This document shows, piece after piece, positions 1-64,000 of a stretch of DNA of 64,000 nt. The position numbers and the translations under genes were made by a program. The notes beneath the pieces were generated by a model. The model was not told where the DNA came from and did no database searches. It saw nothing but the letters and a program-made list of their open reading frames with translations. Numbering within the stretch: position 1 is the stretch's first letter; the number at the start of each line of letters is the position of its first letter. The stretch is from Escherichia coli (GTDB lineage Bacteria; Pseudomonadota; Gammaproteobacteria; Enterobacterales; Enterobacteriaceae): assembly GCF_003790525.1 (NCBI RefSeq), contig NZ_CP033635.1. One strand, written 5' to 3'.

Positions 1-1053
1 GGCAAGTAATCCCGCCGCTTCAGCAGCCAGCGTACCGCCGGTATACAAACCGCAAATAAATCCGCTGCTGACAGGCGCTATCGCGTTACGTCGCGCAGTG
101 ACGCGTGAAAGCAGACAAGCCAGGCGTGCGGCCTCATCCAGCGAGGAGGCAAACCAGACATTCTCGTCGCGGGCCACCGCCGGGGTATAACCTAAAAACA
201 ACGCCACCGTCGGTTTGCCAGTTGCTTTCATGGCATTAACAATTTTCAGACGCACAGCTTCGGCAGGTGGTTTTGAAACAAATGCCAGCACTTCGCTTTT
301 CTCGTCTGCACTAAGCATTTCCAGCGCCGTTAGCGCACTGATGCCGCCCACTTCACGGCTGAGGTCGCGCCCGCCAAGGCCAATCGCATGAGTAATTCCC
401 TCCCCTGCCAGCGCAATCTGTGAGCACAGCTCCTGAATCCCGGTACCGGAAGCGCCAATGACGCCAATGTTGCCTTCCGGCATCACGTTAGCAAAAGCCA
501 GCGGCGTGGCGGCAATCATCGACGTACCGCAGTCCGGCCCCATCACCAGCAAGCCTTTTTCCCGCGCGCGGGTTTTAAGTTGGATTTCATCTTCCAGCGT
601 GACGTTATCGGAGAACATCATCACGTTGAGGTTGCGATCCAGCGCCTGGTTCGCCAGCTCCGCCGCATACTCGCCAGCCACTGAAATCAGCGCCAGACTG
701 GCATCGGGTAATTTCTGACAGGCACTGTCCCAACGACGCACCTGCGTCAACGCCTGGCTGCTGCCTGAACCCTGCGCCAGTTGTTTTAGCGCCTCTTCAA
801 GCTGCTGCATAACCGCCTGCGCGATCCCCGCATCTGCCGCTTCGCTACGAATTGCCACGCAAATATCGTTCGGCGTGGCGTGATTAAAATCGTCATGCCA
901 GAAACCTGTGGTATCTAATAACGCTTTATTGGCGGGCGTACCCATCATTACGGAAACATCATCAACATTTTCTGATTCGCTGAGTTTTCGTGAAATAATC
1001 ATTAAACTGACCGAATCCTGAAAACACCCTTTTTTAATAAAGGCGTGGATCAT
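1..1053 (-). CDS. fdrA: FdrA-like CoA-binding protein (succinyl-CoA synthetase alpha-like); N-terminal part only, gene runs off the left edge
   Basis: Open minus-strand frame from ATG at 1051-1053 (MIHAFIKKGCFQDS...) to position 1 with no stop; sits divergent from allD as in the E. coli allantoin region; absent from ORF track because it has no stop in the window. Confidence 0.8.
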   Translation of the reverse strand, partial: MIHAFIKKGCFQDSVSLMIISRKLSESENVDDVSVMMGTPANKALLDTTGFWHDDFNHATPNDICVAIRSEAADAGIAQAVMQQLEEALKQLAQGSGSSQALTQVRRWDSACQKLPDASLALISVAGEYAAELANQALDRNLNVMMFSDNVTLEDEIQLKTRAREKGLLVMGPDCGTSMIAATPLAFANVMPEGNIGVIGASGTGIQELCSQIALAGEGITHAIGLGGRDLSREVGGISALTALEMLSADEKSEVLAFVSKPPAEAVRLKIVNAMKATGKPTVALFLGYTPAVARDENVWFASSLDEAARLACLLSRVTARRNAIAPVSSGFICGLYTGGTLAAEAAGLLA

Positions 1054-1290
1054 AACAACTCCTTAAAAATTGCACCCATGGCAATTGCACGAGCAGTGTT
1101 AATGTGGCGATTACGGTATCGATGACAACGAGTAAATAAGGTGATGAATATCACACAGGGATTATTAACAAAAGAATTCAAATAACCGCCGGGCTATTAC
1201 GCGTTATTTTTTAATAAGCGTGATTGTTTTAAAAACCAGGTTAAAAGCGAGCGGATTATCAAATAAATTCTAACTATATTTTTTTGCCTG

Positions 1291-1310
1291 TCTGGATCAC
1301 ATAATCCAGA
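1291..1310. promoter_or_regulatory. Inverted repeat TCTGGAT-N6-ATCCAGA about 60 bp upstream of allD; candidate activator (AllS-type LysR) site
   Basis: Perfect 7-bp arms read directly in the sequence; assignment to AllS is inference from position in the fdrA-allD divergent region. Confidence 0.3.
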
Positions 1311-1369
1311 TATTTTCCCTGTATGTTAATTGCAGTCATGCTTCACATCGTCGTTAAAAAGGAAGACAG

Positions 1370-2419
1370 ATGAAAATCAGTCGGGAAACACTCCACCAGC
1401 TAATTGAGAATAAACTCTGCCAGGCTGGGTTAAAACGTGAGCACGCTGCAACCGTGGCTGAAGTATTGGTTTACGCCGATGCCAGAGGGATCCACTCTCA
1501 TGGCGCGGTGCGCGTGGAATACTACGCCGAACGCATTTCAAAAGGCGGCACCAACCGTGAACCGGAATTTCGTCTTGAAGAAACCGGACCGTGCTCGGCA
1601 ATTTTACATGCCGACAATGCCGCCGGACAGGTCGCGGCGAAAATGGGTATGGAACATGCCATCAAAACCGCCCAGCAAAATGGCGTTGCGGTGGTCGGTA
1701 TCAGCCGGATGGGTCACAGCGGCGCAATCTCTTATTTTGTACAGCAGGCAGCTCGCGCCGGGTTAATTGGCATTTCGATGTGCCAGTCCGATCCAATGGT
1801 GGTGCCGTTTGGCGGCGCGGAAATTTACTACGGTACTAACCCACTGGCCTTTGCCGCGCCGGGAGAAGGCGACGAGATCCTTACCTTTGATATGGCGACT
1901 ACCGTACAGGCATGGGGAAAAGTGCTCGACGCCCGTTCGCGTAATATGTCTATCCCGGATACCTGGGCGGTCGATAAAAACGGTGCACCAACAACCGATC
2001 CGTTCGCGGTACATGCTCTGCTCCCCGCCGCTGGGCCGAAAGGGTATGGCCTGATGATGATGATTGACGTCCTCTCAGGCGTCTTACTCGGCTTACCGTT
2101 TGGGCGACAGGTTAGTTCGATGTATGACGATTTACACGCCGGGCGTAATTTGGGGCAATTACATATCGTTATTAACCCGAACTTTTTCTCCTCCAGCGAA
2201 TTATTCCGTCAACATCTTAGCCAGACCATGCGCGAATTAAATGCCATTACCCCCGCGCCCGGTTTTAATCAGGTTTATTATCCCGGACAGGATCAGGATA
2301 TTAAACAACGCAAAGCCGCCGTCGAAGGCATCGAAATTGTTGATGATATTTACCAGTATTTGATTTCCGACGCGCTTTATAACACGTCATACGAAACGAA
2401 AAATCCCTTTGCGCAATAA
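1370..2419 (+). CDS. allD: Ureidoglycolate dehydrogenase
   Basis: ORF track, 349 aa; translation recognised as AllD; synteny with allC/allE. Confidence 0.9.
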   Translation: MKISRETLHQLIENKLCQAGLKREHAATVAEVLVYADARGIHSHGAVRVEYYAERISKGGTNREPEFRLEETGPCSAILHADNAAGQVAAKMGMEHAIKTAQQNGVAVVGISRMGHSGAISYFVQQAARAGLIGISMCQSDPMVVPFGGAEIYYGTNPLAFAAPGEGDEILTFDMATTVQAWGKVLDARSRNMSIPDTWAVDKNGAPTTDPFAVHALLPAAGPKGYGLMMMIDVLSGVLLGLPFGRQVSSMYDDLHAGRNLGQLHIVINPNFFSSSELFRQHLSQTMRELNAITPAPGFNQVYYPGQDQDIKQRKAAVEGIEIVDDIYQYLISDALYNTSYETKNPFAQ

Positions 2420-2440
2420 TTATTGAGACAGGACTTTCTT

Positions 2441-3676
2441 ATGATTACACATTTCCGTCAAGCTATAGAAGAAACGCTGCCCTGGCTTTCCTCTTTTGGC
2501 TCTGACCCAACGGGTGGAATGACCCGTTTACTTTATTCGCCGGAATGGTTGGAAACCCAGCAGCAATTTAAAAAAAGAATGGCAGCAAGCGGGCTGGAAA
2601 CACGTTTCGATGAAGTGGGGAATTTATACGGTCGCCTGAGTGGCACCGAATATCCACAGGAAGTGGTTCTGAGCGGTTCGCATATCGATACCGTGGTTAA
2701 CGGCGGTAACCTCGACGGACAATTCGGCGCACTGGCGGCGTGGCTGGCAATTGACTGGTTGAAAACGCAATACGGCGCGCCGTTACGTACGGTCGAAGTG
2801 GTGGCGATGGCAGAAGAAGAAGGCAGCCGCTTCCCGTATGTCTTCTGGGGCAGTAAAAATATCTTTGGGCTGGCGAATCCTGACGACGTGCGGAATATCT
2901 GTGATGCCAAAGGAAATAGTTTTGTCGATGCGATGAAGGCTTGCGGATTTACTCTGCCGAACGCCCCACTAACTCCGCGTCAGGATATTAAAGCCTTTGT
3001 CGAACTGCATATCGAACAGGGCTGTGTGCTGGAAAGTAATGGGCAATCAATTGGCGTGGTGAATGCAATTGTCGGGCAACGTCGCTATACGGTGACGCTG
3101 AATGGCGAATCAAACCATGCAGGCACCACGCCGATGGGTTATCGTCGTGATACGGTTTACGCTTTCAGTCGCATTTGCCATCAGTCGATCGAAAAAGCGA
3201 AAAAGATGGGCGACCCGCTGGTGCTGACCTTTGGCAAGGTGGAACCGCGCCCGAATACGGTAAATGTGGTGCCGGGGAAAACCACGTTCACCATTGATTG
3301 TCGTCATACCGACGCCGCCGTGCTGCGCAATTTCACCCAACAGTTAGAAAACGACATGCGGGCGATTTGCGATGAAATGGACATTGGTATTGATATCGAT
3401 TTATGGATGGACGAAGAACCGGTGCCGATGAATAAGGAGCTGGTCGCCACCCTGACAGAATTGTGTGAAAGCGAAAAACTGAATTACCGGGTAATGCACA
3501 GTGGTGCCGGGCACGACGCACAAATTTTCGCGCCTCGCGTGCCGACCTGCATGATTTTCATTCCCAGCATCAACGGGATCAGCCATAACCCGGCGGAACG
3601 CACCAATATTACCGACCTTGCCGAAGGGGTCAAAACGTTGGCACTCATGCTTTATCAACTTGCCTGGCAGAAATAA
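2441..3676 (+). CDS. allC: Allantoate amidohydrolase
   Basis: ORF track 2423..3676; recognised AllC; start moved to internal Met (MITHFRQAIEE...) to match the known ~411 aa protein. Confidence 0.9.
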   Translation: MITHFRQAIEETLPWLSSFGSDPTGGMTRLLYSPEWLETQQQFKKRMAASGLETRFDEVGNLYGRLSGTEYPQEVVLSGSHIDTVVNGGNLDGQFGALAAWLAIDWLKTQYGAPLRTVEVVAMAEEEGSRFPYVFWGSKNIFGLANPDDVRNICDAKGNSFVDAMKACGFTLPNAPLTPRQDIKAFVELHIEQGCVLESNGQSIGVVNAIVGQRRYTVTLNGESNHAGTTPMGYRRDTVYAFSRICHQSIEKAKKMGDPLVLTFGKVEPRPNTVNVVPGKTTFTIDCRHTDAAVLRNFTQQLENDMRAICDEMDIGIDIDLWMDEEPVPMNKELVATLTELCESEKLNYRVMHSGAGHDAQIFAPRVPTCMIFIPSINGISHNPAERTNITDLAEGVKTLALMLYQLAWQK

Positions 3677-3686
3677 GGAGTCATAA

Positions 3687-4472
3687 ATGGGATATTTAAA
3701 TAACGTCACCGGTTACCGCGATGATTTACTGGCTAACCGTGCGATTGTGAAACACGGTAATTTCGCGCTGTTAACCCCGGACGGCCTGGTAAAAAATATT
3801 ATTCCGGGCTTTGAAAATTGTGACGCGACAATCCTCTCCACGCCAAAACTGGGTGCCTCTTTTGTTGATTATCTGGTCACACTGCATCAAAACGGCGGCA
3901 ACCAACAGGGCTTCGGTGGCGAAGGCATTGAAACGTTCCTGTATGTGATCTCTGGAAATATCACTGCCAAAGCCGAAGGTAAAACATTTGCCTTAAGCGA
4001 AGGTGGCTATCTTTATTGCCCGCCAGGCTCCTTAATGACGTTTGTTAACGTCCAGGCCGAAGACAGCCAAATCTTTTTATATAAGCGTCGCTATATTCCG
4101 GTAGAAGGTCATGCGCCGTGGCTGGTTTCTGGCAATGCCAGCGAACTGGAACGCATTCATTATGAAGGCATGGACGATGTTATTCTGCTGGATTTTCTGC
4201 CCAAAGAGTTAGGTTTTGATATGAACATGCATATCCTCTCTTTTGCACCAGGTGCCAGCCACGGTTATATCGAAACCCACGTTCAGGAACACGGTGCCTA
4301 TATTCTTTCCGGTCAGGGGGTTTATAACCTCGACAATAACTGGATCCCGGTGAAAAAAGGCGATTACATCTTTATGGGCGCTTATTCTTTACAGGCTGGT
4401 TATGGCGTAGGGCGTGGTGAAGCGTTCAGCTATATTTACTCGAAAGATTGCAACCGCGACGTAGAGATTTAA
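3687..4472 (+). CDS. allE: (S)-ureidoglycine aminohydrolase (cupin)
   Basis: ORF track, 261 aa; recognised YlbA/AllE; 10-nt spacing after allC. Confidence 0.88.
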   Translation: MGYLNNVTGYRDDLLANRAIVKHGNFALLTPDGLVKNIIPGFENCDATILSTPKLGASFVDYLVTLHQNGGNQQGFGGEGIETFLYVISGNITAKAEGKTFALSEGGYLYCPPGSLMTFVNVQAEDSQIFLYKRRYIPVEGHAPWLVSGNASELERIHYEGMDDVILLDFLPKELGFDMNMHILSFAPGASHGYIETHVQEHGAYILSGQGVYNLDNNWIPVKKGDYIFMGAYSLQAGYGVGRGEAFSYIYSKDCNRDVEI

Positions 4473-4514
4473 GTCATACCACTCGCCTGATTATTTTTAG
4501 CTATGTTGGATTTT

Positions 4515-4541
4515 GCCACGGTTTATTCCGTGGCTTTTTTT
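4515..4541 (+). terminator. Rho-independent terminator downstream of allE
   Basis: GCCACGG / CCGTGGC stem followed by a T7 run. Confidence 0.5.
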
Positions 4542-4554
4542 GCGGTAAATTCAG

Positions 4555-4587
4555 GTAAAAAACGGATGCGATATAAATCGCATCCGC
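4555..4587 (-). terminator. Rho-independent terminator downstream of glxK
   Basis: CGGATGCGAT / ATCGCATCCG stem; on the minus strand it is followed by a U-run (plus-strand A-run 4557-4562). Confidence 0.5.
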
Positions 4588-4601
4588 TTTAAAGGTAATA
4601 G

Positions 4602-5747
4602 TCAGTTTTTAATTCCCTGACCTATTTTAATGGCGCAGGCAATATTTCGTGCGCTGTTGAAGAGATTGGTTTCACCGCTGGCGAGCACTTCGGCTAAAGG
4701 TGCCAGACGTGGCAAAATGCTGAACACCGCGTCAATGCCGTACTGGTGCACCACTTCCACGCCATCACCCAATACGCCAGCAATCCCAATCACCGGGACA
4801 TTAAACTGCTTCGCCACCGACGCCACGCCCAGCGGCGCTTTACCACCTGCCGTTTGCGAATCGATGCGCCCTTCCCCGGTGATCACCAGCGCTGCACCCT
4901 GCACCGCCTGCTCCAGGTTGACCGCCCGCAGTACAATCTCAATACCCGGTTTAATATCCGCATTGAGGAATACCGCCGCCGCAATGCCCATACCGCCCGC
5001 CGCGCCGCCACCCGCCATCTGGCAGACGTTGATTTCAGTTAGCTGTTGTAAAACACGGGCGTAATTTTGCAGCCCCTGTTCCAGTTCTTCGACCATTTCC
5101 GGCGTTGCCCCTTTTTGCGGACCAAACACCGCCGCCGCGCCGCGTGCCCCTACCAGCGGGTTATCAACGTCACATGCTACTTCAATATGACAGTTCGCCA
5201 GACGCGGATCGCATTCATTCATCTCAATACTTGCCACCCGCGCTAAATTGCCGCCGTTAGCCGCCAGCGGCTGACCGTCGGCATCAAGGAAACGCACACC
5301 GAGCGCCTGCGCCATGCCCATACCGCCGTCGACCGTCGCACTGCCGCCAATGCCGAGAATAATATGGCGAATGCCGTTATCCAGCGCATGGCGAATTAAC
5401 TCCCCCGTACCAAAACTGGAGGCCAGCAACGGATTACGCTTTTCAGGCGCGACCAGCATCAGGCCACTTGCTGCCGCCATCTCAATCACTGCCGTTTTCC
5501 CGTCGCCGGTAAGTCCATAAAAAGCATTCACTTTTTCGCCCATCGGCCCGCAGACTTCAAGCTTCACGATGTTACCGCCCGTCGCGGCGACCATCGCCTC
5601 CACCGTCCCTTCGCCGCCATCCGCTATCGGCAAACAGATATAGTGCGCATCGGGAAATATGGTCGAAAACCCGGCTTTAATTGCCTGACAACATTTTTCT
5701 GCACTTAAGCTCTCTTTAAAAGAGTCTGGCGCAATGACAATCTTCAT
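4602..5747 (-). CDS. glxK: Glycerate 2-kinase (glycerate kinase II)
   Basis: ORF track 4602..5753; recognised GlxK; start placed at [11 protein letters not shown] to match the ~381 aa protein. Confidence 0.9.
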
Positions 5748-6019
5748 TATCAATCCTTTTTCAACAAATTATTCGATGCGTTCCCACGGAATAAGATTAT
5801 CCATAAGAACAGCCAGTAAAATTCCGACCAGTAAGCCGTTACTGAGCAGAGGACGAAGCGTTAATGGAAGGTCTTGCAGATACACAGGCGGTAATGCCAT
5901 TAAAAATATGCCGACAAATAACGGCAATGCGAGTCGATAAATATTGCGAGCGGTAAACGTTATTTGCTGGCTAAACACCAGCGCGGAAAAGAGTAAAGGC
6001 AGATGGTAATGACTCCAAC

Positions 6020-6523
6020 TTACTGATAGTGTTTTATGTTCAGATAATGCCCGATGACCTTGTCATGCAGCTCCACCGATTTTGAGAACGACAGTGACTT
6101 CCGTCCCAGCCTTGCCAGATGTTGTCTCAGATTCAGGTTATGCCGCTCAATTCGCTGAGTGTAACGCTTGCTGATTACGTGCAGCTTTCCCTTCAGGCGG
6201 GATTCATACAGCGGCCAGCCATCCGTCATCCATACCACGACCTCAAAGGCCGACAGCAGGCTTAGAAGACGCTCCAGTGTGGCCAGAGTGCGTTCACCGA
6301 ATACGTGCGCAACAACCGTCTTCCGGAGCCTGTCATACGCGTAAAACAGCCAGCGCTGGCGCGATTTAGCCCCGACGTATCCCCACTGTTCGTCCATTTC
6401 CGCGCAGACGATGACGTCACTGCCCGGCTGTATGCGCGAGGTTACCGACTGCGGCCTGAGTTTTTTAAATGGCGGAAAATCGTGTTGAGGCCAACGCCCA
6501 TAATGCGGGCGGTTGCCCGGCAT
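6020..6523 (-). CDS. insB: IS1 InsB (C-terminal part of InsAB' transposase)
   Basis: ORF track, 167 aa, recognised InsB. Confidence 0.95.
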
Positions 6524-6717
6524 CCAACGCCATTCATGGCCATATCAATGATTTTCTGGTGCGTACCGGGTTGAGAAGCGGTGTAAGTGAACTGCAGTTG
6601 CCATGTTTTACGGCAGTGAGAGCAGAGATAGCGCTGATGTCCGGCGGTGCTTTTGCCGTTACGCACCACCCCGTCAGTAGCTGAACAGGAGGGACAGCTG
6701 ATAGAAACAGAAGCCAC
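6442..6717 (-). CDS. insA: IS1 InsA (transposition repressor / N-terminal part of InsAB' transposase)
   Basis: ORF track, 91 aa, [23 protein letters not shown]... recognised; A6C slippery motif lies at plus-strand 6460-6466. Confidence 0.95.
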
Positions 6718-7902
6718 TGGAGCACCTCAAAAACACCATCATACACTAAATCAGTAAGTTGGCAGCATCACCAAGGCAGATAAGAAACCAACATGACCGC
6801 GCTACTCACCGGTAAAGGGATACTGCAAAACAGTCGTGTGAGTGCCGGAACCAGTGCCACCAGCAGGCAAATAACGCTGCCATAAATAAACGATCGTCGC
6901 GTGTAATCGCCAGTCTGGGTTAATAAACCAATGGATGAAACAAACGGTGAAAATGGAATTACCGCCAGCGGCACGGTTATCAGCGTCATAAATCCGGTCG
7001 CCACAAAGCTGCGACGATAACGCGTATTCCCCGCGCCCTGTTGCGGATAAAAAACATCCGTGCCACGAATCGCACCGTAGGTATTGCTGATATTTACCAG
7101 ACCTGTAATCACCGCCGTCAGAATAATCCCCGGCGACAAAGCACCGCCACTGCCGAGCGGGAACCACTGCCAGTGCAACTCACCGGAGAGCGAATGCGAA
7201 GAAGGAAAGCAAAAGTACCACAACAACCAGCCGGTTATCGTACCGACCAGCAGGCCATAACGGGCAAAACGTTGCGGCAGGAAGATAATCATCGCCAGTA
7301 CCAGGCACATCACCGCCACCGAGAGCGCGAACGGCGGTAACTGAATTTTAAAATTCGGGTCGGCTATGCCAAACGGCAGCCCGAGCATACCTTTGAAAAA
7401 GATAGTGGTCAGCTGCGCGCCCAGCATCAACATAAACAAGACCATCACCGACGGCGTAAATAACCGCGCCAGACGATGACCTAATCCGCTAAAACCAATC
7501 AACATCGTCAGCACGCCAGAGAGCGCAATTCCCACCGCCAGGCTGGTAGCGATATCGTTGATCGGTGTCCCGCGCGATGCTTCGCCAAGGGTGATAGTCA
7601 GGATGGTTCCCCACCACAGGCCACCCGGCCCTTCCATAATAGCGCGACGATGACCGCAGAACGCCTGAGCGAAGCAGGCCAGTGCGGTAGCAAGAAAAGC
7701 ATATTGCGTGAGCGTAAGCAGGCTACTTTGCGGCAACTGAAAAGCAGAAAGTAGCGTAGGAGGAACCACAACCGTGTTGCAAAAAATAAAGAAAAACCAC
7801 TGAAATCCTGATAACAGGCTTTCGCGGCCCACTGCAAAATTGAACATAAACACACCTTAACCGGAGAATGCCCGCCACAAGGACGGGCATTGCAGGGCCA
7901 GA

Positions 7903-9264
7903 TTACTGCTGATGTTTAAGGATAAATTGACCTTTCGGCGCAACAGGGAAGCCCTGTTCGATGTCGTAAATCACATCACCACGTAAGATGGTTTTCGTGA
8001 TACGCGCGCCAATAGTACGGCCAACATACGGGCTGACTTTGTGGCGATATTCCAGATCGTCATTGGTAAGAACATAGCTGCTATTCGGCTGAATGAAGAC
8101 GAAGTCGGCATCTTTTCCTGGGGCGATACGGCCTTTTTGCTGCAGACCGAAAATATCTGCTGCGTTAGTCGCCATTAATTTGCCGAACATTGGCAGAGAC
8201 ATTCCGCGTTTCTGTACCGCTTCATCGAACATCACGTCCATGCAGCTTTGCAGACCAGCGATACCGCCCCACGCTTTCATGATGTTACCGGCTTTCATTT
8301 CCGGCGGGCATGGAGAGTGGTCGGAAACCAGGCAGTCTATTTCACCGTTAAACAGTTTTTCCCACATGCCTTTCTGGTTTTCCAGATCGCGGATCGGCGG
8401 TGAACACTTCGCCAGGGTGCCAATTTCTTCGAACTGATCGGTATCCAGCACAAAGTAATGCGGGCAGGATTCACAGGTAACATCCTGGCCTTCCTGACGT
8501 GCACGAGTCACTTCTTCAACACCTTCCGGGCTGCTGATATGGCAAACGTGCAGACGGCAACCGGCAACTTTCGCCAGGTACAGCACGCGGCGAATCGCTT
8601 CCACTTCGGTAAATACCGGACGCGAAGCCACATAGTCATGTGCGGTTACGCGACCTTCACGTTTCGCTTCTTCGCCAAGTTCGTCACAGATCAGCGCGTT
8701 TTCGCAGTGCACCAGCACCGGCTGTCCCAGTTCGCCCAGCTTCTGCGCACCTTTGAAGAACTGCCAGTCATTGACGTCACGGAAGTCGTTGTCGATACCG
8801 CGATCGCCACAGGTCGCAACGAAGCATTTGAAGCCGACAACGCCCACTTCATCCAGCTCATGCAGACGGTCGATGTTGTAAGACACCAGGCCACCGAGTT
8901 GCGCCGCATCGATAGTCAGCTTGCCTTTGGCGGCATCAAACTTCAGTTCAATCGATGCGCGGTCAACCGTTGCAGGCAGCTGGTTGAGCGGCATTTCGAT
9001 CATGGTGGTGATACCACCTTTTGCTGCTGCGCGAGTACCGGTTTCATAACCTTCCCAGTGGCTGCGACCCGGTTCAGAAATATGGGTGTGCGCATCAACC
9101 ATGCCTGGCGAAACCACCAGACCAGACGCATCCATAACTTCTTTTGCATCGCCCAGATCCTGACCGATAGCAGCAATTTTTCCGCCTTTAACGGCGACAT
9201 CCACTACGCGAGCTTCGTTTTCTAAAATAACGGTGCCGTTTTTAATGATTAAATCAAAAGACAT
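7903..9264 (-). CDS. allB: Allantoinase
   Basis: ORF track 7903..9312; recognised AllB; start placed at [12 protein letters not shown] to match the ~453 aa protein. Confidence 0.9.
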
Positions 9265-9324
9265 AACAAACTCCTTGTAAAATACAGATTGGTTTTTTAA
9301 CTCAATGTTCAATATCGGGATTAA

Positions 9325-10779
9325 TTAACCTGTGACTTTTTGTTCTCCTGTTTTTTCTGCTGCAGTACGCTTCTTTAATAAGGCGTAGGCCGCAAAGGCG
9401 ACAATAACGCCGACAAACCATGAAACGCGTGATAAAGGCTCCATGAACGGAATAAATTTACCACCGAGAGATAAAATAACGGCGACCAAAGTTACTGAGA
9501 ACGCGGTAAGGTTAAAGCCGTTATCGTAATATTTGAAATCCCCTGCTGCGGTATACAGTTCATCAAGATTAATTTGTCCGCGCATCACCACAAAATAATG
9601 CGCCATCATGACACCAATTACCGGACCCAGCATTCCGCCGATAATATCGAGGAACAGATAAATGCTGTCCTGATTTTCCATTAATTTCCACGGGCAGATC
9701 AGCAAGCTGATAATACTGGCAATCAGTACGCCGTTTTTATAGGTCAGTTTCGTCGGTGCAATAGCGGCTATCTGATAACCAGCCGGAATAATATTACCGG
9801 TGGCGTTAGTGGAGATAGTCGTCATCAGAATAACCAGTACCGCAAAGAACGAGGCAAACAGGCTGTCCCAACGCTGAACAATATCCAGCACGTTCCAGGT
9901 GTCCGCGCCGTAGTGAATACTGGCTCCGGCAATAATACATACCCCGGCGACCGCAAACAGAATATAGGCCACAACTAAACCCAGCGTTTGCCCCAGCGCC
10001 TGCTCACGAAACGAGTGGGCGTTTTGCGTAAAGTCGGATGCGCTCACCGCCGGTGCCGCCCAGACCGCAACTACCGCGTTAATCACCACCAGGAACAGGA
10101 AGCCACCGTTTTCTGCTTTCTGAATACCGCCCGGAATATAGTCAAAGATTGGACCGATCCCGACCAGCGAAATCGCCCAAATCGCCATACCGCCGAAAAC
10201 GATATAGATGCACGGGTTAAGAATGGCAGTGAATTTATTTAAAACTTTGCCATCACCGAAACCGATTCCGACGTTCACCAGCCAGAAGAGTAAGAAAGTG
10301 ATTAAACCCGGTAGAGAAAGCCCTAACAGGGTAAAATCACCACCGAGAGTTAAAAATCCCGGCCAGATTTTGCCAATCAGGATCAAGCAGGCCAGCGATC
10401 CAGCGTAACATTGCAGGCCAAACCACATAATGGCAGCAATCCCGCCTCTTAATAATCCGGGAAACAGTGCACCACGTACGCCGTAAGAAGCACGCAGGAT
10501 CATGGCAAAAGGCACACCGTATTTACTGCCCGCAGCACCGTTTAATACCATTACCGCGGCAATGAAAAAGGCGCTGAGGATAATTGCCAGCATAATACTA
10601 AAGGTAGACAAGCCGAGAATAAAAAAGCCGCCGACCATCACATAATTGGGAACGTTATGAACCGAACCCATCCATAAGGTAAAATAGTTAAATGTTTTCC
10701 AGGTCCGCTGGCTTTGCGTTTTCGGCAATAGATCTTCGCTATAGCCGCGTTGCTGGAATAGTTTTCTCTGATGTTCCAT
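9325..10779 (-). CDS. ybbW: Allantoin permease (NCS1 family)
   Basis: ORF track, 484 aa, polytopic membrane protein recognised as YbbW. Confidence 0.88.
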   Translation of the reverse strand: MEHQRKLFQQRGYSEDLLPKTQSQRTWKTFNYFTLWMGSVHNVPNYVMVGGFFILGLSTFSIMLAIILSAFFIAAVMVLNGAAGSKYGVPFAMILRASYGVRGALFPGLLRGGIAAIMWFGLQCYAGSLACLILIGKIWPGFLTLGGDFTLLGLSLPGLITFLLFWLVNVGIGFGDGKVLNKFTAILNPCIYIVFGGMAIWAISLVGIGPIFDYIPGGIQKAENGGFLFLVVINAVVAVWAAPAVSASDFTQNAHSFREQALGQTLGLVVAYILFAVAGVCIIAGASIHYGADTWNVLDIVQRWDSLFASFFAVLVILMTTISTNATGNIIPAGYQIAAIAPTKLTYKNGVLIASIISLLICPWKLMENQDSIYLFLDIIGGMLGPVIGVMMAHYFVVMRGQINLDELYTAAGDFKYYDNGFNLTAFSVTLVAVILSLGGKFIPFMEPLSRVSWFVGVIVAFAAYALLKKRTAAEKTGEQKVTG

Positions 10780-10948
10780 AAATCCCTCTTAATTTCACGT
10801 ATCGAATAACGTCTTTTTAATCTAGCTATGAGGAACAAATAAAATAAAAATATTATTTTTAATACTGAAGCAACATCTTTGGCTGCTTTCTTTTTTTAAT
10901 ATTGCTGGCCGATTCATTTTCTGATATCGGCCATTTTTATTGCGGGTA

Positions 10949-11827
10949 TCAGGCCAGTTTATGGTTAGCCATTAATTCCAGCGCCTGCACTAACGCAGAG
11001 TGATCCAACTGGCTACCACCGTTTGCCGCACAGGTATTAAACAATTCCTGGCAGGTCGCGGTGTTTGGCAGATTCAGCGCCAGTGCTTTCGCACTTTGCA
11101 GTGCCAGGTTGAGATCTTTCTGGTGCAGCGCAATTTTAAAACCTGGATTAAAGGTGCGTTTAATCATGCGCTCACCGTGAACTTCCAGAATACGTGAGGA
11201 AGCAAAGCCGCCCATCAGCGCCTGGCGCACACGTACCGGATCCGCTCCGGCTTTTGAAGCAAATAGCAGGGCTTCAGAAACCGCTTCAATATTGAGCGCC
11301 ACGATAATCTGATTTGCCACTTTGCAGGTTTGACCGTCGCCGTTACCGCCCACGAGGGTGATATTTTTACCGAGCAGTTCAAACAGCGGTTTAACACGTT
11401 CAAATACCGCTTCGTCACCGCCAACCATAATCGACAACGTCCCTTCACGCGCGCCGATTTCACCGCCGGAGACGGGCGCATCGAGATAATCGCCGCCCAG
11501 TTCATTCACCTGACGAGCGAAACGTTTAGTTTCGATCGGGGAAATGGAGCTCATATCAACAATGGTTTTGCCCTTCAGCGAGGCTTTGGTACAACCATTT
11601 TCACCAAACAGAACGTCTTCAACCTGTGGCGTATCCGGCACCATAATAAAAATGATGTCCGATGCTTCCGTTACCTGGCGCGCAGTTTCAACACTGACGG
11701 CACCCAGTGACAGTAATTCATCAGCAACCGGACCAATGGTTGTGACATGCAGTTGATGACCGGCACGCGCCAGATTAATGGCCATCGGAGTACCCATAAT
11801 GCCTAAGCCAATAAATCCCAGTTTCAT
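10949..11827 (-). CDS. glxR: Tartronate semialdehyde reductase
   Basis: ORF track, 292 aa; N-terminal GxGxxG NAD-binding motif; recognised GlxR. Confidence 0.9.
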   Translation of the reverse strand: MKLGFIGLGIMGTPMAINLARAGHQLHVTTIGPVADELLSLGAVSVETARQVTEASDIIFIMVPDTPQVEDVLFGENGCTKASLKGKTIVDMSSISPIETKRFARQVNELGGDYLDAPVSGGEIGAREGTLSIMVGGDEAVFERVKPLFELLGKNITLVGGNGDGQTCKVANQIIVALNIEAVSEALLFASKAGADPVRVRQALMGGFASSRILEVHGERMIKRTFNPGFKIALHQKDLNLALQSAKALALNLPNTATCQELFNTCAANGGSQLDHSALVQALELMANHKLA

Positions 11828-11926
11828 AATTAACCTCTTTTAAATTTCGCTTTTCCTGAATTCAGACAACACGATCCCCTGCCGACTTAGCGACCTAAAA
11901 AAGCATTGTCTGAATAGCGTTACGTT

Positions 11927-12703
11927 TTAACGGTACGGATCCATCCAGCGTAAACCAGCTTCCGTGGTGGTTTGGGGTTTATATTCACAGCCAATCCAAC
12001 CGTTGTAGTCAGAATTTTCAATTACCGTAAAGAGATATTCGTAATTAATTTCTCCGGTTCCCGGTTCGCCGCGATGCGGATTATCAGCGATTTGCAGGTG
12101 ACCAATTTTATCGGCCCATTGCGTCATAGTGTTGGTTAATTCACCCTCCATCCGCTGCATGTGATAAATGTCATACTGAATTTTCAAATTGCAGCAACCA
12201 ACATCATCAATCAATTTCAGCGCCTGCCGAGTTCCGGTGAGATGGAAACCAGGAATATCAAAATGGTTGATAGGTTCAATCAGTAATAAAATATCTTCTT
12301 TCATCAGCATATTCGCGGCATAACGCAGGTTTTCTACAAGCGTTGCGTGAATCTGTTCACTGCTGAAACCAGCCGGCGTTTTACCGACCAGACAGTTAAT
12401 TTTTTTATTACCCAGCGCACGAGCATAACGAATCGCTGCTGCTACGCCATCCCGAAACTCTTCTTCACGGCCAGGAATACAGGCAATACCCCGCTCGCCC
12501 GCCGCCCAGTCACCTGCCGGTAAATTGTGCAGCGTATGTTCGAGTTTATTACTCGCCAGCACCTGTTTTAATTCTTCAATGTCGTAGTCATAAGGGAACA
12601 TAAATTCAACGCCGCGAAAACCACACTGCGCAGCTTTCTCAAAACGGGCGAGAAAATCATATTCACCAAATAACATCGATAAATTAGCAGAGAAACGTAA
12701 CAT
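11927..12703 (-). CDS. hyi: Hydroxypyruvate isomerase
   Basis: ORF track, 258 aa; recognised Hyi. Confidence 0.9.
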   Translation of the reverse strand: MLRFSANLSMLFGEYDFLARFEKAAQCGFRGVEFMFPYDYDIEELKQVLASNKLEHTLHNLPAGDWAAGERGIACIPGREEEFRDGVAAAIRYARALGNKKINCLVGKTPAGFSSEQIHATLVENLRYAANMLMKEDILLLIEPINHFDIPGFHLTGTRQALKLIDDVGCCNLKIQYDIYHMQRMEGELTNTMTQWADKIGHLQIADNPHRGEPGTGEINYEYLFTVIENSDYNGWIGCEYKPQTTTEAGLRWMDPYR

Positions 12704-12715
12704 TATTTATCTCCC

Positions 12716-14497
12716 TTATTCATAGTGCATGAAACAGGTTTCAGTCGGTGCGTCCGCTGCGTTATCGGCGATATCTTCAAATTCCATGACGTTATCCAGT
12801 TCACTGCCCATCGAAATATTGGTCACACGCTCGAGAATAACTTCCACGACTACAGGTACCCGATATTGCGCTATTAAGACTTTCGCCTGTTCAAAGGCTG
12901 GTGCAATATCTTCCGGTTTGAAAACGCGAATTGCTTTACAACCTAAACCTTCCGCTACTTTTACGTGGTCGACGCCATAACCGTTCACTTCGCTGGAGTT
13001 AATATTTTCGAAAGCGAGCTGTACGCAGTAATCCATATCAAACGCGCGCTGCGACTGGCGAATCAGCCCCAGATAAGCGTTGTTCACCAGTACATGGATG
13101 TACGGAATATTGAACTGTGCGCCAACGGCTAATTCTTCAATCAGGAACTGGAAGTCGAAGTCACCGGAAATCGCCACCACATTGCGCTCTGGATCAGCGG
13201 CACACACGCCCAGCGCCGCCGGAATGGTCCAGCCCAACGGGCCTGCCTGCCCACAGTTGATCCAGTGGCGGTCTTTAAAGACATGCAGCATTTGTGCCGC
13301 AGCGATTTGTGACAGACCAATGGTGGTGACATAACAAACATCGCGACCAAAGGCTTTGTTCATCTCTTCATACACGCGCTGCGGTTTCACCGGCACATTG
13401 TCGAAGTGGGTTTTGCGCAGCAAAGTGCGTTTGCGCTGCTGGCAGTCGGCGACCCATTCTTTACGACACGGCAGACGACCCGCTTTTTGCATCTCCTGCG
13501 CCACTTCAACCAGCAGCGTCAGCGCTGCTTTAGCATCAGAGACAATGCCGAGATCCGGACACAGCACGCGGCCAATTTGCGTCGGCTCAATATCGATATG
13601 AACGATTTTGCGCCCTTCGGTGTATTTCTCTACCGAACCGGTATGACGGTTAGCAAAACGGTTACCGATACCAAACACCATGTCGGACGCCAGCAGCGTT
13701 GCGTTACCGTAACGATGCGCGGTTTGCAGACCCACCATCCCGGCCATCAGTTCATGATCGTCGGGAATACAGCCCCAGCCCATCAGCGTTGGGATCACCG
13801 GAACGCTGGTCAGTTCAGCAAACTGTTGTAACAGTGCAGCAGCGTCAGCATTGATTACCCCGCCCCCGGCAACAATCACCGGACGTTCGGCCTGAATTAA
13901 CATTTCTACAGCTTTTTCGATCTGCATACGGCTGGCAGCAGGTTTGTAGACCGGCAGCGGTTCGTACATGTCAGGATCAAACTCGATTTCCGCAACCTGA
14001 ACGTCGAACGGTAAATCCACCAGTACCGGACCCGGGCGACCAGAACGCATCAGGTGAAACGCCTGTTGCAGCACACGAGGCACCAGCGCCGCTTCACGAA
14101 CTGTAACCGCCATTTTGCTGACCGGTTTAGCAATTGCTTCAATATCAACGGCCTGGAAATCTTCTTTATGCAGACGGGCGCGCGGAACCTGGCCGGTAAT
14201 ACACAGAATAGGAATGGAATCAGCAGAAGCAGAATAGAGCGCGGTGATCATGTCCGTGCCCGCAGGACCGGAAGTCCCCAGACATACGCCGATATTCCCT
14301 GCCGTTGCGCGGGTATAACCTTCCGCCATGTGCGAAGCACCTTCCACATGACGCGCCAGAATGTGACGAATACCGCCGTGCTTACGCATCGCTGAGTAGA
14401 ACGGATTGATTGCAGCTCCCGGAACGCCGAAGGCGGTGATGATACCTTCTTTCTCCAGCACATACATTGCCGCGTCAACGGCTCTCATTTTTGCCAT
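12716..14497 (-). CDS. gcl: Glyoxylate carboligase (tartronate-semialdehyde synthase)
   Basis: ORF track 12716..14587 (623 aa) is an over-extension; start placed at [13 protein letters not shown] giving the ~593 aa ThDP enzyme. Confidence 0.9.
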
Positions 14498-14517
14498 TTT
14501 ATTCCTACCTCTATTAA

Positions 14518-14534
14518 TTGGAAAAATTTTCCAA
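14518..14534. promoter_or_regulatory. AllR operator palindrome in the gcl upstream region
   Basis: TTGGAAAAATTTTCCAA near-perfect palindrome read directly; matches the AllR operator as I recall it. Confidence 0.6.
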
Positions 14535-14586
14535 CTTTCAAATTTTGTCAAAAAAACCCGCTCCGCAGAGCGGGATGCGACAGACA

Positions 14587-15402
14587 CTATGGATGTGCTT
14601 TCAGTCCCAACGCCGTGCTGATATCGCGGGCGGTGTCTCTGACCAGCTCACCCTGACTGACAAAACGATCTTCTGTCAGTCTTGATGAAGGCCCGGAGAT
14701 GGAGATAGCGGCAACAACACTACCTACATCATCGTAAATTGCTGAAGCTATGCAATTCAGGCCAACAACATGCTCTTCTTTATCTACGGTATAGCCCAGT
14801 TCACGCGCTTGTTCCAGGTCCTTCAGCAAGGTGGGCATATCCACAAGCGTCGTTGGCGTAAACTGCTGCAAACCGGTTTGCAGAATGATGCTCATCAGCT
14901 CCTCTTCCGCCAGCGGATAAAGCAGCGCCTTGCCCGCACCGGAAGCATGCAGCGGCAGACGACTGCCCAGCGGCGCACACATCCTGACCATCGATTTACA
15001 CTCTAACTGACCAATTAATACCGCTTCATTGCCGTTACGGATCGCGACATTGACCGTTTCGCCGGAAAGTAACATCAGGCGGCGCATAAACGGCCCGGCG
15101 ACGGAGAGGACATCGCGGTTATGGATGTACGCTGCACCGACGTTAAAGACACCTAATCCTATATGCCACCAGCCTAACTGACTGTCCTGATAGACAAAAT
15201 CCGCTGCCTGTAAAACCTTCAGCAAGCGAAAGGTCGTGGAGAGCGGCAAATCCAGATTGAGAGAAATATCGCTAACCGATGAACTTCCCCCACTTTTTTC
15301 CAGATATTGCAGAATCGCAATTCCCCGCTCTAACGCCTGTGCGCCCTTCTGTGCCACAGGCTCCGCCTGTCCTGGCCTGCCGCGCCGTCTAACTTCCGTC
15401 AT
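14587..15402 (-). CDS. allR: IclR-family repressor of the allantoin regulon
   Basis: ORF track, 271 aa; recognised AllR. Confidence 0.9.
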
Positions 15403-15479
15403 ACCTACGTTAACTCCGACCTACAAGTGAGCATAAACAATGAACAATTCGTTTATCTTATGCAAGTCGGTTGCAGGCG

Positions 15480-15962
15480 TCACGCAAAACAGAGTTCCTG
15501 TTCAGGAATACTTTCAACATCACAGTTGTCACTGCCGCCGCGATCGATGGTCAAGAAATCGGTGACGCGCTGCCAGGCGAAAAGTGGATGATGCCAGACG
15601 TTACGATGGTAATTCACCCCCTGTTCGCCGTTGGTAATAAACGCCCGCAGAGTTGACAGGTCTGGTTTGTCGTCACCTAACGCCACGACCACCACAAACA
15701 CTTCCCCTTTCATCGGGATAAAGGCCTGAGTACCCAGCGGATGACGTTCGAGTTCGTGAAGGGTCAGCGGCAGATTCGCCGGTTGCGCGCGGTTAATGCT
15801 GATAAGCGTACGGTCTTGCTCAAGAATCTCAACCAGCGCCAAATCGTGGTAACGCTCCACCAGTCCATTGTTAATATGGAAAAAATCCCGTTGCTGCGTT
15901 TCGATTACGTCGCCATAAGCACTAAAGGCTTCCTGACTTAACGGTAATACCTGAAGTTTCAT
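15480..15962 (-). CDS. allA: Ureidoglycolate lyase
   Basis: ORF track, 160 aa; recognised AllA. Confidence 0.9.
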
Positions 15963-16067
15963 CTTTTTGTCCTTGTAACATAATTCCGTTCAACCACCGC
16001 CGACCGGTCAGCTTGGTTTCAATAACAGGCAATCTAAAACCTTAAGAGAACAACATCAACACAAAAG

Positions 16068-16084
16068 TTGGAATATTTTTCCAA
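16068..16084. promoter_or_regulatory. AllR operator palindrome in the allA-allS divergent intergenic region
   Basis: TTGGAATATTTTTCCAA, same half-sites as the gcl site. Confidence 0.55.
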
Positions 16085-16191
16085 AACTAGATTTAGTCCA
16101 CAAATTGAACAGGGTTATCATGTAAAAATACTGATAAATCAGAGGATAAGAAAATCACGCAACTTGCGGATTTAAAAGGGGATACCTGAAG

Positions 16192-17118
16192 ATGTTCGAT
16201 CCAGAAACCTTGCGGACTTTCATTGCGGTTGCTGAAACAGGTAGTTTTTCAAAAGCGGCAGAACGATTATGTAAAACCACGGCGACGATCAGTTATCGCA
16301 TTAAACTTCTGGAAGAGAATACCGGAGTAGCGCTGTTTTTCCGTACGACTCGTAGCGTAACGTTGACAGCGGCTGGCGAGCATCTACTTTCCCAGGCCAG
16401 AGACTGGCTGAGCTGGCTGGAAAGTATGCCAAGCGAGCTGCAACAGGTGAATGATGGCGTGGAACGCCAGGTGAATATTGTCATCAACAACCTGCTCTAT
16501 AACCCCCAGGCCGTTGCCCAGTTGCTGGCGTGGCTGAATGAGCGTTACCCCTTTACCCAGTTTCACATCTCCCGACAAATCTATATGGGCGTCTGGGACT
16601 CGCTATTGTACGAAGGTTTTTCGCTGGCTATCGGCGTCACGGGAACTGAGGCGCTGGCAAATACCTTTAGTCTTGATCCCTTAGGATCGGTGCAATGGCG
16701 CTTTGTCATGGCGGCGGATCATCCGCTGGCGAACGTTGAAGAGCCGCTAACAGAAGCGCAGTTGCGGCGCTTTCCGGCGGTCAATATTGAAGACAGCGCC
16801 CGCACACTAACCAAACGCGTCGCCTGGCGATTGCCGGGGCAAAAAGAGATTATTGTTCCCGATATGGAAACGAAAATCGCCGCCCATCTGGCGGGCGTTG
16901 GCATTGGTTTTTTGCCAAAATCACTTTGCCAGTCAATGATCGATAATCAACAACTGGTCAGCCGGGTAATCCCAACGATGCGCCCTCCTTCACCATTGAG
17001 TCTGGCATGGCGCAAATTTGGCAGCGGCAAAGCGATAGAAGATATTGTGACCTTGTTTACCCAGCGCAGGCCGGAAATCAGCGGATTTTTAGAAATTTTC
17101 GGCAACCCACGCAGTTAA
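16192..17118 (+). CDS. allS: LysR-family activator of allD
   Basis: ORF track, 308 aa; N-terminal HTH; recognised AllS. Confidence 0.88.
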
Positions 17119-17171
17119 AAATCAAGTTTCCTTGCGCGTTGGCGCGTAAAATAGCGCGCAAGCTGATTTGA

Positions 17172-18281
<1,110 letters not shown>

Positions 18282-18309
18282 TAGGCGGTATTCTGTGCAC
18301 GCTGTTCAT

Positions 18310-18396
18310 GCCGGATGCGGCGTGAACGCCTTATCCGGCCTACGGTTAAGTGCAGTTTTGTAGGCCTGATAAGACGCGCCAGCGTCGCATCAGGCA
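18310..18396. repeat. REP/BIME: pair of inverted REP palindromes
   Basis: GCCGGATGCGGCGTGAACGCCTTATCCGGCCTAC and TAGGCCTGATAAGACGCGCCAGCGTCGCATCAGGC motifs. Confidence 0.85.
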
Positions 18397-18411
18397 ATCT
18401 AACGCCTGTCA

Positions 18412-20826
18412 TCATCCCGCAAACTGCCTGAACAGCGCCTTACCCTTAACCAGTCGCGCACCCAGCCAGCCGCCGCAAAGCGACAGCAGCAGCGCACCGC
18501 TGCACGGCAGCACAATCCACAATCGCCAGTCTGGCTCCCACGGGAAATCAAACACTTTCGCCTGCAACACTGCCAGCGCCGTTTCCGCACCAATTGCGGC
18601 CACCAGGCCAGAAACAAACCCAAGCATGGCGAACTCACACCACAATGTCGTGCGCAGCAGCTTTTTCCCCGCACCGAGTGTGCGCCACACCACCAGCTCC
18701 TGATGACGCTGACGCATTCCCACCTGCACCTGTGCCAGCAACAGCAACATACCGCAGGCGGTGACCAGCACCACCATCACCTCCAGCGCCCGACTTACCT
18801 GCTCCAGCACCTGACCGACCTGTTTTAAAATCGCGCCAATGTCTAACAGGCTAATGGTCGGGAACTGGCGGTTGAGTTGCGTCAACATGCCGTTGCCATT
18901 CTCCCAGCGGAAACTGGTAAGCCAGCTCTGCGGTTGCCCGTCTAATGCCCCTTCAGGGAAAATAAAATAGAAATTAGGCCGCAGACTTTCCCAGTCCACT
19001 TTGCGCAGGCTGGTCACTTTAGCGCGGAACTCCTGGGTATCGCCCATAAAAGTCACGGTATCACCGAGGGCAACGTTTAAGCGTTTCGCCAGCCCCTCTT
19101 CCATCGACACTTCATCGGCTTTTGGCGGCCAGTTACCGGCGACAATCGGATTATGATCGGGCCGCGTATTTTGCCAGGTAAGATTGAGTTCGCGATTGAG
19201 CGCCTCATCTTCATTGCCTTCTGTCGGCTTGCCGTTAATCGCCGTCAGTCTCGCCCGCACCACCGGATAAAACGATTCCGGGACTATCTGATGTTCCGCG
19301 AGGAACGCTTTTAGCGGTGCTACCTGTTCTGTGGCGATGTTAATTAAAAAGTAGTTCGGGCTTTCTGGAGGTAGCTGCTGCTGCCAGCGGTCGAGCAGAT
19401 CGCCACGCAACACCAGCAGCAGTGCCAGCAGCATAAAGGAGAGCGAAAATGCCGAAAGCTGGCTTAACGTTGACCACGGCTGACGTAACAGGCGGCTAAC
19501 CGCCAGGCGCAGAGGCAGCGATTTCAGCGTCATGCGGCGAAGTACATTCAGCAGCATCCAGCCCAGCACACCGCACAGCAAAGCCAGTACTACCGCGCCC
19601 GCCAGCACCGCCCAAAGCAGCATGCTGCCACCCATTAATCCGGCGAGCAGCAGCACAACCACTACACTGACAATCGGCAGATAAAACTTCAGCGGCCAGA
19701 CGTTCGCTACCACATCATTACGTAATACGCGTAAAGGCTGCGTTGCCAGCAACAAGCGGTATGGTCGTAGCCCCACCAGCAGCGAGATAACCGTCATGGT
19801 GCCGAGCGCCCACAGCCACGGCCAGAGGCTGGCTGGCGGTAGTGCGGCAGGCAGAACGGGCTTGAGCAGCACCATCAACACGTTTTCGAACAACAGGCCT
19901 ATCGCCCCACCGGTAACGGCTGAAAGCGTCAGCACCATCAACCACTGACCGACGATTAGCTTACGCAGTTGCGCTCGCCCTGCCCCCAGCGTTTTGAGGA
20001 TCGCCACCAGATCGTAGCGACTGCGACAGTAATGATTCATCGCCACCGCCACCGCTGCCACTGCCAGCAGCAAGGTCAGAAGCGCAGAAAGCAGCAGGAA
20101 CTGTTGCGAGCGTTCCATCGAGCGCCCCAGCGCGCCTTCGTCCTGTTCCAGACCGTACCAGCGTTGTTCGGGTTTAAGCTGGGGTAACAACCATTTCTCA
20201 TAGCCGTCGAGCTGGTTCTCGTTGCCGCCGAATTTATAGCGCCAGGTGACCCGACTTCCCGGCTGCACGGCTCCGGTTTTATCGACATCCGCCAGATTCA
20301 TCATCAGACGCGGAGCCATCTGGAAGGGGTTAAAACCGGAATCCGGTTCCTGAATCACTTCTCCGGCAATCCGCAAGGTGGCATCGCCCACGTCAATGGT
20401 GTCGCCCGTTTTCAGGTTAAGCAGTGCCATCAGGCGTGGGGCCAGCAATACGCTGCCCGCCTGCGGTTTCAGGCCTGGGGGATTGGTTTGCAGATCGCCA
20501 TACATCGGGTAGATATCATCCACCGCTTTGACGTTCGCCAGCTGCGGTGTGTCGCCTGCAAATGTCATGGTGGCGAAAGTCAGCTGCTTGCCGACTTTCA
20601 GGCCGCGCTTTTGCGCTTCCTCCAGCCACGCTTGCGGCACTTCGCGCGAACTGCGCAACGCCCGATCGCCCGCCATAAACTCCCGGCTTTGCTGGCTTAA
20701 GCCCTTCTCCATGCGATCGCTGATATTGCCCAGCGCCAGCACGCAGGCCACCGCCAGGCTTAGCGCCAGCCAGACAATTAATAGCGACGGCGAGCGCCAT
20801 TCGCGCCAGAACCAACGTGCAATCAT
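18412..20826 (-). CDS. ybbP: ABC transporter permease (FtsX-like, two domains)
   Basis: ORF track, 804 aa; recognised YbbP; 4-nt overlap with ybbA. Confidence 0.88.
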   Translation of the reverse strand: MIARWFWREWRSPSLLIVWLALSLAVACVLALGNISDRMEKGLSQQSREFMAGDRALRSSREVPQAWLEEAQKRGLKVGKQLTFATMTFAGDTPQLANVKAVDDIYPMYGDLQTNPPGLKPQAGSVLLAPRLMALLNLKTGDTIDVGDATLRIAGEVIQEPDSGFNPFQMAPRLMMNLADVDKTGAVQPGSRVTWRYKFGGNENQLDGYEKWLLPQLKPEQRWYGLEQDEGALGRSMERSQQFLLLSALLTLLLAVAAVAVAMNHYCRSRYDLVAILKTLGAGRAQLRKLIVGQWLMVLTLSAVTGGAIGLLFENVLMVLLKPVLPAALPPASLWPWLWALGTMTVISLLVGLRPYRLLLATQPLRVLRNDVVANVWPLKFYLPIVSVVVVLLLAGLMGGSMLLWAVLAGAVVLALLCGVLGWMLLNVLRRMTLKSLPLRLAVSRLLRQPWSTLSQLSAFSLSFMLLALLLVLRGDLLDRWQQQLPPESPNYFLINIATEQVAPLKAFLAEHQIVPESFYPVVRARLTAINGKPTEGNEDEALNRELNLTWQNTRPDHNPIVAGNWPPKADEVSMEEGLAKRLNVALGDTVTFMGDTQEFRAKVTSLRKVDWESLRPNFYFIFPEGALDGQPQSWLTSFRWENGNGMLTQLNRQFPTISLLDIGAILKQVGQVLEQVSRALEVMVVLVTACGMLLLLAQVQVGMRQRHQELVVWRTLGAGKKLLRTTLWCEFAMLGFVSGLVAAIGAETALAVLQAKVFDFPWEPDWRLWIVLPCSGALLLSLCGGWLGARLVKGKALFRQFAG

Positions 20827-21509
20827 GTTTCCTCCTGCAACTGCCCGTTCACCAGCCGTAAGCAGCGGTCGCAGCGTGCCGCCAGTTGCAGGTCGTGGGT
20901 CACCATAATCAACGTGGTGCCATGTTCACGGTTGAGGGAAAACAGCAGGTCGGCAATTTTATCGCCCGTCTGGCGGTCAAGATTGCCGGTGGGTTCGTCG
21001 GCAAACAGCACATCAGGCCGACCATTAAAAGCTCGCGCCAGCGCCACTCGTTGCTGTTCGCCGCCGGAAAGCTGTGCCGGAAGATGATCCAGACGTTTAC
21101 CCAGTCCTAACTGTTCGAGCAACGCTTTTGCCCCGTTACGACTTTCTGCGCTACTCTCACCACGCAGCAGCGCCGGAAGCTCGACGTTTTCCAGCGCGTT
21201 AAGGGTAGGAATTAACATAAATGACTGAAAAACAAAGCCTACGTGCTTCGCGCGCAACTTTGCCCGCGCTTCTTCGTCCATATTATGTAGCGGTTGTCCC
21301 ACCAGACTCACTTCGCCACTGCTGCCGTCATCCAGCCCGGCGAGGATCGCCAGCAAGGTTGACTTACCCGATCCCGACTCGCCCACCAGCGCGATGGTCT
21401 CGCCACGTTTGACAACCAGCTCAACTCCGGTGAGGATGGAGAGTTCATGCTCCCCCTGACCGACGGACTTCTTAAGATGATGAACTTCAACAATGTTTTC
21501 CGCTGGCAT
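20823..21509 (-). CDS. ybbA: ABC transporter ATP-binding protein
   Basis: ORF track, 228 aa; Walker A GESGSGKST and signature LSGGEQQR. Confidence 0.9.
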   Translation of the reverse strand: MPAENIVEVHHLKKSVGQGEHELSILTGVELVVKRGETIALVGESGSGKSTLLAILAGLDDGSSGEVSLVGQPLHNMDEEARAKLRAKHVGFVFQSFMLIPTLNALENVELPALLRGESSAESRNGAKALLEQLGLGKRLDHLPAQLSGGEQQRVALARAFNGRPDVLFADEPTGNLDRQTGDKIADLLFSLNREHGTTLIMVTHDLQLAARCDRCLRLVNGQLQEET

Positions 21510-22103
21510 TTGCCCTTCCTGTTCCTGGTCCTGTTAACCTTCCGTGCCGCTGCAGCGGACACGTTATTGATTCTGGGTGATAGCCTGAGCGCCGGGTATC
21601 GAATGTCTGCCAGCGCGGCCTGGCCTGCCTTGTTGAATGATAAGTGGCAGAGTAAAACGTCGGTAGTCAATGCCAGCATCAGCGGCGACACCTCGCAACA
21701 AGGGCTGGCGCGCCTTCCGGCTCTGCTGAAACAGCATCAGCCGCGCTGGGTGCTGGTAGAACTGGGCGGCAATGACGGTTTGCGTGGTTTTCAGCCACAA
21801 CAAACCGAGCAAACGCTGCGCCAGATTTTGCAGGATGTCAAAGCCGCCAACGCTGAACCATTGTTAATGCAAATACGTCTGCCTGCAAACTATGGTCGCC
21901 GTTATAATGAAGCCTTTAGCGCCATTTACCCCAAACTCGCCAAAGAGTTTGATGTTCCGCTGCTGCCCTTTTTTATGGAAGAGGTCTACCTCAAACCACA
22001 ATGGATGCAGGATGACGGTATTCATCCCAACCGCGACGCCCAGCCGTTTATTGCCGACTGGATGGCGAAGCAGTTGCAGCCTTTAGTAAATCATGACTCA
22101 TAA
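21477..22103 (+). CDS. tesA: Acyl-CoA thioesterase I / lysophospholipase L1 (SGNH hydrolase, periplasmic)
   Basis: ORF track 21447..22103; start placed at MMNFNNV (signal peptide, GDSLS motif); 5' end overlaps the ybbA 5' end on the opposite strand. Confidence 0.88.
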   Translation: MMNFNNVFRWHLPFLFLVLLTFRAAAADTLLILGDSLSAGYRMSASAAWPALLNDKWQSKTSVVNASISGDTSQQGLARLPALLKQHQPRWVLVELGGNDGLRGFQPQQTEQTLRQILQDVKAANAEPLLMQIRLPANYGRRYNEAFSAIYPKLAKEFDVPLLPFFMEEVYLKPQWMQDDGIHPNRDAQPFIADWMAKQLQPLVNHDS

Positions 22104-22902
22104 AGCAACGGAGATCCTGACAGGTAAAGTTATGCAAAAATCGGTCTTAATTACCGGATGTTCCAGTGGAATTGGCCTGGAAAGCGCGCTCGAATTAAAA
22201 CGCCAGGGTTTTCATGTGCTGGCAGGTTGCCGGAAAGCGGATGATGTTGAGCGCATGAACAGCATGGGATTTACCGGCGTGTTGATCGATCTGGATTCAC
22301 CAGAAAGTGTTGATCGCGCAGCCGACGAAGTGATCGCCCTGACCGATAATTGTCTGTATGGGATCTTTAACAATGCCGGATTCGGCATGTATGGCCCCCT
22401 TTCCACCATCAGCCGTGTGCAGATGGAACAGCAGTTTTCCGCCAACTTTTTCGGCGCACACCAGCTCACCATGCGCCTGTTACCCGTGATGTTACCGCAC
22501 GGTGAAGGACGTATTGTGATGACCTCATCGGTGATGGGATTAATCTCCACGCCGGGTCGTGGCGCTTACGCGGCCAGTAAATATGCGCTGGAGGCGTGGT
22601 CAGACGCACTGCGCATGGAGCTACGTCACAGCGGAATTAAAGTTAGCCTGATCGAACCCGGTCCCATTCGTACTCGCTTCACCGACAACGTCAACCAGAC
22701 GCAAAGTGATAAACCTGTCGAAAATCCCGGCATCGCCGCCCGCTTTACGTTGGGACCGGAAGCGGTGGTCGACAAAGTGCGCCATGCTTTTATTAGCGAG
22801 AAGCCGAAGATGCGCTATCCAGTAACGCTGGTGACCTGGGCAGTAATGGTGCTTAAGCGCCTGCTGCCGGGGCGCGTGATGGACAAAATATTGCAGGGGT
22901 GA
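22093..22902 (+). CDS. ybbO: Short-chain dehydrogenase/reductase
   Basis: ORF track, 269 aa; TGCSSGIG Rossmann motif; recognised YbbO; exact start uncertain. Confidence 0.85.
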   Translation: MTHKATEILTGKVMQKSVLITGCSSGIGLESALELKRQGFHVLAGCRKADDVERMNSMGFTGVLIDLDSPESVDRAADEVIALTDNCLYGIFNNAGFGMYGPLSTISRVQMEQQFSANFFGAHQLTMRLLPVMLPHGEGRIVMTSSVMGLISTPGRGAYAASKYALEAWSDALRMELRHSGIKVSLIEPGPIRTRFTDNVNQTQSDKPVENPGIAARFTLGPEAVVDKVRHAFISEKPKMRYPVTLVTWAVMVLKRLLPGRVMDKILQG

Positions 22903-22920
22903 GTTGAAGCGCGCGCTTAA

Positions 22921-23817
<897 letters not shown>

Positions 23818-23846
23818 GTTTCCGTTGAAATGCGATGTGCTGGTTT

Positions 23847-23996
23847 GTAGGCCTGATAAGACGCGCCAGCGTCGCATCAGGCATCCGCGCATAGCCGCCG
23901 GATGCGGCGTGAACGCCTTATCCGGCCTACCAAACCGTGCTAATTCAATACATTGCAGGTGCCATGTAGGTCTGATAAGACGCATCAGGCATCGCA
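23847..23996. repeat. REP/BIME cluster (three REP units)
   Basis: Repeated GCCTGATAAGACGCG...CGCATCAGGC and GCCGGATGCGGCGTGAACGCCTTATCCGGCCTAC motifs. Confidence 0.85.
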
Positions 23997-24776
23997 TTAT
24001 TTCTTCTTCAATTGCGTCACCACCAACTGGTGGCGCGAATTATAAAATTTACGATAGGTTAAATAGCAGGCAATAATGGTCGACAGGCTGGCAGTTGAGA
24101 GCAGCATAAAGGTCACCATAATCTGATATTTAATCGCCTTCACCGGATCAATCCCGGCAAATATCAGCCCGGACATCATTCCTGGTAAACTCACTAAGCC
24201 AACCGTTTTTGCTGAATCGACCGTCGGAATTAAAGCCGCGCGAATACTGTCGCGAATCAATATCGCTGAAGCCTGTTTCGGCGTCGCGCCAAGACTCAGT
24301 TTCTCCTGAATCTGTTGCTGTTCGCTAATCACGCGTTGCCCTAAATTGTTGTAACACAACCCCACCGCTACCATGGCGTTACCGGCTATCATCCCGGCGA
24401 TAGGGATCACCTGCATCGGGATAAATTCAATCGACCCTGAGAGAATCAGCACCGCCAGGGTAATTCCCGCCCCGACCGTAATGGCAATAAACGATGAGAT
24501 AAAAGCTTTAGCAATATATTTACTGCGTTTTTGCGCATTCCACGCCGCATTAAAGCAGATAAATAACACCATCAATAATGTCAGGCTGGCATCATCCACG
24601 CTGAAAATATACTTCAGCACATAGCCGACAATAATCAGCTGAATTATCGCGCGCCCGACGCTCCAGAGAATATCTTTCTCCAGCGCCAGTTTTTCTTTAT
24701 GGCTAATTAAGATTGCCACCACCACCAGCATTAATGCCAGTGCCAATGATTCGTTAGTAATATTATGCGAGTTCAT
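23997..24776 (-). CDS. fetB: Iron export ABC transporter permease
   Basis: ORF track 23997..24803; start placed at MNSHNITNESL to match the ~259 aa YbbM/FetB. Confidence 0.85.
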   Translation of the reverse strand: MNSHNITNESLALALMLVVVAILISHKEKLALEKDILWSVGRAIIQLIIVGYVLKYIFSVDDASLTLLMVLFICFNAAWNAQKRSKYIAKAFISSFIAITVGAGITLAVLILSGSIEFIPMQVIPIAGMIAGNAMVAVGLCYNNLGQRVISEQQQIQEKLSLGATPKQASAILIRDSIRAALIPTVDSAKTVGLVSLPGMMSGLIFAGIDPVKAIKYQIMVTFMLLSTASLSTIIACYLTYRKFYNSRHQLVVTQLKKK

Positions 24777-25443
24777 AGCGTGCTTCCTGCATTTCTCCGG
24801 CATGCGGTTGCAGTGTAATCACCTTATCCGCATGATTAATTTCGTCTTTATCGTGTGTCACCCACAGCACGGCAATATTTTGCTCGTGCACATAACGATG
24901 GATCATCTCATTAACGTTATGTTTATTACTTTCATCCAGCGCACTGGTGATTTCATCCAGCAATAAAACCTTCGGCATAAATTGAAGATTACGAATCAAT
25001 GAGATGCGTTGTTTTTCACCACCAGATAGCTCGGCGATATTTTTCGTCAAAATGGTGTCCGGCAAAGCGAAGCGTTCGAGAAAATCGAGAAAAATGGCTG
25101 GTTCAGGCTGCTGGTTACGGATCTGCCAGGGAAAGATCAGATTATCGTATACCGTATCGCCAAACAGCGTCGGCGTCTGGGCGCAGTAAGACACTTGCTG
25201 GCGGTAGATTTCTGGCTTTAGTGTGCTGACATCCTCACCTTCAAACAGTAACGTTCCGCTGGTTGGGCTGATCAATGAAGCAACTATTTTTAGCAGCGTA
25301 CTTTTGCCACAACCAGAAGGACCGGTAATTAACTTAAATTCGCCAGCACGCAGCGAAAAATTGATGTTATTAAGAATCTTCGCATCACTCGCCAGATATC
25401 CTACGTTTTGTAGCTGAAGCAAAGGACTATTTTCCTGCATCAC
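24763..25443 (-). CDS. fetA: Iron export ABC transporter ATP-binding protein
   Basis: ORF track, 226 aa; Walker A GPSGCGKST; overlaps fetB start. Confidence 0.88.
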   Translation of the reverse strand: MMQENSPLLQLQNVGYLASDAKILNNINFSLRAGEFKLITGPSGCGKSTLLKIVASLISPTSGTLLFEGEDVSTLKPEIYRQQVSYCAQTPTLFGDTVYDNLIFPWQIRNQQPEPAIFLDFLERFALPDTILTKNIAELSGGEKQRISLIRNLQFMPKVLLLDEITSALDESNKHNVNEMIHRYVHEQNIAVLWVTHDKDEINHADKVITLQPHAGEMQEARYELA

Positions 25444-25585
25444 TGTTCCCTTTTTCTGATTTTTACTAAAAACAGTTTATCCTTCGCAGGAATAAGGGGG
25501 AACTCTCTTTCAGTAATCAGGTATAATTTGTTTAATCAAGCAGCAATTTTGCTGATTATGGACGGTACAACAGGAGGTTTTTCCG

Positions 25586-26503
25586 ATGCTTATCTTTATC
25601 CCTATTCTCATTTTTGTCGCGCTGGTCATTGTCGGCGCGGGCGTCAAAATCGTGCCGCAGGGCTATCAATGGACGGTAGAGCGTTTTGGTCGCTATACCA
25701 AAACGTTACAGCCAGGTCTAAGCCTAGTGGTGCCCTTTATGGATCGCATTGGTCGCAAGATCAATATGATGGAGCAAGTGCTCGACATCCCTTCCCAGGA
25801 AGTTATCTCGAAAGATAACGCCAACGTTACCATCGACGCCGTGTGCTTTATTCAGGTGATTGATGCCCCGCGCGCCGCTTATGAAGTCAGCAATCTGGAG
25901 CTGGCGATCATCAACCTGACCATGACTAACATCCGTACCGTGCTGGGTTCAATGGAACTTGATGAAATGCTCTCTCAGCGCGACAGCATCAACTCACGCC
26001 TGCTGCGTATTGTCGATGAGGCCACCAACCCGTGGGGGATTAAAGTCACCCGTATTGAAATTCGCGACGTGCGCCCACCGGCAGAGCTTATCTCTTCAAT
26101 GAACGCGCAGATGAAAGCGGAACGTACCAAACGCGCTTACATCCTTGAAGCGGAAGGGATCCGTCAGGCGGAAATCCTCAAAGCCGAAGGTGAAAAACAG
26201 TCGCAAATCCTGAAAGCGGAAGGTGAACGTCAGTCGGCATTCTTACAGGCCGAAGCGCGTGAACGTTCTGCCGAAGCGGAAGCCCGCGCCACCAAAATGG
26301 TGTCTGAAGCCATTGCCTCCGGCGATATTCAGGCGGTGAACTACTTCGTCGCACAGAAATACACCGAAGCGTTACAGCAGATCGGTTCCTCCAGTAACAG
26401 CAAAGTAGTGATGATGCCATTAGAGGCCAGCAGCCTGATGGGGTCGATTGCCGGGATTGCCGAGCTGGTGAAAGACAGCGCCAACAAACGGACTCAGCCA
26501 TGA
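25586..26503 (+). CDS. qmcA: SPFH/band-7 (stomatin-like) membrane protease modulator
   Basis: ORF track, 305 aa; recognised YbbK/QmcA. Confidence 0.88.
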
Positions 26504-26958
26504 TGGAGTTAATGGTCGTTCATCCACATATTTTCTGGCTCAGTCTCGGCGGGTTGCTGCTGGCAGCCGAGATGCTGGGCGGAAATGGTTATTTGTTGTG
26601 GAGCGGCGTGGCAGCGGTGATTACCGGCCTGGTGGTCTGGCTGGTGCCGCTGGGTTGGGAGTGGCAAGGGGTGATGTTTGCCATCCTGACGCTGCTCGCC
26701 GCCTGGCTGTGGTGGAAATGGTTGTCGCGGCGGGTGCGCGAACAAAAGCACAGCGACAGTCATTTAAACCAGCGCGGGCAGCAGCTGATTGGCCGACGTT
26801 TTGTGCTGGAATCTCCGCTGGTCAACGGGCGCGGTCATATGCGCGTCGGCGACAGTTCATGGCCTGTCAGCGCCAGCGAGGATCTCGGTGCAGGTACGCA
26901 TGTTGAAGTCATTGCGATAGAAGGGATAACGCTGATCATCCGTGCGGTCATCGCCTGA
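26500..26958 (+). CDS. ybbJ: NfeD-like membrane protein, partner of QmcA
   Basis: ORF track, 152 aa; 4-nt overlap with qmcA. Confidence 0.85.
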
Positions 26959-27045
26959 TGCGACGCTGACGCGTCTTATCATGCCTACAAAATATGCCCG
27001 AATCGTAGGCCAGATAAGGCGCTTGCGCCGCATCCGGCATATAGC
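26954..27045. repeat. REP/BIME element at the left edge of the accessory insert
   Basis: GCCTGATGCGACGCTGACGCGTCTTATCATGCCTAC ... GTAGGCCAGATAAGGCGC...CGCATCCGGC motifs. Confidence 0.8.
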
Positions 27046-27060
27046 CGAGTAGAGGCAAAA

Positions 27061-27423
27061 TTACTCTTCCCGGCCTTTACCCATACTTTTTTGGTCTTCA
27101 TCCGGATAGTGTTTTTTTAGATATTCCAGGACGTTTTTATTGACCTTGTGTTGGGTATACACCCACCCTTTCCAGTAATCAGGTTGGTCCAGGTAAACTT
27201 CTGGCGGAATGGTGAAATCAGAAAGCGTTAACCATTCGGCTAACAGATCGGGGTTTCGTTTCTGGATCAACTGCAACAGCATGATCAGCGACATGGCAGA
27301 GGCAGGAGCCGTACTATCGCCGCTTAAATACTTCCACACTGTCGACCGGTTCGAACGAAAAAGGATCGGTAGCAATGCCCGGTCCAGATTCATTTCATTA
27401 AAAATCTTCTCAAATTCATTCAT
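27061..27423 (-). CDS. Hypothetical protein, 120 aa, no signal peptide; function unknown
   Basis: ORF track; not recognised; divergent from the adhesin gene across an AT-rich intergenic region; not present at this position in my recollection of K-12. Confidence 0.5.
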   Translation of the reverse strand: MNEFEKIFNEMNLDRALLPILFRSNRSTVWKYLSGDSTAPASAMSLIMLLQLIQKRNPDLLAEWLTLSDFTIPPEVYLDQPDYWKGWVYTQHKVNKNVLEYLKKHYPDEDQKSMGKGREE

Positions 27424-27788
27424 TTAAATTTCCTGCCTGGCGTAAACCTCTTAAAAATTGAGATTTATCAAAGAAACGCATTTTAGCACACATCAGGAAC
27501 CGCTTCACGTTTAGTCCAGAAACAGAATTTATTTCGCTTATCAAAACAAGTCTTTACTCTTTTTTACATTGAAAGAGCACGAAATAATTTCCTTTTTTAT
27601 TTATATAAGAAACTATTTTTGTTCCTTATTGGTGGTGTTTACGCTTACACAAGACAAAAATGCGCTTTACATCACACAAATGGCGGCGTAGATTTCGATC
27701 AAATTGCAACGCAGTTTATTTCTTAAAACAATATTATTTGTTTCTTATAGAAACATTAATGCGACTTATTTTGAACAAGAGAAAATGA

Positions 27789-28805
27789 ATGAAAACTGTA
27801 AACGTAGCTTTACTGGCACTCATAATTTCAGCAATATCCAGCCCTGTTGTTTTAGCTGGTGATACCATTGAAGCGGCGGCAACAGAGCTTTCAGCCATTA
27901 ACTCTGGCATGTCGCAATCGGAGATTGAGCAGAAGATTACCCGCTTTTTAGAACGCACAGACAACAGCCCCGCTGCGTATACCTATTTGACTGAACATCA
28001 CTACATCCCTTCTGAAACACCTGATACCACTCAGACTCCCACTGTCCAGACAGATCCTGACGCAGGACAAAAAACCGTTGCCGCTACAGGTGATGTACAG
28101 ACAACCGCCCGTTATCAGAGCATGATCAACGCCCGACAGTCTGCGGTAACTGATGCCCAGCAAACGCAAATTACAGAGCAACAGGCGCAGATCGTAGCCA
28201 CACAAAAAACGCTCGCCGCGACTGGAGATACGCAAAATACCGCGCATTATCAGGAGATGATTAATGCCAGACTGGCGGCTCAAAATGAGGCTAATCAGCG
28301 CACTACCACGGAACAAGGGCAGAAAATGAATGCACTGACAACCGATGTGGCAGCACAACAGCAAAAAGAAAGGGCTCAATACGATAAACAAATGCAAAGT
28401 CTGGCGCAGAAGTCTGTCCAGGCACATGAGCAAATTGAAAGTCTGAGACAAGATTCCGCACAAACGCAGCAACAGTTAACCAACACGCAAAAACGGGTCG
28501 CAGATAACAGCCAACAAATTAACACGCTCAATAACCATTTCGATTCTCTGAAAAACGAAGTTGAGGACAATCGTAAAGAAGCCAATGCGGGAACTGCATC
28601 TGCCATTGCTATCGCCTCACAACCACAGGTGAAAACCGGTGACGTGATGATGGTGTCAGCGGGAGCGGGAACGTTCAACGGTGAATCTGCGGTGTCTGTA
28701 GGAACATCTTTTAATGCCGGAACGCATACGGTACTTAAAGCAGGTATTTCTGCGGATACACAATCTGATTTCGGTGCGGGTGTCGGCGTGGGATATTCGT
28801 TCTAA
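27789..28805 (+). CDS. Miniature trimeric autotransporter adhesin-like protein: signal peptide, Gln-rich coiled-coil stalk, YadA-type C-terminal beta-barrel anchor
   Basis: ORF track, 338 aa; N-terminal signal-like MKTVNVALLALIISAISSPVVLAG; stalk-anchor junction KEANAGTASAIAIASQPQ; anchor GDVMMVSAGAGTFNGESAVSVGTSF...VLKAGIS...GAGVGVGYSF with terminal aromatic; purine-rich RBS-like AAGAGA upstream. Confidence 0.8.
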   Translation: MKTVNVALLALIISAISSPVVLAGDTIEAAATELSAINSGMSQSEIEQKITRFLERTDNSPAAYTYLTEHHYIPSETPDTTQTPTVQTDPDAGQKTVAATGDVQTTARYQSMINARQSAVTDAQQTQITEQQAQIVATQKTLAATGDTQNTAHYQEMINARLAAQNEANQRTTTEQGQKMNALTTDVAAQQQKERAQYDKQMQSLAQKSVQAHEQIESLRQDSAQTQQQLTNTQKRVADNSQQINTLNNHFDSLKNEVEDNRKEANAGTASAIAIASQPQVKTGDVMMVSAGAGTFNGESAVSVGTSFNAGTHTVLKAGISADTQSDFGAGVGVGYSF

Positions 28806-28858
28806 TTTTAACAGCAATTTCTTATTCGCAATTTTCCGCACATTATTTAAGGTTAACA

Positions 28859-29281
28859 ATGATGAATAGCTCCATTAAATCGTTTTCCCTGCTGGCGGTT
28901 ATATTACTGGCTGGCTGTAGTTCACCCACTTCCCGCATCGCAGATTGCCAGGCGCAGGGCGTCAGCCATGACACCTGTTATCTCGCAGAACAGCAGCGTC
29001 AGACGGCTATTTTAAGTGCATCCGAGGCGCAGGCATTTAAAAATGCAGAAGCCGCACAACATGCCCAGGCGGCAAAGAAAGCCATTTATAAAGGATTTGG
29101 CATGACCTTTAGAATGAGCAGTAAGAACTTTGCTTATCTCAATGATTCATTATGTGCAATTGATGAAGACAATAAAGATGCCACTGTTTATCAGTCAGGT
29201 CTTTATAACGTCATTGTTTATCACCACACGGGAAAAGTCGCCTTAATGAAGGAAGGTCAGTTTGTGGGTTATTTAAAATGA
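28859..29281 (+). CDS. Putative lipoprotein, 140 aa
   Basis: ORF track; signal peptide with lipobox LLAGC (Cys20); immediately downstream of the adhesin gene. Confidence 0.6.
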   Translation: MMNSSIKSFSLLAVILLAGCSSPTSRIADCQAQGVSHDTCYLAEQQRQTAILSASEAQAFKNAEAAQHAQAAKKAIYKGFGMTFRMSSKNFAYLNDSLCAIDEDNKDATVYQSGLYNVIVYHHTGKVALMKEGQFVGYLK

Positions 29282-29481
29282 AGGAGCAAAGGAAAATCCC
29301 CCTGACGCATATTATGATTATCGGTGCGTTTATTTTTGCCTTCTTGCAAGTGGTGTTATTAGCCTCCCTGGTTCACGCTGTGAATGTTAACAACGAAATC
29401 CAGGAAGGCTTATTTCAGTCGGGGCGCATTATGGTAGAAAGTTTGCAGCATATTCTTTCGGTGCAAACGGGGATTAACTGA
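29278..29481 (+). CDS. Putative small single-pass membrane protein, 67 aa
   Basis: ORF track; start overlaps the lipoprotein stop (ATGA); one hydrophobic helix IMIIGAFIFAFLQVVLLASLV. Confidence 0.4.
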   Translation: MKEQRKIPLTHIMIIGAFIFAFLQVVLLASLVHAVNVNNEIQEGLFQSGRIMVESLQHILSVQTGIN

Positions 29482-29484
29482 TTT

Positions 29485-29892
29485 TCACCCCGCCCGATGA
29501 TGACAGCAGCCGGAGAGATTTTCGATAATCGGGCAGTCGGCGCTGTCATCACCGGGGCAGGCATTCGCCAGCGCCAGTAGCTGGTTGCGCATGGATTGCA
29601 GTTCTTCGATATGCCGTTCGATCTCCGCTACCTTCTCCAACGTACGACGTTTGACGTCGGCACTGTGACGCTGCGGATCGTTAAACAGATTCACCAGCTC
29701 GCCGCTCTCTTCCAGGTTAAAGCCCACCTGGCGTGCCTGCCGCAGTAAGGTCAGTTCGTTGAGATGCTGCTGCGTGTAGGTTCGATAACCATTTTCGCTG
29801 CGCATCGGCGGCGTCACCAGCCCCTTCTCTTCATAGAAGCGGATTGCTTTGCTGGTCAGGCCGGTAATTTTTGCTACATCGCTAATGTTCAT
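29485..29892 (-). CDS. cueR: MerR-family copper-responsive regulator
   Basis: ORF track, 135 aa; C-terminal metal-binding CCHH; recognised CueR. Confidence 0.92.
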
Positions 29893-30016
29893 CGTTCGCG
29901 CAACGCCTCCTGTGCTTTGTTAAAGGGTTTCAACAAATATTCAAGCACGTTTTTTTGCCAGTGCGAATATCGACCGCCACCACAATAATACAGGAAGTAC
30001 TGCGCACAGAGAGGTG

Positions 30017-31309
30017 TTATACGGTTTTATTGCGCTTCATGACCATTGCCACAATAAGGCTGAGTAAGATTGCGCCAATAATCCATATCAACGCACGGCT
30101 GCCCTGGGACCACAGGCTGTAGATAAAGCCAACGATCACCAACAACATCACCGACGTACCAACGATAAGAATCGGCAACGAGGCGTGAATATCATGACGC
30201 AGGCGGATCGCCACCACAAACACCGCCAGATAGCAGATCAAAAAGGTGGCGCTGGCAACGCTGGCGAGTGAGCCTAAATTCAGCGCCGCCGTCATCAGCA
30301 TAATCAGCACCACGACAATGATGTTGCCCCAGGTACTCTGCCGCCACAGGGATTTATTCATTAGCTTCGGCAGTTCGCGTTCGCTGCCCATGTTGTCCAT
30401 GATGTTAAACACGGCGAACAGGTTCGCGTTGATGGCTGAAGCCGTCGCCAGTAAAGCGCCGATGACGACGATCACATAACCCACATGCCCGAGCAGCGGA
30501 GAAGCAGCCTGCGCTACGGCGGTATCGGCATATTTTTCTAACTCTAATGCCGATACATCGCTAAGCAAAACCAGCGCCAGCGAGATATAAAGCAACGTGG
30601 TAACGCCAATCGCCACCAGAAACGCCCGTGGCATAATGATCTGCGGATCTTTCACTTTATCCGCCGCGTTCGCCATCATGCCAAAGCCCGCATAGGCAAG
30701 GAAGGTTATCCCAATACAGGAGAAGAACGCACCGGAGCTGGGGGGCGCAGAGACGGAAATATGTGCCGGTTGCAGCGACCAGACACCTGCAATGATCAGC
30801 AATAACAGGATCATCATTTTAATGCCGACGAGGATCACTTCCAGCCGCCCTACCGCATGGTTGCTTAAGGAGTTGAAAAGCGTCATCACCGCAATGATCC
30901 CCAACGCGTAGAGCAATATAAGGTGCTCCTCCTGACTGCCTTCATGCAAAAACTGCACGGCATAAGCGCCAAAAGCACGGGCGACCATGGCGATGCTCAC
31001 CGCCAGCGTCAACAGGTACAATAACGAGAGTGCCAGCGAAAAGACGCCGTTGCCTAATCCGCGACGAAAGAAGTCGATAATACCGCCATTGCTGGGATAG
31101 CTCGCCCCCAGGCGCGCATAGGCATAACCGGAAAACATCGCCACAATACCGCCAAAAGCAAAGGCGACCCAGGTCGAGGCTTCCATTAGCAACGCAGCCT
31201 GCCCCAGCAGCGCGAAGATCCCCGCCCCCACCATTGCCCCAATGCCGATGGAAACGACGTTCCATAGACCGAGGGGTTTGTTACCGTTATTACCTTCCGT
31301 GTTCATCAT
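30017..31309 (-). CDS. ybaT: Amino-acid permease (APC family)
   Basis: ORF track, 430 aa; recognised YbaT. Confidence 0.88.
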   Translation of the reverse strand: MMNTEGNNGNKPLGLWNVVSIGIGAMVGAGIFALLGQAALLMEASTWVAFAFGGIVAMFSGYAYARLGASYPSNGGIIDFFRRGLGNGVFSLALSLLYLLTLAVSIAMVARAFGAYAVQFLHEGSQEEHLILLYALGIIAVMTLFNSLSNHAVGRLEVILVGIKMMILLLLIIAGVWSLQPAHISVSAPPSSGAFFSCIGITFLAYAGFGMMANAADKVKDPQIIMPRAFLVAIGVTTLLYISLALVLLSDVSALELEKYADTAVAQAASPLLGHVGYVIVVIGALLATASAINANLFAVFNIMDNMGSERELPKLMNKSLWRQSTWGNIIVVVLIMLMTAALNLGSLASVASATFLICYLAVFVVAIRLRHDIHASLPILIVGTSVMLLVIVGFIYSLWSQGSRALIWIIGAILLSLIVAMVMKRNKTV

Positions 31310-31311
31310 GA

Positions 31312-32244
31312 TCAGCCCTTAAACACGTTATAGCCGAGTTGCTTAGCGACCGATGCCACCATTTTTTGACCGCGAACACTGTTGCCTTCTTCGTCCAGCG
31401 GTGGTGAGAACGCGGCAATTCCCATCACGCCAGGGACGACCGCCAGAATACCGCCACCTACACCGCTTTTGCCCGGTAAACCAACGCGATACGCCCAGTC
31501 ACCGGAGCGACCATACAGCCCTTCCATCATCATTTCGGCCAGAATGTACGGCACGTTGTCGGCCTGAAGAACGCGTTTATGCGTCAGCGGATTCACTCCC
31601 CCCGCCGCCAGCGTCGCGCCAAGCGTTGCCAGTTCAACAGTATTGATGAGCGTGGAGCACTGACGGGTGTACACGTCACAGGCTTCCATTGCATCACAAT
31701 AGAGATATCCGGCGGAGTACAGCAGCCAGGCAATGGCCCGGTTATGGAAGTTGGTTGTTTGTTCCGACTGGTTGACTTCATCAGAGAGCGCTACCTGCTC
31801 ACCAGCCAGTTGTTGTTGGATATGTAAAATTCGCTGCCAGCGTTGTTCGGCATTTTCAGCGTTAATCAGGCTGGTGGTGGCAATAGCGCCAGCATTTACC
31901 AGTGGCGACAGCGGTTTGCCGCCATGCAACTCTAAGGCGATAACTGAATTAAAGGGCAATCCGGTCGGGTCAGCGCCAATTTTGTCCTGTACCGCCTGCG
32001 GGCCGACATCTTCTAACGCAAGGGCTAACGTACAGACTTTCGAGATGGATTCCAGCGCAAAGCGGTAATCACAGTCACCCGCACTATAGACGTTGCCATC
32101 GCTGGTCACGATAGCCACTGCCGCCAGTTGACCAGGTACATTCGCCAGAAAGGGAATGTAATCGGCATTTTGTCCGCCGTTAAGTGAGTGAAATTGGGTG
32201 TAAGCCTGATCCACTGCCTGCTGTAATTTGTTTGCATCTAACAT
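31312..32244 (-). CDS. glsA: Glutaminase 1
   Basis: ORF track, 310 aa; recognised YbaS/GlsA. Confidence 0.9.
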   Translation of the reverse strand: MLDANKLQQAVDQAYTQFHSLNGGQNADYIPFLANVPGQLAAVAIVTSDGNVYSAGDCDYRFALESISKVCTLALALEDVGPQAVQDKIGADPTGLPFNSVIALELHGGKPLSPLVNAGAIATTSLINAENAEQRWQRILHIQQQLAGEQVALSDEVNQSEQTTNFHNRAIAWLLYSAGYLYCDAMEACDVYTRQCSTLINTVELATLGATLAAGGVNPLTHKRVLQADNVPYILAEMMMEGLYGRSGDWAYRVGLPGKSGVGGGILAVVPGVMGIAAFSPPLDEEGNSVRGQKMVASVAKQLGYNVFKG

Positions 32245-32435
32245 CTTTTGTTAACTCCTTTTTATAGATGCGGGAGGTAATTCCTCACCCCGGTGCCGAT
32301 TTTCAGGCATCCTGATTTAACTTAGCACCCGCAACTTAACTACAGGAAAACAAAGAGATAAATGTCTAATCCTGATGCAAATCGAGCCGATTTTTTAATC
32401 TTTACGGACTTTTACCCGCCTGGTTTATTAATTTC

Positions 32436-32466
32436 TTGACCTTCCCCTTGCTGGAAGGTTTAACCT
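32436..32466 (+). promoter_or_regulatory. copA promoter with CueR operator dyad in an extended spacer
   Basis: -35 TTGACC, dyad ACCTTCC-N7-GGAAGGT, -10-like TAACCT; the 19-bp spacer is typical of MerR-family activated promoters. Confidence 0.75.
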
Positions 32467-32506
32467 TTATCACAGCCAGTCAAAACTGTCTTAAAAGGAG
32501 TGTTTT

Positions 32507-35011
32507 ATGTCACAAACTATCGACCTGACCCTGGACGGCCTGTCCTGCGGTCACTGCGTTAAACGCGTGAAAGAAAGTCTCGAACAGCGCCCGGATGTTG
32601 AGCAGGCGGATGTGTCTGTCACTGAAGCGCACGTTACCGGGACTGCCAGTGCAGAACAGCTGATCGAAACCATCAAACAAGCGGGTTATGACGCATCTGT
32701 AAGCCACCCAAAGGCTAAACCGCTGGCGGAGTCATCAATCCCGTCGGAAGCACTGACAGCGGTTTCTGAGGCGCTTCCGGCAGCGACCGCCGATGACGAT
32801 GACAGCCAGCAGTTGCTGCTGAGCGGCATGAGCTGCGCCAGCTGTGTCACCCGCGTACAAAATGCGCTGCAAAGCGTACCGGGCGTCACTCAGGCACGGG
32901 TAAACCTGGCGGAGCGTACTGCGCTGGTGATGGGCAGTGCCTCCCCACAAGATTTAGTGCAGGCGGTGGAAAAAGCGGGCTACGGTGCGGAAGCGATTGA
33001 AGATGACGCGAAACGCCGTGAGCGCCAGCAAGAAACCGCCGTCGCTACGATGAAGCGCTTCCGCTGGCAGGCGATTGTCGCACTGGCGGTGGGTATCCCG
33101 GTGATGGTCTGGGGGATGATCGGCGATAACATGATGGTCACCGCCGACAACCGCAGCCTGTGGTTGGTTATCGGCCTGATAACCCTGGCGGTAATGTTTT
33201 TCGCCGGCGGGCATTTTTACCGCAGCGCATGGAAAAGCCTGCTGAACGGTGCAGCGACGATGGATACGCTGGTGGCGCTGGGTACTGGCGTGGCGTGGCT
33301 CTATTCGATGAGCGTCAACCTGTGGCCGCAGTGGTTCCCGATGGAAGCGCGACATCTTTACTATGAAGCCAGTGCGATGATTATCGGTCTGATCAATCTC
33401 GGCCATATGCTGGAAGCGCGCGCACGTCAGCGTTCTTCTAAGGCGCTGGAGAAATTACTCGATTTAACCCCACCGACGGCGCGCCTGGTCACCGACGAAG
33501 GTGAAAAAAACGTGCCGCTGGCAGATGTTCAGCCAGGTATGTTACTGCGCCTGACGACCGGCGACCGTGTGCCGGTAGATGGTGAGATTACTCAAGGCGA
33601 AGCGTGGCTGGATGAAGCGATGCTGACGGGCGAACCTATCCCGCAGCAAAAAGGCGAAGGCGATAGCGTCCATGCCGGGACAGTGGTACAGGACGGCAGT
33701 GTGCTGTTTCGTGCCAGTGCGGTCGGCAGCCATACTACGCTGTCACGGATCATTCGCATGGTGCGCCAGGCCCAGAGCAGCAAGCCTGAAATCGGCCAAC
33801 TGGCGGATAAAATCTCAGCCGTATTTGTGCCGGTAGTAGTGGTTATTGCGCTTGTCAGTGCGGCAATCTGGTATTTCTTTGGTCCGGCACCGCAGATTGT
33901 CTATACCCTGGTGATTGCCACCACGGTGCTGATTATTGCCTGTCCGTGTGCGCTGGGACTGGCGACGCCGATGTCGATTATTTCGGGCGTCGGGCGGGCG
34001 GCTGAGTTTGGCGTGCTGGTACGGGACGCCGACGCGCTGCAACGCGCCAGTACGCTCGATACCGTAGTGTTCGATAAAACCGGGACGCTGACCGAAGGTA
34101 AACCGCAGGTTGTCGCAGTGAAAACGTTTGCTGATGTTGATGAAGCGCAGGCATTGCGTCTGGCGGCGGCACTGGAGCAAGGTTCCAGCCATCCGCTGGC
34201 ACGAGCGATCCTCGATAAAGCAGGCGATATGCAGCTGCCGCAGGTCAACGGTTTCCGCACATTGCGCGGGCTGGGCGTGAGCGGTGAAGCTGAAGGTCAT
34301 GCGTTATTGCTGGGCAATCAGGCGCTGTTAAATGAGCAACAGGTTGATACCAAAGCTATCGAAGCGGAGATTACTGCTCAGGCATCGCAAGGGGCAACGC
34401 CTGTGCTGCTGGCGGTTGACGGGAAAGCGGTAGCCCTGCTGGCTGTACGCGATCCATTGCGTAGTGATAGCGTGGCGGCGCTGCAACGCCTGCATAAAGC
34501 GGGATATCGTCTGGTGATGTTGACCGGGGATAACCCAACCACCGCCAATGCGATCGCCAAAGAAGCCGGGATTGATGAGGTGATCGCCGGGGTGCTGCCG
34601 GACGGTAAAGCCGAAGCGATTAAACGCCTGCAAAGTGAAGGACGTCAGGTGGCAATGGTGGGCGACGGCATTAACGACGCGCCAGCGCTGGCTCAGGCGG
34701 ATGTCGGTATTGCGATGGGTGGCGGCAGTGATGTTGCCATTGAAACCGCGGCGATTACCCTGATGCGCCATAGCCTGATGGGTGTTGCGGATGCGCTCGC
34801 GATTTCCCGCGCAACGCTGCGCAATATGAAGCAGAACCTGCTCGGTGCGTTTATCTACAACAGCATTGGTATTCCGGTCGCCGCCGGTATTTTGTGGCCG
34901 TTCACCGGTACGCTGCTTAACCCGGTGGTTGCCGGAGCGGCAATGGCGCTCTCGTCGATTACCGTAGTGAGTAACGCCAACCGGTTGCTGCGGTTTAAAC
35001 CGAAGGAATAA
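32507..35011 (+). CDS. copA: Cu(I)-translocating P1B-type ATPase
   Basis: ORF track, 834 aa; two N-terminal GLSCGHC / GMSCASC metal-binding domains, CPC, DKTGT. Confidence 0.95.
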
Positions 35012-35039
35012 GTATGTCATTGCGGATGCGCTGCTTTAG

Positions 35040-35200
35040 GGTGGCGCATCTGGCATCGACGCATGCCTGCCGGATGCGGCATAAACGCCTTATCCGGCCT
35101 ACGATTCAGGCACAGGGTTGTAGGCCTGATAAGACGCGTAAGCGTCGCATCAGGCAATGGTGCTCGGATGCCGGATGCCGGATGCGGCGATGTTTTGGCA
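35040..35200. repeat. REP/BIME cluster filling the copA-ybaP intergenic region
   Basis: Multiple GCCGGATGCGGC...GCCTTATCCGGCCTAC and TAGGCCTGATAAGACGCG...CGCATCAGGC units. Confidence 0.85.
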
Positions 35201-35314
35201 TTACGCGACCTTTTTGCACGTTTTCCCCGGCGTGCCAAATATTTAATCCGTCCCAACTCCATTTGCGCCATCCCTCACCGCGCGCTAGCATGATATTTCA
35301 CAAAGGGAGGTCGT

Positions 35315-36109
35315 ATGGATCTGTTGTACCGGGTAAAAACGCTTTGGGCCGCGCTGCGCGGTAATCATTACACCTGGCCTGCTATCGATATCTCTCTTCC
35401 CGGCAATCGCCATTTTCATCTGATCGGCAGTATTCATATGGGTAGCCACGATATGGCTCCCCTGCCCACCCGTTTGCTCAAAAAGCTCAAAAACGCCGAT
35501 GCGCTGATCGTCGAGGCGGATGTTTCCACCAGCGATACGCCTTTTGCTAATTTGCCTGCCTGCGAGGCGCTGGAAGAGCGCATTAGCGAGGAGCAACTCC
35601 AAAACCTGCAGCACATTAGCCAGGAGATGGGCATTTCTACCTCACTCTTTTCTACCCAACCGCTGTGGCAAATCGCGATGGTTCTTCAGGCGACGCAGGC
35701 ACAAAAACTGGGGCTCCGGGCAGAATATGGTATCGATTACCAGCTATTGCAGGCGGCGAAGCAACAACATAAACCCGTGATTGAACTGGAAGGGGCAGAA
35801 AACCAGATTGCCATGTTGCTCCAGCTCCCTGACAAAGGACTGGCACTGCTGGACGATACGCTGACCCACTGGCACACCAATGCACGGTTGCTGCAACAAA
35901 TGATGAGCTGGTGGCTGAATGCACCGCCGCAAAATAATGAAATAACGCTGCCCAATACGTTCAGTCAGTCGCTGTACGATGTGCTGATGCATCAGCGAAA
36001 TCTCGCCTGGCGGGATAAATTACGCGCCATGCCGCCGGGGCGATATGTGGTCGCGGTCGGTGCACTACACCTGTATGGAGAAGGGAATTTGCCGCAAATG
36101 TTGCGCTAA
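35315..36109 (+). CDS. ybaP: TraB/GumN-family protein
   Basis: ORF track, 264 aa; recognised YbaP. Confidence 0.85.
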   Translation: MDLLYRVKTLWAALRGNHYTWPAIDISLPGNRHFHLIGSIHMGSHDMAPLPTRLLKKLKNADALIVEADVSTSDTPFANLPACEALEERISEEQLQNLQHISQEMGISTSLFSTQPLWQIAMVLQATQAQKLGLRAEYGIDYQLLQAAKQQHKPVIELEGAENQIAMLLQLPDKGLALLDDTLTHWHTNARLLQQMMSWWLNAPPQNNEITLPNTFSQSLYDVLMHQRNLAWRDKLRAMPPGRYVVAVGALHLYGEGNLPQMLR

Positions 36110-36191
36110 AAAAATGGCCAATATCGCTATTGGCCCGTCAAAGAGGAATTTCATTTTTTTATTATTATGCCGTCACTTTAAGCGACGGTGT
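36108..36191 (-). ncRNA. chiX: ChiX (MicM/SroB/RybC) Hfq-dependent small RNA
   Basis: Minus-strand sequence ACACCGTCGCTTAAAGTGACGGCATAATAATAAAAAAATGAAATTCCTCTTTGACGGGCCAATAGCGATATTGGCCATTTTTTT matches ChiX as I recall it, ending in a GGCCAATAGCGATATTGGCC hairpin plus U-run; lies in the ybaP-ybaK spacer as in K-12. Confidence 0.8.
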
Positions 36192-36297
36192 AACTCGATT
36201 GTCGCTCAATCTCACCATCCTGCCAATACTCTTAGGCAAGATGACTCTTTTTTTTGGACCGCCATCAGGCGTATGCTTGCTTCGTTTTTTTGTTTAA

Positions 36298-36792
<495 letters not shown>

Positions 36793-36828
36793 GCATTGTG
36801 CCGGATGCAAATATCCGGCACTTTCGGA

Positions 36829-38481
36829 TTACTGCCAGCTCACCTCACCTTTCGGTTCATAAACACTCACATCCAGCGGCGAGCTTTTCTGGATATACGC
36901 TTTAAGCACTTCGGCATCAATAAAGCCGGTATTCACATAGCCCGGTTTGTTATCAAGGCGCGGATAGCCATCACCGCCGGTGGCATTGAAGTTTAATGTC
37001 GCCATACGATAAGTTTTCGCCGGATCGACCGGTTCGCCTTTGATTTTAAGGTCGTCCAGTTTGCCGCCTTTCGCCACAAAGCTAACGTTAGCAAATTGCG
37101 GGTAGGCACCTGAATCTGGCTTCATCTGCGCGACGGCGGTCAGGTAATCAATCACCTCTTTCCCGGTCATGTCGGCATACACCACCACATTGCCGAATGG
37201 CTGCACTTTCAGCACGTTTTTATAGCTGATATCGCCTGCTTCGATAGAATCACGAATTCCGCCTCCACTCATCACCGCAAAGTCAGCACCAGTGCGATCC
37301 ATTTGGGCTGCCAGAATTAACCGCCCCATATTGGTCTGTACAAAACGCACTTTGTCACGATCGCCTTCCAGACGACCATTGGTTTCGCCTATTTTCACTT
37401 CCAGCTGCGCTTTGCCTTTGTTCTGGAACGGCGATAACAGCGAGATCATTTGCTGGTTTTCAGCGATTTCAGGAGTGTAAAGCACGCGCTCGCTTTTCCC
37501 GTCTTCCCAGGTCACTTTCTTCTTCAGGTTCACCGGAATCAGCTGGTAGTTAACCATTTTCATTTCGCCATTACGAAACTCAAAATCAGCCCGTCCCACG
37601 TATTTGCCCCACTCATGCGCCTGCACAATCCAGATGCCGTTTTGTTGATCCGGTTTGCATGGCGTACCTGGCACGTAATCGACCTGTTTTTTGTTTTCTG
37701 CCGCCATGCAGACCGGATCTTGCGAGTGACCACCAACGATCATCGCCAGCGATCCGGCAGGCAGCGCGCGCGCCATCTCCACATCGCCCGGTGCGTTAGA
37801 GCCGTGCTCACCATTGTCGTAATGCCCCATATGGGTCGCCGCGATAATAATGTCTGGCTTTTCTGTCTGTTGCAGCTCCTGAATCACCAGCTTCGCTTCA
37901 TCGGCGGGCTTACGGAACTCAATATCGGTGAAGTTTTCTGGGTTGCCTAACTTCGCTGTATCATCCGTCGTCAGGCCAATAACGGCAATTTTCAGATCCT
38001 GACGCTTAAACAGCGCCCATGGTTTAAACAGGCGCTCGCCGGTACTTTTCTGGTAGATATTGGCAGAAAGTAACGGGAACTTTGCCCACTTTTCCTGCTG
38101 GCGTAATACGGTGAGCGGGTTATCAAATTCATGATTACCGATTGCCATCGCATCGTAGCCCACCAGATTCATGCCGCGAAAATCAGGTTCGGCATCCTGT
38201 AAGTCAGACTCGGGCACGCCAGTGTTAATGTCACCACCGGAAAGTAGCAGCACGCTACCGCCTTCAGCCGCAACCTCTTTGCGGATACCATCTACCAGCG
38301 TTTTTTGCGCCGCCAGACCATATTCGCCATATTCATTGCGCCAAAAATGCCCATGATGATCATTGGTATGCAGAACTGTAATTTTGTAGGTTTTATCCTG
38401 CTCATACGCCAGAGCAGCTTCACTCGCCAGTGTAAATGTGGTTAACAGTGCTAACGCCACGCCCCGCTGCAATAATTTCAT
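36829..38481 (-). CDS. ushA: Periplasmic UDP-sugar hydrolase / 5'-nucleotidase
   Basis: ORF track, 550 aa; signal peptide; recognised UshA. Confidence 0.92.
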   Translation of the reverse strand: MKLLQRGVALALLTTFTLASEAALAYEQDKTYKITVLHTNDHHGHFWRNEYGEYGLAAQKTLVDGIRKEVAAEGGSVLLLSGGDINTGVPESDLQDAEPDFRGMNLVGYDAMAIGNHEFDNPLTVLRQQEKWAKFPLLSANIYQKSTGERLFKPWALFKRQDLKIAVIGLTTDDTAKLGNPENFTDIEFRKPADEAKLVIQELQQTEKPDIIIAATHMGHYDNGEHGSNAPGDVEMARALPAGSLAMIVGGHSQDPVCMAAENKKQVDYVPGTPCKPDQQNGIWIVQAHEWGKYVGRADFEFRNGEMKMVNYQLIPVNLKKKVTWEDGKSERVLYTPEIAENQQMISLLSPFQNKGKAQLEVKIGETNGRLEGDRDKVRFVQTNMGRLILAAQMDRTGADFAVMSGGGIRDSIEAGDISYKNVLKVQPFGNVVVYADMTGKEVIDYLTAVAQMKPDSGAYPQFANVSFVAKGGKLDDLKIKGEPVDPAKTYRMATLNFNATGGDGYPRLDNKPGYVNTGFIDAEVLKAYIQKSSPLDVSVYEPKGEVSWQ

Positions 38482-38698
38482 ACTTCTCTCCCTGACCTGA
38501 TTTCAACGTGTTGAAAAATAGTATGACGCGACATCATAGACAAGTCTGCGTCCGGTGAAGATAAATCTGCATCCAGATTAGAAATTCTGTATTCAGCGTT
38601 GAGACTTCCTTCAGGCGACGCATACAGGTATGTTAGTCGGGTAATAATCACAAATAAGATCATTCTTTACATCGCAACCCTGAAAAAGTGACTTTCCT

Positions 38699-39919
38699 AT
38701 GGCAATGAGTGAACAAACCCAGCCTGTGGCGGGCGCGGCTGCGTCAACGACCAAGGCCCGAACATCGTTTGGTATTTTAGGTGCTATCAGCCTCTCACAT
38801 CTGCTGAACGACATGATCCAATCGCTGATTCTGGCGATTTATCCGCTGCTTCAGTCAGAGTTTTCTCTGACATTTATGCAGATTGGCATGATAACCCTCA
38901 CCTTCCAGCTCGCCTCTTCGCTACTGCAACCGGTGGTCGGTTACTGGACCGATAAATATCCGATGCCGTGGTCGTTGCCAATTGGCATGTGCTTTACCTT
39001 AAGTGGTCTGGTGCTGCTTGCGCTGGCGGGCAGTTTTGGCGCAGTTCTGCTGGCGGCGGCGCTGGTCGGTACCGGTTCATCGGTCTTTCATCCGGAATCT
39101 TCTCGCGTGGCCCGTATGGCTTCCGGCGGGCGGCATGGCCTGGCGCAATCTATCTTTCAGGTCGGCGGCAACTTTGGCAGTTCCCTGGGCCCCTTGCTGG
39201 CGGCGGTGATTATCGCGCCTTATGGTAAAGGCAACGTTGCCTGGTTTGTGCTTGCGGCACTGCTGGCGATCGTGGTGTTGGCGCAAATCAGCCGTTGGTA
39301 CTCGGCACAGCACCGAATGAATAAAGGAAAACCCAAAGCGACGATTATCAATCCACTGCCGCGTAACAAAGTGGTACTGGCGGTCAGCATTCTGTTAATC
39401 CTCATTTTCTCGAAATATTTCTATATGGCGAGCATCAGCAGCTATTACACCTTTTATCTGATGCAAAAATTCGGATTATCTATCCAGAATGCTCAGCTTC
39501 ATCTGTTTGCCTTCCTGTTTGCCGTTGCGGCAGGTACGGTGATCGGCGGGCCTGTAGGGGATAAAATTGGGCGGAAATATGTGATTTGGGGCTCTATCCT
39601 CGGCGTTGCGCCGTTTACGCTGATTTTACCCTACGCCAGCCTGCACTGGACGGGGGTTTTAACGGTGATTATTGGATTTATCCTCGCTTCGGCATTCTCT
39701 GCCATTCTGGTCTACGCTCAGGAGCTGCTTCCGGGACGTATCGGTATGGTTTCTGGACTCTTTTTCGGTTTTGCTTTTGGCATGGGAGGTCTGGGAGCGG
39801 CAGTTCTGGGGCTTATCGCCGATCACACCAGCATCGAGTTAGTCTATAAAATCTGTGCTTTCCTGCCACTATTGGGGATGTTGACCATATTCCTGCCTGA
39901 TAACCGGCATAAAGACTGA
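38699..39919 (+). CDS. fsr: Fosmidomycin resistance MFS transporter
   Basis: ORF track, 406 aa; recognised Fsr. Confidence 0.88.
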   Translation: MAMSEQTQPVAGAAASTTKARTSFGILGAISLSHLLNDMIQSLILAIYPLLQSEFSLTFMQIGMITLTFQLASSLLQPVVGYWTDKYPMPWSLPIGMCFTLSGLVLLALAGSFGAVLLAAALVGTGSSVFHPESSRVARMASGGRHGLAQSIFQVGGNFGSSLGPLLAAVIIAPYGKGNVAWFVLAALLAIVVLAQISRWYSAQHRMNKGKPKATIINPLPRNKVVLAVSILLILIFSKYFYMASISSYYTFYLMQKFGLSIQNAQLHLFAFLFAVAAGTVIGGPVGDKIGRKYVIWGSILGVAPFTLILPYASLHWTGVLTVIIGFILASAFSAILVYAQELLPGRIGMVSGLFFGFAFGMGGLGAAVLGLIADHTSIELVYKICAFLPLLGMLTIFLPDNRHKD

Positions 39920-39925
39920 TTTCAT

Positions 39926-39960
39926 TGCAGCCAAAGGCAAACTTTGGCTGCATCGTTTTA
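39926..39960 (+). terminator. Hairpin terminator after fsr
   Basis: TGCAGCCAAAG / CTTTGGCTGCA stem followed by a short T-rich tract. Confidence 0.4.
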
Positions 39961-40156
39961 CAGTCGCCATAAGCCTTTCCTCTGTTAAACCGCCTTCAGT
40001 TTTCCGATCCGTGCTTTTTTTGCAGCTAATTCCATTTTTCTGCAAAATTCAACAATTATTCATAAACATCATCAATGAAATTGTCATAAACTATTACCTG
40101 TAATTTTGGTTTTCCCGGCCAAAAATGGACAATAACCACCAGGAAAAGGAGACGGA

Positions 40157-41833
40157 ATGCATCACGCCACCCCGCTTATCACCACCATTGTTGGCGGCCT
40201 TGTGCTCGCCTTTATCCTCGGCATGCTGGCCAATAAACTACGTATTTCTCCTCTGGTGGGATATCTGTTAGCGGGTGTGCTGGCAGGACCATTCACTCCG
40301 GGCTTTGTTGCCGATACCAAGCTTGCGCCGGAACTGGCTGAACTGGGCGTCATTCTGTTGATGTTTGGCGTGGGTCTGCACTTTTCGCTGAAGGATTTGA
40401 TGGCGGTAAAGGCCATCGCCATTCCCGGTGCGATCGCCCAGATAGCCGTGGCGACGCTGCTGGGTATGGCGCTCTCCGCCGTGCTGGGCTGGTCGTTAAT
40501 GACCGGTATCGTGTTCGGCTTATGCCTTTCCACCGCCAGTACCGTGGTGTTACTGCGCGCACTTGAAGAACGGCAATTAATAGACAGTCAGCGTGGGCAA
40601 ATCGCCATCGGTTGGTTGATTGTGGAAGACCTGGTAATGGTTCTGACGCTGGTGTTGCTGCCCGCAGTGGCAGGAATGATGGAACAAGGCGATGTGGGCT
40701 TTGCCACTCTTGCTGTCGATATGGGGATCACCATCGGCAAGGTGATCGCATTTATCGCCATTATGATGCTGGTAGGTCGCCGTCTGGTGCCGTGGATTAT
40801 GGCACGTAGCGCAGCAACCGGTTCCCGTGAGCTGTTTACCCTGTCGGTGCTGGCGCTGGCGTTAGGGATTGCCTTTGGTGCGGTGGAGCTGTTTGATGTC
40901 TCCTTTGCACTCGGTGCGTTCTTTGCCGGGATGGTACTGAACGAGTCTGAACTGAGTCACCGTGCCGCCCACGATACGCTGCCATTGCGCGACGCGTTTG
41001 CGGTGCTGTTTTTTGTCTCCGTCGGGATGTTGTTTGATCCGTTAATTCTGATTCAGCAACCGCTGGCAGTGCTGGCGACGCTGGCGATTATTCTGTTTGG
41101 TAAGTCGTTAGCCGCGTTTTTCCTGGTGCGACTGTTTGGTCACTCCCAACGTACGGCATTAACTATCGCCGCCAGCCTGGCGCAAATTGGTGAGTTCGCG
41201 TTTATCCTGGCGGGACTGGGCATGGCGCTGGATCTGTTGCCGCAAGCCGGGCAGAACCTGGTACTGGCAGGGGCGATTTTGTCGATTATGCTCAACCCGG
41301 TCCTGTTTGCGCTGCTGGAGAAATATCTGGCGAAGACCGAAACGCTGGAAGAGCAGACGCTGGAAGAGGCTATCGAAGAAGAGAAGCAGATCCCAGTGGA
41401 TATTTGCAACCATGCGCTACTGGTAGGTTACGGTCGTGTAGGCAGCCTGCTGGGGGAGAAATTGCTCGCCTCTGATATTCCGCTGGTGGTGATTGAGACG
41501 TCACGAACCCGTGTTGATGAACTGCGAGAGCGCGGGGTCCGCGCAGTATTGGGCAATGCGGCGAACGAAGAAATTATGCAACTGGCGCATCTGGAATGTG
41601 CAAAATGGCTGATCCTGACGATTCCCAACGGTTATGAAGCGGGCGAGATTGTGGCATCTGCCCGCGCGAAAAATCCGGATATTGAGATTATCGCCCGCGC
41701 CCATTATGACGATGAAGTGGCGTATATCACGGAACGTGGTGCGAATCAGGTAGTGATGGGTGAGCGTGAAATTGCTCGTACTATGCTGGAACTGCTGGAA
41801 ACACCACCGGCGGGTAAAGTGGTGACGGGGTAA
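40157..41833 (+). CDS. ybaL: CPA2-family cation:proton antiporter with C-terminal TrkA-N (KefB-like)
   Basis: ORF track, 558 aa; recognised YbaL. Confidence 0.88.
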   Translation: MHHATPLITTIVGGLVLAFILGMLANKLRISPLVGYLLAGVLAGPFTPGFVADTKLAPELAELGVILLMFGVGLHFSLKDLMAVKAIAIPGAIAQIAVATLLGMALSAVLGWSLMTGIVFGLCLSTASTVVLLRALEERQLIDSQRGQIAIGWLIVEDLVMVLTLVLLPAVAGMMEQGDVGFATLAVDMGITIGKVIAFIAIMMLVGRRLVPWIMARSAATGSRELFTLSVLALALGIAFGAVELFDVSFALGAFFAGMVLNESELSHRAAHDTLPLRDAFAVLFFVSVGMLFDPLILIQQPLAVLATLAIILFGKSLAAFFLVRLFGHSQRTALTIAASLAQIGEFAFILAGLGMALDLLPQAGQNLVLAGAILSIMLNPVLFALLEKYLAKTETLEEQTLEEAIEEEKQIPVDICNHALLVGYGRVGSLLGEKLLASDIPLVVIETSRTRVDELRERGVRAVLGNAANEEIMQLAHLECAKWLILTIPNGYEAGEIVASARAKNPDIEIIARAHYDDEVAYITERGANQVVMGEREIARTMLELLETPPAGKVVTG

Positions 41834-41864
41834 ACGGTGGTTGCCGGATAATAGGCGCGGATAT

Positions 41865-41949
41865 GTAGGCCTGATAAGACGCGCCAGCGTCGCATCAGGC
41901 ATTGAGAGCAAAATGCCAGATGCGGCGTGAACGCCTTATCTGGCCTACG
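41865..41949. repeat. REP/BIME pair
   Basis: TAGGCCTGATAAGACGCGCCAGCGTCGCATCAGGC and GCCAGATGCGGCGTGAACGCCTTATCTGGCCTAC. Confidence 0.85.
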
Positions 41950-41962
41950 AACCGACGATAAC

Positions 41963-43267
41963 TTAACGATCCCAGTAAGACTCTTCCAGGCTGTCTTCAC
42001 GCTCCGGCAAGCCGCGCGTTAAACGAGGTGAATGCTGGTTCAGTACCTGATAGCTCACACGGTTAGCATATTTACACACCTGCGCTAACGATGAATAAGT
42101 TAACCAGGTGAATTTATGTTTGCTGGAGTTTGGTACGTTGCTACGGTGGTAGCTGTTGGCGGTAATGTCATGCAGCAACGCTGCCAGTGCGCCATCTCCT
42201 GCTCCGTTGGTATTCATGATTTTTTCCGGCCCGCCCATGTACGGCGCAATGTGCGAATAGACACGCAGCGGATTCTGGCAATCCTTGTGGCGCATGGCGC
42301 GGCTAAACTCATACTGGTTAAATTCCGCTATAGCACCCGGCAGCAGCGGATGCTGGGTTTTACGTTTCGCTTCGTCTTCGGTAAAGCCCGCCATATACAA
42401 GCCGATTGGCCCGGCGGTGCACAGCACCAGATCAACCCAGTCCAGCGCCTTGTCAGATGCCAACAACGGATCGCTTTCTCCGGTCAACGCTTCGGCTTCA
42501 TCTTCGTTCATCGCAAGGATAGAGACGTGGTCTTTGAGGAATTGCTGCCACCACTGCGGATTCTCGGCAATGACAAACTTGGTGCCCAGCGTCAGCACCA
42601 CCGGTACGTTATATTTCTTCGCGTACTCAATGGCTTTCATAGTTGCTTCCGGCATGGGTTCACCCGGCTTGCAACGCACCAGATAAGAGGTGAGAACCAG
42701 AGCCGAGGCTCCGGCAATCACATCTTCCGGAATACTTTCAGCCCGCAGCTGGTTCATGTGGCCGGGGCTGATAGCAAAGGTACGTTCCCCGGACTCGCCA
42801 ATCAGCGTAAAGCAACGACCAATCGGGCCATCCACGCCTTGTAGATAGTTAAGATCGGTACGGCTGGAGGTATTACACAGGTAACGATAGGCATAGCTGC
42901 CAATTTCAATATTGCTGCACATCACACCCAGCAGCACCGAACGGTCGTCCGCGAGCACCGAGTAGTTGTGCATGGTGTTGCCAATGGTGCCACCCGCAAA
43001 CTGATGGGTAATCAGGTTTTTCTGTTTTAGTTCCTGATAAAGCGCTTCGGCTACGTCATCCTCAATCACCAGTGAATGCCCGGCGCTTAATCCATAACGC
43101 TCAATGAATTCATCATCCACTTTCGCTTCAATATCGACCAGCGTTTGATCGATACCCACTACCCAGGCAGCGCTGGTTTCGTTTTCTGGCTGGAATTGCT
43201 GAAGCAGCGGATCGCGTGCATTTACGGGGAAGTAATGTTTGGATTTACGTTTACCGGGAAATTTCAT
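41963..43267 (-). CDS. gsk: Inosine-guanosine kinase
   Basis: ORF track, 434 aa; recognised Gsk. Confidence 0.9.
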   Translation of the reverse strand: MKFPGKRKSKHYFPVNARDPLLQQFQPENETSAAWVVGIDQTLVDIEAKVDDEFIERYGLSAGHSLVIEDDVAEALYQELKQKNLITHQFAGGTIGNTMHNYSVLADDRSVLLGVMCSNIEIGSYAYRYLCNTSSRTDLNYLQGVDGPIGRCFTLIGESGERTFAISPGHMNQLRAESIPEDVIAGASALVLTSYLVRCKPGEPMPEATMKAIEYAKKYNVPVVLTLGTKFVIAENPQWWQQFLKDHVSILAMNEDEAEALTGESDPLLASDKALDWVDLVLCTAGPIGLYMAGFTEDEAKRKTQHPLLPGAIAEFNQYEFSRAMRHKDCQNPLRVYSHIAPYMGGPEKIMNTNGAGDGALAALLHDITANSYHRSNVPNSSKHKFTWLTYSSLAQVCKYANRVSYQVLNQHSPRLTRGLPEREDSLEESYWDR

Positions 43268-43418
43268 GGTTGTTTTTACGGGTGGTTAACTGAGCGGCGA
43301 ATGTTAACACAATCTGACGGGAGCGCGCGAGATGCAGCCAGTTTCAATATCAGCAGGCGGGATCGCATTTTCATGGCAGTGGTTCCTTACAATGACGTAA
43401 TTTGAAAGGAGTTTTTGC

Positions 43419-44378
43419 ATGAAGCCGGAAAACAAATTACCCGTTCTGGACCTTATTTCTGCTGAAATGAAGACCGTTGTGAATACTCTTCAGCCGGATT
43501 TACCGCCCTGGCCCGCAACGGGAACGATTGCTGAGCAACGACAGTATTACACGCTTGAGCGCCGATTCTGGAATGCGGGCGCTCCAGAAATGGCAACCAG
43601 AGCTTACATGGTTCCAACAAAATATGGGCAGGTGGAAACACGTCTCTTTTGTCCGCAGCCAGATAGTCCGGCGACGCTATTTTATTTGCATGGCGGCGGT
43701 TTTATTCTCGGCAATCTCGATACCCACGATCGCATCATGCGCCTGCTGGCAAGCTACAGCCAATGTACGGTGATTGGCATTGATTACACCCTTTCACCTG
43801 AAGCGCGTTTTCCGCAAGCGATAGAGGAAATTGTGGCTGCCTGTTGTTATTTCCACCAGCAGGCGGAGGATTATCAAATCAATATGTCCCGCATTGGCTT
43901 TGCCGGTGATTCCGCAGGTGCCATGCTGGCGCTCGCCAGTGCGTTGTGGTTGCGTGATAAACAGATCGATTGCGGTAAAGTTGCGGGCGTTTTGCTGTGG
44001 TATGGGCTTTACGGATTACGGGATTCCGTGACTCGTCGTCTGTTGGGCGGTGTCTGGGATGGCTTAACGCAACAGGATTTACAGATGTATGAAGAGGCGT
44101 ATTTAAGCAACGACGCGGACCGCGAGTCGCCGTATTACTGCCTGTTTAATAATGATCTCACTCGCGAAGTCCCGCCCTGTTTTATTGCCGGGGCGGAGTT
44201 CGATCCGCTGCTGGATGACAGCCGTCTGCTTTACCAGACGTTAGCGGCGCATCAGCAGCCCTGCGAGTTCAAACTCTACCCAGGCACGCTGCACGCCTTT
44301 TTGCATTATTCACGGATGATGAAAACCGCCGACGAGGCTCTTCGCGACGGCGCTCAGTTCTTTACCGCTCAGCTTTAG
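43419..44378 (+). CDS. aes: Acetyl esterase (HSL family)
   Basis: ORF track, 319 aa; HGGGF and GDSAG motifs. Confidence 0.9.
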
Positions 44379-45337
44379 CGATACGCGGCAACAAGATTAG
44401 CCATCATTTCGATATGTTCTGGCGTGGCATTAAGCGCCGGAATATATTCATATTTTTTCCCGCCCGCACCGAGGAAGACCTCACGGTTTTGCTCGGCAAT
44501 CTCTTCCAGCGTCTCCAGACAATCCGCAGCAAAGCCCGGGCACATCACCTGAATATGACCTACGCCTTTTTCTCCGAGCATTTTCAGCGTTTCGTCGGTA
44601 TAAGGCATCAGCCAGGGTTCCCGCCCAAAGCGCGACTGAAAGGTCATCATCACTTTTTCCGGTGCCATCTCCAGTGCGGAAGCCAGTTCGCGAGTCGTTG
44701 TGCGGCAATGTTGCGGATAATCATCGCCTTCATCTGCATAACGCTGGGGAATGCCATGATAAGAGAGCAACAGCAGATCCGGTTCGCCATGTTTGGCAAA
44801 AGAAGCGCGTACGCTGTTCGCCAGTGCATTAATATAATCGTGGTTATCGGCGTAATCACGAATAAACGATATCCCCGGAATGCTACGTTTGCGCGCCAGA
44901 ATTCGCGCCAGTTCATCCCATACCGCACCGACAGTTGAACAGGAGTATTGCGGATAAAGCGGCAGCACCACAATATGATCTACATGCTCTGCCAGAAGTT
45001 CATCTACGGCGCTTTCCAGTGATGGCGAGCCGTAGCTCATTCCCAGCGCTACGGGCGTCTCCGGTAAACGTTGTGCCAGCGCCTGCTGTTGCTGGCGGCT
45101 GTAAACCATCAGCGGCGAGCCACCTTCCATCCAGACAGAGGCATACAGCTTCGCCACACGCGGCGAGCGCAGCGGCAAAATCACGCCGCGCAGCAACGGC
45201 CACCATAACAACCGTGAGGTATCAACCACGCGTCTGTCGCTTAAAAATTGTTTCAGATAGCGTTTTACCGCTTCAGGTGTGGGGGCATCGGGCGTACCCA
45301 GGTTTGCCAGCAGGATACCGGTTTTAGTCTGACGCAT
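44375..45337 (-). CDS. hemH: Ferrochelatase
   Basis: ORF track, 320 aa; recognised HemH; 3' end overlaps aes 3' end by 4 nt (convergent). Confidence 0.92.
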
Positions 45338-45468
45338 TACCGCCTCTTATCGATTCAACTTGTTGATAATTGTAGCGGAAAAGTGAAGAAGAAGAACTAA
45401 TTGCTGTGAGAGGTATTGCCTGAGGAGGATGAGCAGACCTGCCCGAAAGCAGATCTGCTGCGGCTTGA

Positions 45469-46185
<717 letters not shown>

Positions 46186-46249
46186 TCAAGAAAGGCACCT
46201 GGGGCTGAAACGGTTAATGGCGAGATAATTTGCGGAAAGTGCAGATGAT

Positions 46250-46289
46250 GAAAAGAAAAATGCCGGATGACACAAAGGTCATCCGGCAT
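46250..46289 (-). terminator. Rho-independent terminator downstream of htpG
   Basis: Minus-strand hairpin GCCGGATGACC...GTCATCCGGC followed by a U-rich tract. Confidence 0.5.
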
Positions 46290-46293
46290 GACA

Positions 46294-48168
46294 TCAGGAA
46301 ACCAGCAGCTGGTTCATACGACGAATAAACAGGTTCGGATCTTCCAGCGTGCCGCGTTCTGCCAGCAGCGCCTGATCCAGCAGCAGTTCTACCCACTCGC
46401 TGAACTTGGCTTCATCTTCAGTATCTGCCGCACGTTTCACCAGTACGTGATCCGGGTTCAGTTCGAAGATGTATTTCACTTCCGGCACTTTCTGGCCCGC
46501 TGCGGCAAACAGTTTCGCTATCTGGGTGCTCATTTCGTCCGCGTCGGTAGAGACAATCGCTGGCGTATCGGTCAGACGGTGAGTCAGACGGACATCTTTC
46601 ACGCGCTCGCCGAGCAGGGCTTTCACACGGTCGATGAACGGAGTCAGTGCTTTCTCCGCTTCTTTCGCGCTCTCATCAACTTCGTCAGCCAGTTTTTCCA
46701 GCGACTCGTCAACTTTAGACACAGACTGGAACGGTTTACCGTCGAACTCAGTCAGATAGTTCATCATCCACTCATCGATGCGGTCGGAAAGCAGCAGAAC
46801 TTCGATGCCTTTCTTACGCAGCAGTTCCAGGTGCGGGCTGCTCTTCGCTGCCGCATAGCTGTCTGCGGTGATGTAGTAGATTTTCTCCTGCCCTTCTTTC
46901 ATGCGGGAAACGTAGTCTTCCAGAGATACGGTCTGCGCAGAAGAATCGGTATGGGTAGAAGCAAAACGCAGCAATTTGGCGATCGCTTCCTGGTTAGCGA
47001 AATCTTCCGCCGGACCTTCTTTCAGTACCAGGCCAAACTGTTGCCAGAAGGTCTGGTATTTTTCCGCGTCGTCTTTCGCCAGTTTTTCCAGCATTTGCAG
47101 CACACGCTTGGTCAGCGCATTGCGCAGGTTACGCGTTACCGTGCTGTCCTGGAGGATTTCACGGGAAACGTTCAGCGGCAGATCGCTGGAGTCAATCAGA
47201 CCACGCACGAAGCGCAGATAGTTCGGCATGAACTGTTCTGCGTCGTCCATGATGAACACACGCTGGACGTACAGTTTCAGTCCGTGTTTATGATCGCGGT
47301 TCCACATATCCCACGGAGCCTGGGACGGAATGTACAGCAGGCTGGTGTACTCCTGCTTACCTTCAACGCGGTTGTGGCTCCAGGTCAGCGGATCGTTAAA
47401 GTCGTGGGCGATGTGTTTGTAGAACTCTTTGTACTCTTCATCGGTGATTTCCGACTTGTTACGAGTCCACAGCGCCTGCGCTTTGTTGATTTTCTCCCAG
47501 GAGATAACGGTTTCGCCGTCTTTCTCTTCGCGTTTTTCGATCTCTACCGGCAGCGCGATATGGTCGGAGTATTTGCTGATGATGGAACGCACGCGCCAGT
47601 CATCGAGGAACTCGTCTTCGCCTTCACGCAGATGCAGGGTGATTTCAGTACCACGATCTTCTTTGGTGATATCGGCAACGGTGTATTCACCTTCGCCAGC
47701 CGATTCCCAGAAGACGCCATTTTCTGGTTTTTCGCCTGCCGCGCGAGTACGCACGGTCACTTTGTCGGCCACGATAAACGCAGAGTAGAAACCAACACCA
47801 AACTGACCGATCAGCTGGCTGTCTTTCGCCTGGTCAGAACCCAGGGATTCGAGGAATGATTTGGTGCCGGATTTAGCGATAGTCCCCAGATGGTCAATCA
47901 CTTCGTCGCGGGTCATCCCCACGCCGTTATCGGAGATGGTCAGCGTGCGCTTGTCTTTATCGAAAGAGACACGAACGCGCAGTTCGCCATCACCTTCGTA
48001 CAGGTCCGGGTTAGAGAGCGCGCGGAAACGCAGCTTGTCCGCCGCATCGGAGGCGTTAGAGATAAGCTCACGCAGGAAGATTTCTTTATTGGAATAGAGA
48101 GAATGGATCATCAGGTGCAGAAGCTGTTTCACTTCTGACTGAAAACCACGAGTTTCTTGTCCTTTCAT
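46294..48168 (-). CDS. htpG: Hsp90-family molecular chaperone
   Basis: ORF track, 624 aa; recognised HtpG. Confidence 0.95.
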
Positions 48169-48277
48169 GTAGGTCTACCTCAATAATGCCATTTTAAGGT
48201 TAAAAACAGGATGAGGGAGAGATGGGGACAAGGGAGAATAATTTCAAGCGAGAGCAGGTGATCCTGCTCTCGTTTGC

Positions 48278-48882
48278 TTAAAAACGAATCTTATGACGCC
48301 CGGCAAGGGAGTGTGACAGCGTGGTGCCATCGACCATTTCCAGTTCGCCGCCAACCGGTACGCCATGAGCGATTCGGCTGGCTTCCACGTCATATTGCGC
48401 ACAAAGCTCGGCAATGTAGTTAGCGGTAGCTTCACCTTCAACCGTGGGATTGGTGGCGAGGATCACTTCAGTGATTTTTTCCTCTGCCAGACGCTGTTCC
48501 AGACGATCAAGGCCGATATCATCCGGACCGATGCCGTCCAGCGGTGACAGATGCCCCATCAACACAAAATAACGACCTGAAAACTGCCCCGTCTGCTCAA
48601 TGGCGTAAATGTCCGCCGGACTCTCCACCACGCAGATTTGACCGTTTTCCTGACGACGCGGATTCGAACAGATGTTACAGACTTCCTGTTCGGTGAAGGT
48701 GCGGCAATCGGCGCAGTGGCCGATTTCCGACATCGCCCGGGTGAGCGCCTGCGCCAGACGCATCCCGCCGCTACGATCGCGCTGAAGCAGCGTGAACGCC
48801 ATACGCTGCGCCGACTTCGGGCCAACGCCCGGCAGACAGCGCAGTGCTTCCATAAGCTGTGTTAACAGCGGGCTGGTTTGCA

Positions 48883-48883
<1 letters not shown>
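48278..48883 (-). CDS. recR: Recombination protein RecR
   Basis: ORF track, 201 aa; Cys4 zinc finger and Toprim; recognised. Confidence 0.93.
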
Positions 48884-49227
<344 letters not shown>

Positions 49228-49264
49228 TCACGTTAAGGATGACGAACGTAAGCTGTGCTTACGA

Positions 49265-51196
49265 TCAAATGGGGCGGATACTTTCTTCATCCAGCTCCGC
49301 ATCGAAGAATCGACGCAGGGTCTGAATATTATTATCCGCAATAATGGACTCGCGCGCCTGCGCAAGTTTTTCTTCGTATATCGCCTGACGCCATTCCAGC
49401 GGCGTACGCACCGCGGGATTATCATCTTCAACGATAGTCAGTTCAACCGTTGAACCTTTTAACGTGCTCAACGCTTCAGCCAGTTTTTGCTGTGCGCCGC
49501 GGTTGTTCAAATGCCGCTGAGAGGAGCGCAAATGCAGACATACTGCGTTGTCGCTCTCCTCTTTCCAGGCATTTAACGCCACCTGTTCGACCAGTTTTGG
49601 TAGCGAAAGTTGACTCACCTGAGCCGCCCACGGGTCGCGCTCAATGGCTTCTGCCGCCAGCTTCGCCGCCAGTTCCGGCGTTTTTTCATGTTCCAGCGCT
49701 TTTTTCAGCGCCTTCGGCGTGGCGACCACTTCTTTTTGCTGCATCACTGGAGTGGTCGCCTTCCAGCGATACGCTTCTTTTTTGGCTGGCGCTTTTTCCA
49801 GCGCCGATGGCACCGGGCGCGCCTGAACGCGATCGGTGACCGAAGCCAGTCTTTCCAGCGCAGCGTTATTCACCGGCCGCGCGCGGGTAGCGGCTGCCGG
49901 TTCACTCTTTTTTGCTTTGGTTGCTCCCTGCACGCGCTGCAACTGCTGGCGCGCCGCCAGCACCTGGCTGGTGGTTTCCGGGAGCGGTACAGTCGGTGCC
50001 TGCTGCGGCGCTGATTGCGGTTGCGGCGGCACCTGGGTTGGCGTCATTACTGCCGTTGGCGCAACGGGCGCAAAGGACTGGCGTGGCACTTCTGGCTCAG
50101 GCAGAGGCATACGCGGATGGAACGCCAGCGCGCGCAGCAGCGTCATCTCAACGCCCATGCGGCGGTCCGGCGCATACGGTAATTCTTTGCGACCAATCAA
50201 CAGCGTTTGATAGTAAAGCTGAATATCCGTCGGCGGTATGGTACGCGCCAGTTCACGCATCCGCAGCTCGATGGCGGCCATGTCGTTGCCAAGTGCAGCA
50301 GGCGAAAGTTGTACCATCGCAATACGATGCAACAAACCGAGCATTTCCACCAGCAACGCTTCCCACTCGATACCACGGGCAGCAGCTTCATTAATTAGCG
50401 CCATTACGCGCTCGCCGTTGGCCTCGACCATCGCTTCAACCAGCGACAACGCCTGATCGTCGTCAAGCGTACCCAGCATCGCACTGACGGCCTGGGTTGA
50501 AACCTGGCCGTCACCGCTGGCAATCGCCTGGTCGGTCAGACTTAAGGCATCTCGCAAGCTGCCTTCAGCGGCGCGCGCCAGTAATTGCAACGCCCGCGGC
50601 TCGTGAGCGATATGTTCTTCGTTGAGGATGTGCTCAAGCTGATGGCGAATTTGCTCGACATCCAGCGCCTTGAGATGGAATTGCAGACAGCGCGACAAAA
50701 TCGTCACCGGCAATTTCTGCGGATCGGTCGTCGCCAGCAGAAACTTAACGTGCTCCGGCGGCTCTTCAAGGGTTTTTAACAGTGCGTTAAAGCTGTGGCG
50801 CGACAGCATATGCACTTCGTCGATGAGATAAACTTTGAAACGACCACGCGCCGGAGCGTACTGGACGTTATCCAGCAGGTCGCGAGTGTCTTCAACTTTA
50901 GTACGCGAGGCGGCGTCGATTTCAATCAGATCGACAAAGCGCCCCTGCTCGATTTCACGACAGTTATCGCACACGCCGCACGGCGTCGCGGTAATGCCGG
51001 TTTCGCAGTTTAGCCCCTTCGCCAGCAGTCGGGCGATAGAGGTTTTTCCGACGCCACGGGTACCGGAAAAAAGATAAGCATGATGAATACGCCCTAACGA
51101 CAAGCCGTTCGCCAGTGCGGTCAGCACATGTTCCTGGCCGACGACGTCAGCAAAGGTTTGTGGGCGCCATTTTCGGGCTAAGACCTGATAACTCAT
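49265..51196 (-). CDS. dnaX: DNA polymerase III tau subunit (gamma made by -1 frameshift)
   Basis: ORF track, 643 aa; recognised DnaX. Confidence 0.95.
   Translation of the reverse strand: MSYQVLARKWRPQTFADVVGQEHVLTALANGLSLGRIHHAYLFSGTRGVGKTSIARLLAKGLNCETGITATPCGVCDNCREIEQGRFVDLIEIDAASRTKVEDTRDLLDNVQYAPARGRFKVYLIDEVHMLSRHSFNALLKTLEEPPEHVKFLLATTDPQKLPVTILSRCLQFHLKALDVEQIRHQLEHILNEEHIAHEPRALQLLARAAEGSLRDALSLTDQAIASGDGQVSTQAVSAMLGTLDDDQALSLVEAMVEANGERVMALINEAAARGIEWEALLVEMLGLLHRIAMVQLSPAALGNDMAAIELRMRELARTIPPTDIQLYYQTLLIGRKELPYAPDRRMGVEMTLLRALAFHPRMPLPEPEVPRQSFAPVAPTAVMTPTQVPPQPQSAPQQAPTVPLPETTSQVLAARQQLQRVQGATKAKKSEPAAATRARPVNNAALERLASVTDRVQARPVPSALEKAPAKKEAYRWKATTPVMQQKEVVATPKALKKALEHEKTPELAAKLAAEAIERDPWAAQVSQLSLPKLVEQVALNAWKEESDNAVCLHLRSSQRHLNNRGAQQKLAEALSTLKGSTVELTIVEDDNPAVRTPLEWRQAIYEEKLAQARESIIADNNIQTLRRFFDAELDEESIRPI
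49870..49914 (-). other. dnaX programmed -1 ribosomal frameshift signal: slippery heptamer A_AAA_AAG plus downstream stem-loop
   Basis: Minus-strand GCA AAA AAG AGU GAA CCGGCAGCCGCUACCCGCGCGCGGCCGG; heptamer at plus-strand 49908-49914, GC-rich palindrome at about 49872-49900. Confidence 0.8.
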
Positions 51197-51324
51197 TGGC
51201 AGGCTCTGAAACGCTGGAAGGTGGATTCACGAGGGGGTAATGCTAACACAGCCCCGTCAGAACGGCGAGGCTGAATGCACATCTTGTGCTGTCCGTAGCG
51301 TGGGCAGCACAAGACTGGCGATAA

Positions 51325-51876
51325 TTAATGGCCCGGGAACGGGACAAGGCTGTAGCTGGTAATGCCCTGTTTTTCGAGACGCTGCTCGCCGCCGAGATCG
51401 AACAGGTTGATAATGAACGCAGCGTCAGCTACTTCACCACCCAGACGACGGATCAGTTTAACGGTCGCTTCGATAGTGCCGCCGGTTGCCAGCAGATCGT
51501 CCACCACCAGAACTTTGTCGCCCGGTTTGATGGCATCAACGTGGATTTCCAGCTGATCGGTGCCGTATTCCAGGTCGTAAGTTTCACTGATGGTTTCACG
51601 CGGCAGTTTGCCCGGTTTACGGACCGGTACAAAGCCAACGCCCAGACCCAGAGCTACCGGAGCGCCAAACAAGAAGCCACGCGCTTCGGTGCCGACAACT
51701 TTGGTAATGCCCGCATTTTTGTAACGCTCAACCAGCAAGTCGATGCTGAGAGCGTAAGCTTTCGGGTCTTCCAGTAAGCTGGTGACATCACGGAAAAGAA
51801 TGCCGGGTTTTGGGTAGTCCTGAATGCTTTTGATGCTATTTTTGAGATACTCAAGCTGCTGTGCAGTCGCGGTCAT
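51325..51876 (-). CDS. apt: Adenine phosphoribosyltransferase
   Basis: ORF track 51325..51930; start placed at [15 protein letters not shown] (~183 aa). Confidence 0.9.
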
Positions 51877-52028
51877 AAGTGTATGCCTGCTTGTTACGGT
51901 GGTACTCACGGCGCGTTTTAAACGTATCAAAAGTAACAGTTGTTTAACCTTTGACCGCCTGCGCCTGTGCTCGAAAACGCCAGAATGTACTGGCTGTACG
52001 CAATAATTGCAACTGCGATTGTTGTGCT

Positions 52029-52406
52029 TCAGTGCTTTTCTTGCTTTTCATCAATCACCGGAATTCGCCACATATAAAAAAGCAAACAGGCGAGAATTAC
52101 CAGCAACATGATGCGCACCCATGGCATCTGGACGAACCACAGAGAAATGGCAAACGTGAGCAAAATAAGCAAAATCGCCCGCGGTTTGACGCCGCGCGGC
52201 ATCGCATGATGTTTCTGCCAGAAACGTAGATAGCTGCCAAACCATGAGCGGTACAGCAACCAGGCGTGAAAGCGCGGGGAAGAACGGGCAAAGCACCAGG
52301 CCGCCAGCAGGATAAACGGCGTCGTCGGTAATACCGGTAATACCACGCCCAGCGTACCCAGCACTACCGCCAGCCAGCCAATGATGATTAAAATGATTCG
52401 TTGCAT
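52029..52406 (-). CDS. ybaN: DUF454 inner-membrane protein
   Basis: ORF track, 125 aa; recognised YbaN. Confidence 0.8.
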
Positions 52407-52475
52407 ATTGAGTGTTGTCAGCTTACAGAGTTGCTACTTTAGCATAACAATTATCATTTTCATTGAGGTCTTATC

Positions 52476-53003
52476 GTGAAAACCGCCCTGCTGCTGGAAA
52501 AACTGGAAGGACAGCTCGCCACGCTGCGTCAGCGTTGTGCCCCGGTAGCGCAATTTGCCACGCTAAGTGCCCGTTTTGACAGGCACCTTTTTCAGACCCG
52601 TGCGACAACACTACAGGCTTGTCTCGATGAGGCGGGCGATAATCTGTCTGCGCTTCGTCATGCCGTTGAGCAACAGCAACTGCCGCAAGTGGCCTGGCTG
52701 GCGGAACATCTGGCGGCGCAACTGGAGGCTATAGCGCGTGAAGCCACAGCCTGGTCGCTACGCGAGTGGGACAGTGCGCCACCGAAAATTGCCCGCTGGC
52801 AGCGTAAACGTATTCAGCATCAGGATTTTGAGCGGCGGCTACGTGAGATGGTTGCCGAACGTCGAGCCCGCCTGGCGCGGGTGACCGATCTCGTGGAACA
52901 GCAAACGCTGCATCGTGAAGTGGAAGCCTATGAAGCGCGCCTGGCACGCTGCCGCCATGCGCTGGATAAAATCGAAAACAGGCTAGCGCGTTTAACCCGC
53001 TAG
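52476..53003 (+). CDS. priC: Primosomal replication protein N''
   Basis: ORF track, 175 aa; recognised PriC. Confidence 0.88.
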
Positions 53004-53016
53004 CAATGGAGAAAGT

Positions 53017-53178
53017 ATGTCACTGGAAAATGCCCCTGACGATGTCAAACTGGCTGTCGATTTGATTGTACTGCTGGAAGAAAATCAGATCCCAGCCCGC
53101 ACCGTGCTGCGCGCGCTGGATATTGTAAAGCGTGATTATGAAAAGAAGTTACAGAGCGATGATGAGGCGGAAAAGTGA
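53017..53178 (+). CDS. ybaM: Small protein YbaM (DUF2496), 53 aa
   Basis: Hand-translated ORF below the track's 60-aa cutoff: [53 protein letters not shown]; 13 nt downstream of priC. Confidence 0.7.
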
Positions 53179-53229
53179 GAAATAAATGGGGTCGCTAAAT
53201 GTCCCCTAAGATTGCGGGCAAACGCAAAA

Positions 53230-53330
53230 CTGCCTGATGCGCTACGCTTATCAGGCCTACACCGCTCCTGCAATATATTGAATTCTTGCGGTTTCGTAGG
53301 CCGGATAAGGCGGTCACGCCGCATCCGGCA
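53230..53330. repeat. REP/BIME pair
   Basis: GCCTGATGCGCTACGCTTATCAGGCCTAC and GTAGGCCGGATAAGGCGGTCACGCCGCATCCGGC. Confidence 0.85.
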
Positions 53331-53389
53331 TGAACAACGCGCACTTTGTCAGTAATCTCGGGGCAACTAAATGTCGCCCCCTTTGGTTA

Positions 53390-56300
53390 TTACCCTACCG
53401 CTGGTGTCGGATCGTCGCCTTTGTAGTCGCGTTTGACTTCCGTCACCTCATCGCCCTTCTCGTTGTGCAGATGCACTTCAAGCTGGTTAAAGGCAATGTT
53501 GATGTCGTTTTCACGGCACAGCTGATCGATAGTACGGTTCAGCTCATCGACAGTACGGCTACGGTCACGCAGTTCACGCACATACAGACGCAGCTCATGA
53601 TCCAACGTGCTGGCACCAAACGCCGTAAAGAAGACTTCCGGCATTGGTTCGTGCATCACCCTTGGGTGCTCAGTCGCCGCCTTCAGTAATACTTTACGCA
53701 CTTTTTCCAGATCGGAGCCATAGGCCACGCCGAGACGGATCACCAGACGCGTAGTCGTGTCAGTCAACGACCAGTTGATCAGACGCTCGGTAACAAACGC
53801 TTTGTTCGGGATGATCACTTCTTTGCGATCGAAATCGGTAATCGTTGTCGCACGAATACGGATCTTACTTACCGTCCCCGAGAAGCTACCAATGGTTACC
53901 GTATCGCCAATGCGCACCGGACGTTCGAACAGAATGATCAAACCGGAGACGAAGTTACCGAAAATTTCTTGTAAACCAAAACCAAGACCTACGGATAATG
54001 CTGCCGCCAGCCACTGGAGTTTATCCCAAGAGACGCCCAGCGATCCGAACACCGTCATCGCACCAACGGCAATAATGATGTAGTTAAGGATGGTAGTAAT
54101 GGCATACGACGCGCCCTGGCGCATATTCAATCGCGAGAGCACCAGCACTTCCAGCAAACCAGGCAGGTTGCGAATCAACGCCCAGGCCACCATTGAGGCG
54201 ATAATCGCAAACAACAGACTGCCCATGGTGACGTTTTTCACCACCGCAGCACCAGCTTCAGTACCGTTGTAATGCCAGAGCGTAATGCTGTCGAGATAGC
54301 TGAACACGGTGATCAAATCGGACCAAATTGCCCAGAACATGACACCGAACAGCGCAAACATCAGCAACATGGTAATACGCAGCGTCTGCTGGTTAACTTG
54401 CTCCAGTGCAATGGTGGGTTCTTCCGGCGGTTCGGCACCTTCTGCGCCCTCTTTCACCAGATTCTGCCGACGCGCCAGCGCACGACGCCAGGCGATACGC
54501 CGCGCCGCTACGCTTAAGCCGCGCAATACCGTCTGGTACAGCAGGTTCCAGATGATCACCAAATAAACGGTTTCAATCCAACGCCCGGAGAGGCGCAGCG
54601 TGGTGTAGAAATAACCCGTGGCGGTCAGCACCATCAACGCAATCGGGATAATCGACAGTACGGTAATGGTGACCAGTCGCATGGTGTGCGACTCTTTATC
54701 ACGCCAGCTTTCGCGGCACATCGGCCACACCAGGAAGGCAATCAGCAGCAAGTTGAAGAAAATCATCGCCTGCCCCAGCACATCATCCATCAGATGCAGC
54801 GGGGAAAGTTCTGCCACCACAGACCAGAAATGGATAGGCAGCAATGCGAGACTGATGCGGACAATTTGCCGACGCCAGTGGCTGGTCTGCTGTTCCGGCA
54901 TGCCGAAGTGACGCACGGCAACGCCGTTTTTCTCCAACACTTTCCAGCACAGGCCAAACACCAGCCAGAAAATCGCCAGTTTTTTACTGAACGACCATAG
55001 CAGTTCGCTGATGTTGAGCTGCATGGTCAACAGAATCAGGCCAACCGCGAGAATAATCAGGCACACCGGCAGCGCACGGATCAGGTCGATAAGGATCGCT
55101 TTTGGTGTGTTGAGCTGGCTGTCGTTACGCAGGGAACCCACAGCGGAAGCCAGTTTTTGTTGATACGCTTTCAGCCAGCCCAGACGCCAGTGGATCAGCC
55201 CGGCAATCAACAGCAGCGGCAAACCAGCGAGGAAAGCGATAAAAACGGCAGGCCAGGCTTTTTCCCAGTTCACCGTGATTTTCATCGACTTAAATTCATC
55301 TTTCAGGCTTTGCGGGAACGCTTTGATCCAGTTCCAGTCCATTGGACGGTTACTGTTCACCCAAAAGATTTGCTGAGTCAGGATGGATTTCAGGTTTTTC
55401 GACACACTCATTAACTGCTGCTGGTTGATTTGCAGGTTAATGGCCATCATCAATTGGTTACCCAACTGTTTGTTAAGCTGATCCAGCAATTCGCGACGCA
55501 TATCAACCACTTGCAATAATGCATCGTGAACTTCGCTGTTGACTTCGTTGGTGTGACCTTCTTCCAGTTTGTTGACGAACGCATCGCTCTGGAAGAGTGC
55601 ATCACGCTGCTGGTTAACTTCAAACTGTTCGAGACGCAAATCCGCGATGCGGTTGGTCATGTTTTCCAGTTCATCCGCCGAGGGCAGCGTTTGTTGTTGC
55701 TGGTAAAGGATACGAGACAACAGCAGGCTGCCCTTCAGGACGGCAATCTGCTCTTTAATATTGCGTTCCGATTGCAGCGCCCGCTCCAGCCAGTTTTTGA
55801 CTTTAATGTTTTGCTGCATCAACTGATTACCGTTTTCAGTCGCGGTAATCAGACGCTGACTTAACTGCTGGTTAATTTCCAGTTCCTGCTTCACCAGCGG
55901 ATTAGCCTGAATACGCGCGGCTTCATCCGGGGAGACGGCCTCCTGCGCCGTTTGTTCGGTTAAAGTCAGGCGCTTGCTGTTTACCGCTTCTTGCAACAGC
56001 TGCAACTGGTGCTCCAGACGGGCGCTGTTCGCCGTCACGTAATCCCGTTGCTTTTGCAAGGTATCCTGTAAGACTGTGTTTCCTTCCAGGCTTTTACGCT
56101 GCTGGTCAATCTCCGCATTCAGCAACGCCTGCTGGGCCTGCATTAACACTTTCTGGCTGGGACGTAAGGCAGTCTCGCCGACATCAGTCCCATCCAGACG
56201 ACTGCGAATTTGTTGCAGCTGCTGCGAAGCGTTATACATCGCATTTTGCACGCGTTCGGGCTGCGTCTGTAACGAAACCAGCTGGCTGTTATAAGACGCC

Positions 56301-56752
56301 AGATCGTTTTGTGCGTTTTGCAAATCGTCCAGCGCCTGGGCAACGCGAGTTTCCAGCTGGCGCAACGAAAGCGTGCTCAGAATTTTGCGCGTTTCTTCGT
56401 CATTATCGACATCGCTAAGTGCTGTTAACGCTGCGGTCGCCTGACGCATTTTTTCCGGCGCTTCAGCGACTTTTTGCCGTAGCTGAACTGTCTCTTCTTT
56501 TACGCGATCGATTTTATCGAGGGTGGCTAATGTATCTGTCAGATCCTGCTGCACCAGTTTGTCCTGAGCAGAAAGATCTTTTTGTTTATTCAGTGAGTCA
56601 AGTTGTGCCTGCAGGTCCGCTTTTGTCGGCAGATCACCATTCGATGACGCCCGCGCAAACGCCGTGTTCTGGCATAACAAGACAAAAACAAAAGCAATAA
56701 ATGCTGAAAAAACAAAATGCCGTGATCGTTTGTAATACTGGAACATAGTCAT
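53390..56752 (-). CDS. mscK: Potassium-dependent mechanosensitive channel (MscS family, large periplasmic N-domain)
   Basis: ORF track, 1120 aa; recognised MscK/KefA. Confidence 0.92.
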   Translation of the reverse strand: MTMFQYYKRSRHFVFSAFIAFVFVLLCQNTAFARASSNGDLPTKADLQAQLDSLNKQKDLSAQDKLVQQDLTDTLATLDKIDRVKEETVQLRQKVAEAPEKMRQATAALTALSDVDNDEETRKILSTLSLRQLETRVAQALDDLQNAQNDLASYNSQLVSLQTQPERVQNAMYNASQQLQQIRSRLDGTDVGETALRPSQKVLMQAQQALLNAEIDQQRKSLEGNTVLQDTLQKQRDYVTANSARLEHQLQLLQEAVNSKRLTLTEQTAQEAVSPDEAARIQANPLVKQELEINQQLSQRLITATENGNQLMQQNIKVKNWLERALQSERNIKEQIAVLKGSLLLSRILYQQQQTLPSADELENMTNRIADLRLEQFEVNQQRDALFQSDAFVNKLEEGHTNEVNSEVHDALLQVVDMRRELLDQLNKQLGNQLMMAINLQINQQQLMSVSKNLKSILTQQIFWVNSNRPMDWNWIKAFPQSLKDEFKSMKITVNWEKAWPAVFIAFLAGLPLLLIAGLIHWRLGWLKAYQQKLASAVGSLRNDSQLNTPKAILIDLIRALPVCLIILAVGLILLTMQLNISELLWSFSKKLAIFWLVFGLCWKVLEKNGVAVRHFGMPEQQTSHWRRQIVRISLALLPIHFWSVVAELSPLHLMDDVLGQAMIFFNLLLIAFLVWPMCRESWRDKESHTMRLVTITVLSIIPIALMVLTATGYFYTTLRLSGRWIETVYLVIIWNLLYQTVLRGLSVAARRIAWRRALARRQNLVKEGAEGAEPPEEPTIALEQVNQQTLRITMLLMFALFGVMFWAIWSDLITVFSYLDSITLWHYNGTEAGAAVVKNVTMGSLLFAIIASMVAWALIRNLPGLLEVLVLSRLNMRQGASYAITTILNYIIIAVGAMTVFGSLGVSWDKLQWLAAALSVGLGFGLQEIFGNFVSGLIILFERPVRIGDTVTIGSFSGTVSKIRIRATTITDFDRKEVIIPNKAFVTERLINWSLTDTTTRLVIRLGVAYGSDLEKVRKVLLKAATEHPRVMHEPMPEVFFTAFGASTLDHELRLYVRELRDRSRTVDELNRTIDQLCRENDINIAFNQLEVHLHNEKGDEVTEVKRDYKGDDPTPAVG

Positions 56753-56879
56753 GATGAATGAAGGTTTCTGAACCTGAAGAACGACCTGAAAAAGTCAAAC
56801 CGCAAGAATATCACGACGCAGTGAACCAGAATAGCAACGACGAAAATGTCCAGGAAAAATCCTGGAGTCAGATTCAGGG

Positions 56880-57527
56880 TTATTCGTTAGTGGCAGGATT
56901 ACGAAGCGTGGGGCACAGGAGATACATCTCCAGTAAGATGGCGACGTAATCGCGGGCTTCTTTTTTAAGATCAAAAGATTGCGGGGCAAAGAGCCAGTTT
57001 TCCATCAGGCCGGAAATATAGCCGCGCATAATAATTGCTGCGCGACGCGTCATTAAATCCGCAGGCAACATTTTCGCTTCAATACAATGTTTTAACGTTT
57101 GTTCTATACGGTCATAACTTTCCAGACAGAGATTACGTTGTGCCTGTTGCACAACAGCCATTTCTCCGACAAATTCGCATTTGTGGAATATAATCTCCAT
57201 CAATAATCGACGCCGTTCTTCTGTCACCGTGGATTCAAGAACATGAATTAATATCTCTCTTAATACTGAGAGTGGATCGCCAGGGAATTTTGCCTGATAC
57301 TCAAGCTCTAGTTCACCAATATTGGATTCTGACAGTTCCCAGATCTCACTGAACAAATCCGACTTGTCTTTAAAATGCCAGTAGATTGCACCGCGCGTAA
57401 CGCCAGCTGCTTTTGCAATCTCGCCCAGCGAGGTGGATGATACCCCCTGCTGTGAGAAAAGACGTAGAGCCACATCGAGGATGTGTTGGCGCGTTTCTTG
57501 CGCTTCTTGTTTGGTTTTTCGTGCCAT
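56880..57527 (-). CDS. acrR: TetR-family repressor of acrAB
   Basis: ORF track, 215 aa; recognised AcrR. Confidence 0.93.
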
Positions 57528-57554
57528 ATGTTCGTGAATTTACAGGCGTTAGAT

Positions 57555-57578
57555 TTACATACATTTGTGAATGTATGT
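57555..57578. promoter_or_regulatory. AcrR operator (24-bp palindrome) in the acrR-acrA divergent promoter region
   Basis: TACATACATTTGTGAATGTATGTA read directly. Confidence 0.85.
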
Positions 57579-57668
57579 ACCATAGCACGACGATAATATA
57601 AACGCAGCAATGGGTTTATTAACTTTTGACCATTGACCAATTTGAAATCGGACACTCGAGGTTTACAT

Positions 57669-58862
57669 ATGAACAAAAACAGAGGGTTTACGCCTCTGGC
57701 GGTCGTTCTGATGCTCTCAGGCAGCTTAGCCCTAACAGGATGTGACGACAAACAGGCCCAACAAGGTGGCCAGCAGATGCCCGCCGTTGGCGTAGTAACA
57801 GTCAAAACTGAACCTCTGCAGATCACAACCGAGCTTCCGGGTCGCACCAGTGCCTACCGGATCGCAGAAGTTCGTCCTCAAGTTAGCGGGATTATCCTGA
57901 AGCGTAATTTCAAAGAAGGTAGCGACATCGAAGCAGGTGTCTCTCTCTATCAGATTGATCCTGCGACCTATCAGGCGGCATACGACAGTGCGAAAGGTGA
58001 TCTGGCGAAAGCCCAGGCTGCAGCCAATATCGCGCAATTGACGGTGAATCGTTATCAGAAATTGCTCGGTACTCAGTACATCAGTAAGCAAGAGTACGAT
58101 CAGGCTCTGGCTGATGCGCAACAGGCGAATGCTGCGGTCACTGCGGCGAAAGCTGCCGTTGAAACTGCGCGGATCAATCTGGCTTACACCAAAGTCACCT
58201 CGCCGATTAGCGGTCGCATTGGTAAGTCGAACGTGACAGAAGGCGCATTGGTACAGAACGGTCAGGCGACTGCGCTGGCAACCGTGCAGCAACTTGATCC
58301 GATCTACGTTGATGTGACCCAGTCCAGCAACGACTTCCTGCGCCTGAAACAGGAACTGGCAAATGGCACGCTGAAACAAGAGAACGGCAAAGCCAAAGTG
58401 TCGCTGATCACCAGTGACGGCATTAAGTTCCCGCAGGACGGTACGCTGGAATTCTCTGACGTTACCGTTGATCAGACCACCGGGTCTATCACCCTACGCG
58501 CTATCTTCCCGAACCCGGATCACACTCTGCTGCCGGGTATGTTCGTACGTGCGCGTCTGGAAGAAGGGCTTAATCCAAACGCTATTTTAGTCCCGCAACA
58601 GGGCGTAACCCGTACGCCGCGTGGCGATGCCACCGTACTGGTGGTTGGCGCGGATGACAAAGTGGAAACCCGTCCGATCGTTGCAAGCCAGGCTATCGGC
58701 GATAAGTGGCTGGTGACAGAAGGTCTGAAAGCAGGCGATCGCGTAGTAATAAGTGGGCTGCAGAAAGTGCGTCCTGGTGTCCAGGTAAAAGCACAAGAAG
58801 TTACCGCTGATAATAACCAGCAAGCCGCAAGCGGTGCTCAGCCTGAACAGTCCAAGTCTTAA
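57669..58862 (+). CDS. acrA: Multidrug efflux periplasmic adaptor (membrane fusion lipoprotein)
   Basis: ORF track 57633..58862; start placed at MNKNRGFTPLAVVLMLSGSLALTGC (lipobox), ~397 aa. Confidence 0.95.
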   Translation: MNKNRGFTPLAVVLMLSGSLALTGCDDKQAQQGGQQMPAVGVVTVKTEPLQITTELPGRTSAYRIAEVRPQVSGIILKRNFKEGSDIEAGVSLYQIDPATYQAAYDSAKGDLAKAQAAANIAQLTVNRYQKLLGTQYISKQEYDQALADAQQANAAVTAAKAAVETARINLAYTKVTSPISGRIGKSNVTEGALVQNGQATALATVQQLDPIYVDVTQSSNDFLRLKQELANGTLKQENGKAKVSLITSDGIKFPQDGTLEFSDVTVDQTTGSITLRAIFPNPDHTLLPGMFVRARLEEGLNPNAILVPQQGVTRTPRGDATVLVVGADDKVETRPIVASQAIGDKWLVTEGLKAGDRVVISGLQKVRPGVQVKAQEVTADNNQQAASGAQPEQSKS

Positions 58863-58881
58863 CTTAAACAGGAGCCGTTAA

Positions 58882-62034
<3,153 letters not shown>

Positions 62035-62052
62035 TACAACGTGTAATCACTA

Positions 62053-62076
62053 AGGCCGCGCAAGCGGCCTTTTTTA
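62053..62076 (+). terminator. Rho-independent terminator of acrAB
   Basis: GGCCGC-GCAA-GCGGCC hairpin followed by T6. Confidence 0.7.
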
Positions 62077-62579
62077 TGCATAACCTACGAACATTAAGGA
62101 GTCATTGAACCACCAACTCAGGATCTCATACGAAAACCAGTATTAAACACGTATAAAATTCATAAAAAATACTGATTGTTAGTTAATTTATATTAAGTAG
62201 CGCTAATAGATTTAATAATCCATAATCATTTAGAGGCTATTCTTAATTATTTGCGGTAATTCTTTATTCATTCCTCGGTTATTACGTCATATTCAGAGCA
62301 ATCCTGGTATTAGTGTTACCAATTTCATCTGGCGATAATCCTGAAATGTTATGAACAGTTCGAGCAAACTGCTTTTACCTGCTGCGGGTTAGTGCTAGTA
62401 TGAAAAAGTAAGTCCTGTCCCGCTTCCTTCCTAATTGTAATTTTTCGTAATAATGCGATGAAAACCTGCAAAGAGTGGCTTATAGTTAAGCTAACAAACG
62501 AGAGGGCAAGTCCAGGTCAGTAAGTTTTTTCCATCCCGAAAGGTGTCCGTTAGTTCAACCGCTAAGAAGGGGACGAGTT

Positions 62580-62954
62580 ATGGATGAATACTCACCCAAA
62601 AGACATGATATCGCACAGCTTAAGTTTCTCTGTGAAACCCTGTATCATGACTGTCTTGCAAACCTTGAAGAAAGCAATCATGGCTGGGTTAACGACCCAA
62701 CCTCGGCGATCAACCTCCAGTTGAATGAACTGATTGAGCATATTGCGACTTTCGCACTTAATTACAAAATTAAGTATAATGAAGACAATAAGCTCATTGA
62801 GCAGATCGACGAATATCTGGATGACACCTTTATGTTGTTCAGCAGTTATGGTATTAATATGCAGGATCTCCAAAAATGGCGGAAGTCAGGTAATCGACTA
62901 TTCCGTTGTTTTGTCAATGCGACGAAAGAGAATCCTGCGAGTTTATCTTGTTAG
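62580..62954 (+). CDS. tomB: Hha toxicity modulator TomB (YbaJ)
   Basis: ORF track, 124 aa; recognised TomB. Confidence 0.9.
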
Positions 62955-62979
62955 AATTATTACAACCATGGGTAGAAGT

Positions 62980-63198
62980 ATGTCCGAAAAACCTTTAACG
63001 AAAACCGATTATTTAATGCGTTTACGTCGTTGCCAGACAATTGACACGCTGGAGCGTGTTATCGAGAAAAATAAATACGAATTATCAGATAATGAACTGG
63101 CGGTATTTTACTCAGCCGCAGATCACCGCCTCGCCGAATTGACTATGAATAAACTGTACGACAAGATCCCTTCCTCAGTATGGAAATTTATTCGCTAA
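62980..63198 (+). CDS. hha: Haemolysin expression-modulating protein Hha (H-NS co-regulator)
   Basis: In-frame within track ORF 62734..63198; start placed at [20 protein letters not shown] (72 aa). Confidence 0.92.
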
Positions 63199-63369
63199 TA
63201 AATAATTGGCTTTCGGAGCTATAACCAGCTGTTTATTAAGAATTTTATACTTTATCGCCATGAAGGCATACCCTATGTGATCTTCATCACACAGACGTAA
63301 TGGGAACGTTCTCTTCACTGACTTTTCGTCTTACTGTGTTGCCGCATTTTCAGCAACCGGAGGTCAGTA

Positions 63370-63921
63370 ATGAGCACAGAAAAAGAAAAGATGATTGCTG
63401 GTGAGTTGTATCGCTCGGCAGATGAGACGTTATCTCGCGATCGCCTGCGCGCTCGTCAGCTTATTCACCGATACAATCATTCCCTGGCGGAAGAGCACAC
63501 ATTACGCCAGCAAATTCTCGCTGATTTATTCGGTCAGGTGACAGAGGCTTATATTGAGCCAACGTTTCGCTGTGATTATGGCTATAACATTTTTCTCGGC
63601 AATAATTTTTTCGCCAACTTCGATTGCGTGATGCTTGATGTCTGCCCTATTCGCATCGGTGATAACTGTATGTTGGCACCAGGCGTTCATATCTACACGG
63701 CAACACATCCCATCGACCCTGTAGCACGTAATAGCGGTGCTGAACTGGGGAAACCCGTCACCATCGGTAATAACGTCTGGATTGGCGGACGCGCGATCAT
63801 TAACCCTGGTGTGACCATTGGTGATAACGTCGTGGTAGCCTCAGGTGCAGTTGTCACAAAAGATGTCCCGGACAACGTTGTCGTGGGCGGTAATCCAGCC
63901 AGAATAATTAAAAAATTGTAA
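63370..63921 (+). CDS. maa: Maltose O-acetyltransferase (hexapeptide-repeat)
   Basis: ORF track, 183 aa; recognised Maa. Confidence 0.9.
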
Positions 63922-64000
63922 CCAGTTTTTCGCAACTGTTATGCAAAATCGTGGCAAATCTGTTACTTTCCCTCTACTATTCCCACGTTAAAATAGGGTG

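Follow-up and report, generated by a model that had tools for sequence, protein, structure and literature searches.

The ybbY gene lies between allB and glxK in the allantoin cluster of the E. coli DNA analysed here (a stretch of 64 kb, referred to as the window). The gene is not continuous in the window but is split by a copy of IS1, and the element, its terminal features and the neighbouring gene fragments are arranged as follows:

4602-5747, minus strand: glxK, encoding glycerate 3-kinase, intact and last in its operon (score against NCBIfam NF007401, 822 bits)
5769-6004, minus strand: 3' fragment of ybbY, codons 359-433, without a promoter-proximal start
5996-6004: glxK-side copy of the target-site duplication, AAGGCAGAT, abutting the element end
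6005-6772, minus strand: complete IS1, 768 bp, with both inverted repeats, insA and insB
6005-6027, plus strand: right inverted repeat (IRR), read outward GGTAATGACTCCAACTTACTGAT, identical to the IRR of IS1F
6020-6523, minus strand: insB open reading frame, 167 aa, overlapping insA
6020-6717, minus strand: coding region of the InsAB' transposase, 232 aa with a -1 frameshift, intact product
6442-6717, minus strand: insA open reading frame, 91 aa, with a protein identical to InsA of IS1B, IS1C and IS1D
6460-6466, minus strand: A6C slippery motif AAAAAAC, site of the programmed -1 frameshift leading to InsAB'
6738-6765, minus strand: promoter-like site CTGCCA-16-TATGAT in the left inverted repeat (IRL), pointing toward glxK (consensus scan)
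6750-6772, minus strand: IRL GGTGATGCTGCCAACTTACTGAT, an exact match that is identical to the IRL of K-12 IS1A, IS1B and IS1D
6768-7847, minus strand: 5' fragment of ybbY, codons 1-358 plus Trp and TGA contributed by the IRL, the translation ending in SYLPW and stop
6773-6781: allB-side copy of the target-site duplication, AAGGCAGAT, abutting the element end

The position of the element was determined by reading of the sequence combined with a repeat search. The span from 5996 to 6781 comprises the element and both repeats, exact to the base, as had been proposed in an initial annotation of this DNA. Both ends of the element were located exactly and its length is exact, so that the description as an intact 768-bp IS1 with two terminal inverted repeats also stands, and the 9-bp direct repeat is perfect as claimed, the copies at 5996-6004 and 6773-6781 both abutting the element. 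In a motif search, AAGGCAGAT was found twice in the whole 64-kb window, against a chance expectation of 0.43. The terminal sequences GGTAATGACTCCAACTTACTGAT and GGTGATGCTGCCAACTTACTGAT had one occurrence each per 64-kb window, with none expected by chance. The IRR is 1 nt apart from the IRR of IS1A, IS1B and IS1D, and IRL and IRR agree with each other at 19 of 23 positions. This imperfect match is normal for IS1, as the K-12 copies have the same IRL.

The element shares with the IS1 copies of K-12 the length of 768 bp, the IRL, insA and insB, the A6C motif, the InsAB' product of 232 aa and the 9-bp duplication. The transposase scored 246.5 bits against the model for IS1 family transposases (NCBIfam NF033558; cut-off 100, E = 2e-73), and its RefSeq entry, WP_151884388.1, is named 'IS1 family transposase' without an isoform label. 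Thus, the features that characterize a member of the IS1 family, i.e., length, inverted repeats, insA/insB' with A6C, transposase model, 9-bp duplication and empty site, were all found for the copy in ybbY.

Comparison with the K-12 copies over 768 nt yielded 23 mismatches to IS1B and IS1C (97.0% identity), 25 to IS1D, 28 to IS1A and 56 to IS1F. The mismatches are unevenly distributed along the element. Within nt 1-480, there is 1 mismatch to IS1B and 47 to IS1F, and within nt 481-768 (window 6005-6292) the numbers are 22 and 9, respectively; those separating the element from IS1B are concentrated at element nt 487-750, the IS1F-like stretch. As the 3' part of about 290 nt is IS1F-like while the remainder is IS1B-like, the element is, judged by its sequence, a mosaic or recombinant isoform, first IS1B-like and then IS1F-like, with a breakpoint near nt 480. 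The pattern suggests recombination between divergent IS1 lineages. An identity as IS1A (or IS1R) was rejected on the basis of the 28 mismatches over 768 nt and 8 amino acid differences in InsAB'; to IS1B, InsAB' differs at 7 residues. The mosaic isoform is common and very widespread: in 1,691 E. coli records, the best IS1 match reached an identity of at least 99%, and full-length copies with 100% identity are present on chromosomes as well as on plasmids.

The initial annotation had described the insA/insB frameshift window as unlike the IS1 version known to it and had taken this as a sign of a variant isoform. Just upstream of A6C, 3 nt do differ from IS1A (TTTTCCGCCATTTAAAAAAC, in IS1A TTTTACGTCACTTAAAAAAC), which accounts for the single residue, L81F, by which InsA differs from that of IS1A. 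The A6C signal itself, on the other hand, is canonical. Within this region, TTTAAAAAAC and all sequence downstream of it are those of K-12 IS1B, IS1C and IS1D, and the A6C motif and its downstream sequence are invariant across the K-12 IS1 copies compared. An unusual frameshift window was therefore rejected, since the three upstream nucleotides represent the normal state of IS1B, IS1C and IS1D. The element is nevertheless a variant, owing to the IS1F-like 290 nt at its 3' end, but this variation lies outside the frameshift window.

No uninterrupted full-length ybbY is present in the window, as the gene is split after codon 358. Deletion of positions 6005-6781, i.e., of the element and one repeat, yielded a single uninterrupted ybbY reading frame of 433 aa, which bears out the earlier observation that the frame rejoins across the duplication. 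The reconstructed YbbY scored 816 bits over residues 1-433 against NF008502, the equivalog model for the YbbY uracil/xanthine transporter of the NCS2 family. The truncated YbbY lacks the last 75 residues, corresponding to about two and a half hydrophobic or membrane helices, and we infer that the insertion inactivates ybbY. In the RefSeq annotation, the two ybbY pieces are already given as pseudogenes, the 5' piece without C-terminus and the 3' piece without N-terminus, around an IS1 transposase with programmed frameshift, and the remaining genes of the allantoin cluster are all annotated as intact. The insertion is of an ordinary kind, with the split ybbY already in the RefSeq annotation, and involves no new element or mechanism.

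The empty site was searched in 5,426 complete E. coli genomes using a reconstructed 400-bp ybbY stretch as query, and was found to be uninterrupted in 5,314 of them (98%). Among the genomes with an uninterrupted site, e1-39, TUM1586 and EC17CM2 share at least 99.9% identity with the window over 25 kb, compared with about 98.7% for the next-nearest lineages. Once IS1 and one repeat are taken out of the window, each of these three genomes agrees with it at all 12,204 bases compared, and each has AAGGCAGAT once. The comparison with IS1-free ybbY alleles, which had been set beforehand as a test of the insertion, hence came out in its favor, with one AAGGCAGAT, no element and no mismatch in the clone-mates. 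The 1.4 kb around the element are 100% identical to SMS-3-5 and eight other complete genomes. Between the window and SMS-3-5, one mismatch occurs in the first 19.1 kb (position 3755), and between the window and LS45 four occur in 64 kb. SMS-3-5 belongs to ST354 (PMC9174282), and by sequence identity the window is assigned to the E. coli ST354 / SMS-3-5 clone. The insertion and its junctions were distributed among complete genomes as follows:

Intact insertion, at least 99.9% identity: 12 complete genomes
glxK-side junction: 16 complete genomes
allB-side junction: 17 complete genomes
One or both junctions: 21 complete genomes

The 21 genomes were obtained from humans, chickens, dogs, a pangolin and surface water, with origins including China, Japan, Thailand, Switzerland and Australia in addition to the SMS-3-5 reference (USA). 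As the insertion is common to 21 genomes from several continents, it marks most of ST354 and not one strain. The insertion had also been called relatively recent. On an evolutionary scale it is young, as indicated by the perfect repeats and by the empty site within the clone, but it is not private to a strain, being present in 21 complete genomes and ancestral to most of the sampled ST354.

Nine of the 21 genomes keep only one of the two junctions. In these, the same IS1 borders a deletion, and five different end points occur (in window coordinates, as determined from the annotated neighborhoods of the deletion genomes):

2D, KFu014 and MINF_1A, IRL side: 6773-10937 lost, with 'ybbY, allB and allW; IS1 abuts glxR
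E22, IRL side: 6773-12903 lost, running into gcl ('ybbY-allB-allW-glxR-hyi-gcl')
Three CUVET dog isolates, IRR side: 4543-6004 lost, with ybbY' and glxK
SBF22, IRR side: 1223-6004 lost, ybbY' through allD
CM2, IRR side: 1063-6004 lost, ybbY' through allD (ybbY'-glxK-allE-allC-allD)

In all deletion genomes IS1 is 100% identical and still has one original flank; on the deleted side the repeat is missing, and more distant DNA of the same allantoin cluster takes the place of the lost flank. The nine genomes probably represent five events, each group of three genomes going back to one event by descent. As the five end points start exactly at an IS1 end and the deleted-side repeat is absent, the deletions are most simply read as IS1 adjacent deletions, in which intramolecular transposition of the ybbY copy would remove neighboring DNA in either direction. 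According to a review (PMC9330008, citing Turlan and Chandler 1995), IS1-type deletions leave the element without direct repeats. In the classical IS1 adjacent deletions (Reif and Saedler; Turlan and Chandler 1995), the element was likewise retained and one flank and the direct repeat were lost; those deletions were selected in the laboratory, whereas the ST354 deletions occur in natural isolates of one clone. With all element parts intact, identical copies widespread and five deletions beginning exactly at its ends, the IS1 copy in ybbY may well be active. The new point of this analysis is that one and the same IS1 copy seems to have given rise to deletions repeatedly.

The allantoin genes form four operons, and ybbY and glxK belong to the same one, with glxK as the last gene (PMC10163214). 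GlxK activates allantoinase (PMC10163214). The position of glxK on the minus strand at 4602-5747 was confirmed and agrees with the annotation. The stop codon of ybbY and the start of glxK are 21 bp apart, and glxK now lies 257 nt downstream of IS1, separated from it by the untranslated ybbY remnant. IS1 insertions are strongly polar in both orientations, due to Rho-dependent termination, and operon-driven expression of glxK is therefore probably reduced; by this mechanism, the reduction may be considerable. The polarity assumed in the initial annotation is thus plausible from the operon structure. The well-known polar IS1 insertions of the gal and lac operons have a comparable setting, with the element within a polycistronic unit and a more distal gene downstream of it; a polar effect of ybbY::IS1 is predicted from the arrangement of the genes. 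Some low-level read-through into glxK may remain, as the promoter of IS1 itself points toward this gene; this promoter has a low strength and is subject to repression by InsA. In a consensus scan for an outward promoter that could serve glxK, nothing was detected above the threshold apart from the promoter-like site in the IRL at 6738-6765, presumably the position of the element's own pIRL promoter. A hybrid promoter across the IRR junction, TTGGAG-17-TACTCT, was considered and not adopted, with 6 of 12 consensus positions and a score below threshold.

Further features were noted around glxK. A terminator-like hairpin with a T-run, TGCCGTTATTTGTCGGCA TATTTTTAAT, is located at 5909-5926 on the minus strand within the 3' remnant of ybbY. 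This hairpin would normally be translated and is now situated in untranslated RNA upstream of glxK, where it might add to polarity. Just downstream of glxK and on the same strand, an Rfam match to the enterobacterial sRNA STnc480 was identified at 4479-4545 (minus strand, 81.9 bits; gathering score 72). It overlaps a terminator-like hairpin at 4515-4534 between the convergent genes glxK and allE, and the end point of the CUVET deletion, 4542/4543, falls inside it. If the STnc480 sRNA derives from the 3' end of glxK, polarity of IS1 could affect STnc480 as well.

Taken together, the data are best explained by a simple insertion of a probably active IS1 at codon 358/359 of ybbY, which would have occurred once, within the ST354 clone, and by deletions beside this copy that are most simply IS1 adjacent deletions; we assign this reading a probability of roughly 0.9. 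A different history would result if e1-39, TUM1586 and EC17CM2 were revertants that regained ybbY by precise excision, and not branches that predate the insertion. Over the stretches compared, the three genomes are in fact indistinguishable from the IS1-bearing ones, as expected for revertants: no mismatch occurs in 12.2 kb, and identity over 25 kb is 99.9% or higher. Precise excision of IS1 is very rare, however, and three independent reversions or one revertant clade would be less parsimonious than a basal position of these genomes. In addition, a clone in which the locus was deleted repeatedly gives no sign of selection for ybbY, and we consider reversion very unlikely. The deletions, in turn, could have arisen by RecA-dependent recombination between the ybbY copy and a second IS1 nearby in the same orientation, which removed the interval and was itself subsequently lost. 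The product would be the same as that of an adjacent deletion, one IS1 with non-matching flanking repeats; moreover, the insertion-bearing genomes carry IS1 at 5-11 places, and in other lineages IS1 is found elsewhere in the allantoin cluster. This route would nevertheless require IS1 to have inserted a further five times within 1.5-6 kb of the ybbY copy, in genomes where IS1 copies are few. The 12 genomes in which the insertion is intact each aligned in one piece across the interval, and no second IS1 was seen there. Adjacent deletion is, furthermore, a classical property of IS1 (review PMC9330008), and recombination between two copies appears unlikely as the source of the deletions.

With respect to the consequences of the insertion, ybbY might be knocked out while glxK is still adequately expressed, either from the IS1 promoter, from a hybrid promoter at the IRR or from a promoter inside the 3' remnant of ybbY. 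The orientation of the element would permit this, as insA and insB are co-oriented with ybbY and glxK and the promoter-like site in the IRL reads from 6765 to 6738. The weak TTGGAG-17-TACTCT site spans the IRR junction, and glxK is intact in 16 of the 21 insertion-bearing genomes. Against sufficient expression stand the low consensus score of the hybrid site, the weakness and InsA-dependent repression of the IS1 promoter and the polarity of IS1 in both directions. The ability of IS1 to form fusion promoters is listed in a review (Prentki 1986, via PMC9330008). Three independent deletions removed glxK in the clone, which suggests that glxK is dispensable in ST354 and also argues against maintained expression. 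Overall, we regard adequate expression of glxK as rather unlikely, and a probable reduction by polarity as the preferred reading.

As the deletions repeatedly removed allantoin genes, the observations suggest that selection on the allantoin cluster is relaxed in ST354. The cluster of losses in this clone is striking, because the 400-bp ybbY stretch is uninterrupted in 98% of complete genomes. A more far-reaching scenario would be that ybbY::IS1 silenced glxK, and with it the activation of allantoinase, disabled the allantoin pathway and then became a resident deletion generator, and that the five losses among 21 genomes were selectively favored as pathoadaptive changes in an extraintestinal lineage associated with poultry and companion animals. 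Allantoin genes have decayed in host-adapted Salmonella, which would be a parallel to such a pathoadaptive loss. We view this scenario as speculative and quite improbable. In the literature collection searched, no paper linked ST354 with allantoin.

For practical purposes, the two IS1/ybbY junctions provide a precise marker for most of ST354, an internationally spread and often multidrug-resistant lineage, and can be used in PCR or k-mer searches. Strains bearing the insertion are predicted to be impaired in anaerobic allantoin use. The locus represents a natural case of two-step gene loss, in which IS1 would first have inserted and the inserted copy would then have given rise to deletions several times, on either side. 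Complete genomes are available for the empty allele, for the undeleted insertion and for each of the five deletion derivatives. Beyond the existing annotation, the analysis adds the clone marker, the recognition of the element as an IS1B/IS1F-type mosaic and the apparent role of the same copy in repeatedly seeding deletions of allantoin genes.

IS1 was also encountered at this locus outside ST354. In PEC414, an IS1A is inserted in ybbY in the same orientation, 63 bp nearer to the 3' end (L019, 1753-2450). Evo1 (NZ_CP101915.1; L018, 5047-5814) and CP137705 carry the identical isoform, which lies between a truncated gcl and the start of glxK; the genes from hyi to ybbY are deleted there. Further genomes have IS1 at ybbY or beside it, or close to hyi, gcl or allC. 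These insertions arose separately and are distinct from the ST354 allele: their sites and genetic backgrounds are different, the isoform is mostly different too, and most of the genomes are rich in IS1 (13-40 copies). The IS1-bounded gcl'-glxK deletion of Evo1 was considered as a general trait of a laboratory lineage (E. coli B), which was dismissed as only 2 genomes carry this deletion. We also do not claim ybbY as a hot spot for IS1, given that the other matches are mostly in IS1-rich genomes.

Some additional features were observed elsewhere in the window. Between ybbJ and cueR, which we take to be adjacent in K-12, positions 27061-29481 encode one hypothetical protein, then a YadA-family autotransporter adhesin (27789-28805), then another two hypothetical proteins. 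This block looks like a lineage-specific islet, and a frameshifted gene fragment follows after it at 29889-29986. At 18281-18412, mnmH (ybbB) is annotated as directly followed by ybbP. In K-12, the RhsD element and associated genes are presumably located between these two genes, and the RhsD element appears to be absent from the window. Rfam matches to naRNA4, a nucleoid-associated, REP-derived RNA, were found on the minus strand at 23850-23927 and 41868-41945 (83.6 and 81.1 bits, respectively). Together with sroB at 36108-36191 and the DnaX frameshift element at 49868-49932, these are expected E. coli features.

Follow-up and report, generated by a model that had tools for sequence, protein, structure and literature searches.

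Background

Two near-identical 17-bp dyads lie in the intergenic regions on either side of allR, a repressor gene, in a 64-kb stretch of Escherichia coli DNA (the whole of which is called the window below), one just ahead of gcl and the other between the divergently transcribed genes allS and allA. An earlier note on this DNA, made from the letters alone, took them for the sites at which AllR represses the gcl operon and the allS/allA promoters, and proposed that repression at gcl works by occlusion of the promoter core or of the leader. The locus raises two questions: whether the dyads are the operators of the repressor encoded between them, and by what geometry a repressor bound at each of them would silence the neighboring promoters.

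Here we report that the two dyads are almost certainly operators of AllR. The regulatory biology around them is well established: such dyads are already known as the AllR operators of the E. coli allantoin regulon, and statements in the literature have AllR binding to the gcl promoter (gclP) and to the allS-allA region, with glyoxylate as the inducer and allantoin as the corepressor. AllR binding, its footprint and its release by glyoxylate are known to us via secondary citations of Rintoul 2002, Walker 2006 and Hasegawa 2008; in addition, AllR ChIP-seq combined with binding-energy models retrieves the known RegulonDB motif. The sequence, uniqueness, motif match and conservation of the dyads were computed in this analysis, binding and effectors are taken from the literature, and the promoter geometry is inferred.

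Results

Genetic setting of the dyads

The features of the locus are collected in Table 1. The 2.1 kb around the dyads are 100% identical to E. coli SMS-3-5 and were found in 5404 of 5426 complete E. coli genomes. The repressor itself is 100% identical to K-12 AllR. Both it and AllS clear the cut-offs of their NCBIfam equivalogs comfortably, AllR with 619 bits against 406 (NF007548) and AllS with 643 against 372 (NF007501). The true start of gcl is the ATG at 14497; a mechanical open reading frame that begins with GTG and reaches 14587 does not mark the real start. The spacer between allR and gcl is 89 bp long.

Table 1. Genes and regulatory elements of the allS-allA-allR-gcl locus, in window coordinates
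Feature	Position	Strand	Description and evidence
gcl	12716-14497	minus	Glyoxylate carboligase; heads the repressed gcl operon; RefSeq, ORF/translation check
gcl ribosome-binding region	14503-14511	minus	GAGGTAGGA; conserved
AllR operator of the gcl promoter	14518-14534	.	TTGGAAAAATTTTCCAA on the plus strand; TTGGAA-AAATT-TTCCAA
Putative gcl -35 hexamer	14546-14551	minus	TTGACA, 11 nt upstream of the operator
allR intrinsic terminator	14550-14574	minus	Hairpin 14574-14557, T-run 14556-14550; terminator scan
allR	14587-15402	minus	IclR-family repressor gene, between the two dyads; RefSeq, translation, NCBIfam
allA	15480-15962	minus	Ureidoglycolate lyase, repressed target; RefSeq, ORF/translation check
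Putative allA promoter	16031-16059	minus	-35 TTGATG (16059-16054), 17-nt spacer, -10 TAGATT (16036-16031)
AllR operator of the allS-allA divergent intergenic region	16068-16084	.	TTGGAATATTTTTCCAA on the plus strand
allS	16192-17118	plus	LysR-type activator of allDCE and allF, repressed target; RefSeq, NCBIfam

Sequence, spacing and uniqueness of the dyads

Both dyads were found where the earlier note had placed them, and only the one at gcl is a perfect palindrome, with two 8-bp arms about a single central base (8+1+8). In the allS-allA dyad seven of the eight arm positions pair and one inner position is non-complementary, the outer TTGGAA/TTCCAA arms being perfect. The gap between the gcl dyad and the A of the gcl ATG, which had been estimated at about 20 nt, measures exactly 20 nt. 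The other dyad is close to the midpoint of the 229-bp allS-allA region, with 105 nt separating it from the ATG of allA and 107 nt from that of allS.

Allowing up to three mismatches, a motif scan of the whole window returned the two dyad loci and a single 3-mismatch match at 30525, against a mean of 0.84 matches in shuffled sequence, so that the claim of only two copies held. With a weight matrix built from 40 orthologous AllR sites (described below), the gcl dyad scored 31.6 bits and the allS-allA dyad 31.2 bits; the next best score in the window, 10.5 bits, belonged again to the match at 30525, and the maximum obtained from local shuffles was 11.3 bits. We rejected this match (30525-30541, TCGGCATATTTTTCTAA) as an AllR site and ascribe it to chance, given a score within the shuffle range; it falls inside the ybaT coding sequence, provided that the window is collinear with SMS-3-5 that far. 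Within the two intergenic regions, the matrix scan revealed no weaker second AllR site of 8 bits or more.

Separately, an 18-bp perfect palindrome, CTGCAAACCGGTTTGCAG, was observed at 14866-14883 within allR itself, where it codes for the peptide LQTGLQ. It probably just follows from that peptide, and we treated it as chance.

Conservation across genera

Using the AllR protein as the query and one genome per species, we identified 23 loci, with the four genes allS, allA, allR and gcl identically ordered in 20 of them. These 20 loci cover about ten enterobacterial genera (Escherichia, Citrobacter, Klebsiella, Raoultella, Superficieibacter, Buttiauxella, Izhakiella, Atlantibacter and other Enterobacteriaceae) in addition to Providencia, and AllR identity among them falls to as little as 66%. 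In every one of them (20/20) the motif TTGGAA-N5-TTCCAA, at a threshold of one mismatch or fewer, occurs exactly twice per 7.8-kb locus, once 12-27 nt before the gcl ATG and once 92-106 nt before the allA ATG. Across the resulting 40 sites the arms are at least 96% conserved between genera, with diverged flanks and a freely varying central base. Of the inner positions, 8 and 10 carry A and T in 91% of the 40 sites.

One of the assemblies recovered in the scan, L009 (CACSKA010000001.1), is labelled Chryseobacterium sp. 18061, although its allS-allA-allR-gcl cluster is enterobacterial. In both gene coordinates and allS-allA dyad region it coincides with Citrobacter sp. 18056 (L021), and the assembly is likely to be mislabelled or contaminated.

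Agreement with published AllR operators

The AllR motif KTTGGAAWAWTWTTCCAAC, which Table 1 of Suvorova and Gelfand (PMC8222616) attributes to Rintoul 2002 (J Mol Biol 324:599), was compared with the dyads. Both match it at 17 of 17 core positions; over the whole motif the allS-allA site, read on the allA-direction strand, matches at 19 of 19 positions and the gcl site at 18 of 19. Furthermore, the 37-bp "AllR recognition site" of Rintoul 2002, in the form in which PMC13300388 quotes it, AAATCTAGTTTTGGAAAAATATTCCAACTTTTGTATT, corresponds to the K-12 allS-allA dyad plus its flanks, from which the window differs by one flanking base.

The known K-12 sites and those of the window share their loci, their genes and their dyad arms, and the allS-allA dyad is the same base for base. 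They differ at the central base of the gcl dyad, which is A in K-12 and T in the window when read in the gcl direction, and at one flanking base at each site; the symmetric arms are untouched. The difference within the gcl dyad is neutral with respect to symmetry, since palindromic recognition leaves the central base unconstrained. The comparison with published AllR sites, on which the earlier note had staked its reading, thus turned up neither a differing sequence nor a differing position, and the published motif, the quoted recognition site and the identities of the genes all agree with an assignment of the dyads to AllR at gcl and at allS/allA.

Comparison with IclR boxes

A competing assignment would make the dyads targets, exclusively or in addition, of IclR, the paralogous glyoxylate-sensing repressor. 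The resemblance behind this idea is considerable: the IclR consensus TGGAAATNATTTCCA shares 12 of its 14 specified positions with the core of the gcl dyad, TGGAAAAATTTTCCA, the equivalog model for IclR gives AllR a score of 248 bits, and both proteins respond to glyoxylate. The IclR box of the aceBAK promoter (TGGAAATNATTTCCA) is likewise an A/T-rich palindrome with TGGAA/TTCCA arms, read by an IclR-family paralogue with a glyoxylate response. The two mismatches, however, are precisely the dyad positions 8 and 10 that are so constant among AllR sites; at those two places T and A stand in the IclR box, and the full box with its inner T.A is found at neither site of the window, both of which have A.T. 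The aceBAK box also belongs to the glyoxylate-shunt regulon and to another regulator gene. The dyads co-occur with allR in every locus, and the literature assigns both sites to AllR. We therefore regard a role of IclR at these sites as very unlikely. In the window, positions 8 and 10 correspond to 14525 and 14527 at gcl and to 16075 and 16077 at allS-allA, and they are a candidate AllR/IclR discriminator, a pattern that looks like discrimination between the paralogues rather than sharing of sites.

The weakest reading, that the dyads are chance A/T-rich palindromes or mere promoter elements (a -10 hexamer, or UP-like A-tracts) with no repressor role, draws on the resemblance of the dyad center to a -10 hexamer and on the frequency of perfect 8-arm palindromes, which is about that expected by chance (3 observed, about 1.8 expected in 64 kb), but its probability is negligible, because fewer than one match to the specific 17-mer by far would be expected and two are present, because the dyad agrees with the published operator motif, because two dyads at fixed orthologous positions in 20 of 20 loci rule chance out, and because the G/C-containing arms TTGG/CCAA, needed by no promoter element, are conserved while their flanks diverge, which effectively refutes this reading. 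A lone perfect 8-arm palindrome is unremarkable in 64 kb; what carries the signal is the recurrence of one dyad in the two intergenic regions that flank allR.

Probable promoter architecture at gcl

With the dyads taken as AllR operators, we turn to the anatomy of the allR-gcl spacer. The hairpin and T-run of the allR terminator are kept, as judged by eye, in 19 of the 20 loci, and the T-run leads straight into a -35-like hexamer for gcl. In K-12 this terminator forms the 3' end of the sRNA AllZ (b4831) (allZ annotation; PMC8175672). The hexamer, too, is present in 19 of these loci; it precedes the dyad by 10-11 nt and reads TTGACA in E. coli and TTGGCN, TTGAAN or TTAGAC elsewhere. A 17-nt spacer from TTGACA would put the gcl -10 at 14528-14523 (AATTTT), inside the operator; across loci, a spacer of 16-17 nt places it on dyad positions 7-12 (WAWTWT). 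In a dyad-anchored matrix scan this arrangement was the best conserved sigma-70 one, with a modest mean score of 2.7 bits; the predicted -10 (AATTTT/AAATTT) is weak, and a consensus promoter scan did not call it.

Downstream of the dyad, a GAGG, AAGG or AGGA precedes the gcl ATG in all 20 loci, and in Providencia the distance from dyad to ATG is only 12 nt. Because the ribosome-binding site must be transcribed, and given the 12-nt gap in Providencia, the gcl start site should lie at or before the downstream edge of the dyad, or at most a few bases beyond it. This limit and the conserved -35-like hexamer together would therefore place the -10, the +1 or both inside the operator. Also, a stretch of 82 bp of K-12 DNA that begins at the stop codon of allR and extends to the ribosome-binding site serves as a working, inducible, AllR-controlled gclP in a published lux biosensor (PMC13300388), so the promoter lies within the same ~50 bp as the dyad.

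Taken as a whole, the comparative anatomy supports, by inference, the earlier proposal that AllR at gcl would occlude the core promoter. A gcl start site is found neither among the listed Cappable-seq plus-strand sites nor in the Kim 2012 tables, both from repressing conditions, as expected of a tightly repressed promoter. None of these genes is among the entries of the SMRT-Cappable-seq supplements.

Two other placements of the gcl promoter were considered and rejected. A hit from a simple sigma-70 scan overlaps the gcl ATG and is implausible. A promoter downstream of the dyad, consisting of TTGAAA, an 18-nt spacer and TAAATA/TTAATA, is unconserved (mean -1.4 bits) and would initiate inside or past the conserved ribosome-binding site.

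A strong Cappable-seq start site was noted inside allR, at 532856 (U00096.2), with a score of 410. It is the start of AllZ, and the only start site that Kim 2012 lists here is this AllZ start, mis-assigned to gcl.

The allS-allA region and its promoters

The putative allA promoter, TTGATG-17-TAGATT, scores 9.7 bits in K-12, with a median of 7.0 bits. Among the Cappable-seq plus-strand sites listed for K-12, the only one within 529667-531840 is at 531614 (U00096.2), with a low read count of 2.0. It corresponds to 532390 in U00096.3 (gene coordinates confirm the 776-nt offset) and to window position 16023, an A that lies 8 nt past TAGATT, where the sequence-based prediction had placed the allA start. 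With the start at 16023, the center of the dyad is at -53 and its span is -61 to -45, upstream of the -35 and outside the core promoter. The idea of repression by occlusion, when carried over to allA, accordingly finds no support in its simple core form from the only start site detected on the allA strand. That start was recorded in an uninduced culture with low reads and may not represent the AllR-controlled promoter, which may instead lie nearer the dyad.

The arrangement resembles the general bacterial one in which divergent promoters share an operator, in that a single AllR dyad, midway between the genes, is reported to control both allS and allA. It differs in that the center of this dyad, at -53 of the detected allA start, lies outside the -35/-10 core.

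An alignment of 15 allS-allA intergenic regions revealed conserved blocks besides the dyad. Those on the allA side are the TTGATG and TAGATT of the putative allA promoter; on the allS side, the operator is followed by two further non-coding blocks. The first is an invariant CCACA at 16098-16102 on the plus strand, adjoining the dyad. The second, at 16117-16141 on the plus strand, reads ATCATGTAAAAATACTGATAAATCA and includes a TG that never varies, at 16121-16122. This TG and the AAAAAT that follows could form an extended -10 (TGnAAAAAT) for allS, which would leave the dyad near -60; the block is possibly such an element, or else a site for some nitrogen or anaerobic regulator of allS.

Just upstream of allR, the allA-allR spacer contains two moderately strong Cappable-seq plus-strand start sites, at 532189 and 532207 (U00096.2), that is, 532965 and 532983 (U00096.3), or roughly 15430-15450 in the window. 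They are consistent with a promoter of allR's own, independent of the AllR dyads.

Discussion

The following model of AllR action is suggested by the architecture of the locus and by the reported properties of the protein. TTGGAA-N5-TTCCAA would consist of two half-sites, one for each helix-turn-helix domain of an AllR dimer, itself part of the tetramer. When glyoxylate is absent, AllR would occupy both dyads, with allantoin reported to strengthen the binding, and this occupancy would keep the gcl operon (gcl-hyi-glxR...glxK) off, together with the divergent pair allS and allA. Glyoxylate would lower the affinity of AllR for DNA, leading to derepression of the gcl operon, allS and allA.

The steps at the two dyads would not be the same. 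At gcl, the A/T-rich center of the dyad would itself serve as the -10, with transcription starting at about the downstream edge, and bound AllR would presumably exclude RNA polymerase. Between allS and allA, one central site would serve both promoters, and repression of allA would probably leave the -10 and -35 uncovered and act instead via the upstream contacts of RNA polymerase, or via the tetramer's second dimer; this is the least certain part of the model.

On this basis we tentatively suggest, as a possibility rather than an expectation, that AllR uses differing geometries at its two operators. The gcl operator would have its dyad center as the -10 and its -35 fused to the U-tract of the allR/AllZ terminator, a module conserved from Escherichia to Providencia in which AllR and sigma-70 compete. 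The allS-allA operator, near -53 for allA and roughly -60 for allS, would lie outside both cores and would act either by blocking the upstream contacts of RNA polymerase (UP-element/alpha-CTD) or through the second AllR dimer.

Conclusions

The sites described here are textbook elements of a well-studied E. coli regulon, present in RegulonDB and used in published biosensors, and identifying them in the window has little import beyond correct annotation. The check does establish that a reader given only the sequence was able to recognize real operators. What this analysis adds is the cross-genus footprint, with two dyads held at fixed positions in 20 loci, and the indication that the geometry of repression at allA and allS may not be simple core occlusion.

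What the first reader, a model, noticed from the sequence alone, without database searches (positions are those of the whole stretch)
18282..18411. No RhsD element between ybbP and selU: apparent empty site holding only a REP pair
In K-12 as I recall it, the several-kb RhsD element and its downstream orphan fragments lie between ybbP and ybbB/selU. Here the two genes are 130 bp apart and the spacer holds only two inverted REP palindromes. This marks the strain as non-K-12 and gives a candidate pre-insertion sequence for that Rhs locus.
Basis: partly seen in the sequence, partly recalled or inferred. Interest (0 to 1): 0.4.

Follow-up and report, generated by a model that had tools for sequence, protein, structure and literature searches.

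The report
Rhs-free selU–ybbP spacer with REP pair
In this E. coli SMS-3-5 window the genes selU and ybbP are separated only by a 130-bp pair of common repeat (REP) hairpins where K-12 has a 7.3-kb RhsD toxin island; this is a known, ordinary strain difference, and the 130 bp is a shortened repeat cluster rather than the sequence the island inserted into.

Summary
selU/mnmH (17187-18281, +) and ybbP (18412-20826, -) converge on a 130-bp spacer. It holds one Y-type and one inverted Z2-type REP, 16 nt apart. The window is 100% identical to E. coli SMS-3-5. K-12 MG1655 has 7,301 bp there: rhsD, ybbC, ylbH, ybbD, ylbI, ylbG.

The spacer is one of at least nine alleles among 5,426 complete E. coli genomes:
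- K-12-type Rhs island: about 2,870-2,906 genomes.
- 569-bp DinQ-like type I toxin module: 1,315.
- Hcp-Tle1-like/DUF2931 type VI island: 572.
- Several REP-only forms: about 546.

The 130-bp form is rare (33 seen, at most 83). It equals a 240-bp four-REP cluster (Y-Z2-Y-L-Z1) minus 112 bp. That cluster occurs in other E. coli and in E. albertii. The breakpoints lie in an 11-nt repeat shared by the Z2 and Z1 REPs.

The K-12 island replaces nearly the whole spacer. It keeps about 15 nt after the selU stop and 6 nt after the ybbP stop, and has no target duplication or terminal repeats. No exact insertion point can be read from this window.

Presence/absence of Rhs at this position and BIME copy-number variation between strains are both published. 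Low interest.

The parts
17187..18281 (+). selU/mnmH (tRNA 2-selenouridine synthase), 364 aa, stop TAA at 18279-18281
   Evidence: ORF list. NCBIfam MnmH equivalog, 757 bits. RefSeq annotation of SMS-3-5.
18282..18295 (.). 14-nt selU-proximal flank (TAGGCGGTATTCTG). A recognisable form of it is kept in the REP-only, DinQ-like and K-12 Rhs alleles. The DinQ-like module of other strains is inserted exactly after 18295. K-12 homology fades at about 18297.
18310..18343 (+). Y-type REP (iREP orientation on the + strand, ends in CTAC).
   Evidence: Palindrome I3. The exact sequence recurs at 23897 and there are 5 matches in the window against 0 expected. It forms a hairpin in the + strand RNA fold.
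18344..18359 (.). 16-nt short linker (GGTTAAGTGCAGTTTT) between the CTAC and GTAG ends of the two REPs.
   Evidence: Sequence. The same linker position is present in the four-REP alleles.
18360..18395 (-). Z2-type REP, inverted relative to the Y REP.
   Evidence: Palindrome I5. There are 5 matches in the window against 0 expected, three of them exact. It forms a hairpin in the fold.
18385..18396 (.). Deletion junction. The CGCATCAGGCA head is shared by Z2 and Z1, and the 112 bp (Y-L-Z1) present in the 240-bp alleles are missing after it.
   Evidence: Alignment A1. Spacer sequences.
18397..18411 (.). 15-nt ybbP-proximal flank (ATCTAACGCCTGTCA). In the other REP alleles it follows the Z1 REP. 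Only its last 6 nt are recognisable in K-12.
18412..20826 (-). ybbP (putative ABC transporter permease), 804 aa, stop TGA at 18412-18414.
   Evidence: ORF list. NCBIfam YbbP equivalog, 1461 bits. Annotation.

Best explanation
The 130 bp are the shared 3' intergenic region of the convergent core genes selU and ybbP. They hold a single BIME-2-like unit: a Y REP, a 16-nt linker and an inverted Z2 REP.

This is one allele of a highly polymorphic intergenic site. The oldest form that can be traced in Escherichia is a four-REP cluster (Y-S-Z2-Y-L-Z1, about 240 bp, with an IHF-consensus site in the L linker). The SMS-3-5 form arose from it by a 112-bp deletion between the 11-nt CGCATCAGGCA heads of Z2 and Z1. 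The cause was either replication slippage or short-homology recombination, or REP-associated transposase (TnpA_REP) strand exchange at its TGCC|TGAT sites.

The K-12 RhsD island, the Hcp-Tle1-like/DUF2931 island and the DinQ-like module are alternative occupants of the same spacer in other lineages. They probably move between strains by homologous recombination in the flanking core genes.

Functionally, the REP hairpins most likely act as 3'-end stabilisers or transcription barriers for both converging mRNAs.

Shown: the anatomy, the allele series, the deletion breakpoints and the allele frequencies. Inferred: the direction of change, the deletion mechanism and the RNA function.
For: - Anatomy.
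- Strain identity.
- K-12 island.
- The four-REP allele is found in E. coli (L087-L090, 240 bp), in E. albertii (L010, 242 bp) and behind the DinQ-like module (L091, 812 bp).
- Alignment A1 shows a single 112-bp gap bounded by the shared heads.
- The complementary product also exists: 140 bp, Y-L-Z1 (L094).
- Frequencies: 2,870 and 2,906 genomes for the two Rhs junctions; 1,315 DinQ-like; 572 Hcp island; 1,861 short alleles in all; 33 seen and at most 83 of the window's type.
- The convergent selU/ybbP pair is conserved in Citrobacter, Kluyvera, Kosakonia, Buttiauxella and Superficieibacter, with spacers of 47 bp to 5.4 kb.
- RNA folds: -62.5 kcal/mol (z = -3.9) and -61.5 kcal/mol (z = -4.9).
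- Literature: BIME numbers at a locus vary between strains, and TnpA_REP cleaves and recombines at iREP sites TGCC|TGAT (PMC3333891).
Against: - The direction of change (240 to 130 bp) rests on parsimony from a few sequenced alleles and one outgroup species. No genome tree was built.
- E. whittamii carries the Hcp island, so large islands at this site are also old.
- No U-tract terminator was found in the spacer and no expression data were examined, so the RNA role is inferred from general REP biology.
- The Y/Z1/Z2 labels rest on my recollection of the published consensus sequences. The figures that hold them are not available to the tools.
Confidence: 0.8

Rival explanations
1. The 130-bp spacer is the literal ancestral (pre-insertion) sequence into which the RhsD element inserted.
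For: - The site is Rhs-free and lies exactly where K-12 carries RhsD.
- Jackson et al. 2009 infer that the Rhs at this position arose within E. coli, after the split from the B2-like strains.
- The outgroup E. albertii has REPs and no Rhs here.
Against: - K-12 lacks all of about 18298-18405, so nothing marks an insertion point inside the spacer. There is no target duplication or terminal repeat.
- The 130-bp form is a 112-bp deletion derivative of the four-REP allele shared with E. albertii.
- It is rare, at most 83 of 5,426 genomes.
Confidence: 0.07
2. The SMS-3-5 lineage once carried an island (Rhs or Hcp) and lost it. The spacer is then a deletion scar, not a never-occupied site.
For: - Deletion scars do occur at this site. 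Strain EC13 has a 58-bp spacer that joins the REP-allele left flank to the right end of the Hcp island (L092).
- The 233-bp allele carries a single copy of the hairpin repeat that flanks the DinQ-like module (L006).
Against: - The window's spacer contains no island-derived sequence.
- Every base aligns with the four-REP allele.
- The Rhs and Hcp alleles contain no REPs from which this pair could be regenerated.
Confidence: 0.05
3. The two-REP form is ancestral, and the four-REP form arose by BIME amplification or insertion of a BIME-1 unit.
For: REP/BIME numbers can grow as well as shrink, and TnpA_REP can assemble multiple REPs in vitro (PMC3333891).
Against: - The extra unit is Y-L-Z1, not a tandem copy of Y-S-Z2.
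- The four-REP form occurs in E. albertii, in several E. coli backgrounds and behind the DinQ-like module.
- The 140-bp Y-L-Z1 allele is the reciprocal reduction product.
Confidence: 0.08

Closest known systems
Rhs 'position 3' (RhsD locus, ybbA/ybbP to ybbB/selU) presence/absence polymorphism, Jackson et al. 2009 (PMC2935791), following C. W. Hill's Rhs work
   Same: The flanking genes are the same. The absence of Rhs in some E. coli lineages was already mapped across 20 strains, and the locus was inferred to have arisen within E. coli.
   Different: In the parts I read, the paper scores presence or absence and does not describe what fills the unoccupied site. Here the site is resolved into at least nine alleles. 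ATCC 8739, which Jackson et al. cite under gene loss among K12, HS and ATCC8739, carries the DinQ-like module in all 569 bases at 99.5% identity. I did not check that this copy lies between selU and ybbP in that strain.
BIME-2 / atypical BIME clusters of REP sequences (Gilson, Bachellier, Hofnung; Ton-Hoang et al. 2012, PMC3333891)
   Same: Y and Z2 REPs in inverse orientation across a short linker, in an extragenic position between convergent genes. The number of units at one locus varies between strains, as that paper states.
   Different: There is only one unit here, whereas BIME-2 usually occur as tandem copies. The parental allele is a BIME-2/BIME-1 chimera ('atypical BIME'). Protein binding (gyrase, IHF, Pol I) was not tested.
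Integration hot spots for polymorphic-toxin cargo (Rhs, Hcp-ET effectors, type I toxins)
   Same: Other strains hold toxin modules at this same spacer: RhsD, an Hcp with a Tle1-like phospholipase domain plus DUF2931 genes, or a DinQ-family peptide.
   Different: The window itself holds none of them. No integrase, att site or target duplication was found.

Membership tests
REP / BIME-2 element | A Y-type REP: an imperfect palindrome of about 35 nt with a CTAC/GTAG end, belonging to a multi-copy family | tested here: met
   18310-18343. Palindrome I3. There are 5 copies in the window with up to 3 mismatches against 0 expected. The type label rests on my recollection of the consensus.
REP / BIME-2 element | A Z2-type REP (about 36-40 nt) in inverse orientation to the Y REP, across a short linker | tested here: met
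   18360-18395 on the minus strand, with a 16-nt linker. There are 5 copies in the window against 0 expected.
REP / BIME-2 element | Extragenic location | tested here: met
   It lies wholly between the stop codons of selU and ybbP.
REP / BIME-2 element | Occurs as multiple tandem Y/Z2 units (PMC3333891) | tested here: not met
   Only one Y-Z2 unit is present. Related alleles carry Y-Z2 followed by a BIME-1 unit (Y-L-Z1), which is the 'atypical BIME' form.
REP / BIME-2 element | Bound or cleaved by DNA gyrase; acts on mRNA 3' ends | not testable with these tools
   Only predicted RNA hairpins are available. No U-tract terminator was found.
Unoccupied RhsD site (Rhs position 3) | ybbP and selU/ybbB are adjacent with no Rhs core or tip sequence between them, while K-12 holds rhsD there | tested here: met
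   130-bp spacer. K-12 map. BLAST of the two loci.
True pre-insertion (target) sequence of the RhsD island | The island in K-12 is flanked by the two halves of the empty-site sequence | tested here: not met
   K-12 keeps only about 15 nt on the selU side and 6 nt on the ybbP side. The roughly 108 nt between them, including both REPs, are absent.
True pre-insertion (target) sequence of the RhsD island | Target-site duplication or terminal repeats at the island ends | tested here: not met
   No direct or inverted repeat of 8 nt or more was found between the two island ends.
True pre-insertion (target) sequence of the RhsD island | The empty allele is the ancestral state | tested here: not met
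   The 130-bp allele equals the 240-bp allele shared with E. albertii minus 112 bp. This rests on parsimony, not on a full phylogeny.

The most novel reading that the evidence does not exclude
The selU-ybbP spacer may be a directed hot spot, not just a tolerant gap. Three unrelated toxin cargoes have landed in it: the RhsD island, an Hcp-Tle1-like/DUF2931 island and a DinQ-like type I toxin module. Two of them break within about 2 nt of each other: the DinQ-like module after window 18295 and the K-12 Rhs island at about 18297, both just upstream of the Y REP. REP-directed cleavage or recombination (TnpA_REP/RAYT, or REP-targeting insertion sequences) might therefore create the entry point and also drive the repeated REP deletions seen here.
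Probability: 0.1. Interest if true: 0.45.

Novelty: already known. Interest (0 to 1): 0.12.

Why it matters
It matters little beyond strain typing. The Rhs presence/absence polymorphism at this position and BIME copy-number variation between strains are both published. The useful result is a correction: an "empty" site in one strain should not be read as the target sequence of an island in another. Here the site has at least nine alleles, the empty form in hand is itself a deletion derivative, and the islands replace the spacer from stop codon to stop codon. The allele table may help anyone who uses this locus as a marker or studies the turnover of toxin cargo.

Tried and rejected
1. I looked for target-site duplications or terminal inverted repeats at the ends of the K-12 island. 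None of 8 nt or more was found.
2. I looked for Rhs-bearing genomes that keep REPs next to ybbP or selU. In the sampled rows all alignments stop at the same points, query 586 and query 707-711. The two K-12 junctions are each shared by about 2,900 genomes. This suggests one old island allele, so no intermediate was found.
3. A 25-kb query meant to size the inserts across genomes was confounded by an IS1 and by other variable segments. It was used only to find the Hcp-island allele.
4. The Rfam search gave only sub-threshold naRNA4 hits. The promoter/terminator scan found nothing in the spacer.
5. A 26-nt, 77% inverted match between 18300-18325 and the ybbP 3' coding end (I1) was considered. 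It was set aside as probably chance.
6. A literature search for this Hcp island at ybbP found nothing. The review I read (PMC6730261) does not mention ybbP, and the only UPEC Hcp-ET it lists, Hcp-ET3-4 (UTI89_C0121), has pyocin S3 and colicin DNase domains, unlike the Tle1-like domain found here.

Full report
**Observation**

The window holds selU/mnmH at 17187..18281 (+) and ybbP at 18412..20826 (-). NCBIfam equivalog models confirm both.

It contains two REPs: a 34-nt one at 18310-18343 and a 36-nt one at 18360-18395 on the opposite strand. Their CTAC and GTAG ends face each other across 16 nt. With up to 3 mismatches, each pattern has five matches in the 64-kb window against none in 100 shuffles. 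Rfam gives only sub-threshold hits to the REP-derived naRNA4 family. From the published consensus as I recall it, these are a Y REP and a Z2 REP, which together form a single BIME-2-like unit. PMC3333891 defines these classes.

**Origin of the window, and K-12**

The window is 100% identical to E. coli SMS-3-5, NC_010498.1. In K-12 MG1655 the same two genes are separated by 7,301 bp carrying rhsD, ybbC, ylbH, ybbD, ylbI and ylbG.

**Junctions**

BLAST and direct reading show where K-12 homology stops and restarts.
- It fades about 15 nt after the selU stop. K-12 reads TGAGGGACGTATTTGT where the window reads TAGGCGGTATTCTGT.
- It resumes 6 nt beyond the ybbP stop, at window 18406.
- Neither REP is present in K-12.
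- The ends of the island share no direct or inverted repeat of 8 nt or more.

The island is a replacement of the spacer, not a clean insertion into it.

**Allele series**

Among 5,426 complete E. coli genomes:

| Allele | Genomes |
|---|---|
| K-12 Rhs island, ybbP-side junction | 2,870 |
| K-12 Rhs island, selU-side junction (ylbG) | 2,906 |
| 569-bp DinQ-family type I toxin module | 1,315 |
| Hcp/Tle1-like (667 aa) + DUF2931 island | 572 |
| selU and ybbP within about 1.2 kb (includes the DinQ-like type) | 1,861 |
| REP-only or other short forms (estimated by subtraction) | about 546 |

- The DinQ-like module encodes a peptide that scores 40.9 bits on NCBIfam toxin_DinQ. In strain 600 (L003) it lies exactly between window positions 18295 and 18296 and is flanked by direct copies of a hairpin, AAAAAAACCGACATGACAGTCGGTTT.
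- The Hcp island carries two to four DUF2931 genes. It occurs in B2-type strains such as SE15 and in E. whittamii. It even replaces the last codons of selU.

Short alleles seen directly:

| Spacer length | Content | Locus |
|---|---|---|
| 130 bp | Y-S-Z2 | window, L086 |
| 140 bp | Y-L-Z1 | L094 |
| 240 bp | Y-S-Z2-Y-L-Z1 | L087-L090 |
| 233 bp | 100-bp remnant with one hairpin copy, then Y-L-Z1 | L006 |
| 712 bp | DinQ-like module, then Y-L-Z1 | L003, L007 |
| 812 bp | DinQ-like module, then all four REPs | L091 |
| 604 bp | DinQ-like module with an internal deletion | L093 |
| 58 bp | REP-less hybrid: REP-allele left flank joined to the right end of the Hcp island | L092 |

**The window's allele is derived and rare**

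E. albertii has a 242-bp spacer with the same Y-S-Z2-Y-L-Z1 order as the 240-bp E. coli alleles. Alignment A1 shows that the SMS-3-5 spacer is this cluster minus one block of 112 bp. The breakpoints fall inside CGCATCAGGCA, a sequence shared by the Z2 and Z1 heads.

The reverse complement of that sequence, TGCC|TGATGCG, contains the iREP-I cleavage motif at which TnpA_REP cuts and exchanges strands in vitro (PMC3333891). Slippage or short-homology recombination is an equally simple cause. The deletion removed the L linker, which carries an IHF-consensus match (AATCAATATATTG).

Only 83 genomes have a Z2 REP next to ybbP. In the best-60 list, 24 genomes are identical to the window over 290 bp and 9 more have the same length at 97.6% identity.

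**Outgroups**

The convergent selU/ybbP pair is conserved across Enterobacteriaceae, but the spacer varies:
- 47-56 bp with a single hairpin in several Buttiauxella.
- About 1.4 kb with a porin-like gene in Kluyvera, Pseudenterobacter and some Citrobacter.
- About 4.1-5.4 kb with MetNIQ-like transporter genes, plus the porin-like gene in most of them, in other Citrobacter, Kosakonia and Superficieibacter.

The interval tolerates many contents, and none of them identifies the 130-bp form as ancestral.

**Function (inferred)**

Both strands fold well below shuffled controls: -62.5 kcal/mol (z = -3.9) and -61.5 kcal/mol (z = -4.9). No U-tract terminator or promoter-like site lies in the spacer. 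The Y stem starts 28 nt after the selU stop, and the Z2 stem ends 16 nt before the ybbP stop. From general REP biology, the most likely role is 3'-end protection or a transcription barrier for the two converging mRNAs. This was not tested.

**Comparison with the literature**

Jackson et al. 2009 (PMC2935791) list this place as Rhs "position 3" (ybbA to ybbB). They map presence and absence across 20 strains with E. albertii as outgroup, and infer that it arose after the split from the B2-like strains. Ton-Hoang et al. 2012 state that the number of BIMEs at a given locus varies between E. coli strains. Both halves of the finding are therefore known.

**Verdict**

Novelty: already known. Interest is low. 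The only lead with some novelty is that three different toxin cargoes use this one spacer, with two left breakpoints within about 2 nt of each other. I rate a directed mechanism at about 10%.

Noticed in passing
L003:2097-2665 (strain 600); also L007, L091, L093. The insertion point corresponds to window 18295|18296.: A 569-bp module encodes a 27-aa DinQ-family type I toxin (MKTFLDKVLIVLKALIALLELIRQFIE; NCBIfam toxin_DinQ, 40.9 bits). It sits between selU and the REPs in 1,315 of 5,426 E. coli genomes and in Escherichia sp. E1V33. It is flanked by direct copies of a hairpin, AAAAAAACCGACATGACAGTCGGTTT. A 233-bp allele (L006) keeps one hairpin copy and no toxin.
   Followed up: partly
L004:11667-16563 (E. 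coli SE15); L005; L009:1089-4651 (E. whittamii): An island between selU and ybbP encodes a 666-667-aa Hcp fused to a Tle1-like phospholipase domain, followed by 2-4 DUF2931 genes. Its ybbP-side junction is found in 572 of 5,426 E. coli genomes. It replaces the last codons of selU and brings its own hairpin 3 nt from the ybbP stop.
   Followed up: partly
L092:583-640 (E. coli EC13): A 58-bp REP-less spacer joins the REP-allele left flank (up to TGTTCATGC) to the right-end hairpin of the Hcp island. This implies an unseen parental allele that carried both a selU-side REP and the Hcp island.
   Followed up: no
window 6005-6772: A 768-bp stretch matches IS1 copies on many E. coli plasmids at 92-100% identity (query positions 156-923 of the 25-kb query).
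   Followed up: no
window 23847-23930, 35069-35155, 41865-41948; single REPs at 26953-26988 and 53296-53329: Further Y/Z2 REP pairs (BIME-like) and single REPs lie elsewhere in the window. The pair at 23847-23930 matches both patterns exactly.
   Followed up: no
L011, L013, L018, L025, L031 (Citrobacter, Kosakonia, Superficieibacter); L016, L020, L021, L047: In other Enterobacteriaceae the selU-ybbP interval holds a porin-like gene of about 377-383 aa. In many it also holds a MetN/MetI/MetQ-like ABC transporter trio. These are ordinary genes, not toxin cargo.
   Followed up: partly
L041 (contig labelled uncultured Alistipes sp. MAG) and L081 (Trinickia soli, 394-bp contig): These contigs encode SelU fragments 98-100% identical to E. 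coli. They are probably E. coli contamination in those assemblies.
   Followed up: no
window 18300-18325 and 18412-18437: A 26-nt, 77% inverted match links the left flank and first half of the Y REP to the last codons of ybbP (CGCTGTTCA / TGAACAGCG core). It may be chance.
   Followed up: no

Follow-up and report, generated by a model that had tools for sequence, protein, structure and literature searches.

The window analyzed here, a stretch of 64,000 nucleotides of Escherichia coli DNA, contains two divergently oriented genes, tesA and ybbA, each followed on its own strand by a second gene. Between 20800 and 22150 it is a 100% match to E. coli SMS-3-5. The coding sequences of the locus, in window coordinates, are:

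18412..20826, minus strand: ybbP, permease of the same transporter as YbbA (open reading frame, NF041854)
20823..21509, minus strand: ybbA, 228-aa ABC ATPase of the type VII transporter YbbAP (open reading frame, NF007879)
21477..22103, plus strand: tesA, thioesterase I / protease I / lysophospholipase L1, 208 aa from 21477 or 207 aa from 21480 (open reading frame)
22093..22902, plus strand: ybbO, SDR aldehyde reductase, 3' of tesA (open reading frame, annotation and family search)

TesA scored 413.3 bits against the NCBIfam equivalog NF007819 (cut-off 270) over residues 1-206, YbbA scored 478.3 bits against the NCBIfam equivalog NF007879 (cut-off 336), and YbbP scored 1461.6 bits against NF041854 (cut-off 999). 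YbbA has a Walker A motif (GESGSGKS) and aligns over residues 1-227 with the YbbA chains of PDB 9GE6-8 (E 5.9e-145). In a 32-sequence alignment of TesA homologues (38-69% identity), G34, D35 and S36 (the GDS block), D180 and H183 (catalytic triad) are invariant. The N-terminus of TesA has a conserved n/h/c pattern resembling a signal peptide (MNFNNVFRWH-LPFLFLVLLTF-RAAA, with ADTLL after the predicted cleavage point) and is putatively cleavable. Cho & Cronan reportedly described, in 1993, a TesA leader of 26 residues.

YbbAP and TesA form a published physical complex in which TesA docks on YbbP (PLoS Biol 2025, PMC12646458; PDB 9GE6-9GE8). An earlier note on this DNA had called the two gene products a periplasmic lipase and an ABC transporter; they are, as the literature already has it, partners of one complex (PMC12646458). 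The same paper used the co-location of these genes and the partial overlap of their operons to support the protein-protein interaction, and it does not treat start codons, promoters, antisense RNA or the phylogeny of the spacing.

The central feature of the locus is the segment in which both strands are coding:

21477..21509, both strands: dual-coding segment, in which tesA codons 1-11 face ybbA codons 11-1 (sequence and open reading frames)

In K-12 (NC_000913.3), tesA (519139..519765, minus strand) and ybbA (519733..520419, plus strand) are annotated with the same 33 bp overlap. The RefSeq PGAP annotation of SMS-3-5 starts tesA at the second ATG (21480 in the window), giving an overlap of 30 bp. 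The claim of the earlier note that tesA and ybbA lie on opposite strands with overlapping 5' coding ends is thus borne out by the open reading frames, the family models and both annotations. The stop codon of ybbA overlaps the start codon of ybbP in an ATGA at 20823-20826, a translational linkage, and the stop of tesA and the start of ybbO overlap by 11 nt (22093-22103). Together with the tesA/ybbA overlap, these junctions make ybbP-ybbA/tesA-ybbO a block without any intergenic DNA.

On the plus strand, the TesA frame (MMNFNNVFRWH...) begins with ATG ATG AAC at 21477/21480, and on the minus strand the YbbA frame (MPAENIVEVHH...) begins with the ATG at 21509. Because the length of the overlap is a multiple of 3, the codons of the two genes are in register. 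Within the shared 33 bp, tesA codon i faces ybbA codon 12-i, with position 1 opposite position 3 and position 2 opposite position 2. The tandem ATGATG of tesA is the reverse complement of CATCAT, which encodes His10-His11 of YbbA. Among 16 Enterobacterales, the mean major-allele frequency in the shared block was 0.94 (range 0.92-0.96), with no codon position relaxed, and in the single-coding flanks the frequency at third positions was 0.58-0.72.

The start of ybbA was determined from the sequence surrounding it and from related proteins. The ATG at 21509 is the sole ATG, GTG or TTG between an in-frame stop at 21536 and the Walker A motif, and members of the LolD and MacB families align with YbbA from residues 5-9 onward. 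It is preceded by a ribosome-binding sequence:

21513..21520, minus strand: ybbA Shine-Dalgarno sequence, AGGAAGGG, anti-SD duplex of -7.0 kcal/mol

This Shine-Dalgarno sequence is encoded opposite signal-peptide codons Pro13-Phe14-Leu15 of tesA, and in the alignment of 16 Enterobacterales it is conserved as CCTTCC. We regard the prediction of the ybbA start at 21509 as unambiguous.

The start of tesA needed checking, because the gene lengths in deposited close homologues vary (194, 197, 204, 207, 208, 218 or 220 aa). We compared the window sequence with 15 other Enterobacterales at four candidate starts, all on the plus strand:

21480, plus strand: ATG, overlap 30 bp, SD -3.2 kcal/mol, kept by all but one of the 15 other Enterobacterales
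21477, plus strand: ATG, overlap 33 bp, SD -3.2 kcal/mol, the K-12 reference start, ACG in three genera
21447, plus strand: ATG, overlap 63 bp, SD -8.4 kcal/mol and upstream of the transcription start site (TSS), missing in two genera
21510, plus strand: TTG, overlap 0 bp, SD -1.5 kcal/mol (equivalent to no SD), not conserved

The exception at 21480 is Photorhabdus, which has CTG at the equivalent position and uses the ATG equivalent to 21477. By this comparison, the conserved tesA start is the second ATG, 21480. Orthologue comparison, the position of the TSS (see below) and the logic of the signal peptide together support the overlap as genuine, with a predicted length of 30 or 33 bp. The supplements of the TRAINSPOTTER N-terminomics study were searched for tesA and ybbA, and neither gene was entered there.

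It is very improbable that the overlap is an annotation artefact in which TesA starts at the in-frame TTG at 21510 (197 aa) or later and the two coding sequences merely abut. Many deposited homologues are annotated with 194-197 aa, some gene callers choose 197 aa, and Klebsiella KPN_00472 is annotated as 594 nt, but the TTG is TGG in Citrobacter werkmanii and is absent in Serratia, Rahnella, Photorhabdus and Providencia, whereas the ATG of MNF... is kept. The Shine-Dalgarno sequences of the tesA ATGs are weak (-3.2 kcal/mol), but the TTG at -1.5 kcal/mol is without one. A start at the TTG would also leave a leader of 15 residues and remove the charged Arg9/Lys n-region of the signal peptide. 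Divergent overlaps are often misannotations of start codons (Palleja 2008), but this one is shorter than 60 bp and therefore falls below the size class found to be artefactual in that study, and it is present in both the curated K-12 and the PGAP annotations.

We give equally little credence to a larger overlap of 63 bp, with TesA starting at the upstream ATG at 21447 (218 aa, MLPLTDGLLK-MMNF...). This ATG has the strongest Shine-Dalgarno sequence (GGAG 5 nt upstream, -8.4 kcal/mol), is found in most Enterobacteriaceae, and is used by some gene callers to give proteins of 218-220 aa. However, it is only 2 nt downstream of the mapped TSS at 21445, so its Shine-Dalgarno sequence would be outside the mRNA, and tesA-sense RNA further upstream, within ybbA, amounts to about 0.5 RPM. 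The ATG is absent in loci L003 and L005 of our comparison, with a stop codon just upstream in L003, and its presence elsewhere is accounted for by YbbA His21 (CAT) on the other strand. An in-frame ATG with a strong GGAG sequence does explain the public TesA annotations of 218-220 aa.

The promoter of tesA was located from a published transcription start site, as given in the tesA entry of that data set:

21445, plus strand: tesA TSS, U00096.2 519021(-), 45 reads, 32-nt 5' UTR (Kim et al. 2012, PMC3415461, supplementary file 2)
21409..21414, plus strand: tesA promoter -35, TTGACA (perfect), within ybbA codons 32-34, in the sequence printed upstream of the TSS in the PMC3415461 entry
21432..21437, plus strand: tesA promoter -10, GAGGAT (weak, 3/6), after a 17-nt spacer, within ybbA codons 24-26

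The upstream sequence printed by Kim et al. 2012 was located on K-12, confirming a coordinate shift of +776, and the window is collinear with K-12 in this interval (11 substitutions in 1101 nt and zero indels). The TSS lies 64 nt within the ybbA coding sequence. In a weighted scan, TTGACA-17-GAGGAT was the top sigma-70-like site on the plus strand, with a predicted TSS 1 nt from that observed. A scan for the strict sigma-70 consensus from 21150 to 21850 found no site; it missed the tesA promoter because the -10 matches at only 3/6 positions despite the perfect -35.

The -35 is identical in 14 of the 16 Enterobacterales. Of 32 third-codon positions of ybbA, only three are invariant, and two of these (21411 and 21414) are in the tesA -35 (hypergeometric probability approximately 0.006). 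At the -10, alignment columns A54, A57 and T58 are invariant among the 16 sequences. In Photorhabdus and Providencia, a weaker -35 is accompanied by a -10 resembling TATAGT. The tesA -35 is visibly constrained inside ybbA, which shows that the promoter embedded there is under selection but does not show this for coupling between the genes.

The ybbA-sense 5' ends in the published entries for this interval are weak; they are listed here with the candidate promoter:

21851, minus strand: Cappable-seq 5' end of ybbA-sense RNA (U00096.2 518615, with a relative score of 2.45), 342 nt ahead of the ATG
21889-21884 and 21865-21860, minus strand: candidate ybbA promoter, TTTGCA and AACAAT with an 18-nt spacer, predicted TSS at most 2 nt from 21851
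21664 and 21896, minus strand: weak 5' ends of ybbA-sense RNA, each with 2 reads, giving 5' UTRs of 155 and 387 nt (Kim et al. 2012)
22078 and 22298, minus strand: further weak Cappable-seq ends, 569 and 789 nt ahead of the ybbA start codon

Among the Cappable-seq entries for this interval (K-12 plus strand), ybbA-sense scores are near threshold and no end is closer to the ATG than 342 nt. Every ybbA-sense 5' end mapped in the two sets of entries falls in tesA or ybbO, 155-790 nt upstream of the ATG. The candidate promoter for the end at -342 lacks conservation at synonymous sites when other genera are compared. A search of the SMRT-Cappable-seq supplements for tesA and ybbA gave no entry for either gene. 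The earlier note had placed each promoter inside the coding sequence of the partner, and the mapped ends agree with this for both directions, with the tesA TSS in ybbA and the ybbA-sense 5' ends in tesA or ybbO. A single bidirectional promoter, back-to-back and under a common regulator, was also considered; the mapped promoters instead face each other at a distance of approximately 400 bp, and it was rejected on that ground. Further into ybbA, the entries of Kim et al. 2012 include a weak minus-strand 5' end (3 reads) at U00096.2 519490, approximately 20976 in the window, 150 nt upstream of ybbP.

The two transcripts pair in vivo. Huang et al. 2020 (PMC7373196) captured products of RNase III in E. 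coli with p19, and their Table S3 includes several duplexes from this locus:

21512..21534, both strands: sense/antisense duplex cut by RNase III in vivo, both strands sequenced (PMC7373196 Table S3, U00096.2 518931-518954)
approximately 21584-21605, 21761-21782 and 21950-21971, both strands: further p19 duplexes in the tesA coding sequence (Table S3 rows 518858-518888, 518681-518705 and 518492-518516)

The first of these, placed by locating its sequence on K-12, spans the ybbA Shine-Dalgarno sequence and tesA codons 12-19. The tesA duplexes in Table S3 are perfectly paired, 21-22 bp long, and have 2-nt overhangs. Their distribution across tesA implies that ybbA-sense RNA covers most of the gene. 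In six data sets (PMC7373196 Table S1b), p19 dsRNA reads amounted to 182-2396 RPM for tesA, compared to 11-86 for ybbA and 9-25 for ybbO. In wild-type cells, total RNA over tesA was 29.7 RPM sense and 48.7 RPM antisense, and the antisense RNA of neighboring genes was ≤2 RPM (PMC7373196 Table S1c). The text of PMC7373196 does not discuss tesA.

Sense RNA of tesA was 29.7 RPM in the wild type, 27.2 in rnc-14 and 27.4 in rnc-38, and that of ybbA was 21.7, 13.6 and 17.1 RPM, respectively. Neither sense RNA increased in either RNase III mutant, and there was thus no de-repression; any RNase III-dependent repression would therefore be small at steady state. Antisense coupling, which the earlier note had proposed, stands in so far as it means physical pairing in vivo, given the duplexes and the dsRNA hot spot. 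A regulatory effect does not follow, given the sense-RNA levels in the rnc mutants.

In K-12, the antisense RNA over tesA (48.7 RPM over 627 nt; window 21510-22103, minus strand) is denser than the ybbA sense RNA (21.7 RPM over 687 nt). This difference suggests that most ybbA-sense RNA begun in tesA may stop before it reaches ybbA. This RNA antisense to tesA may be either a leader subject to attenuation or an antisense RNA in its own right.

We compared the spacing of the two genes in other genomes. A profile of diverse TesA homologues gave 80 genomic loci from Enterobacterales, Vibrionales, Alteromonadales, Pseudomonadales, Oceanospirillales, one Xanthomonadales-type genus and one betaproteobacterium. 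In this set, the members of which are phylogenetically non-independent (15 are from Pseudomonas, for example), a YbbA homologue was immediately upstream of tesA and on the opposite strand in 80/80 loci. Start geometry was determined for 77 loci from anchors independent of annotation (the GDS block of TesA and the Walker A motif of YbbA), together with a signal-peptide/beta1 criterion:

overlap of 30-51 nt: 21/77 loci, all Enterobacterales plus Shewanella
overlap of 2 nt, with the start codons sharing CATG: 14/77 loci, in Vibrio, Psychromonas, Salinivibrio, Rheinheimera, Dokdonella, Marinobacterium, Nitrincola and others
abutting, CATATG: 4/77 loci, in Pseudoalteromonas and Aliidiomarina
gap of 1-35 nt: 23/77 loci, in Pseudomonas (10 nt) and others
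gap of 36-100 nt: 13/77 loci, in various lineages
gap of more than 100 nt: 2/77 loci, in Marinobacter and Salinicola

The starts overlap or are at most 35 nt apart in 62 of the 77 loci, so in approximately 80% of the sampled loci the space between the genes is too small for a promoter. The length of the overlap ranges between lineages from +51 to -113 nt, with a single outlier at -526, and the exact overlap is therefore not conserved outside the Enterobacterales. This comparison of spacing is the new contribution of our analysis. The overlap is rare but conserved and was already known, having been annotated, remarked on (PMC12646458) and catalogued (PMC12288877), and the overlapping transcription was likewise known.

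The explanation that we favor, and consider fairly probable, is that the genuine overlap is the Enterobacterales form of an old head-to-head pair with almost no spacer, and that face-to-face transcription and duplex formation cause a mild reciprocal damping. The genes of the two partners in one lipid-hydrolase/ABC-transporter complex, TesA and YbbAP, would have been placed head-to-head. As no DNA is left between them, each gene carries signals of its partner. Codons 22-35 of ybbA contain the tesA promoter (-35 at 21409-14, TSS at 21445), and the signal-peptide codons of tesA contain the ribosome-binding site of ybbA. Transcription in the ybbA sense begins 155-790 nt upstream, in tesA or ybbO, at promoters that are weak and labile in evolution. 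Because the promoters are embedded in this way, the tesA and ybbA mRNAs are complementary over approximately 220-400 nt or more, far beyond the 33 coding bases. These complementary mRNAs pair in vivo and are cut by RNase III, and face-to-face transcription together with the duplexes may mildly damp both operons reciprocally, in the manner of a divergent excludon and without an on/off switch. The overlap itself may have arisen when the start of tesA moved upstream onto the complement of His10/His11 of YbbA (CAT opposite ATG), a shift that would have lengthened the n-region of the signal peptide.

Several observations weigh against coupling. The evidence for ybbA transcription start sites is weak in the entries for this interval (ends with 2 reads apiece in Kim et al. 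2012, scores close to threshold in Cappable-seq), and mutual exclusion between two subunits of one complex would be odd. The rnc data lend no encouragement to the idea of mutual interference with functional consequences.

We think it unlikely, but by no means negligible, that the overlap is real yet neutral, the product of genome compaction and start-codon drift in co-inherited partners, with the antisense RNA and dsRNA tolerated as noise. The wide drift of overlap or gap length between lineages, the weak and non-conserved ybbA-sense promoters, and the failure of either mRNA to rise in the rnc mutants are all consistent with neutrality, and some p19 dsRNA was recovered from 87% of E. coli genes (Huang et al., PMC7373196). 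However, near-zero spacing has been kept across the Gammaproteobacteria (62/77 loci at ≤35 nt), tesA dsRNA is 20-100 times that of its neighbors, and antisense RNA over tesA is at least equal to sense. The constraint on the tesA -35 inside ybbA also argues against neutrality, although it speaks for the promoter and not for coupling.

A stronger proposal, which we consider doubtful, is that the spacer-free layout, from Vibrio (CATG) to the Enterobacterales (30-33 bp), is a selected cis-acting device that sets the TesA:YbbAP ratio by collision of RNA polymerases and by duplexes. The abundant tesA antisense RNA would then be a dedicated regulator, or a long attenuated leader tying the output of the hydrolase to transcription of the transporter.

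The excludon concept is said to come from Sesto et al. Like other divergent excludons, tesA and ybbA are divergent neighbors whose transcripts overlap at their 5' ends and are substrates of RNase III (PMC12288877). ExcludonFinder (NAR 2025, PMC12288877 Table 1) lists 16 divergent excludons in E. coli, this pair included; the listing criterion was presence in at least 50% of 58 MG1655 RNA-seq samples. In the published data as re-mapped here, the pair has overlapping 5' transcript ends, RNA pairing and RNase III processing, as expected of a divergent excludon. Most excludons overlap in their UTRs only, whereas tesA and ybbA also overlap in coding sequence; and the functions of excludon partners are typically antagonistic, whereas the products of tesA and ybbA are partners of one complex. 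For tesA-ybbA, reciprocal expression of the excludon type is a prediction, and rnc had no effect on steady-state RNA there.

The closest parallels in the p19 data are asd-yhgN and other divergent pairs overlapping at their 5' ends, which lead the top dsRNA clusters (PMC7373196). The asd-yhgN pair resembles tesA-ybbA in having face-to-face promoters and duplexes of 21-22 bp with 2-nt overhangs, with dsRNA confined to the shared 5' region. At tesA-ybbA, in contrast to asd-yhgN, the duplexes extend over most of the coding sequence of one partner because ybbA-sense RNA starts far upstream.

Divergent overlaps make up approximately 1% of well-characterized overlaps between prokaryotic coding sequences, and all those examined that exceed 60 bp were misannotations (Palleja 2008). 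In an analysis of E. coli, 2 of 663 overlapping adjacent pairs were divergent (PMC4161906). Like other short head-to-head overlaps, that of tesA and ybbA is divergent and created by the position of the start codons. Unlike the misannotated overlaps of more than 60 bp, it is short, conserved throughout the order, and backed by a mapped TSS and by the N-termini of orthologues.

If the coupling is functional, it would be a case of stoichiometry control, by antisense RNA or collision, between partners of one envelope machine, a departure from the usual excludon logic of opposing functions. The layout also has practical consequences. The leaderless form of TesA, 'TesA, is heavily engineered for fatty-acid production. 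Deletions of tesA and swaps of its promoter inevitably change the 5' coding end, Shine-Dalgarno sequence and leader of ybbA, and edits in ybbA codons 1-35 strike the tesA promoter. The locus is also a clean test case for programs that call start codons, the same gene having been annotated with 194 to 220 aa.

Some individual loci in the comparative set had features of their own. In Candidatus Pantoea persica (L019, 3100-4000), the match to YbbA is in three fragments (residues 1-26, 140-190 and 192-218) and that to TesA is partial; both genes are probably decaying in this symbiont genome. In Pectobacterium betavasculorum (L013, approximately 3400-3600), the TesA GDS block and the YbbA Walker A motif are 45 nt further apart than in related genera. 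The Met normally found in YbbA is lost there (..TAHVENILEVHH), the sole start is 15 codons upstream, and the n-region of TesA is longer; the overlap is possibly 51-78 nt, with the insertion apparently read in both frames. The CATG palindrome common to both starts recurs in distant non-enterobacterial Gammaproteobacteria (L020, L022, L024, L025, L027, L033, L037, L055, L065 and L073, at approximately 3430-3500).

Follow-up and report, generated by a model that had tools for sequence, protein, structure and literature searches.

The published flagellar regulator GmrA of Escherichia coli O-island 29 has the predicted architecture of a small YadA-type trimeric autotransporter

The analysed stretch of DNA (64,000 nucleotides, hereafter the window) contains an island of 2,526 bp (26959..29484), equivalent to O-island 29 (OI-29) of O157, that is inserted between the convergent stop codons of ybbJ and cueR. 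In K-12, which has no island at this site, the stop codons of the two genes abut. The GC content of the island is 44%, compared with 51.8% for the window, and the island was found in 1465 (∼27%) of the 5426 complete genomes of E. coli, in every case on the chromosome. The ORF analysed here sits in this laterally acquired island, which comprises four genes; no RNA family was found in it, and the five Rfam matches in the window are all located elsewhere. The ORF encodes a protein of 338 aa and occupies positions 27789..28805 of the plus strand, with coordinates and length in the ORF list exactly as given in the earlier note on this DNA. A candidate sigma-70 promoter (TTTACA, 17 nt, TAGATT; 27666..27694, plus strand), proposed only from a consensus scan, lies upstream of it, and this block is the best-conserved stretch of the intergenic region across four genera. 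The region between the ORF and the divergent gene on its other side measures 365 bp and also contains 22-bp direct repeats (27715..27758).

The ORF is not new: it is an already annotated small trimeric-autotransporter surface protein and an ordinary member of a well-known class. Its product is 100% identical to E. coli SMS-3-5 WP_000859803.1 and carries the RefSeq name ‘YadA family autotransporter adhesin’. The orthologue in O157 Sakai, ECs_0548, is annotated ‘adhesin’ and was listed in 2007 as a ‘Saa-like protein’ (PMC2323221). The genome paper of strain 042 mentions a second, uncharacterised trimeric autotransporter, Ec042-0536 (PMC2808357), which is probably another orthologue. In O157, the same gene bears the names Z0639 and gmrA. 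The two products are identical at 324 of 338 positions (96%), and the genes occupy the identical position in the identical island. The arms for deletion and the primers for cloning and qRT that were used in the study that named gmrA (PMC5826968) map exactly onto the ORF, and the same paper includes SMS-3-5 in its table of strains with the island. Transcription of the gene has been detected in O157 (RPKM 96 in DMEM).

The other three genes of the island are conserved across genera as neighbours of the ORF; one product is predicted to bind DNA, and the others are a lipoprotein and a small membrane protein. The divergently oriented gene at 27061..27423 (minus strand), the orthologue of Z0640, encodes a protein of 120 aa with a predicted Xre/Cro-type helix-turn-helix (HTH). 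Its AlphaFold2 (AF2) model has a pLDDT of 81, and Foldseek ranks HigA2, Aca2, P2 C and C.Esp1396I highest, the first match having a probability of 0.99 but E = 0.37 and an rmsd of 2.4 Å over 63 columns; in Pfam there is a weak match to MqsA_antitoxin (E = 0.12). The HTH gene is kept beside the autotransporter gene in three genera. Downstream of the ORF, at 28859..29281 (plus strand), lies the orthologue of Z0638/ECs_0546, which is annotated ‘lipoprotein’ in O157. The sequence of its 140-aa product contains the lipobox LLAG|C followed by Ser at position +2, so sorting to the outer membrane is predicted, and no similarity was found to any Pfam, NCBIfam or PDB entry. The lipoprotein gene directly follows the autotransporter gene in Escherichia, in an FGI57-like bacterium and in E. 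asburiae, and in Pseudocitrobacter it follows at a distance of a few genes, with a second autotransporter gene in between. The idea that the lipoprotein is an obligate partner was nevertheless ruled out as a strict rule, as homologues with 42–48% identity occur without any autotransporter. The last gene (29278..29481, plus strand), taken from the ORF list, overlaps the stop codon of the lipoprotein gene by 4 bases and encodes a 67-aa single-pass membrane protein that matches no family or structure; homologues of 64–68 aa are found in the same position at cassette loci L003 and L005. The four genes define a cassette whose members occur together in several genera of enterobacteria.

The N-terminus of the ORF product, MKTVNVALLALIISAISSPVVLA|GDTIE (predicted cut at |), has the features of a signal peptide, as the earlier note had proposed. 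The predicted signal, residues 1–23 (27789..27857, plus strand), combines a basic n-region with a 20-residue stretch of mean Kyte-Doolittle hydropathy 2.26 and conforms to the −3/−1 rule, with V at −3 and A at −1, so that cleavage is expected after VLA. Its character, though not its sequence, is preserved in diverged homologues from other genera, in which a different hydrophobic N-terminus is followed by an AxA-like site. In the AF2 model, residues 1–24 have pLDDT values below 50. A small helical module follows (residues ∼24–70; 27858..27998, plus strand), with predicted helices at residues 27–34, 43–56 and 61–69 (pLDDT 73–77). The module has no Pfam match and fits no known family, and it is a conserved tip element of related autotransporters, being present at the N-terminus of a 633-aa protein of Pseudocitrobacter, of a 708-aa protein and of Serratia proteins. 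Residues ∼71–94 (27999..28070, plus strand) form a Pro/Thr-rich linker that is predicted to be disordered (pLDDT ∼31).

The central part of the protein is a Gln/Ala/Thr-rich stalk of ∼175 residues, predicted to be helical, in which Gln, Ala and Thr account for 19.8%, 14.0% and 12.2%, respectively, of residues 94–265. The earlier note had described a Gln/Thr-rich coiled coil with two diverged tandem repeats, and both elements were recovered. The repeats are two 45-aa modules (residues 95–140 and 140–185; 28071..28343, plus strand), each of the form K-T-[VL]-A-A-T-G-D ... [RH]-Y-Q-x-M-I-N-A-R. At an offset of 45, 26 of 46 residues are identical, compared with a mean of 11.6 and a maximum of 16 in 500 shuffled sequences. 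Because the copies are just 56% identical at the DNA level, the duplication was missed by Tandem Repeats Finder and by a seed-based repeat search of the DNA, and it is visible at the protein level only. Among alleles the number of modules is 2–3, and the G-D of each copy coincides with the start of a helix, or a break in it, in the AF2 model. KTVAATGD was considered as a possible β-layer and rejected: only three to four of its six positions fit the consensus [aliphatic]-A-T-K-[polar]-[DE] (PMC4786415), and the helix break at G-D is a lead only, as a monomer model cannot show a β-layer.

The periodicity of hydrophobic residues changes along the stalk. Residues 101–185 have a period of 3.67–3.75, which is reached by 6–12 of 2000 shuffled sequences, and residues 186–276 have a period of 3.5, reached by none of 2000. 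The latter region forms a membrane-proximal heptad coiled coil (residues ∼186–278; 28344..28622, plus strand), which was delineated from the periodicity, a heptad print-out and the AF2 model and contains Asn residues at core d positions (N240 and N261, both nearly invariant). AF2 predicts a continuous helix from residue 148 to 276 that leads into the strands of the anchor, with pLDDT values of 91–96 for residues 201–260; the stalk-anchor junction has the sequence KEANAGTASAIAIASQPQ.

The C-terminal part, residues 279–338 (28623..28802, plus strand), is a YadA-type membrane anchor with four predicted β-strands and a C-terminal Phe. In the HMM search that the earlier note had suggested as a check, it matched Pfam YadA_anchor (PF03895) over the entire model (positions 1–60 of 60; E = 2.6e-11, 43.9 bits), and a phmmer search of PDB chains retrieved the anchors of AtaA, Hia and YadA with E values of 5.6e-07 to 0.026. 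The strands expected in this region are found in the AF2 monomer at residues 287–296, 299–309, 315–325 and 332–337, and the first four Foldseek ranks in the PDB are anchors of Hia and YadA (probability 1.00, target TM-score 0.59–0.66). The chain ends with ...GVGVGYSF, a terminal aromatic residue preceded by alternating hydrophobic residues as in the outer-membrane insertion signal, and homologues end in F or W. The Pfam search of the ORF product detected no passenger domain, whether head, neck or other, in agreement with the earlier view that a large head is absent, and the precomputed Pfam assignments of all homologues comprise PF03895 only. Searches of Pfam, NCBIfam and PHROGs gave nothing specific outside the anchor and the proximal stalk, the other matches (SMC, ATG16, TMF_DNA_bd) being coiled-coil noise. 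By its anchor, predicted strands, signal peptide, terminal aromatic residue and stalk, the ORF product belongs to the trimeric-autotransporter class, as judged from sequence and fold models. All of the sequence and fold tests that were run support the structural reading of the earlier note, i.e. a putatively Sec-exported, headless protein with a YadA anchor and a coiled-coil stalk that contains a duplicated module.

The interpretation in that note is supported only in part, as it also regarded the protein as a miniature and as one of the smallest trimeric autotransporters. The family is length-polymorphic (338–579 aa), and the 338-aa form is its short allele; smaller anchor-bearing relatives are known, and the ORF product is not the smallest because a 293-aa YadA-anchor protein, whose gene adjoins that of a lipoprotein homologue, is encoded in Enterobacter asburiae. 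‘Miniature’ is therefore an overstatement. The family is almost confined to Escherichia, and both the KTVAATGD...RYQxMINAR module and the N-terminal helical module are restricted to a small enterobacterial group, with only 21 representative clusters among 1.84 billion. A 471-aa allele has the UniRef name ‘IHP-1-like’, for which the literature search found no paper. Relative to most other alleles (457–579 aa), the short form lacks ∼120 stalk residues, which the alignment places directly after the Pro/Thr-rich linker. This loss could be read as a sign that the ORF is a decaying remnant, a truncated allele that no longer works. We regard that as extremely unlikely, since the reading frame is intact, the missing residues correspond to whole coiled-coil segments removed in frame, the gene is transcribed in O157, and the 338-aa allele forms a cluster of 1187 member sequences, with copies at least 95% identical to it in ∼1029 complete genomes. 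Selection also argues against decay: between the O157 and SMS-3-5 alleles the overall dN/dS is 0.21, and constraint is strongest in the fully conserved anchor, where all 8 differences are synonymous and 0 are non-synonymous.

The main point that emerges from these features is a mismatch with the literature, because a protein with the hallmarks of an exported outer-membrane fibre has been published as a transcription factor. In a 2018 paper, GmrA was reported to activate flagellar genes by binding DNA at the fliA promoter, on the basis of specific shifts with competition in EMSA and a 7.75-fold enrichment of the promoter in ChIP-qPCR (PMC5826968). Deletion of gmrA led to loss of flagella, complementation and epistasis with fliA were reported, the motility phenotype was seen in eight strains of several pathotypes, and K-12 carrying gmrA became more motile (PMC5826968). 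At least three later reviews have repeated the claim and cite GmrA as a transcription factor gained by lateral transfer, and our literature search found no publication that reconciles it with the autotransporter architecture.

Taken at face value, these data describe a cytoplasmic activator whose YadA-like features are irrelevant or vestigial. Such a mechanism does not fit the sequence of the protein, which has an export signal and an anchor and lacks a detectable DNA-binding domain. The anchor fills the whole Pfam model and is, as noted above, the part under the strongest constraint, and a signal peptide is kept across genera. As for DNA binding, Pfam returned only TMF_DNA_bd (E = 0.079), located on the coiled coil, NCBIfam only coiled-coil-type matches far below the cut-offs, and the phmmer search of PDB sequences contained no DNA-binding protein among its matches; we suspect that the chance match to TMF_DNA_bd was the source of the published ‘putative DNA-binding domain’. 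The mature passenger is, moreover, net acidic (20 K+R versus 31 D+E). Both biochemical constructs carried tags at termini on which export or insertion of the barrel depends: in the pET28a construct the N-terminal tag of the vector precedes M1, and in the ChIP construct 3xFLAG was fused directly after the terminal Phe (PMC5826968). An unfolded coiled-coil protein in the cytoplasm would therefore be expected in both cases. The predicted HTH protein of the island is the neighbour, Z0640, which makes this 120-aa protein the real candidate for a DNA-binding protein of OI-29. Altogether, we consider a cytoplasmic GmrA that binds the fliA promoter to be very improbable. If the EMSA, ChIP and deletion results (PMC5826968) hold up, the link to motility would be real at least at the genetic level.

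We therefore favor, with high confidence, the explanation that the ORF encodes the type Vc autotransporter fibre of the acquired OI-29 island and that the gmrA motility and fliA phenotype is indirect and mediated by the envelope. By analogy with the biogenesis of the family, the precursor would cross the inner membrane through Sec and be cut after residue 23, and BAM would combine three anchors in a single barrel of 12 strands. The stalk helices, one from each chain, would be threaded through its pore and join on the outside to form a fibre of ∼25 nm, a length that follows from ∼175 stalk residues at 0.15 nm each. At its tip the fibre would bear the small N-terminal helical modules of the three chains, each attached by a flexible Pro/Thr-rich tether. 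Since the passenger consists almost entirely of stalk, we expect a role typical of stalks, for instance in autoaggregation, in the binding of soluble host factors or as a spacer at the surface. Adhesion to epithelium is less likely, and a classical adhesin role is unsupported because deletion of the whole island left adherence to HeLa or Caco-2 cells unchanged (PMC5826968). The effects on fliA and motility would then be an indirect consequence of making an outer-membrane protein and would not reflect physiological binding to the promoter.

A related reading assigns the phenotype to a genuine surface autotransporter that controls flagellar expression, again without DNA binding, by envelope signaling (e.g. 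Cpx, Rcs or sigma-E) or by changed surface properties. The complemented genetic phenotype in eight strains (PMC5826968) would agree with such control, as would the listing of the envelope and surface sensors NlpE-CpxRA-LrhA, RcsB and Tol-Pal among the regulators of EHEC flagella (PMC9387321). The architecture of the ORF product is likewise that of an outer-membrane protein. Against it, the direction of the effect would be unusual, as motility is raised whereas envelope load and adhesin expression normally lower it, and the phenotype data all come from one laboratory, so we view dedicated control of this kind as possible but somewhat unlikely. Slightly more doubtful is the specific version in which the outer-membrane trimeric autotransporter switches on the flagellar class-II gene fliA from the surface or envelope, possibly with participation of the HTH protein, the lipoprotein and the small membrane protein. 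A route from the surface to the flagellar regulon would have gone undescribed since the protein was taken for a cytoplasmic factor that binds DNA. If the architecture proposed here for the fibre is right, either the regulatory model of O-island 29 may have to be revised or a surface fibre may be linked to flagellar expression in a way that has not been described.

The autotransporter and lipoprotein genes of the island recall SadA-SadB, an autotransporter of Salmonella and its helper lipoprotein, in that the two genes lie side by side and the pairing is kept in several genera. Unlike sadB, the lipoprotein gene of the island is located downstream and encodes Ser at +2, and its homologues are not tied to autotransporters. 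NadA of Neisseria meningitidis, DsrA of Haemophilus ducreyi and Omp100/ApiA of Aggregatibacter are small, mostly coiled-coil proteins with little or no globular head. The ORF product resembles them in its size and in the predominance of coiled coil in the passenger, and no sequence relationship was found beyond the anchor. Layers of Asn at d positions (N@d) and discontinuities in the stalk have been described for Omp100 (PMC4786415).

Short trimeric autotransporters of E. coli include Saa and the Eib immunoglobulin-binding proteins (392–535 aa; PMC12525524), which, like the ORF product, are small E. coli proteins of the same class. Unlike theirs, the gene analysed here resides on a chromosomal island between ybbJ and cueR, and none of the complete E. 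coli genomes has it on a plasmid. A Saa-like or Eib-like identity was rejected, since tblastn against plasmids and phages aligned only the C-terminal 29–57% at less than 60% identity, and the EibD stalk structures were absent from the PDB sequence matches at E values up to 1. In the ORF family, as in Saa, length varies between alleles through repeat modules. The comparison with YadA of Yersinia reveals differences at the tip, where the ORF product has neither a β-roll head nor a neck and carries instead a predicted 45-residue helical module on a disordered linker; outside the anchor and the proximal stalk no sequence similarity to YadA was detected. The two proteins share a signal peptide, the four-strand C-terminal anchor and a terminal aromatic residue. 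The stalk of the ORF product passes from a period of 3.67–3.75 in its distal part to heptads near the membrane, as in YadA, whose stalk shows a comparable change from right-handed to left-handed.

The ORF at 27789-28805 (+) encodes a YadA-type autotransporter, and the coordinates and the 338-aa length given in the earlier note were both recovered, which confirms that observation. The window is 100% identical to E. coli SMS-3-5 (NC_010498.1). The protein is annotated in RefSeq as "YadA family autotransporter adhesin" (WP_000859803.1); the autotransporter structure is already in databases, and its novelty is not supported. In Pfam, YadA_anchor (PF03895) matched residues 279-338 over all 60 model positions (E = 2.6e-11), and no second significant domain was found in the protein. 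A phmmer search of all PDB chains returned the anchors of AtaA (5.6e-07), Hia (4.7e-06 and 1.5e-05) and YadA (0.026), and nothing notable beyond these. The AlphaFold2 monomer model, built from 18 homologues (mean pLDDT 69.8), is composed of an N-terminal signal segment (residues 1-24, low confidence), three short helices (27-34, 43-56 and 61-69; pLDDT 73-77), a disordered Pro/Thr-rich stretch (70-100; pLDDT ~31), a single long helix (101-276; pLDDT up to 96) that is broken only at G146-D147, and four anchor strands (287-296, 299-309, 315-325 and 332-337). Ranks 1-4 of the Foldseek search in PDB were Hia and YadA anchors, with probability 1.00. The full-model Pfam match, the four strands and these fold matches agree with the C-terminal YadA-type anchor proposed earlier. 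The proposed signal peptide also held: the N-terminus, MKTVNVALLALIISAISSPVVLA/GD (slash, V-x-A site), has a Sec-type charge and a hydrophobic core with a mean hydropathy of 2.26 over 20 residues, and it is kept across genera. The C-terminus, V-G-V-G-Y-S-F, has the alternating hydrophobic residues and the final aromatic residue that mark outer-membrane proteins.

The same gene has been published as a regulator. O-island 29 (OI-29) of O157:H7 EDL933 consists of z0638, z0639 and z0640 (PMC5826968), and Yang et al. (2018) named Z0639 "GmrA", describing it as an activator of transcription that binds the fliA promoter and has "a putative DNA-binding domain" (PMC5826968), a claim repeated in later reviews. 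The primers of that study were placed on an O157 genome (locus L002) and on the window. The gmrA deletion arms (L002 3962-4000 and 5018-5055) flank the YadA-family ORF (4001-5017) to the exact base, and those for z0638 and z0640 bracket the lipoprotein gene and the 120-aa gene, respectively. Both forward primers (pET28a and pTRC99A) open with ATGAAAACTGTAAACGTAGCTTTA, which is M1 of the YadA-family ORF, and the reverse primer for 3xFLAG joins the tag directly to ...GVGYSF. The window ORF is thus the published regulator GmrA, and SMS-3-5 is among the island carriers listed in PMC5826968. The Sakai counterpart, ECs_0548, is annotated "adhesin", and the gene was listed in 2007 among adhesion genes as "Saa-like protein" (PMC2323221). 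Ec042-0536, reported in the strain 042 genome paper as a second trimeric autotransporter whose function is not known (PMC2808357), is probably the orthologue, given where it lies and that 042 carries the island. The identification of the window ORF with GmrA, together with sequence evidence that makes the published mechanism unlikely, is the main gain of the analysis.

That GmrA physiologically binds the fliA promoter as a DNA-binding factor, as indicated by EMSA with competition and a 7.75-fold enrichment in ChIP-qPCR (PMC5826968), seems to us highly improbable. No DNA-binding domain was detected in the autotransporter sequence, the mature passenger is net acidic, and the only match with a DNA-binding name, TMF_DNA_bd in Pfam (residues 203-252, E = 0.079), was rejected as a chance coiled-coil match; we suspect that this match was the source of the published "DNA-binding domain". 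The constrained full anchor, the signal peptide kept across genera, the periodic stalk with Asn at d positions and the Hia/YadA fold matches instead support a protein that is probably exported to the outer membrane. The EMSA protein, purified from soluble extract, had a vector-derived N-terminal tag ahead of its intact signal peptide, and in the ChIP protein 3xFLAG was attached to the terminal Phe (PMC5826968). From what is established on Sec targeting and on the C-terminal insertion signal, either change would be expected to leave the protein trapped in the cytoplasm or periplasm. The genetic findings may well be real: the gmrA deletion mutant is aflagellate and was complemented, other pathotypes show the same phenotype, and motility increases in K-12 carrying gmrA (PMC5826968). 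For this reason we prefer an indirect effect on motility, which would be mediated by the envelope. A genuine link from the surface to the flagella, in favor of which the deletion, the complementation and the several strains speak, is a tentative proposal that we consider rather unlikely. Deletion of the island left HeLa and Caco-2 adherence unaltered, and all three OI-29 genes are expressed in DMEM and shut off following 3 h on HeLa cells (PMC5826968), so "adhesin" is here a family label and not a demonstrated function.

A further gain is a conserved four-gene cassette in which the predicted helix-turn-helix (HTH) protein is the product of a neighbor gene and not the autotransporter. In K-12 the cueR and ybbJ stop codons abut; in SMS-3-5 the two genes are separated by 2,526 bp at 44% GC (51.8% for the whole window). 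Of 5426 complete E. coli genomes, 1465 carry the island, in every case on the chromosome. At its left edge, right after the ybbJ stop, lies TGCGACGCTGACGCGTCTTATCATGCCTAC (26959-27000), whose sequence resembles a REP-type palindromic element. The final ~25 bases of ybbJ differ from K-12, which places the true island junction within the ybbJ end. Divergent from the autotransporter is the 120-aa gene (27061-27423, -; the Z0640 orthologue), and on its other side are genes for a 140-aa lipoprotein (28859-29281; the z0638 orthologue, with lipobox LLAGC and Ser at +2) and a 67-aa single-pass membrane protein (29278-29481), the start of which overlaps the lipoprotein stop. Neither of the latter two proteins matched anything in Pfam, NCBIfam, PHROGs or PDB; in other genera, both keep their place after the autotransporter gene. 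An FGI57-like enterobacterium has the complete set of four, with gene order and orientation unchanged, between fetA and qmcA, an insertion point that differs from that of E. coli. The same set occurs in Pseudocitrobacter faecalis, where the cassette contains a second autotransporter in tandem (633 and 588 aa; 5001-8732 of its locus, L005), and a serine recombinase gene is located ~4 kb off; the recombinase and the tandem genes suggest that the cassette is mobile as part of an integrative element. Cross-genus identity is 43-74% for the accessory proteins versus 36-40% for the passengers. Lipoprotein homologues also occur alone, beside ecotin or umuD-like genes, so the autotransporter-lipoprotein pairing is frequent and not obligatory.

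The 120-aa gene adjoins the autotransporter in three genera. The best Foldseek matches of its AlphaFold2 model (pLDDT 81) were all Xre/Cro-type HTH proteins (HigA2, Aca2, P2 C and C.Esp1396I), the top one with a probability of 0.99, E = 0.37 and an rmsd of 2.4 Å over 63 columns. The consistency of this list, despite weak E-values, predicts an Xre/Cro-type HTH protein, which would make the 120-aa neighbor, and not the autotransporter, the obvious candidate for the island's DNA-binding protein. Across four genera, conservation within the divergent intergenic region is highest at a promoter-like site, TTTACA-17-TAGATT (27666-27694). Just upstream of the autotransporter start, the region (30% GC) contains two 22-bp direct repeats at 27715-27758 (TTTATTTCTTAAAACAATATTA / TTTGTTTCTTATAGAAACATTA), which could be an operator for the neighboring HTH protein. 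Just past cueR, at ~29889-29986 (8890-8987 in the coordinates of locus L001), RefSeq annotates a frameshifted gene fragment. In O157 this spot is taken up by an HlyD-family type I secretion adaptor and a giant RTX-like locus, of which SMS-3-5 seems to retain no more than a scar. Elsewhere in the window, Rfam gave ordinary matches at 49868-49932, 23850-23927, 41868-41945, 36108-36191 and 4479-4545, namely the DnaX frameshift element, naRNA4 (two copies), sroB and STnc480.

Escherichia (E. coli, E. marmotae, E. ruysiae and cryptic clades) accounts for nearly all of the 317 proteins that the homology search returned; their lengths are 338, 436, 457-459, 471, 477-480, 497, 530 and 577-579 aa, and PF03895 is their only precomputed Pfam domain. 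In the alignment, the longer alleles gain ~120 or more coiled-coil-like residues after the Pro/Thr linker and ahead of the first stalk module, and some have a third module. The 338-aa form is the short allele of a length-variable family and not miniature by design; the structural interpretation of the earlier note was supported by the sequence and fold tests, and its "miniature" was not. Nor is the protein one of the smallest trimeric autotransporters, as an Enterobacter asburiae locus encodes a 293-aa YadA-anchor protein at the equivalent cassette position. When the passenger (residues 1-268) was searched against 1.84 billion representative proteins, only 21 clusters were found, a few of them from Pseudocitrobacter, Serratia fonticola and other enterobacteria; some relatives have only the N-terminal helical module and others only the stalk module. 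The SMS-3-5 and O157 alleles differ at 14 amino acids (324/338 identical; dN/dS 0.21). The anchor, with 0 non-synonymous and 8 synonymous differences, is the most constrained part of the gene, and the N-terminal module is likewise free of amino-acid changes. Thirteen of the 14 changes fall within residues 173-259 (28305-28565), the majority of them in the heptad stalk, where residues 186-262 have a dN/dS of 0.33, and this clustering suggests local recombination or surface-driven variation.

The stalk (residues 94-265) contains 19.8% Gln, 14.0% Ala and 12.2% Thr, and this composition and its helical periodicity bear out the Gln/Thr-rich, coiled-coil-like stalk described earlier. The tandem duplication was also recovered: at an offset of 45, 26 of 46 residues are identical, compared with a mean of 11.6 and a maximum of 16 in 500 stalk shuffles. 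Each module (residues 95-140 and 140-185) starts with K-T-[VL]-A-A-T-G-D and contains [RH]-Y-Q-x-M-I-N-A-R. DNA repeat finders missed the duplication, and the DNA of the two modules is only 56% identical. Most alleles have two copies and some three, and one or two are also found in distant relatives (FGI57-like enterobacterium, E. coli), so that the duplication is old and a trait of the family. In the monomer model, the G-D of each KTVAATGD motif coincides with a start or an interruption of the helix; the motif fits the published beta-layer consensus (PMC4786415) only in part, and a beta-layer is therefore kept as a lead and not a result. In the heptad stalk, Asn occupies core d positions (V237-x-x-N240 and V258-x-x-N261), and the nearly invariant N240 and N261 are N@d layers of the kind known from autotransporter stalks (PMC4786415). 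The hydrophobic period is 3.67-3.75 in the distal stalk (101-185), with powers reached by 12 and 6 of 2000 shuffles, and 3.5 in the proximal stalk (186-276), where none of 2000 shuffles reached it. In the YadA stalk, a longer-period coiled coil switches to heptads near the membrane, and the GmrA stalk similarly goes from a longer period in its distal part to heptads in its membrane-proximal part.

Follow-up and report, generated by a model that had tools for sequence, protein, structure and literature searches.

The copA-ybaP spacer of Escherichia coli SMS-3-5 as a probable remnant of a decayed higB-1/ybaQ toxin-antitoxin locus

The spacer between copA and ybaP in E. coli SMS-3-5 is, with a probability that we put at about 90%, a degraded chromosomal higB-1/ybaQ (HigB/HigA-type) toxin-antitoxin (TA) locus that reached its present state through stepwise decay. 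Because 56 nt from the 3' end of ybaQ persist at the locus as a relic, ybaQ was lost in SMS-3-5 and not gained in other lineages. The relic also shows the absence of ybaQ to be the result of a deletion and not of repetitive extragenic palindrome (REP) elements "filling" the spacer. The finding is already known in kind, being a lineage-specific version of a published gene-loss polymorphism and not a new kind of element.

The window is the whole 64-kb stretch of DNA that was analyzed. The 1.2 kb around the spacer matches the SMS-3-5 chromosome (NC_010498.1) at 100% identity, on the reverse strand of that record, and SMS-3-5 is an environmental isolate of serotype O19:H34, ST354, and phylogroup F (PMC11537424). 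A preliminary description of the window had placed the spacer at 35012-35314, and the flanking codons (copA stop at 35009-35011, ybaP ATG at 35315) fix its length at exactly 303 nt. RefSeq annotates no feature between the two genes in the SMS-3-5 record. The spacer contains a non-REP hairpin, a shortened BIME-2, short BIME-associated flanks, the ybaQ relic, and a 58-nt ybaP leader, arranged as follows.

32507-35011, plus strand: copA, copper-exporting P-type ATPase, the left flank, with its TAA stop at 35009-35011 (open reading frame [ORF] list and RefSeq annotation of SMS-3-5)
35024-35051, plus strand: non-REP stem-loop, 13 nt past the copA stop (RNA and DNA folds, z of -3.9 for 35020-35056; conservation in alignments)
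35069-35102, plus strand: Y-type REP, GCCGGATGCGGCATAAACGCCTTATCCGGCCTAC (Y consensus matched with 2 mismatches, where chance predicts 0 matches; hairpin fold, z of -3.0)
35103-35119, no strand: 17-nt short tail-to-tail linker from the Y to the Z2 REP, at the S-type linker position of a BIME-2 (sequence and the definition in PMC3333891)
35120-35155, minus strand: Z2-type REP in the opposite orientation to the Y REP (Z2 pattern matched with 0 mismatches; hairpin fold, z of -5.1)
35170-35189, plus strand: truncated third REP, consisting of a 7-nt GCCGGAT duplication and, after it, a Y REP head at 35177-35189 (pattern match and alignment)
35201-35256, minus strand: ybaQ relic, 56 nt from the 3' end of the gene, corresponding to ybaQ nt 271-342, with the complement of the stop codon at 35201-35203 (blastn, tblastn, alignments, and translation)
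35253-35260, no strand: deletion junction, between 35256 and 35257, where the relic directly abuts the ybaP leader (alignment and computed deletion size)
35257-35314, plus strand: 58-nt ybaP leader with the Shine-Dalgarno sequence AGGGAGG at 35304-35310, kept in all structural alleles (alignments)
35315-36109, plus strand: ybaP, TraB/GumN family, the right flank, with its ATG at 35315 (ORF list and RefSeq annotation)

The preliminary description had placed a ybaQ gene between ybaP and copA in K-12, and this was correct. In the K-12 derivative CJ236, the copA-ybaP interval is 794 nt long and encodes, on the strand opposite copA and ybaP, a 113-amino-acid YbaQ (WP_000806442.1) annotated as a "HigA family addiction module antitoxin"; in K-12 strains ybaQ is convergent with copA. 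K-12 YbaQ scores 105 bits against TIGR02607 (HigA) and 43.6 bits against Pfam HTH_3. Alignment of the copA-ybaP region of SMS-3-5 with that of K-12 shows the gene in K-12 and 352 nt missing in SMS-3-5 relative to the LR-58-1/K-12-type allele, made up of nt 1-270 of ybaQ plus about 80 nt on its upstream side.

What is left of the gene was overlooked in the preliminary description. When K-12 ybaQ was compared with the window by blastn, nt 299-342, including the stop codon, aligned with 35243-35201 on the minus strand (39/44 identities, E value of 2e-9), and a second piece, nt 271-285, aligned with 35259-35245. A tblastn search of the 64-kb window with K-12 YbaQ gave a single match of 23 amino acids (residues 89-111, E value of 0.025) and nothing else better than an E value of 0.3. 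The suspicion that ybaQ is absent from this strain is supported, as K-12 has the gene and the window yields only this stub in place of a homolog. Multiple alignment reveals that the relic has decayed: over about 70 nt it has lost 12 nt in one place and a single, frameshifting nucleotide in another, and it carries about 5 substitutions. SMS-3-5 retains only codons ~91 to 113, frameshifted and with the N-terminal HTH_3/TIGR02607 domain gone, so no HigA antitoxin ORF survives.

In intact alleles, the two breakpoints carry the microhomology GTCCCAA / GTC(T/C)CCAA, and such short direct repeats at breakpoints would be expected if illegitimate or slipped-strand recombination had occurred. On its right side, the deletion ends at a point (between …CAA and CTCCATTTGCG) where toxin-bearing and toxin-less alleles also diverge from each other, so the sequence fits a toxin-less, K-12-like parent and a joint deletion of toxin and antitoxin alike. 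The relic has changed more than either the REP block beside it or the flanks, its changes are common to all 44 genomes that contain the junction, and no intact ybaQ allele bearing its substitutions was seen among the alleles compared. This excess divergence may mean that the deletion event was old, error prone, or complex. Strains DDG206 and DDG220, which matched the junction query in two pieces, were considered as carriers of the parental ybaQ allele of the relic and rejected; their alleles are ordinary K-12-like ones that share one SNP and are without the substitutions of the relic.

The preliminary description had also stated that the spacer holds only REP sequences. Genuine REP units are indeed there, but the REP/BIME block (35069-35189) spans 121 nt, or about 40% of the spacer. 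Both complete REPs end in GCCTAC, providing the CTAC/GTAG foot of the REP class consensus, and each folds as a hairpin; the half Y REP at 35177-35189 gave no significant hairpin on folding. The block lies at a noncoding site, downstream of the copA stop codon and upstream of ybaP, and its units are dispersed, with a pattern search of the 64-kb window returning 5 Y and 5 Z2 consensus matches versus 0 in shuffled controls. Further clusters of the Y/Z2 REP/BIME-2 type are found in the window at 18310-18395, 23847-23930, 26953-27038, 41865-41948, and 53296-53329, so the spacer repeats belong to an ordinary genome-wide family.

BIME-2 elements are defined as alternating inverted Y and Z2 REPs with a short linker, often in tandem and with a copy number that varies between strains (PMC3333891). 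The order Y(+), 17 nt, Z2(-), 14 nt, half Y(+) agrees with this definition, as do the match of the units to the Y and Z2 consensus, their inverted orientation, the 17-nt tail-to-tail linker, the position downstream of a gene, and the variable number of REPs at the same site. Alignments show a single Y in 2012C-4606, Y-Z2-Y in LR-58-1, and Y-Z2-Y-Z2-Y in K-12. The SMS-3-5 copy differs in being shortened to Y-Z2 plus half a Y, compared with the full Y-Z2-Y-Z2-Y cluster between copA and ybaQ in K-12, and the missing 3' half of its third REP is present in WL297, LR-58-1, and K-12.

Other candidate assignments for the spacer were rejected. The four mechanical ORFs within it (116, 84, 76, and 61 amino acids), which the preliminary description had dismissed as translations of REP sequence, gave no Pfam family and are unannotated in RefSeq, and they are not regarded as genes. 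In a permissive Rfam scan of the spacer, naRNA4 (RF02564) had a best score of 47.9 bits and a next score of 36.8 bits, short of the gathering score of 59.5, so membership in this family was not accepted. The resemblance to naRNA4, the nucleoid-associated RNA derived from REP325, is one of sequence and structure, since both are built of Y/Z2 REP hairpins, but the subthreshold scores of the spacer reflect common REP content and not membership. A snoRNA match in the same scan was attributed to chance.

The hairpin at 35024-35051 is kept in every allele aligned except the PEC1020 type and is probably a copA 3'-end or terminator hairpin. The only terminator-like match in a scan of 34900-35450 fell within the half REP and did not exceed chance expectation. 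BIME-2 elements generally are bound and cleaved in vivo by DNA gyrase and provide topological insulation (Espeli & Boccard 1997, cited in PMC3333891). By analogy, the hairpin together with the shortened BIME-2 probably stabilizes or terminates the 3' end of copA mRNA and serves ahead of ybaP as a topological buffer that binds gyrase. On the other side of the spacer, the same 58 nt precedes ybaP in all structural alleles, which suggests that the ybaP expression signals lie within this conserved segment. A weak promoter, TTGCGC-16-TAGCAT, is possible within 35257-35314; a promoter scan of 34900-35450 found no promoter-like site at its threshold.

Comparison across 5,426 complete E. coli genomes places SMS-3-5 among several states of this locus. 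At 95% identity or higher, ybaQ is found in 4,834 of the 5,426 genomes (89%), leaving about 11% that do not have it, and the HigB-like toxin is found in 1,266 (23%). B2 strains and some F strains carry the HigB toxin beside ybaQ. The copA-ybaP interval of UTI89 is 869 nt long and contains ybaQ and an upstream RelE/ParE-family gene without REPs; the product of this neighboring toxin gene matches PF05015 (HigB-like_toxin) with 110 bits. No HigB-like toxin gene accompanies the relic in SMS-3-5, where the best matches have E values of 0.089 to 0.34 in the window and 0.084 on the plasmids, with none on the chromosome by blastn, and hence there is no type II HigB/HigA module of the kind present in UTI89 and 2016C-3878.

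Besides the SMS-3-5 type, E. coli has at least two further alleles in which the loss took place independently. The ST70-type allele (NZ_CP102244.1; 1913-2083 of its locus) has a REP-free 171-nt spacer without ybaQ and with deletion endpoints of its own, and it is matched in at most 188 genomes, a count that takes in the ybaQ-positive E2348/69-type allele. In E2348/69 itself (NC_011601.1, 468451-468947), the locus appears to be the REP-free, toxin-less, ybaQ-positive precursor of the ST70 allele. The PEC1020-type allele, present in 347 genomes, has the whole module replaced by an unrelated 428-nt filler. The SMS-3-5 allele, with its relic and BIME-2, is distinct from both the REP-free ST70-type deletion and the 347-genome allele.

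The PEC1020 filler (NZ_CP162603.1, 1913-2340 of its locus) is GC rich and starts inside the copA stop codon, changing TAA to TGA. Its core of about 270 nt is a dispersed repeat found at a median of 3 places per genome with 91 to 95% identity, and in K-12 one of these places is the aqpZ-lysO interval. A 222-bp "Replication Risk Sequence" (RRS) has been reported between aqpZ and lysO (PMC11194060), and the filler may represent an extra RRS-like copy at copA-ybaP. Its score against Rfam TwoAYGGAY was 31.5 bits, below the threshold of 43, and blastn of the filler against the window listed no match.

Flanking sequences show that the SMS-3-5 region is a mosaic. In strains 2016C-3878, MRY15-117, and CE-O153H30, ybaP matches that of SMS-3-5 at all 775 nt compared and the final 600 nt of copA differ from it at just 3 sites, yet these strains carry intact higB-1 and ybaQ without REPs. 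Genomes of the WL297 type have the deletion allele in common with SMS-3-5 and differ from it at 27 of 600 copA sites and 39 of 775 ybaP sites; the flanks of WL297 and 2013C-4282 are 4 to 5% divergent from those of SMS-3-5. Because the flanks of SMS-3-5 are nearly identical to those of relatives with an intact TA pair, its deletion allele sits in a short recombination patch.

34984-35277 at minimum and about 34913-35382 at maximum, no strand: recombination patch with the deletion allele (comparison of flank SNPs)

Inspection of SNPs places the left edge between 34913 and 34984 and the right edge between 35277 and about 35362-35383. Outside these limits, SMS-3-5 is essentially identical to phylogroup F-type strains that keep higB-1 and ybaQ, and on this comparison the deletion allele occupies about 300 to 470 nt of an otherwise F-type region. 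The exchange could have run in either of two directions, with the deletion allele imported into F or the TA module reimported into the relatives. Somewhat tentatively, the ybaQ-deleted allele could have arisen outside the SMS-3-5 lineage and entered, as a ~300- to 470-nt import by homologous recombination, an F chromosome that carried an active higB-1/ybaQ pair; we hold this possible and somewhat short of even odds. Were it true, it would represent a natural one-step removal of a chromosomal "addiction" module by allelic replacement, and it would mean that the same small deletion allele circulates between very divergent backgrounds (WL297-type versus F-type flanks).

The proposed history begins with a toxin-less allele in which a BIME-2 separated copA from the ybaQ 3' end, the state of LR-58-1 and K-12 today. 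A 352-nt deletion between the GTCCCAA / GTCYCCAA repeats would then have removed the ybaQ promoter and codons 1 to 90, leaving the 56-nt 3' relic to decay. The third REP would have lost its 3' half later, in the sub-lineage of SMS-3-5: the four divergent genomes with the junction (e.g., WL297 and 2013C-4282) share both the junction and the relic and have a full third Y REP, so the REP truncation in SMS-3-5 is later than the deletion. Finally, the allele would have come to lie in a phylogroup F chromosome as the homologous-recombination patch of about 300 to 470 nt. Overall, such a decay series would run from a complete TA module through an orphan antitoxin with a downstream BIME-2 to a deleted antitoxin, with recombination shifting alleles between lineages.

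Several other accounts of the missing gene were weighed against this history. The REP/BIME machinery itself, through RAYT/TnpA-REP cleavage or REP-REP recombination, might have caused the loss, in which case REPs would have "replaced" the gene. The BIME-2 at this locus is dynamic, comprising 1 to 5 REPs depending on the strain and including a truncated unit in SMS-3-5. TnpA-REP is able to cleave and recombine BIMEs in vitro (PMC3333891). However, the deletion starts 67 nt from the nearest REP, both of its ends lie in non-REP sequence with CCAA-type microhomology, and neither REP sequence nor a GTAG/CTAC cleavage motif occurs at the junction. The same BIME-2 also coexists with ybaQ in thousands of genomes, and ybaQ has been lost in the REP-free ST70-type allele as well. 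REP-mediated deletion was rejected because both breakpoints are in non-REP sequence, and we consider it very unlikely. Less probable still is that SMS-3-5 retains a ybaQ that moved to another chromosomal or plasmid site or became too diverged to see. Plasmid-borne higBA-like DNA does occur in other E. coli (95 plasmid places, 60 to 80% identity), but the SMS-3-5 genome argues against a relocated copy. A chimeric query of SMS-3-5 ybaP, K-12 ybaQ, and UTI89 higB-1, used in a sensitive blastn search at the DNA level (~65 to 70% identity or better), matched NC_010498.1 at one place only, ybaP, and gave two places in ybaQ-positive strains that share this ybaP allele. At that sensitivity the chromosome contains no other ybaQ- or higB-like DNA, the window was negative, and tblastn of the four SMS-3-5 plasmids (147 kb) with YbaQ gave no match at an E value of ≤1, extending the absence noted in the preliminary description beyond the window. 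The large plasmid pSMS35_130 (NC_010488.1) carries the TA systems vapBC, pemIK, and hok/mok and no HigBA.

It could also be argued that the empty, REP-bearing spacer is ancestral and that K-12 and others gained ybaQ by insertion. The share of complete genomes without ybaQ and the divergence of all structural alleles at the same right-hand boundary, which could resemble an insertion site, are compatible with that order of events. It is refuted by the last ~70 nt of ybaQ, stop codon included, which remain in the right position and orientation and can only be the leftover of a former gene, and we judge a lineage that never had ybaQ to be extremely improbable. An assembly artifact, produced by collapse of a repeat-rich region, has a practically negligible probability. 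REP clusters are difficult for short-read assembly, but the junction falls in unique sequence and not inside a repeat, and a 113-nt junction query found it in one continuous piece in 44 complete genomes, 40 of them independent assemblies with at least 99% identity (including CE10) and 4 with 93 to 94%. The same junction in 44 genomes means that it was inherited and is not an assembly error. Decay of a higB-1/ybaQ locus by deletion is the reading kept here.

The locus has been described before. According to Rousset et al. (bioRxiv 10.1101/2020.05.25.114553), cells need ybaQ for viability only if they are B2 or F strains with higB-1 upstream of it. Most phylogroups, K-12 among them, do not have higB-1, and phylogroup D has lost both genes. 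YbaQ in K-12 is listed by RASTA-Bacteria as a solitary antitoxin (PMC2374986). The SMS-3-5 spacer is the same locus as that of Rousset et al., with a full TA pair in B2/F, an orphan antitoxin in K-12 and most groups, and neither gene in some clades, and our counts of toxin and ybaQ agree with this trend. The difference is that Rousset et al. placed the loss of both genes in D and described F as carrying higB-1, whereas SMS-3-5, CE10, and about 40 others are F-type with a loss allele. What is added to the higB-1/ybaQ story is therefore a phylogroup F subset (SMS-3-5, CE10, and ~40 other complete genomes) that lost both genes via a separate allele. E. coli has therefore lost ybaQ by three or more independent routes, and this supports the idea that without its toxin the orphan antitoxin can be dispensed with. 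In practical terms, a gene that seemed "missing" relative to K-12 is truly absent for a stated reason, REP-derived ORFs are kept from annotation, and the impression of a REP-filled gap is corrected. The importance is mostly housekeeping, with a minor refinement of known biology.

The neighborhood of the locus varies in gene content as well. UTI89 has two extra genes, for a DUF6896 protein and a hypothetical protein, between ybaK and ushA (5783-7083 of its locus). Both are absent from SMS-3-5 (window positions 36793-36828) and from K-12, making this a further small presence/absence polymorphism beside the locus.

Follow-up and report, generated by a model that had tools for sequence, protein, structure and literature searches.

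The 84-nt feature on the minus strand at positions 36108-36191 of the window (the whole stretch of Escherichia coli DNA that was analysed, 64,000 nucleotides of contig NZ_CP033635.1 from assembly GCF_003790525.1) is the gene for ChiX, an Hfq-dependent, trans-acting small RNA (sRNA) with a promoter and a terminator of its own, and we put the probability of this reading at roughly 97%. ChiX is a textbook sRNA, the model of both decoy/sponge control and Class II binding to Hfq, and in this window the gene, its place and its neighbours are all already known and are as in the reference.

Identification and genomic context of chiX

When the whole window was scanned against Rfam, RF00368 (sroB, the family name used there for ChiX/MicM/RybC) matched from 36191 to 36108 on the minus strand, over model positions 1-83 of 83. 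The match scored 82.1 bits (E = 1.8e-10), almost double the gathering score of 44. Alignment to chiX of E. coli K-12 (b4585; NC_000913.3 507204-507287) showed 84 of 84 nucleotides to be identical, i.e., 100% identity. The original prediction, which was made from the sequence alone, had proposed ChiX at exactly these coordinates and on this strand and had named an Rfam scan and an alignment to K-12 chiX as the means of checking it, and both of these bore it out.

According to the open reading frames (ORFs) and the annotations, chiX lies in the intergenic region between ybaK and ybaP (Table 1), divergent from the former and convergent with the latter, and MicM/ChiX is entered between the same two genes in PMC3384567. 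The order of the locus, copA / ybaP / chiX / ybaK / ushA, is that of K-12 with the orientation reversed, and chiX serves here mainly as a positional anchor, by which the window is confirmed to be a piece of E. coli chromosome. Using a 401-bp query across the chiX locus, we retrieved the region from 5,422 of 5,426 complete E. coli genomes, in all cases at an identity of at least 95%. The RefSeq/PGAP records whose DNA is 100% identical to the window (H1-H12) list ybaP and ybaK only and leave chiX unannotated, and among the records compared (K-12 vs PGAP-annotated E. coli) it is the curated K-12 record alone that annotates the gene. The missing chiX in the PGAP annotation is an annotation habit and no sign that the gene is absent. 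Two practical points follow the gene around: its omission by PGAP, and its contact with ybaP, on account of which an interactome pipeline wrongly labelled it a ybaP 3′ UTR (see below).

Table 1 Features discussed in the text, with their positions in the window and the evidence for each.
Feature	Position	Strand	Evidence
STnc480 (RF02068)	4479-4545	-	81.9 bits vs gathering score 72; 5-nt deletion vs consensus
naRNA4/CssrE (RF02564)	23850-23927	-	83.6 bits
naRNA4/CssrE (RF02564)	41868-41945	-	81.1 bits
dnaX programmed -1 frameshift element (RF00382)	49868-49932	-	96.8 bits; consensus but for one position
ybaP (TraB/GumN family protein, 264 aa)	35315..36109	+	ORF list, RefSeq records of identical DNA, K-12 annotation
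chiX (sroB/micM/rybC) sRNA gene, 84 nt	36108..36191	-	RF00368, identity to K-12 b4585, fold
Rho-independent terminator	36108..36135	-	Terminator scan, fold, compensatory changes, Term-seq
Seed / target-pairing region, unpaired (ChiX nt 45-58)	36134..36147	-	Target complementarity, Rfam consensus
A/U-rich single-stranded linker (ChiX nt 24-44)	36148..36168	-	Sequence
5′ stem-loop (ChiX nt 4-22)	36170..36188	-	Minimum free energy and centroid folds
Sigma-70 promoter-like site, TTGGCA-17 nt-GACAAT	36198..36226	-	Promoter scan and position
ybaK (Cys-tRNA(Pro) deacylase, 159 aa), upstream flank of the conserved synteny	36313..36792	+	ORF list, annotations, synteny

Anatomy of the RNA and its targets

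The ChiX RNA folds with a minimum free energy (MFE) of -24.1 kcal/mol (z = -3.88 against dinucleotide shuffles), and from its 5′ end it consists of a stem-loop (CCGUCGCU/AGUGACGG), a linker, a seed (UCCUCUUUGACGGG) and a terminator (Table 1). Within the linker there are four consecutive A-R-N triplets at ChiX nt 26-37, and the A residues at nt 24, 27, 30 and 33 are invariant or nearly so in the 109 distinct orthologues among the matches listed (see below); such conserved A's with a period of three would fit the Class II mode in which ChiX has been reported to bind Hfq. The seed segment is given in upper case, and thus as highly conserved, in the Rfam consensus. The terminator is built of an 8-bp, GC-anchored stem (GGCCAAUA/UAUUGGCC), a 4-nt loop, an A and then a U7 tail (36108-36114), and the terminator scan located the stem at 36135..36116 on the minus strand, reading GGCCAAUAGCGAUAUUGGCC-A-UUUUUUU.

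At the other end of the gene, the -10 hexamer of the sigma-70 promoter-like site ends 7 nt upstream of the annotated 5′ end of chiX at 36191. The promoter scan of 35800-36500 (~700 bp) reported 1 promoter-like site, compared with ~1.1 expected by chance, and because this count is about that of the chance expectation, it is the position of the site that assigns it to chiX. Through its spacing from the K-12-annotated 5′ end, the site is credible as a putative chiX promoter.

The chiP and chbB-chbC targets lie outside the window, and K-12 copies were used for the pairing check, which was based on exact 12-nt complements in place of RNAduplex energies. ChiX nt 45-56 form the perfect 12-nt Watson-Crick complement of chiP positions -19..-8, including the AAGAGGA Shine-Dalgarno sequence, and nt 47-58 form a perfect 12-nt complement of the chbB-chbC spacer (CCCGUCAAAGAG); arithmetic from the RNA lengths gives ~5e-4 perfect 12-nt matches per target by chance. 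Full-length RNAduplex pairing gave -38 kcal/mol, against -22 to -30 kcal/mol for the shuffled controls, and was set aside as inflated, with implausible extended duplexes.

It has been reported that ChiX strongly represses the translation and stability of chiP, that compensatory mutations have proven its pairing with chiP, a pairing by which Rho-dependent termination in chiPQ is enhanced, and that both the chbBC spacer and ChiZ are sponges, which pair with ChiX and destabilise it (PMC7815308). As a constitutive Class II sRNA, ChiX binds both the proximal and the distal face of Hfq and is a strong competitor for Hfq (bioRxiv 10.1101/2021.05.11.443692). In the strain studied here, chiX would be transcribed from its own sigma-70-type promoter, starting at 36191 and ending at the intrinsic terminator at 36108, and nt 45-58 of the RNA would pair with the ribosome-binding site of the mRNA of chiP (chitoporin), leading to a translation block and to Rho-dependent termination and decay. 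With chitosugars present, the chb operon would be induced and its chbB-chbC spacer would pair with the ChiX seed and cause ChiX to decay; ChiZ, a fragment of the chiP 5′ UTR, would likewise trigger this decay, and the repression of chiP would be relieved. The expression of ChiX, its Hfq dependence and its regulatory outcome are taken from the literature, while its identity and family, its anatomy and conserved structure, its seed complementarity, its synteny and the overlap come from the present analysis.

Overlap with ybaP and direction of termination

The TAA stop codon of ybaP occupies 36107-36109 and the A-run of the plus strand 36108-36114, and at the junction this strand reads TTGCGC-TAA-AAAAA-TGGCCAATATCGCTATTGGCC-CGTCAAAGAGGAATTTCATTTTTTTATTATTATGCCGTCACTTTAAGCGACGGTGT, with CGTCAAAGAGG following TGGCCAATATCGCTATTGGCC. 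The two genes are convergent and share 2 bases (36108-36109), where the stop codon is complementary to the final two U's of the terminator tail. The curated coordinates of K-12, with chiX at 507204-507287 (+) and ybaP at 507286-508080 (-), give the same 2-nt overlap. In K-12, Term-seq places the 3′ end of ChiX at 507287(+), classed as ‘primary, antisense’ to ybaP (PMC7815308 supplementary file 1), with scores of 445,279 to 955,394 at this position in all three growth conditions (PMC7815308). In the window, 507287(+) corresponds to 36108, which is the second base of the TAA that ends ybaP. The convergent, overlapping 3′ ends of the sRNA and ybaP that had been predicted are thus seen in the sequence, in the K-12 annotation and in published Term-seq. 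Most simply, the 2-nt overlap is of long standing and results from the lack of any spacing between the two genes, ybaP using as its stop the TAA that the last T-T-A of the terminator tail provides.

The hairpins at 36116-36188 might be thought to be the 3′ UTR or terminator of ybaP, or else a bidirectional terminator shared by both genes, with no separate RNA gene at all. The stems are palindromic and therefore also form in ybaP-sense RNA, and the label given to the region by one RIL-seq annotation pipeline was indeed ‘ybaP.EST3UTR’, although the RIL-seq authors themselves re-labelled it as ChiX. In ybaP-sense RNA, however, the mirror hairpins are followed by CGUCAAAGAGG and UGUAACUCGAUUG, and neither of them by a U-tract. 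Up to the end of chiX, the terminator scan and the fold revealed no intrinsic terminator on the plus strand, the only site being on the minus strand, and with CGTCAAAGAGG following the hairpin on the plus strand, a bidirectional intrinsic terminator was rejected. The promoter-like site, the Rfam match and the mapped 3′ end are likewise all on the minus strand. We therefore regard the absence of a separate RNA gene as extremely improbable and retain chiX as a gene in its own right.

Because the hairpins lack U-tracts on the ybaP-sense strand, ybaP transcripts presumably continue antisense across chiX. The published K-12 Term-seq tables contain no 3′ end for ybaP (PMC7815308). For transcription in the chiX direction, DirectRNA-seq with and without bicyclomycin (BCM) has identified a Rho-dependent region on the strand antisense to ybaP that peaks 181 nt beyond the 3′ end of ChiX, at 507468(+), with downstream/upstream reads of 22/1492 without BCM and 115/2100 with BCM (Rho score 3.7, p = 4e-10; PMC7815308). 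This position corresponds to ~35927 (-) in the window, inside the ybaP antisense. The read counts point to a read-through of chiX into ybaP antisense of a few percent, which is curtailed by Rho.

Between chiX and the start of ybaK (window 36246-36291, plus strand), a T8 run at 36249-36256 and a T7 run at 36285-36291 were observed, the latter preceded by a weak 5-bp stem (36266-36279) that was flagged as terminator-like. Upstream of ybaK, no other candidate sites were seen at which ybaP transcripts might stop on the plus strand. The MFE fold has the T8 run paired with the A7 run of the ybaP stop.

Conservation across Enterobacterales

When species-representative genomes were scanned for exact matches to the core AAATTCCTCTTTGACNGGCC, at least 120 loci were obtained, and the matches listed include the genera Escherichia, Citrobacter, Enterobacter, Klebsiella, Serratia, Yersinia, Rahnella, Pantoea, Erwinia, Hafnia and Proteus. 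Nearly all of the matches listed lie between a divergent ybaK homologue and a convergent ybaP homologue; in Proteus faecis (L065) and in L091 (near-identical ChiX sequence) the RNA is present with no adjacent ybaP. A match in a Lindowbacteria MAG (L060), without hairpin, U-tail, ybaP or ybaK, was discarded as a chance pattern match. That nt 41-60 are invariant in the alignment follows from the exact pattern used in the search and was not counted, the Rfam consensus being independent of it.

Among the matches listed, the terminator folds at -11.3 kcal/mol or better in 109 of 109 distinct orthologues, and at two of its pairs there are double-sided compensatory changes from A-U to G-C (in 17 and 4 sequences, respectively). 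When the same 109 orthologues were analysed with MAFFT and RNAalifold, the terminator helix was the only one recovered and the 5′ hairpin was not, because the latter is too divergent between clades to be aligned by sequence; each sequence was therefore folded separately. Using this approach, a 5′ hairpin at -5 kcal/mol or better was found at the equivalent place in 97 of the 109, with many stems of unrelated sequence (e.g., CCGUCGC/GUGACGG, CCGAAGG/CCUUCGG, CCGGGGC/GCCCCGG and GCCAGCAA/UUGCUGGU).

The contact with ybaP could be scored at 116 of the matches listed. At 87 of these loci ybaP ends at a TAA made of the complement of the U-tail's end (the last T-T of the tail and the next A), and 4 Pantoea loci have a 1-nt overlap via TGA. 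A G after the U-run extends the ORF by 5 codons (QKNGQ*), 17 nt into the hairpin, at 4 loci, and at ~19 loci a spacer of 3-230 bp separates chiX from ybaP. Past the conserved LYG motif, the YbaP tail of the 87 loci with a shared TAA is 9, 10, 11, 12 or 13 residues long, and these five lengths imply several changes in the length of the tail, which nevertheless continued to end at the TAA derived from the terminator. In the simplest reading, the shared TAA is an inherited, spacer-less junction, where the first stop in frame comes from the terminator. This use of one sequence as both stop codon and terminator tail is deeply conserved, and it offers a small example of an sRNA terminator that fixes the end of a neighbouring ORF.

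That the chiX terminator lies directly against the stop codon of ybaP could also be read as a functional, selected physical coupling of the two genes. Such a coupling might take one of two forms: read-through from ybaP would produce a perfect cis-encoded antisense RNA that titrates ChiX, or else constitutive chiX transcription and read-through would damp ybaP by polymerase collision or antisense RNA. The persistence of the shared TAA at most of the scored loci despite the five tail lengths would fit this idea, as would the lack of a plus-strand intrinsic terminator before the chiX end and the existence of Rho-limited read-through into ybaP antisense (507468(+), PMC7815308). However, the read-through of chiX amounts to only a few percent, the Term-seq tables hold no 3′ end for ybaP (PMC7815308), and shared ancestry accounts for most of the conservation of the overlap. 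Moreover, the exact overlap is dispensable, since both genes are intact in the ~19 species with a spacer as well as in the 4 species whose ORF enters the hairpin. In the literature we found no functional link between ybaP and ChiX, the two being connected there only by an entry in a table and a note on annotation. Nothing here requires a functional coupling of chiX and ybaP, which we consider unlikely, and the inherited, spacer-less junction remains our preferred reading.

Four of the loci with a spacer, from Rahnella and Buttiauxella (L040, L046, L064 and L122), have 113-138 bp between the two genes with the sequence CGTCATACTTCAAG...TGCGTTGGCT, which we take to resemble the ERIC/IRU intergenic repeat. 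If that identity is true, the insertion of a repeat broke the chiX-ybaP overlap in those Rahnella and Buttiauxella species, a suggestion that is offered as a lead only.

Other features of the window

In one respect the original prediction was wrong, as it had held ChiX to be the only ncRNA that could be supported in the window: the Rfam scan gave four more matches at the gathering level, namely STnc480 (a second sRNA family), two naRNA4 sites and the dnaX frameshift element (Table 1). By their sequence, both naRNA4 sites are paired palindromes of the REP/BIME type. The dnaX element puts dnaX on the minus strand, in agreement with an orientation that is reversed relative to K-12.

On the far side of ybaP, ybaQ (b0483, HigA-like regulator/antitoxin) is absent between copA and ybaP (window 35012-35330), where ~561 bp of the K-12 copA-ybaP region are replaced by 71 bp, with the junction at ~35179-35249. 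The copA-ybaP spacer of the window is filled with REP-like repeats (GCCGGATGCGGC...), and the tandem duplication of ~101-111 bp that is found between copA and ybaP in K-12 is represented in the window by one copy. Of 5,426 complete E. coli genomes, only 44 contain the ybaQ-less junction of the window over its full length, e.g., that of SMS-3-5 (NC_010498).

Comparison with known systems

The closest known system is ChiX of K-12, which agrees with the gene in the window in sequence, length, strand relative to its neighbours and ybaK-ybaP synteny, as well as in its two-hairpin architecture, seed, terminator and 2-nt overlap with ybaP. No difference is detectable in the gene itself, and the sole local difference, the missing ybaQ, lies outside it.

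Among other sRNAs, MgrR, CyaR and McaS have been grouped with ChiX as binders of both the proximal and the distal face of Hfq (bioRxiv 10.1101/2021.05.11.443692). These Class II sRNAs resemble ChiX in having an A-rich (ARN-type) segment and a U-tailed intrinsic terminator, whereas their sequences, loci and targets are unrelated to those of ChiX. Set against them, ChiX is made constitutively, and its control lies mainly with decoy/sponge RNAs rather than with promoter regulation.

The arrangement with ybaP recalls two further systems. As with the bidirectional terminators found between convergent genes, the 3′ ends of chiX and ybaP meet at one hairpin; unlike in those, the chiX hairpin has an A-tract on one side, which provides a U-tail for the minus-strand transcript alone. 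sRNAs that are derived from 3′ UTRs (of the CpxQ and SroC type) share with ChiX the physical contact between an sRNA and the end of a coding gene, but ChiX lies on the strand opposite to ybaP, has a promoter-like site of its own and is not processed from the ybaP mRNA.
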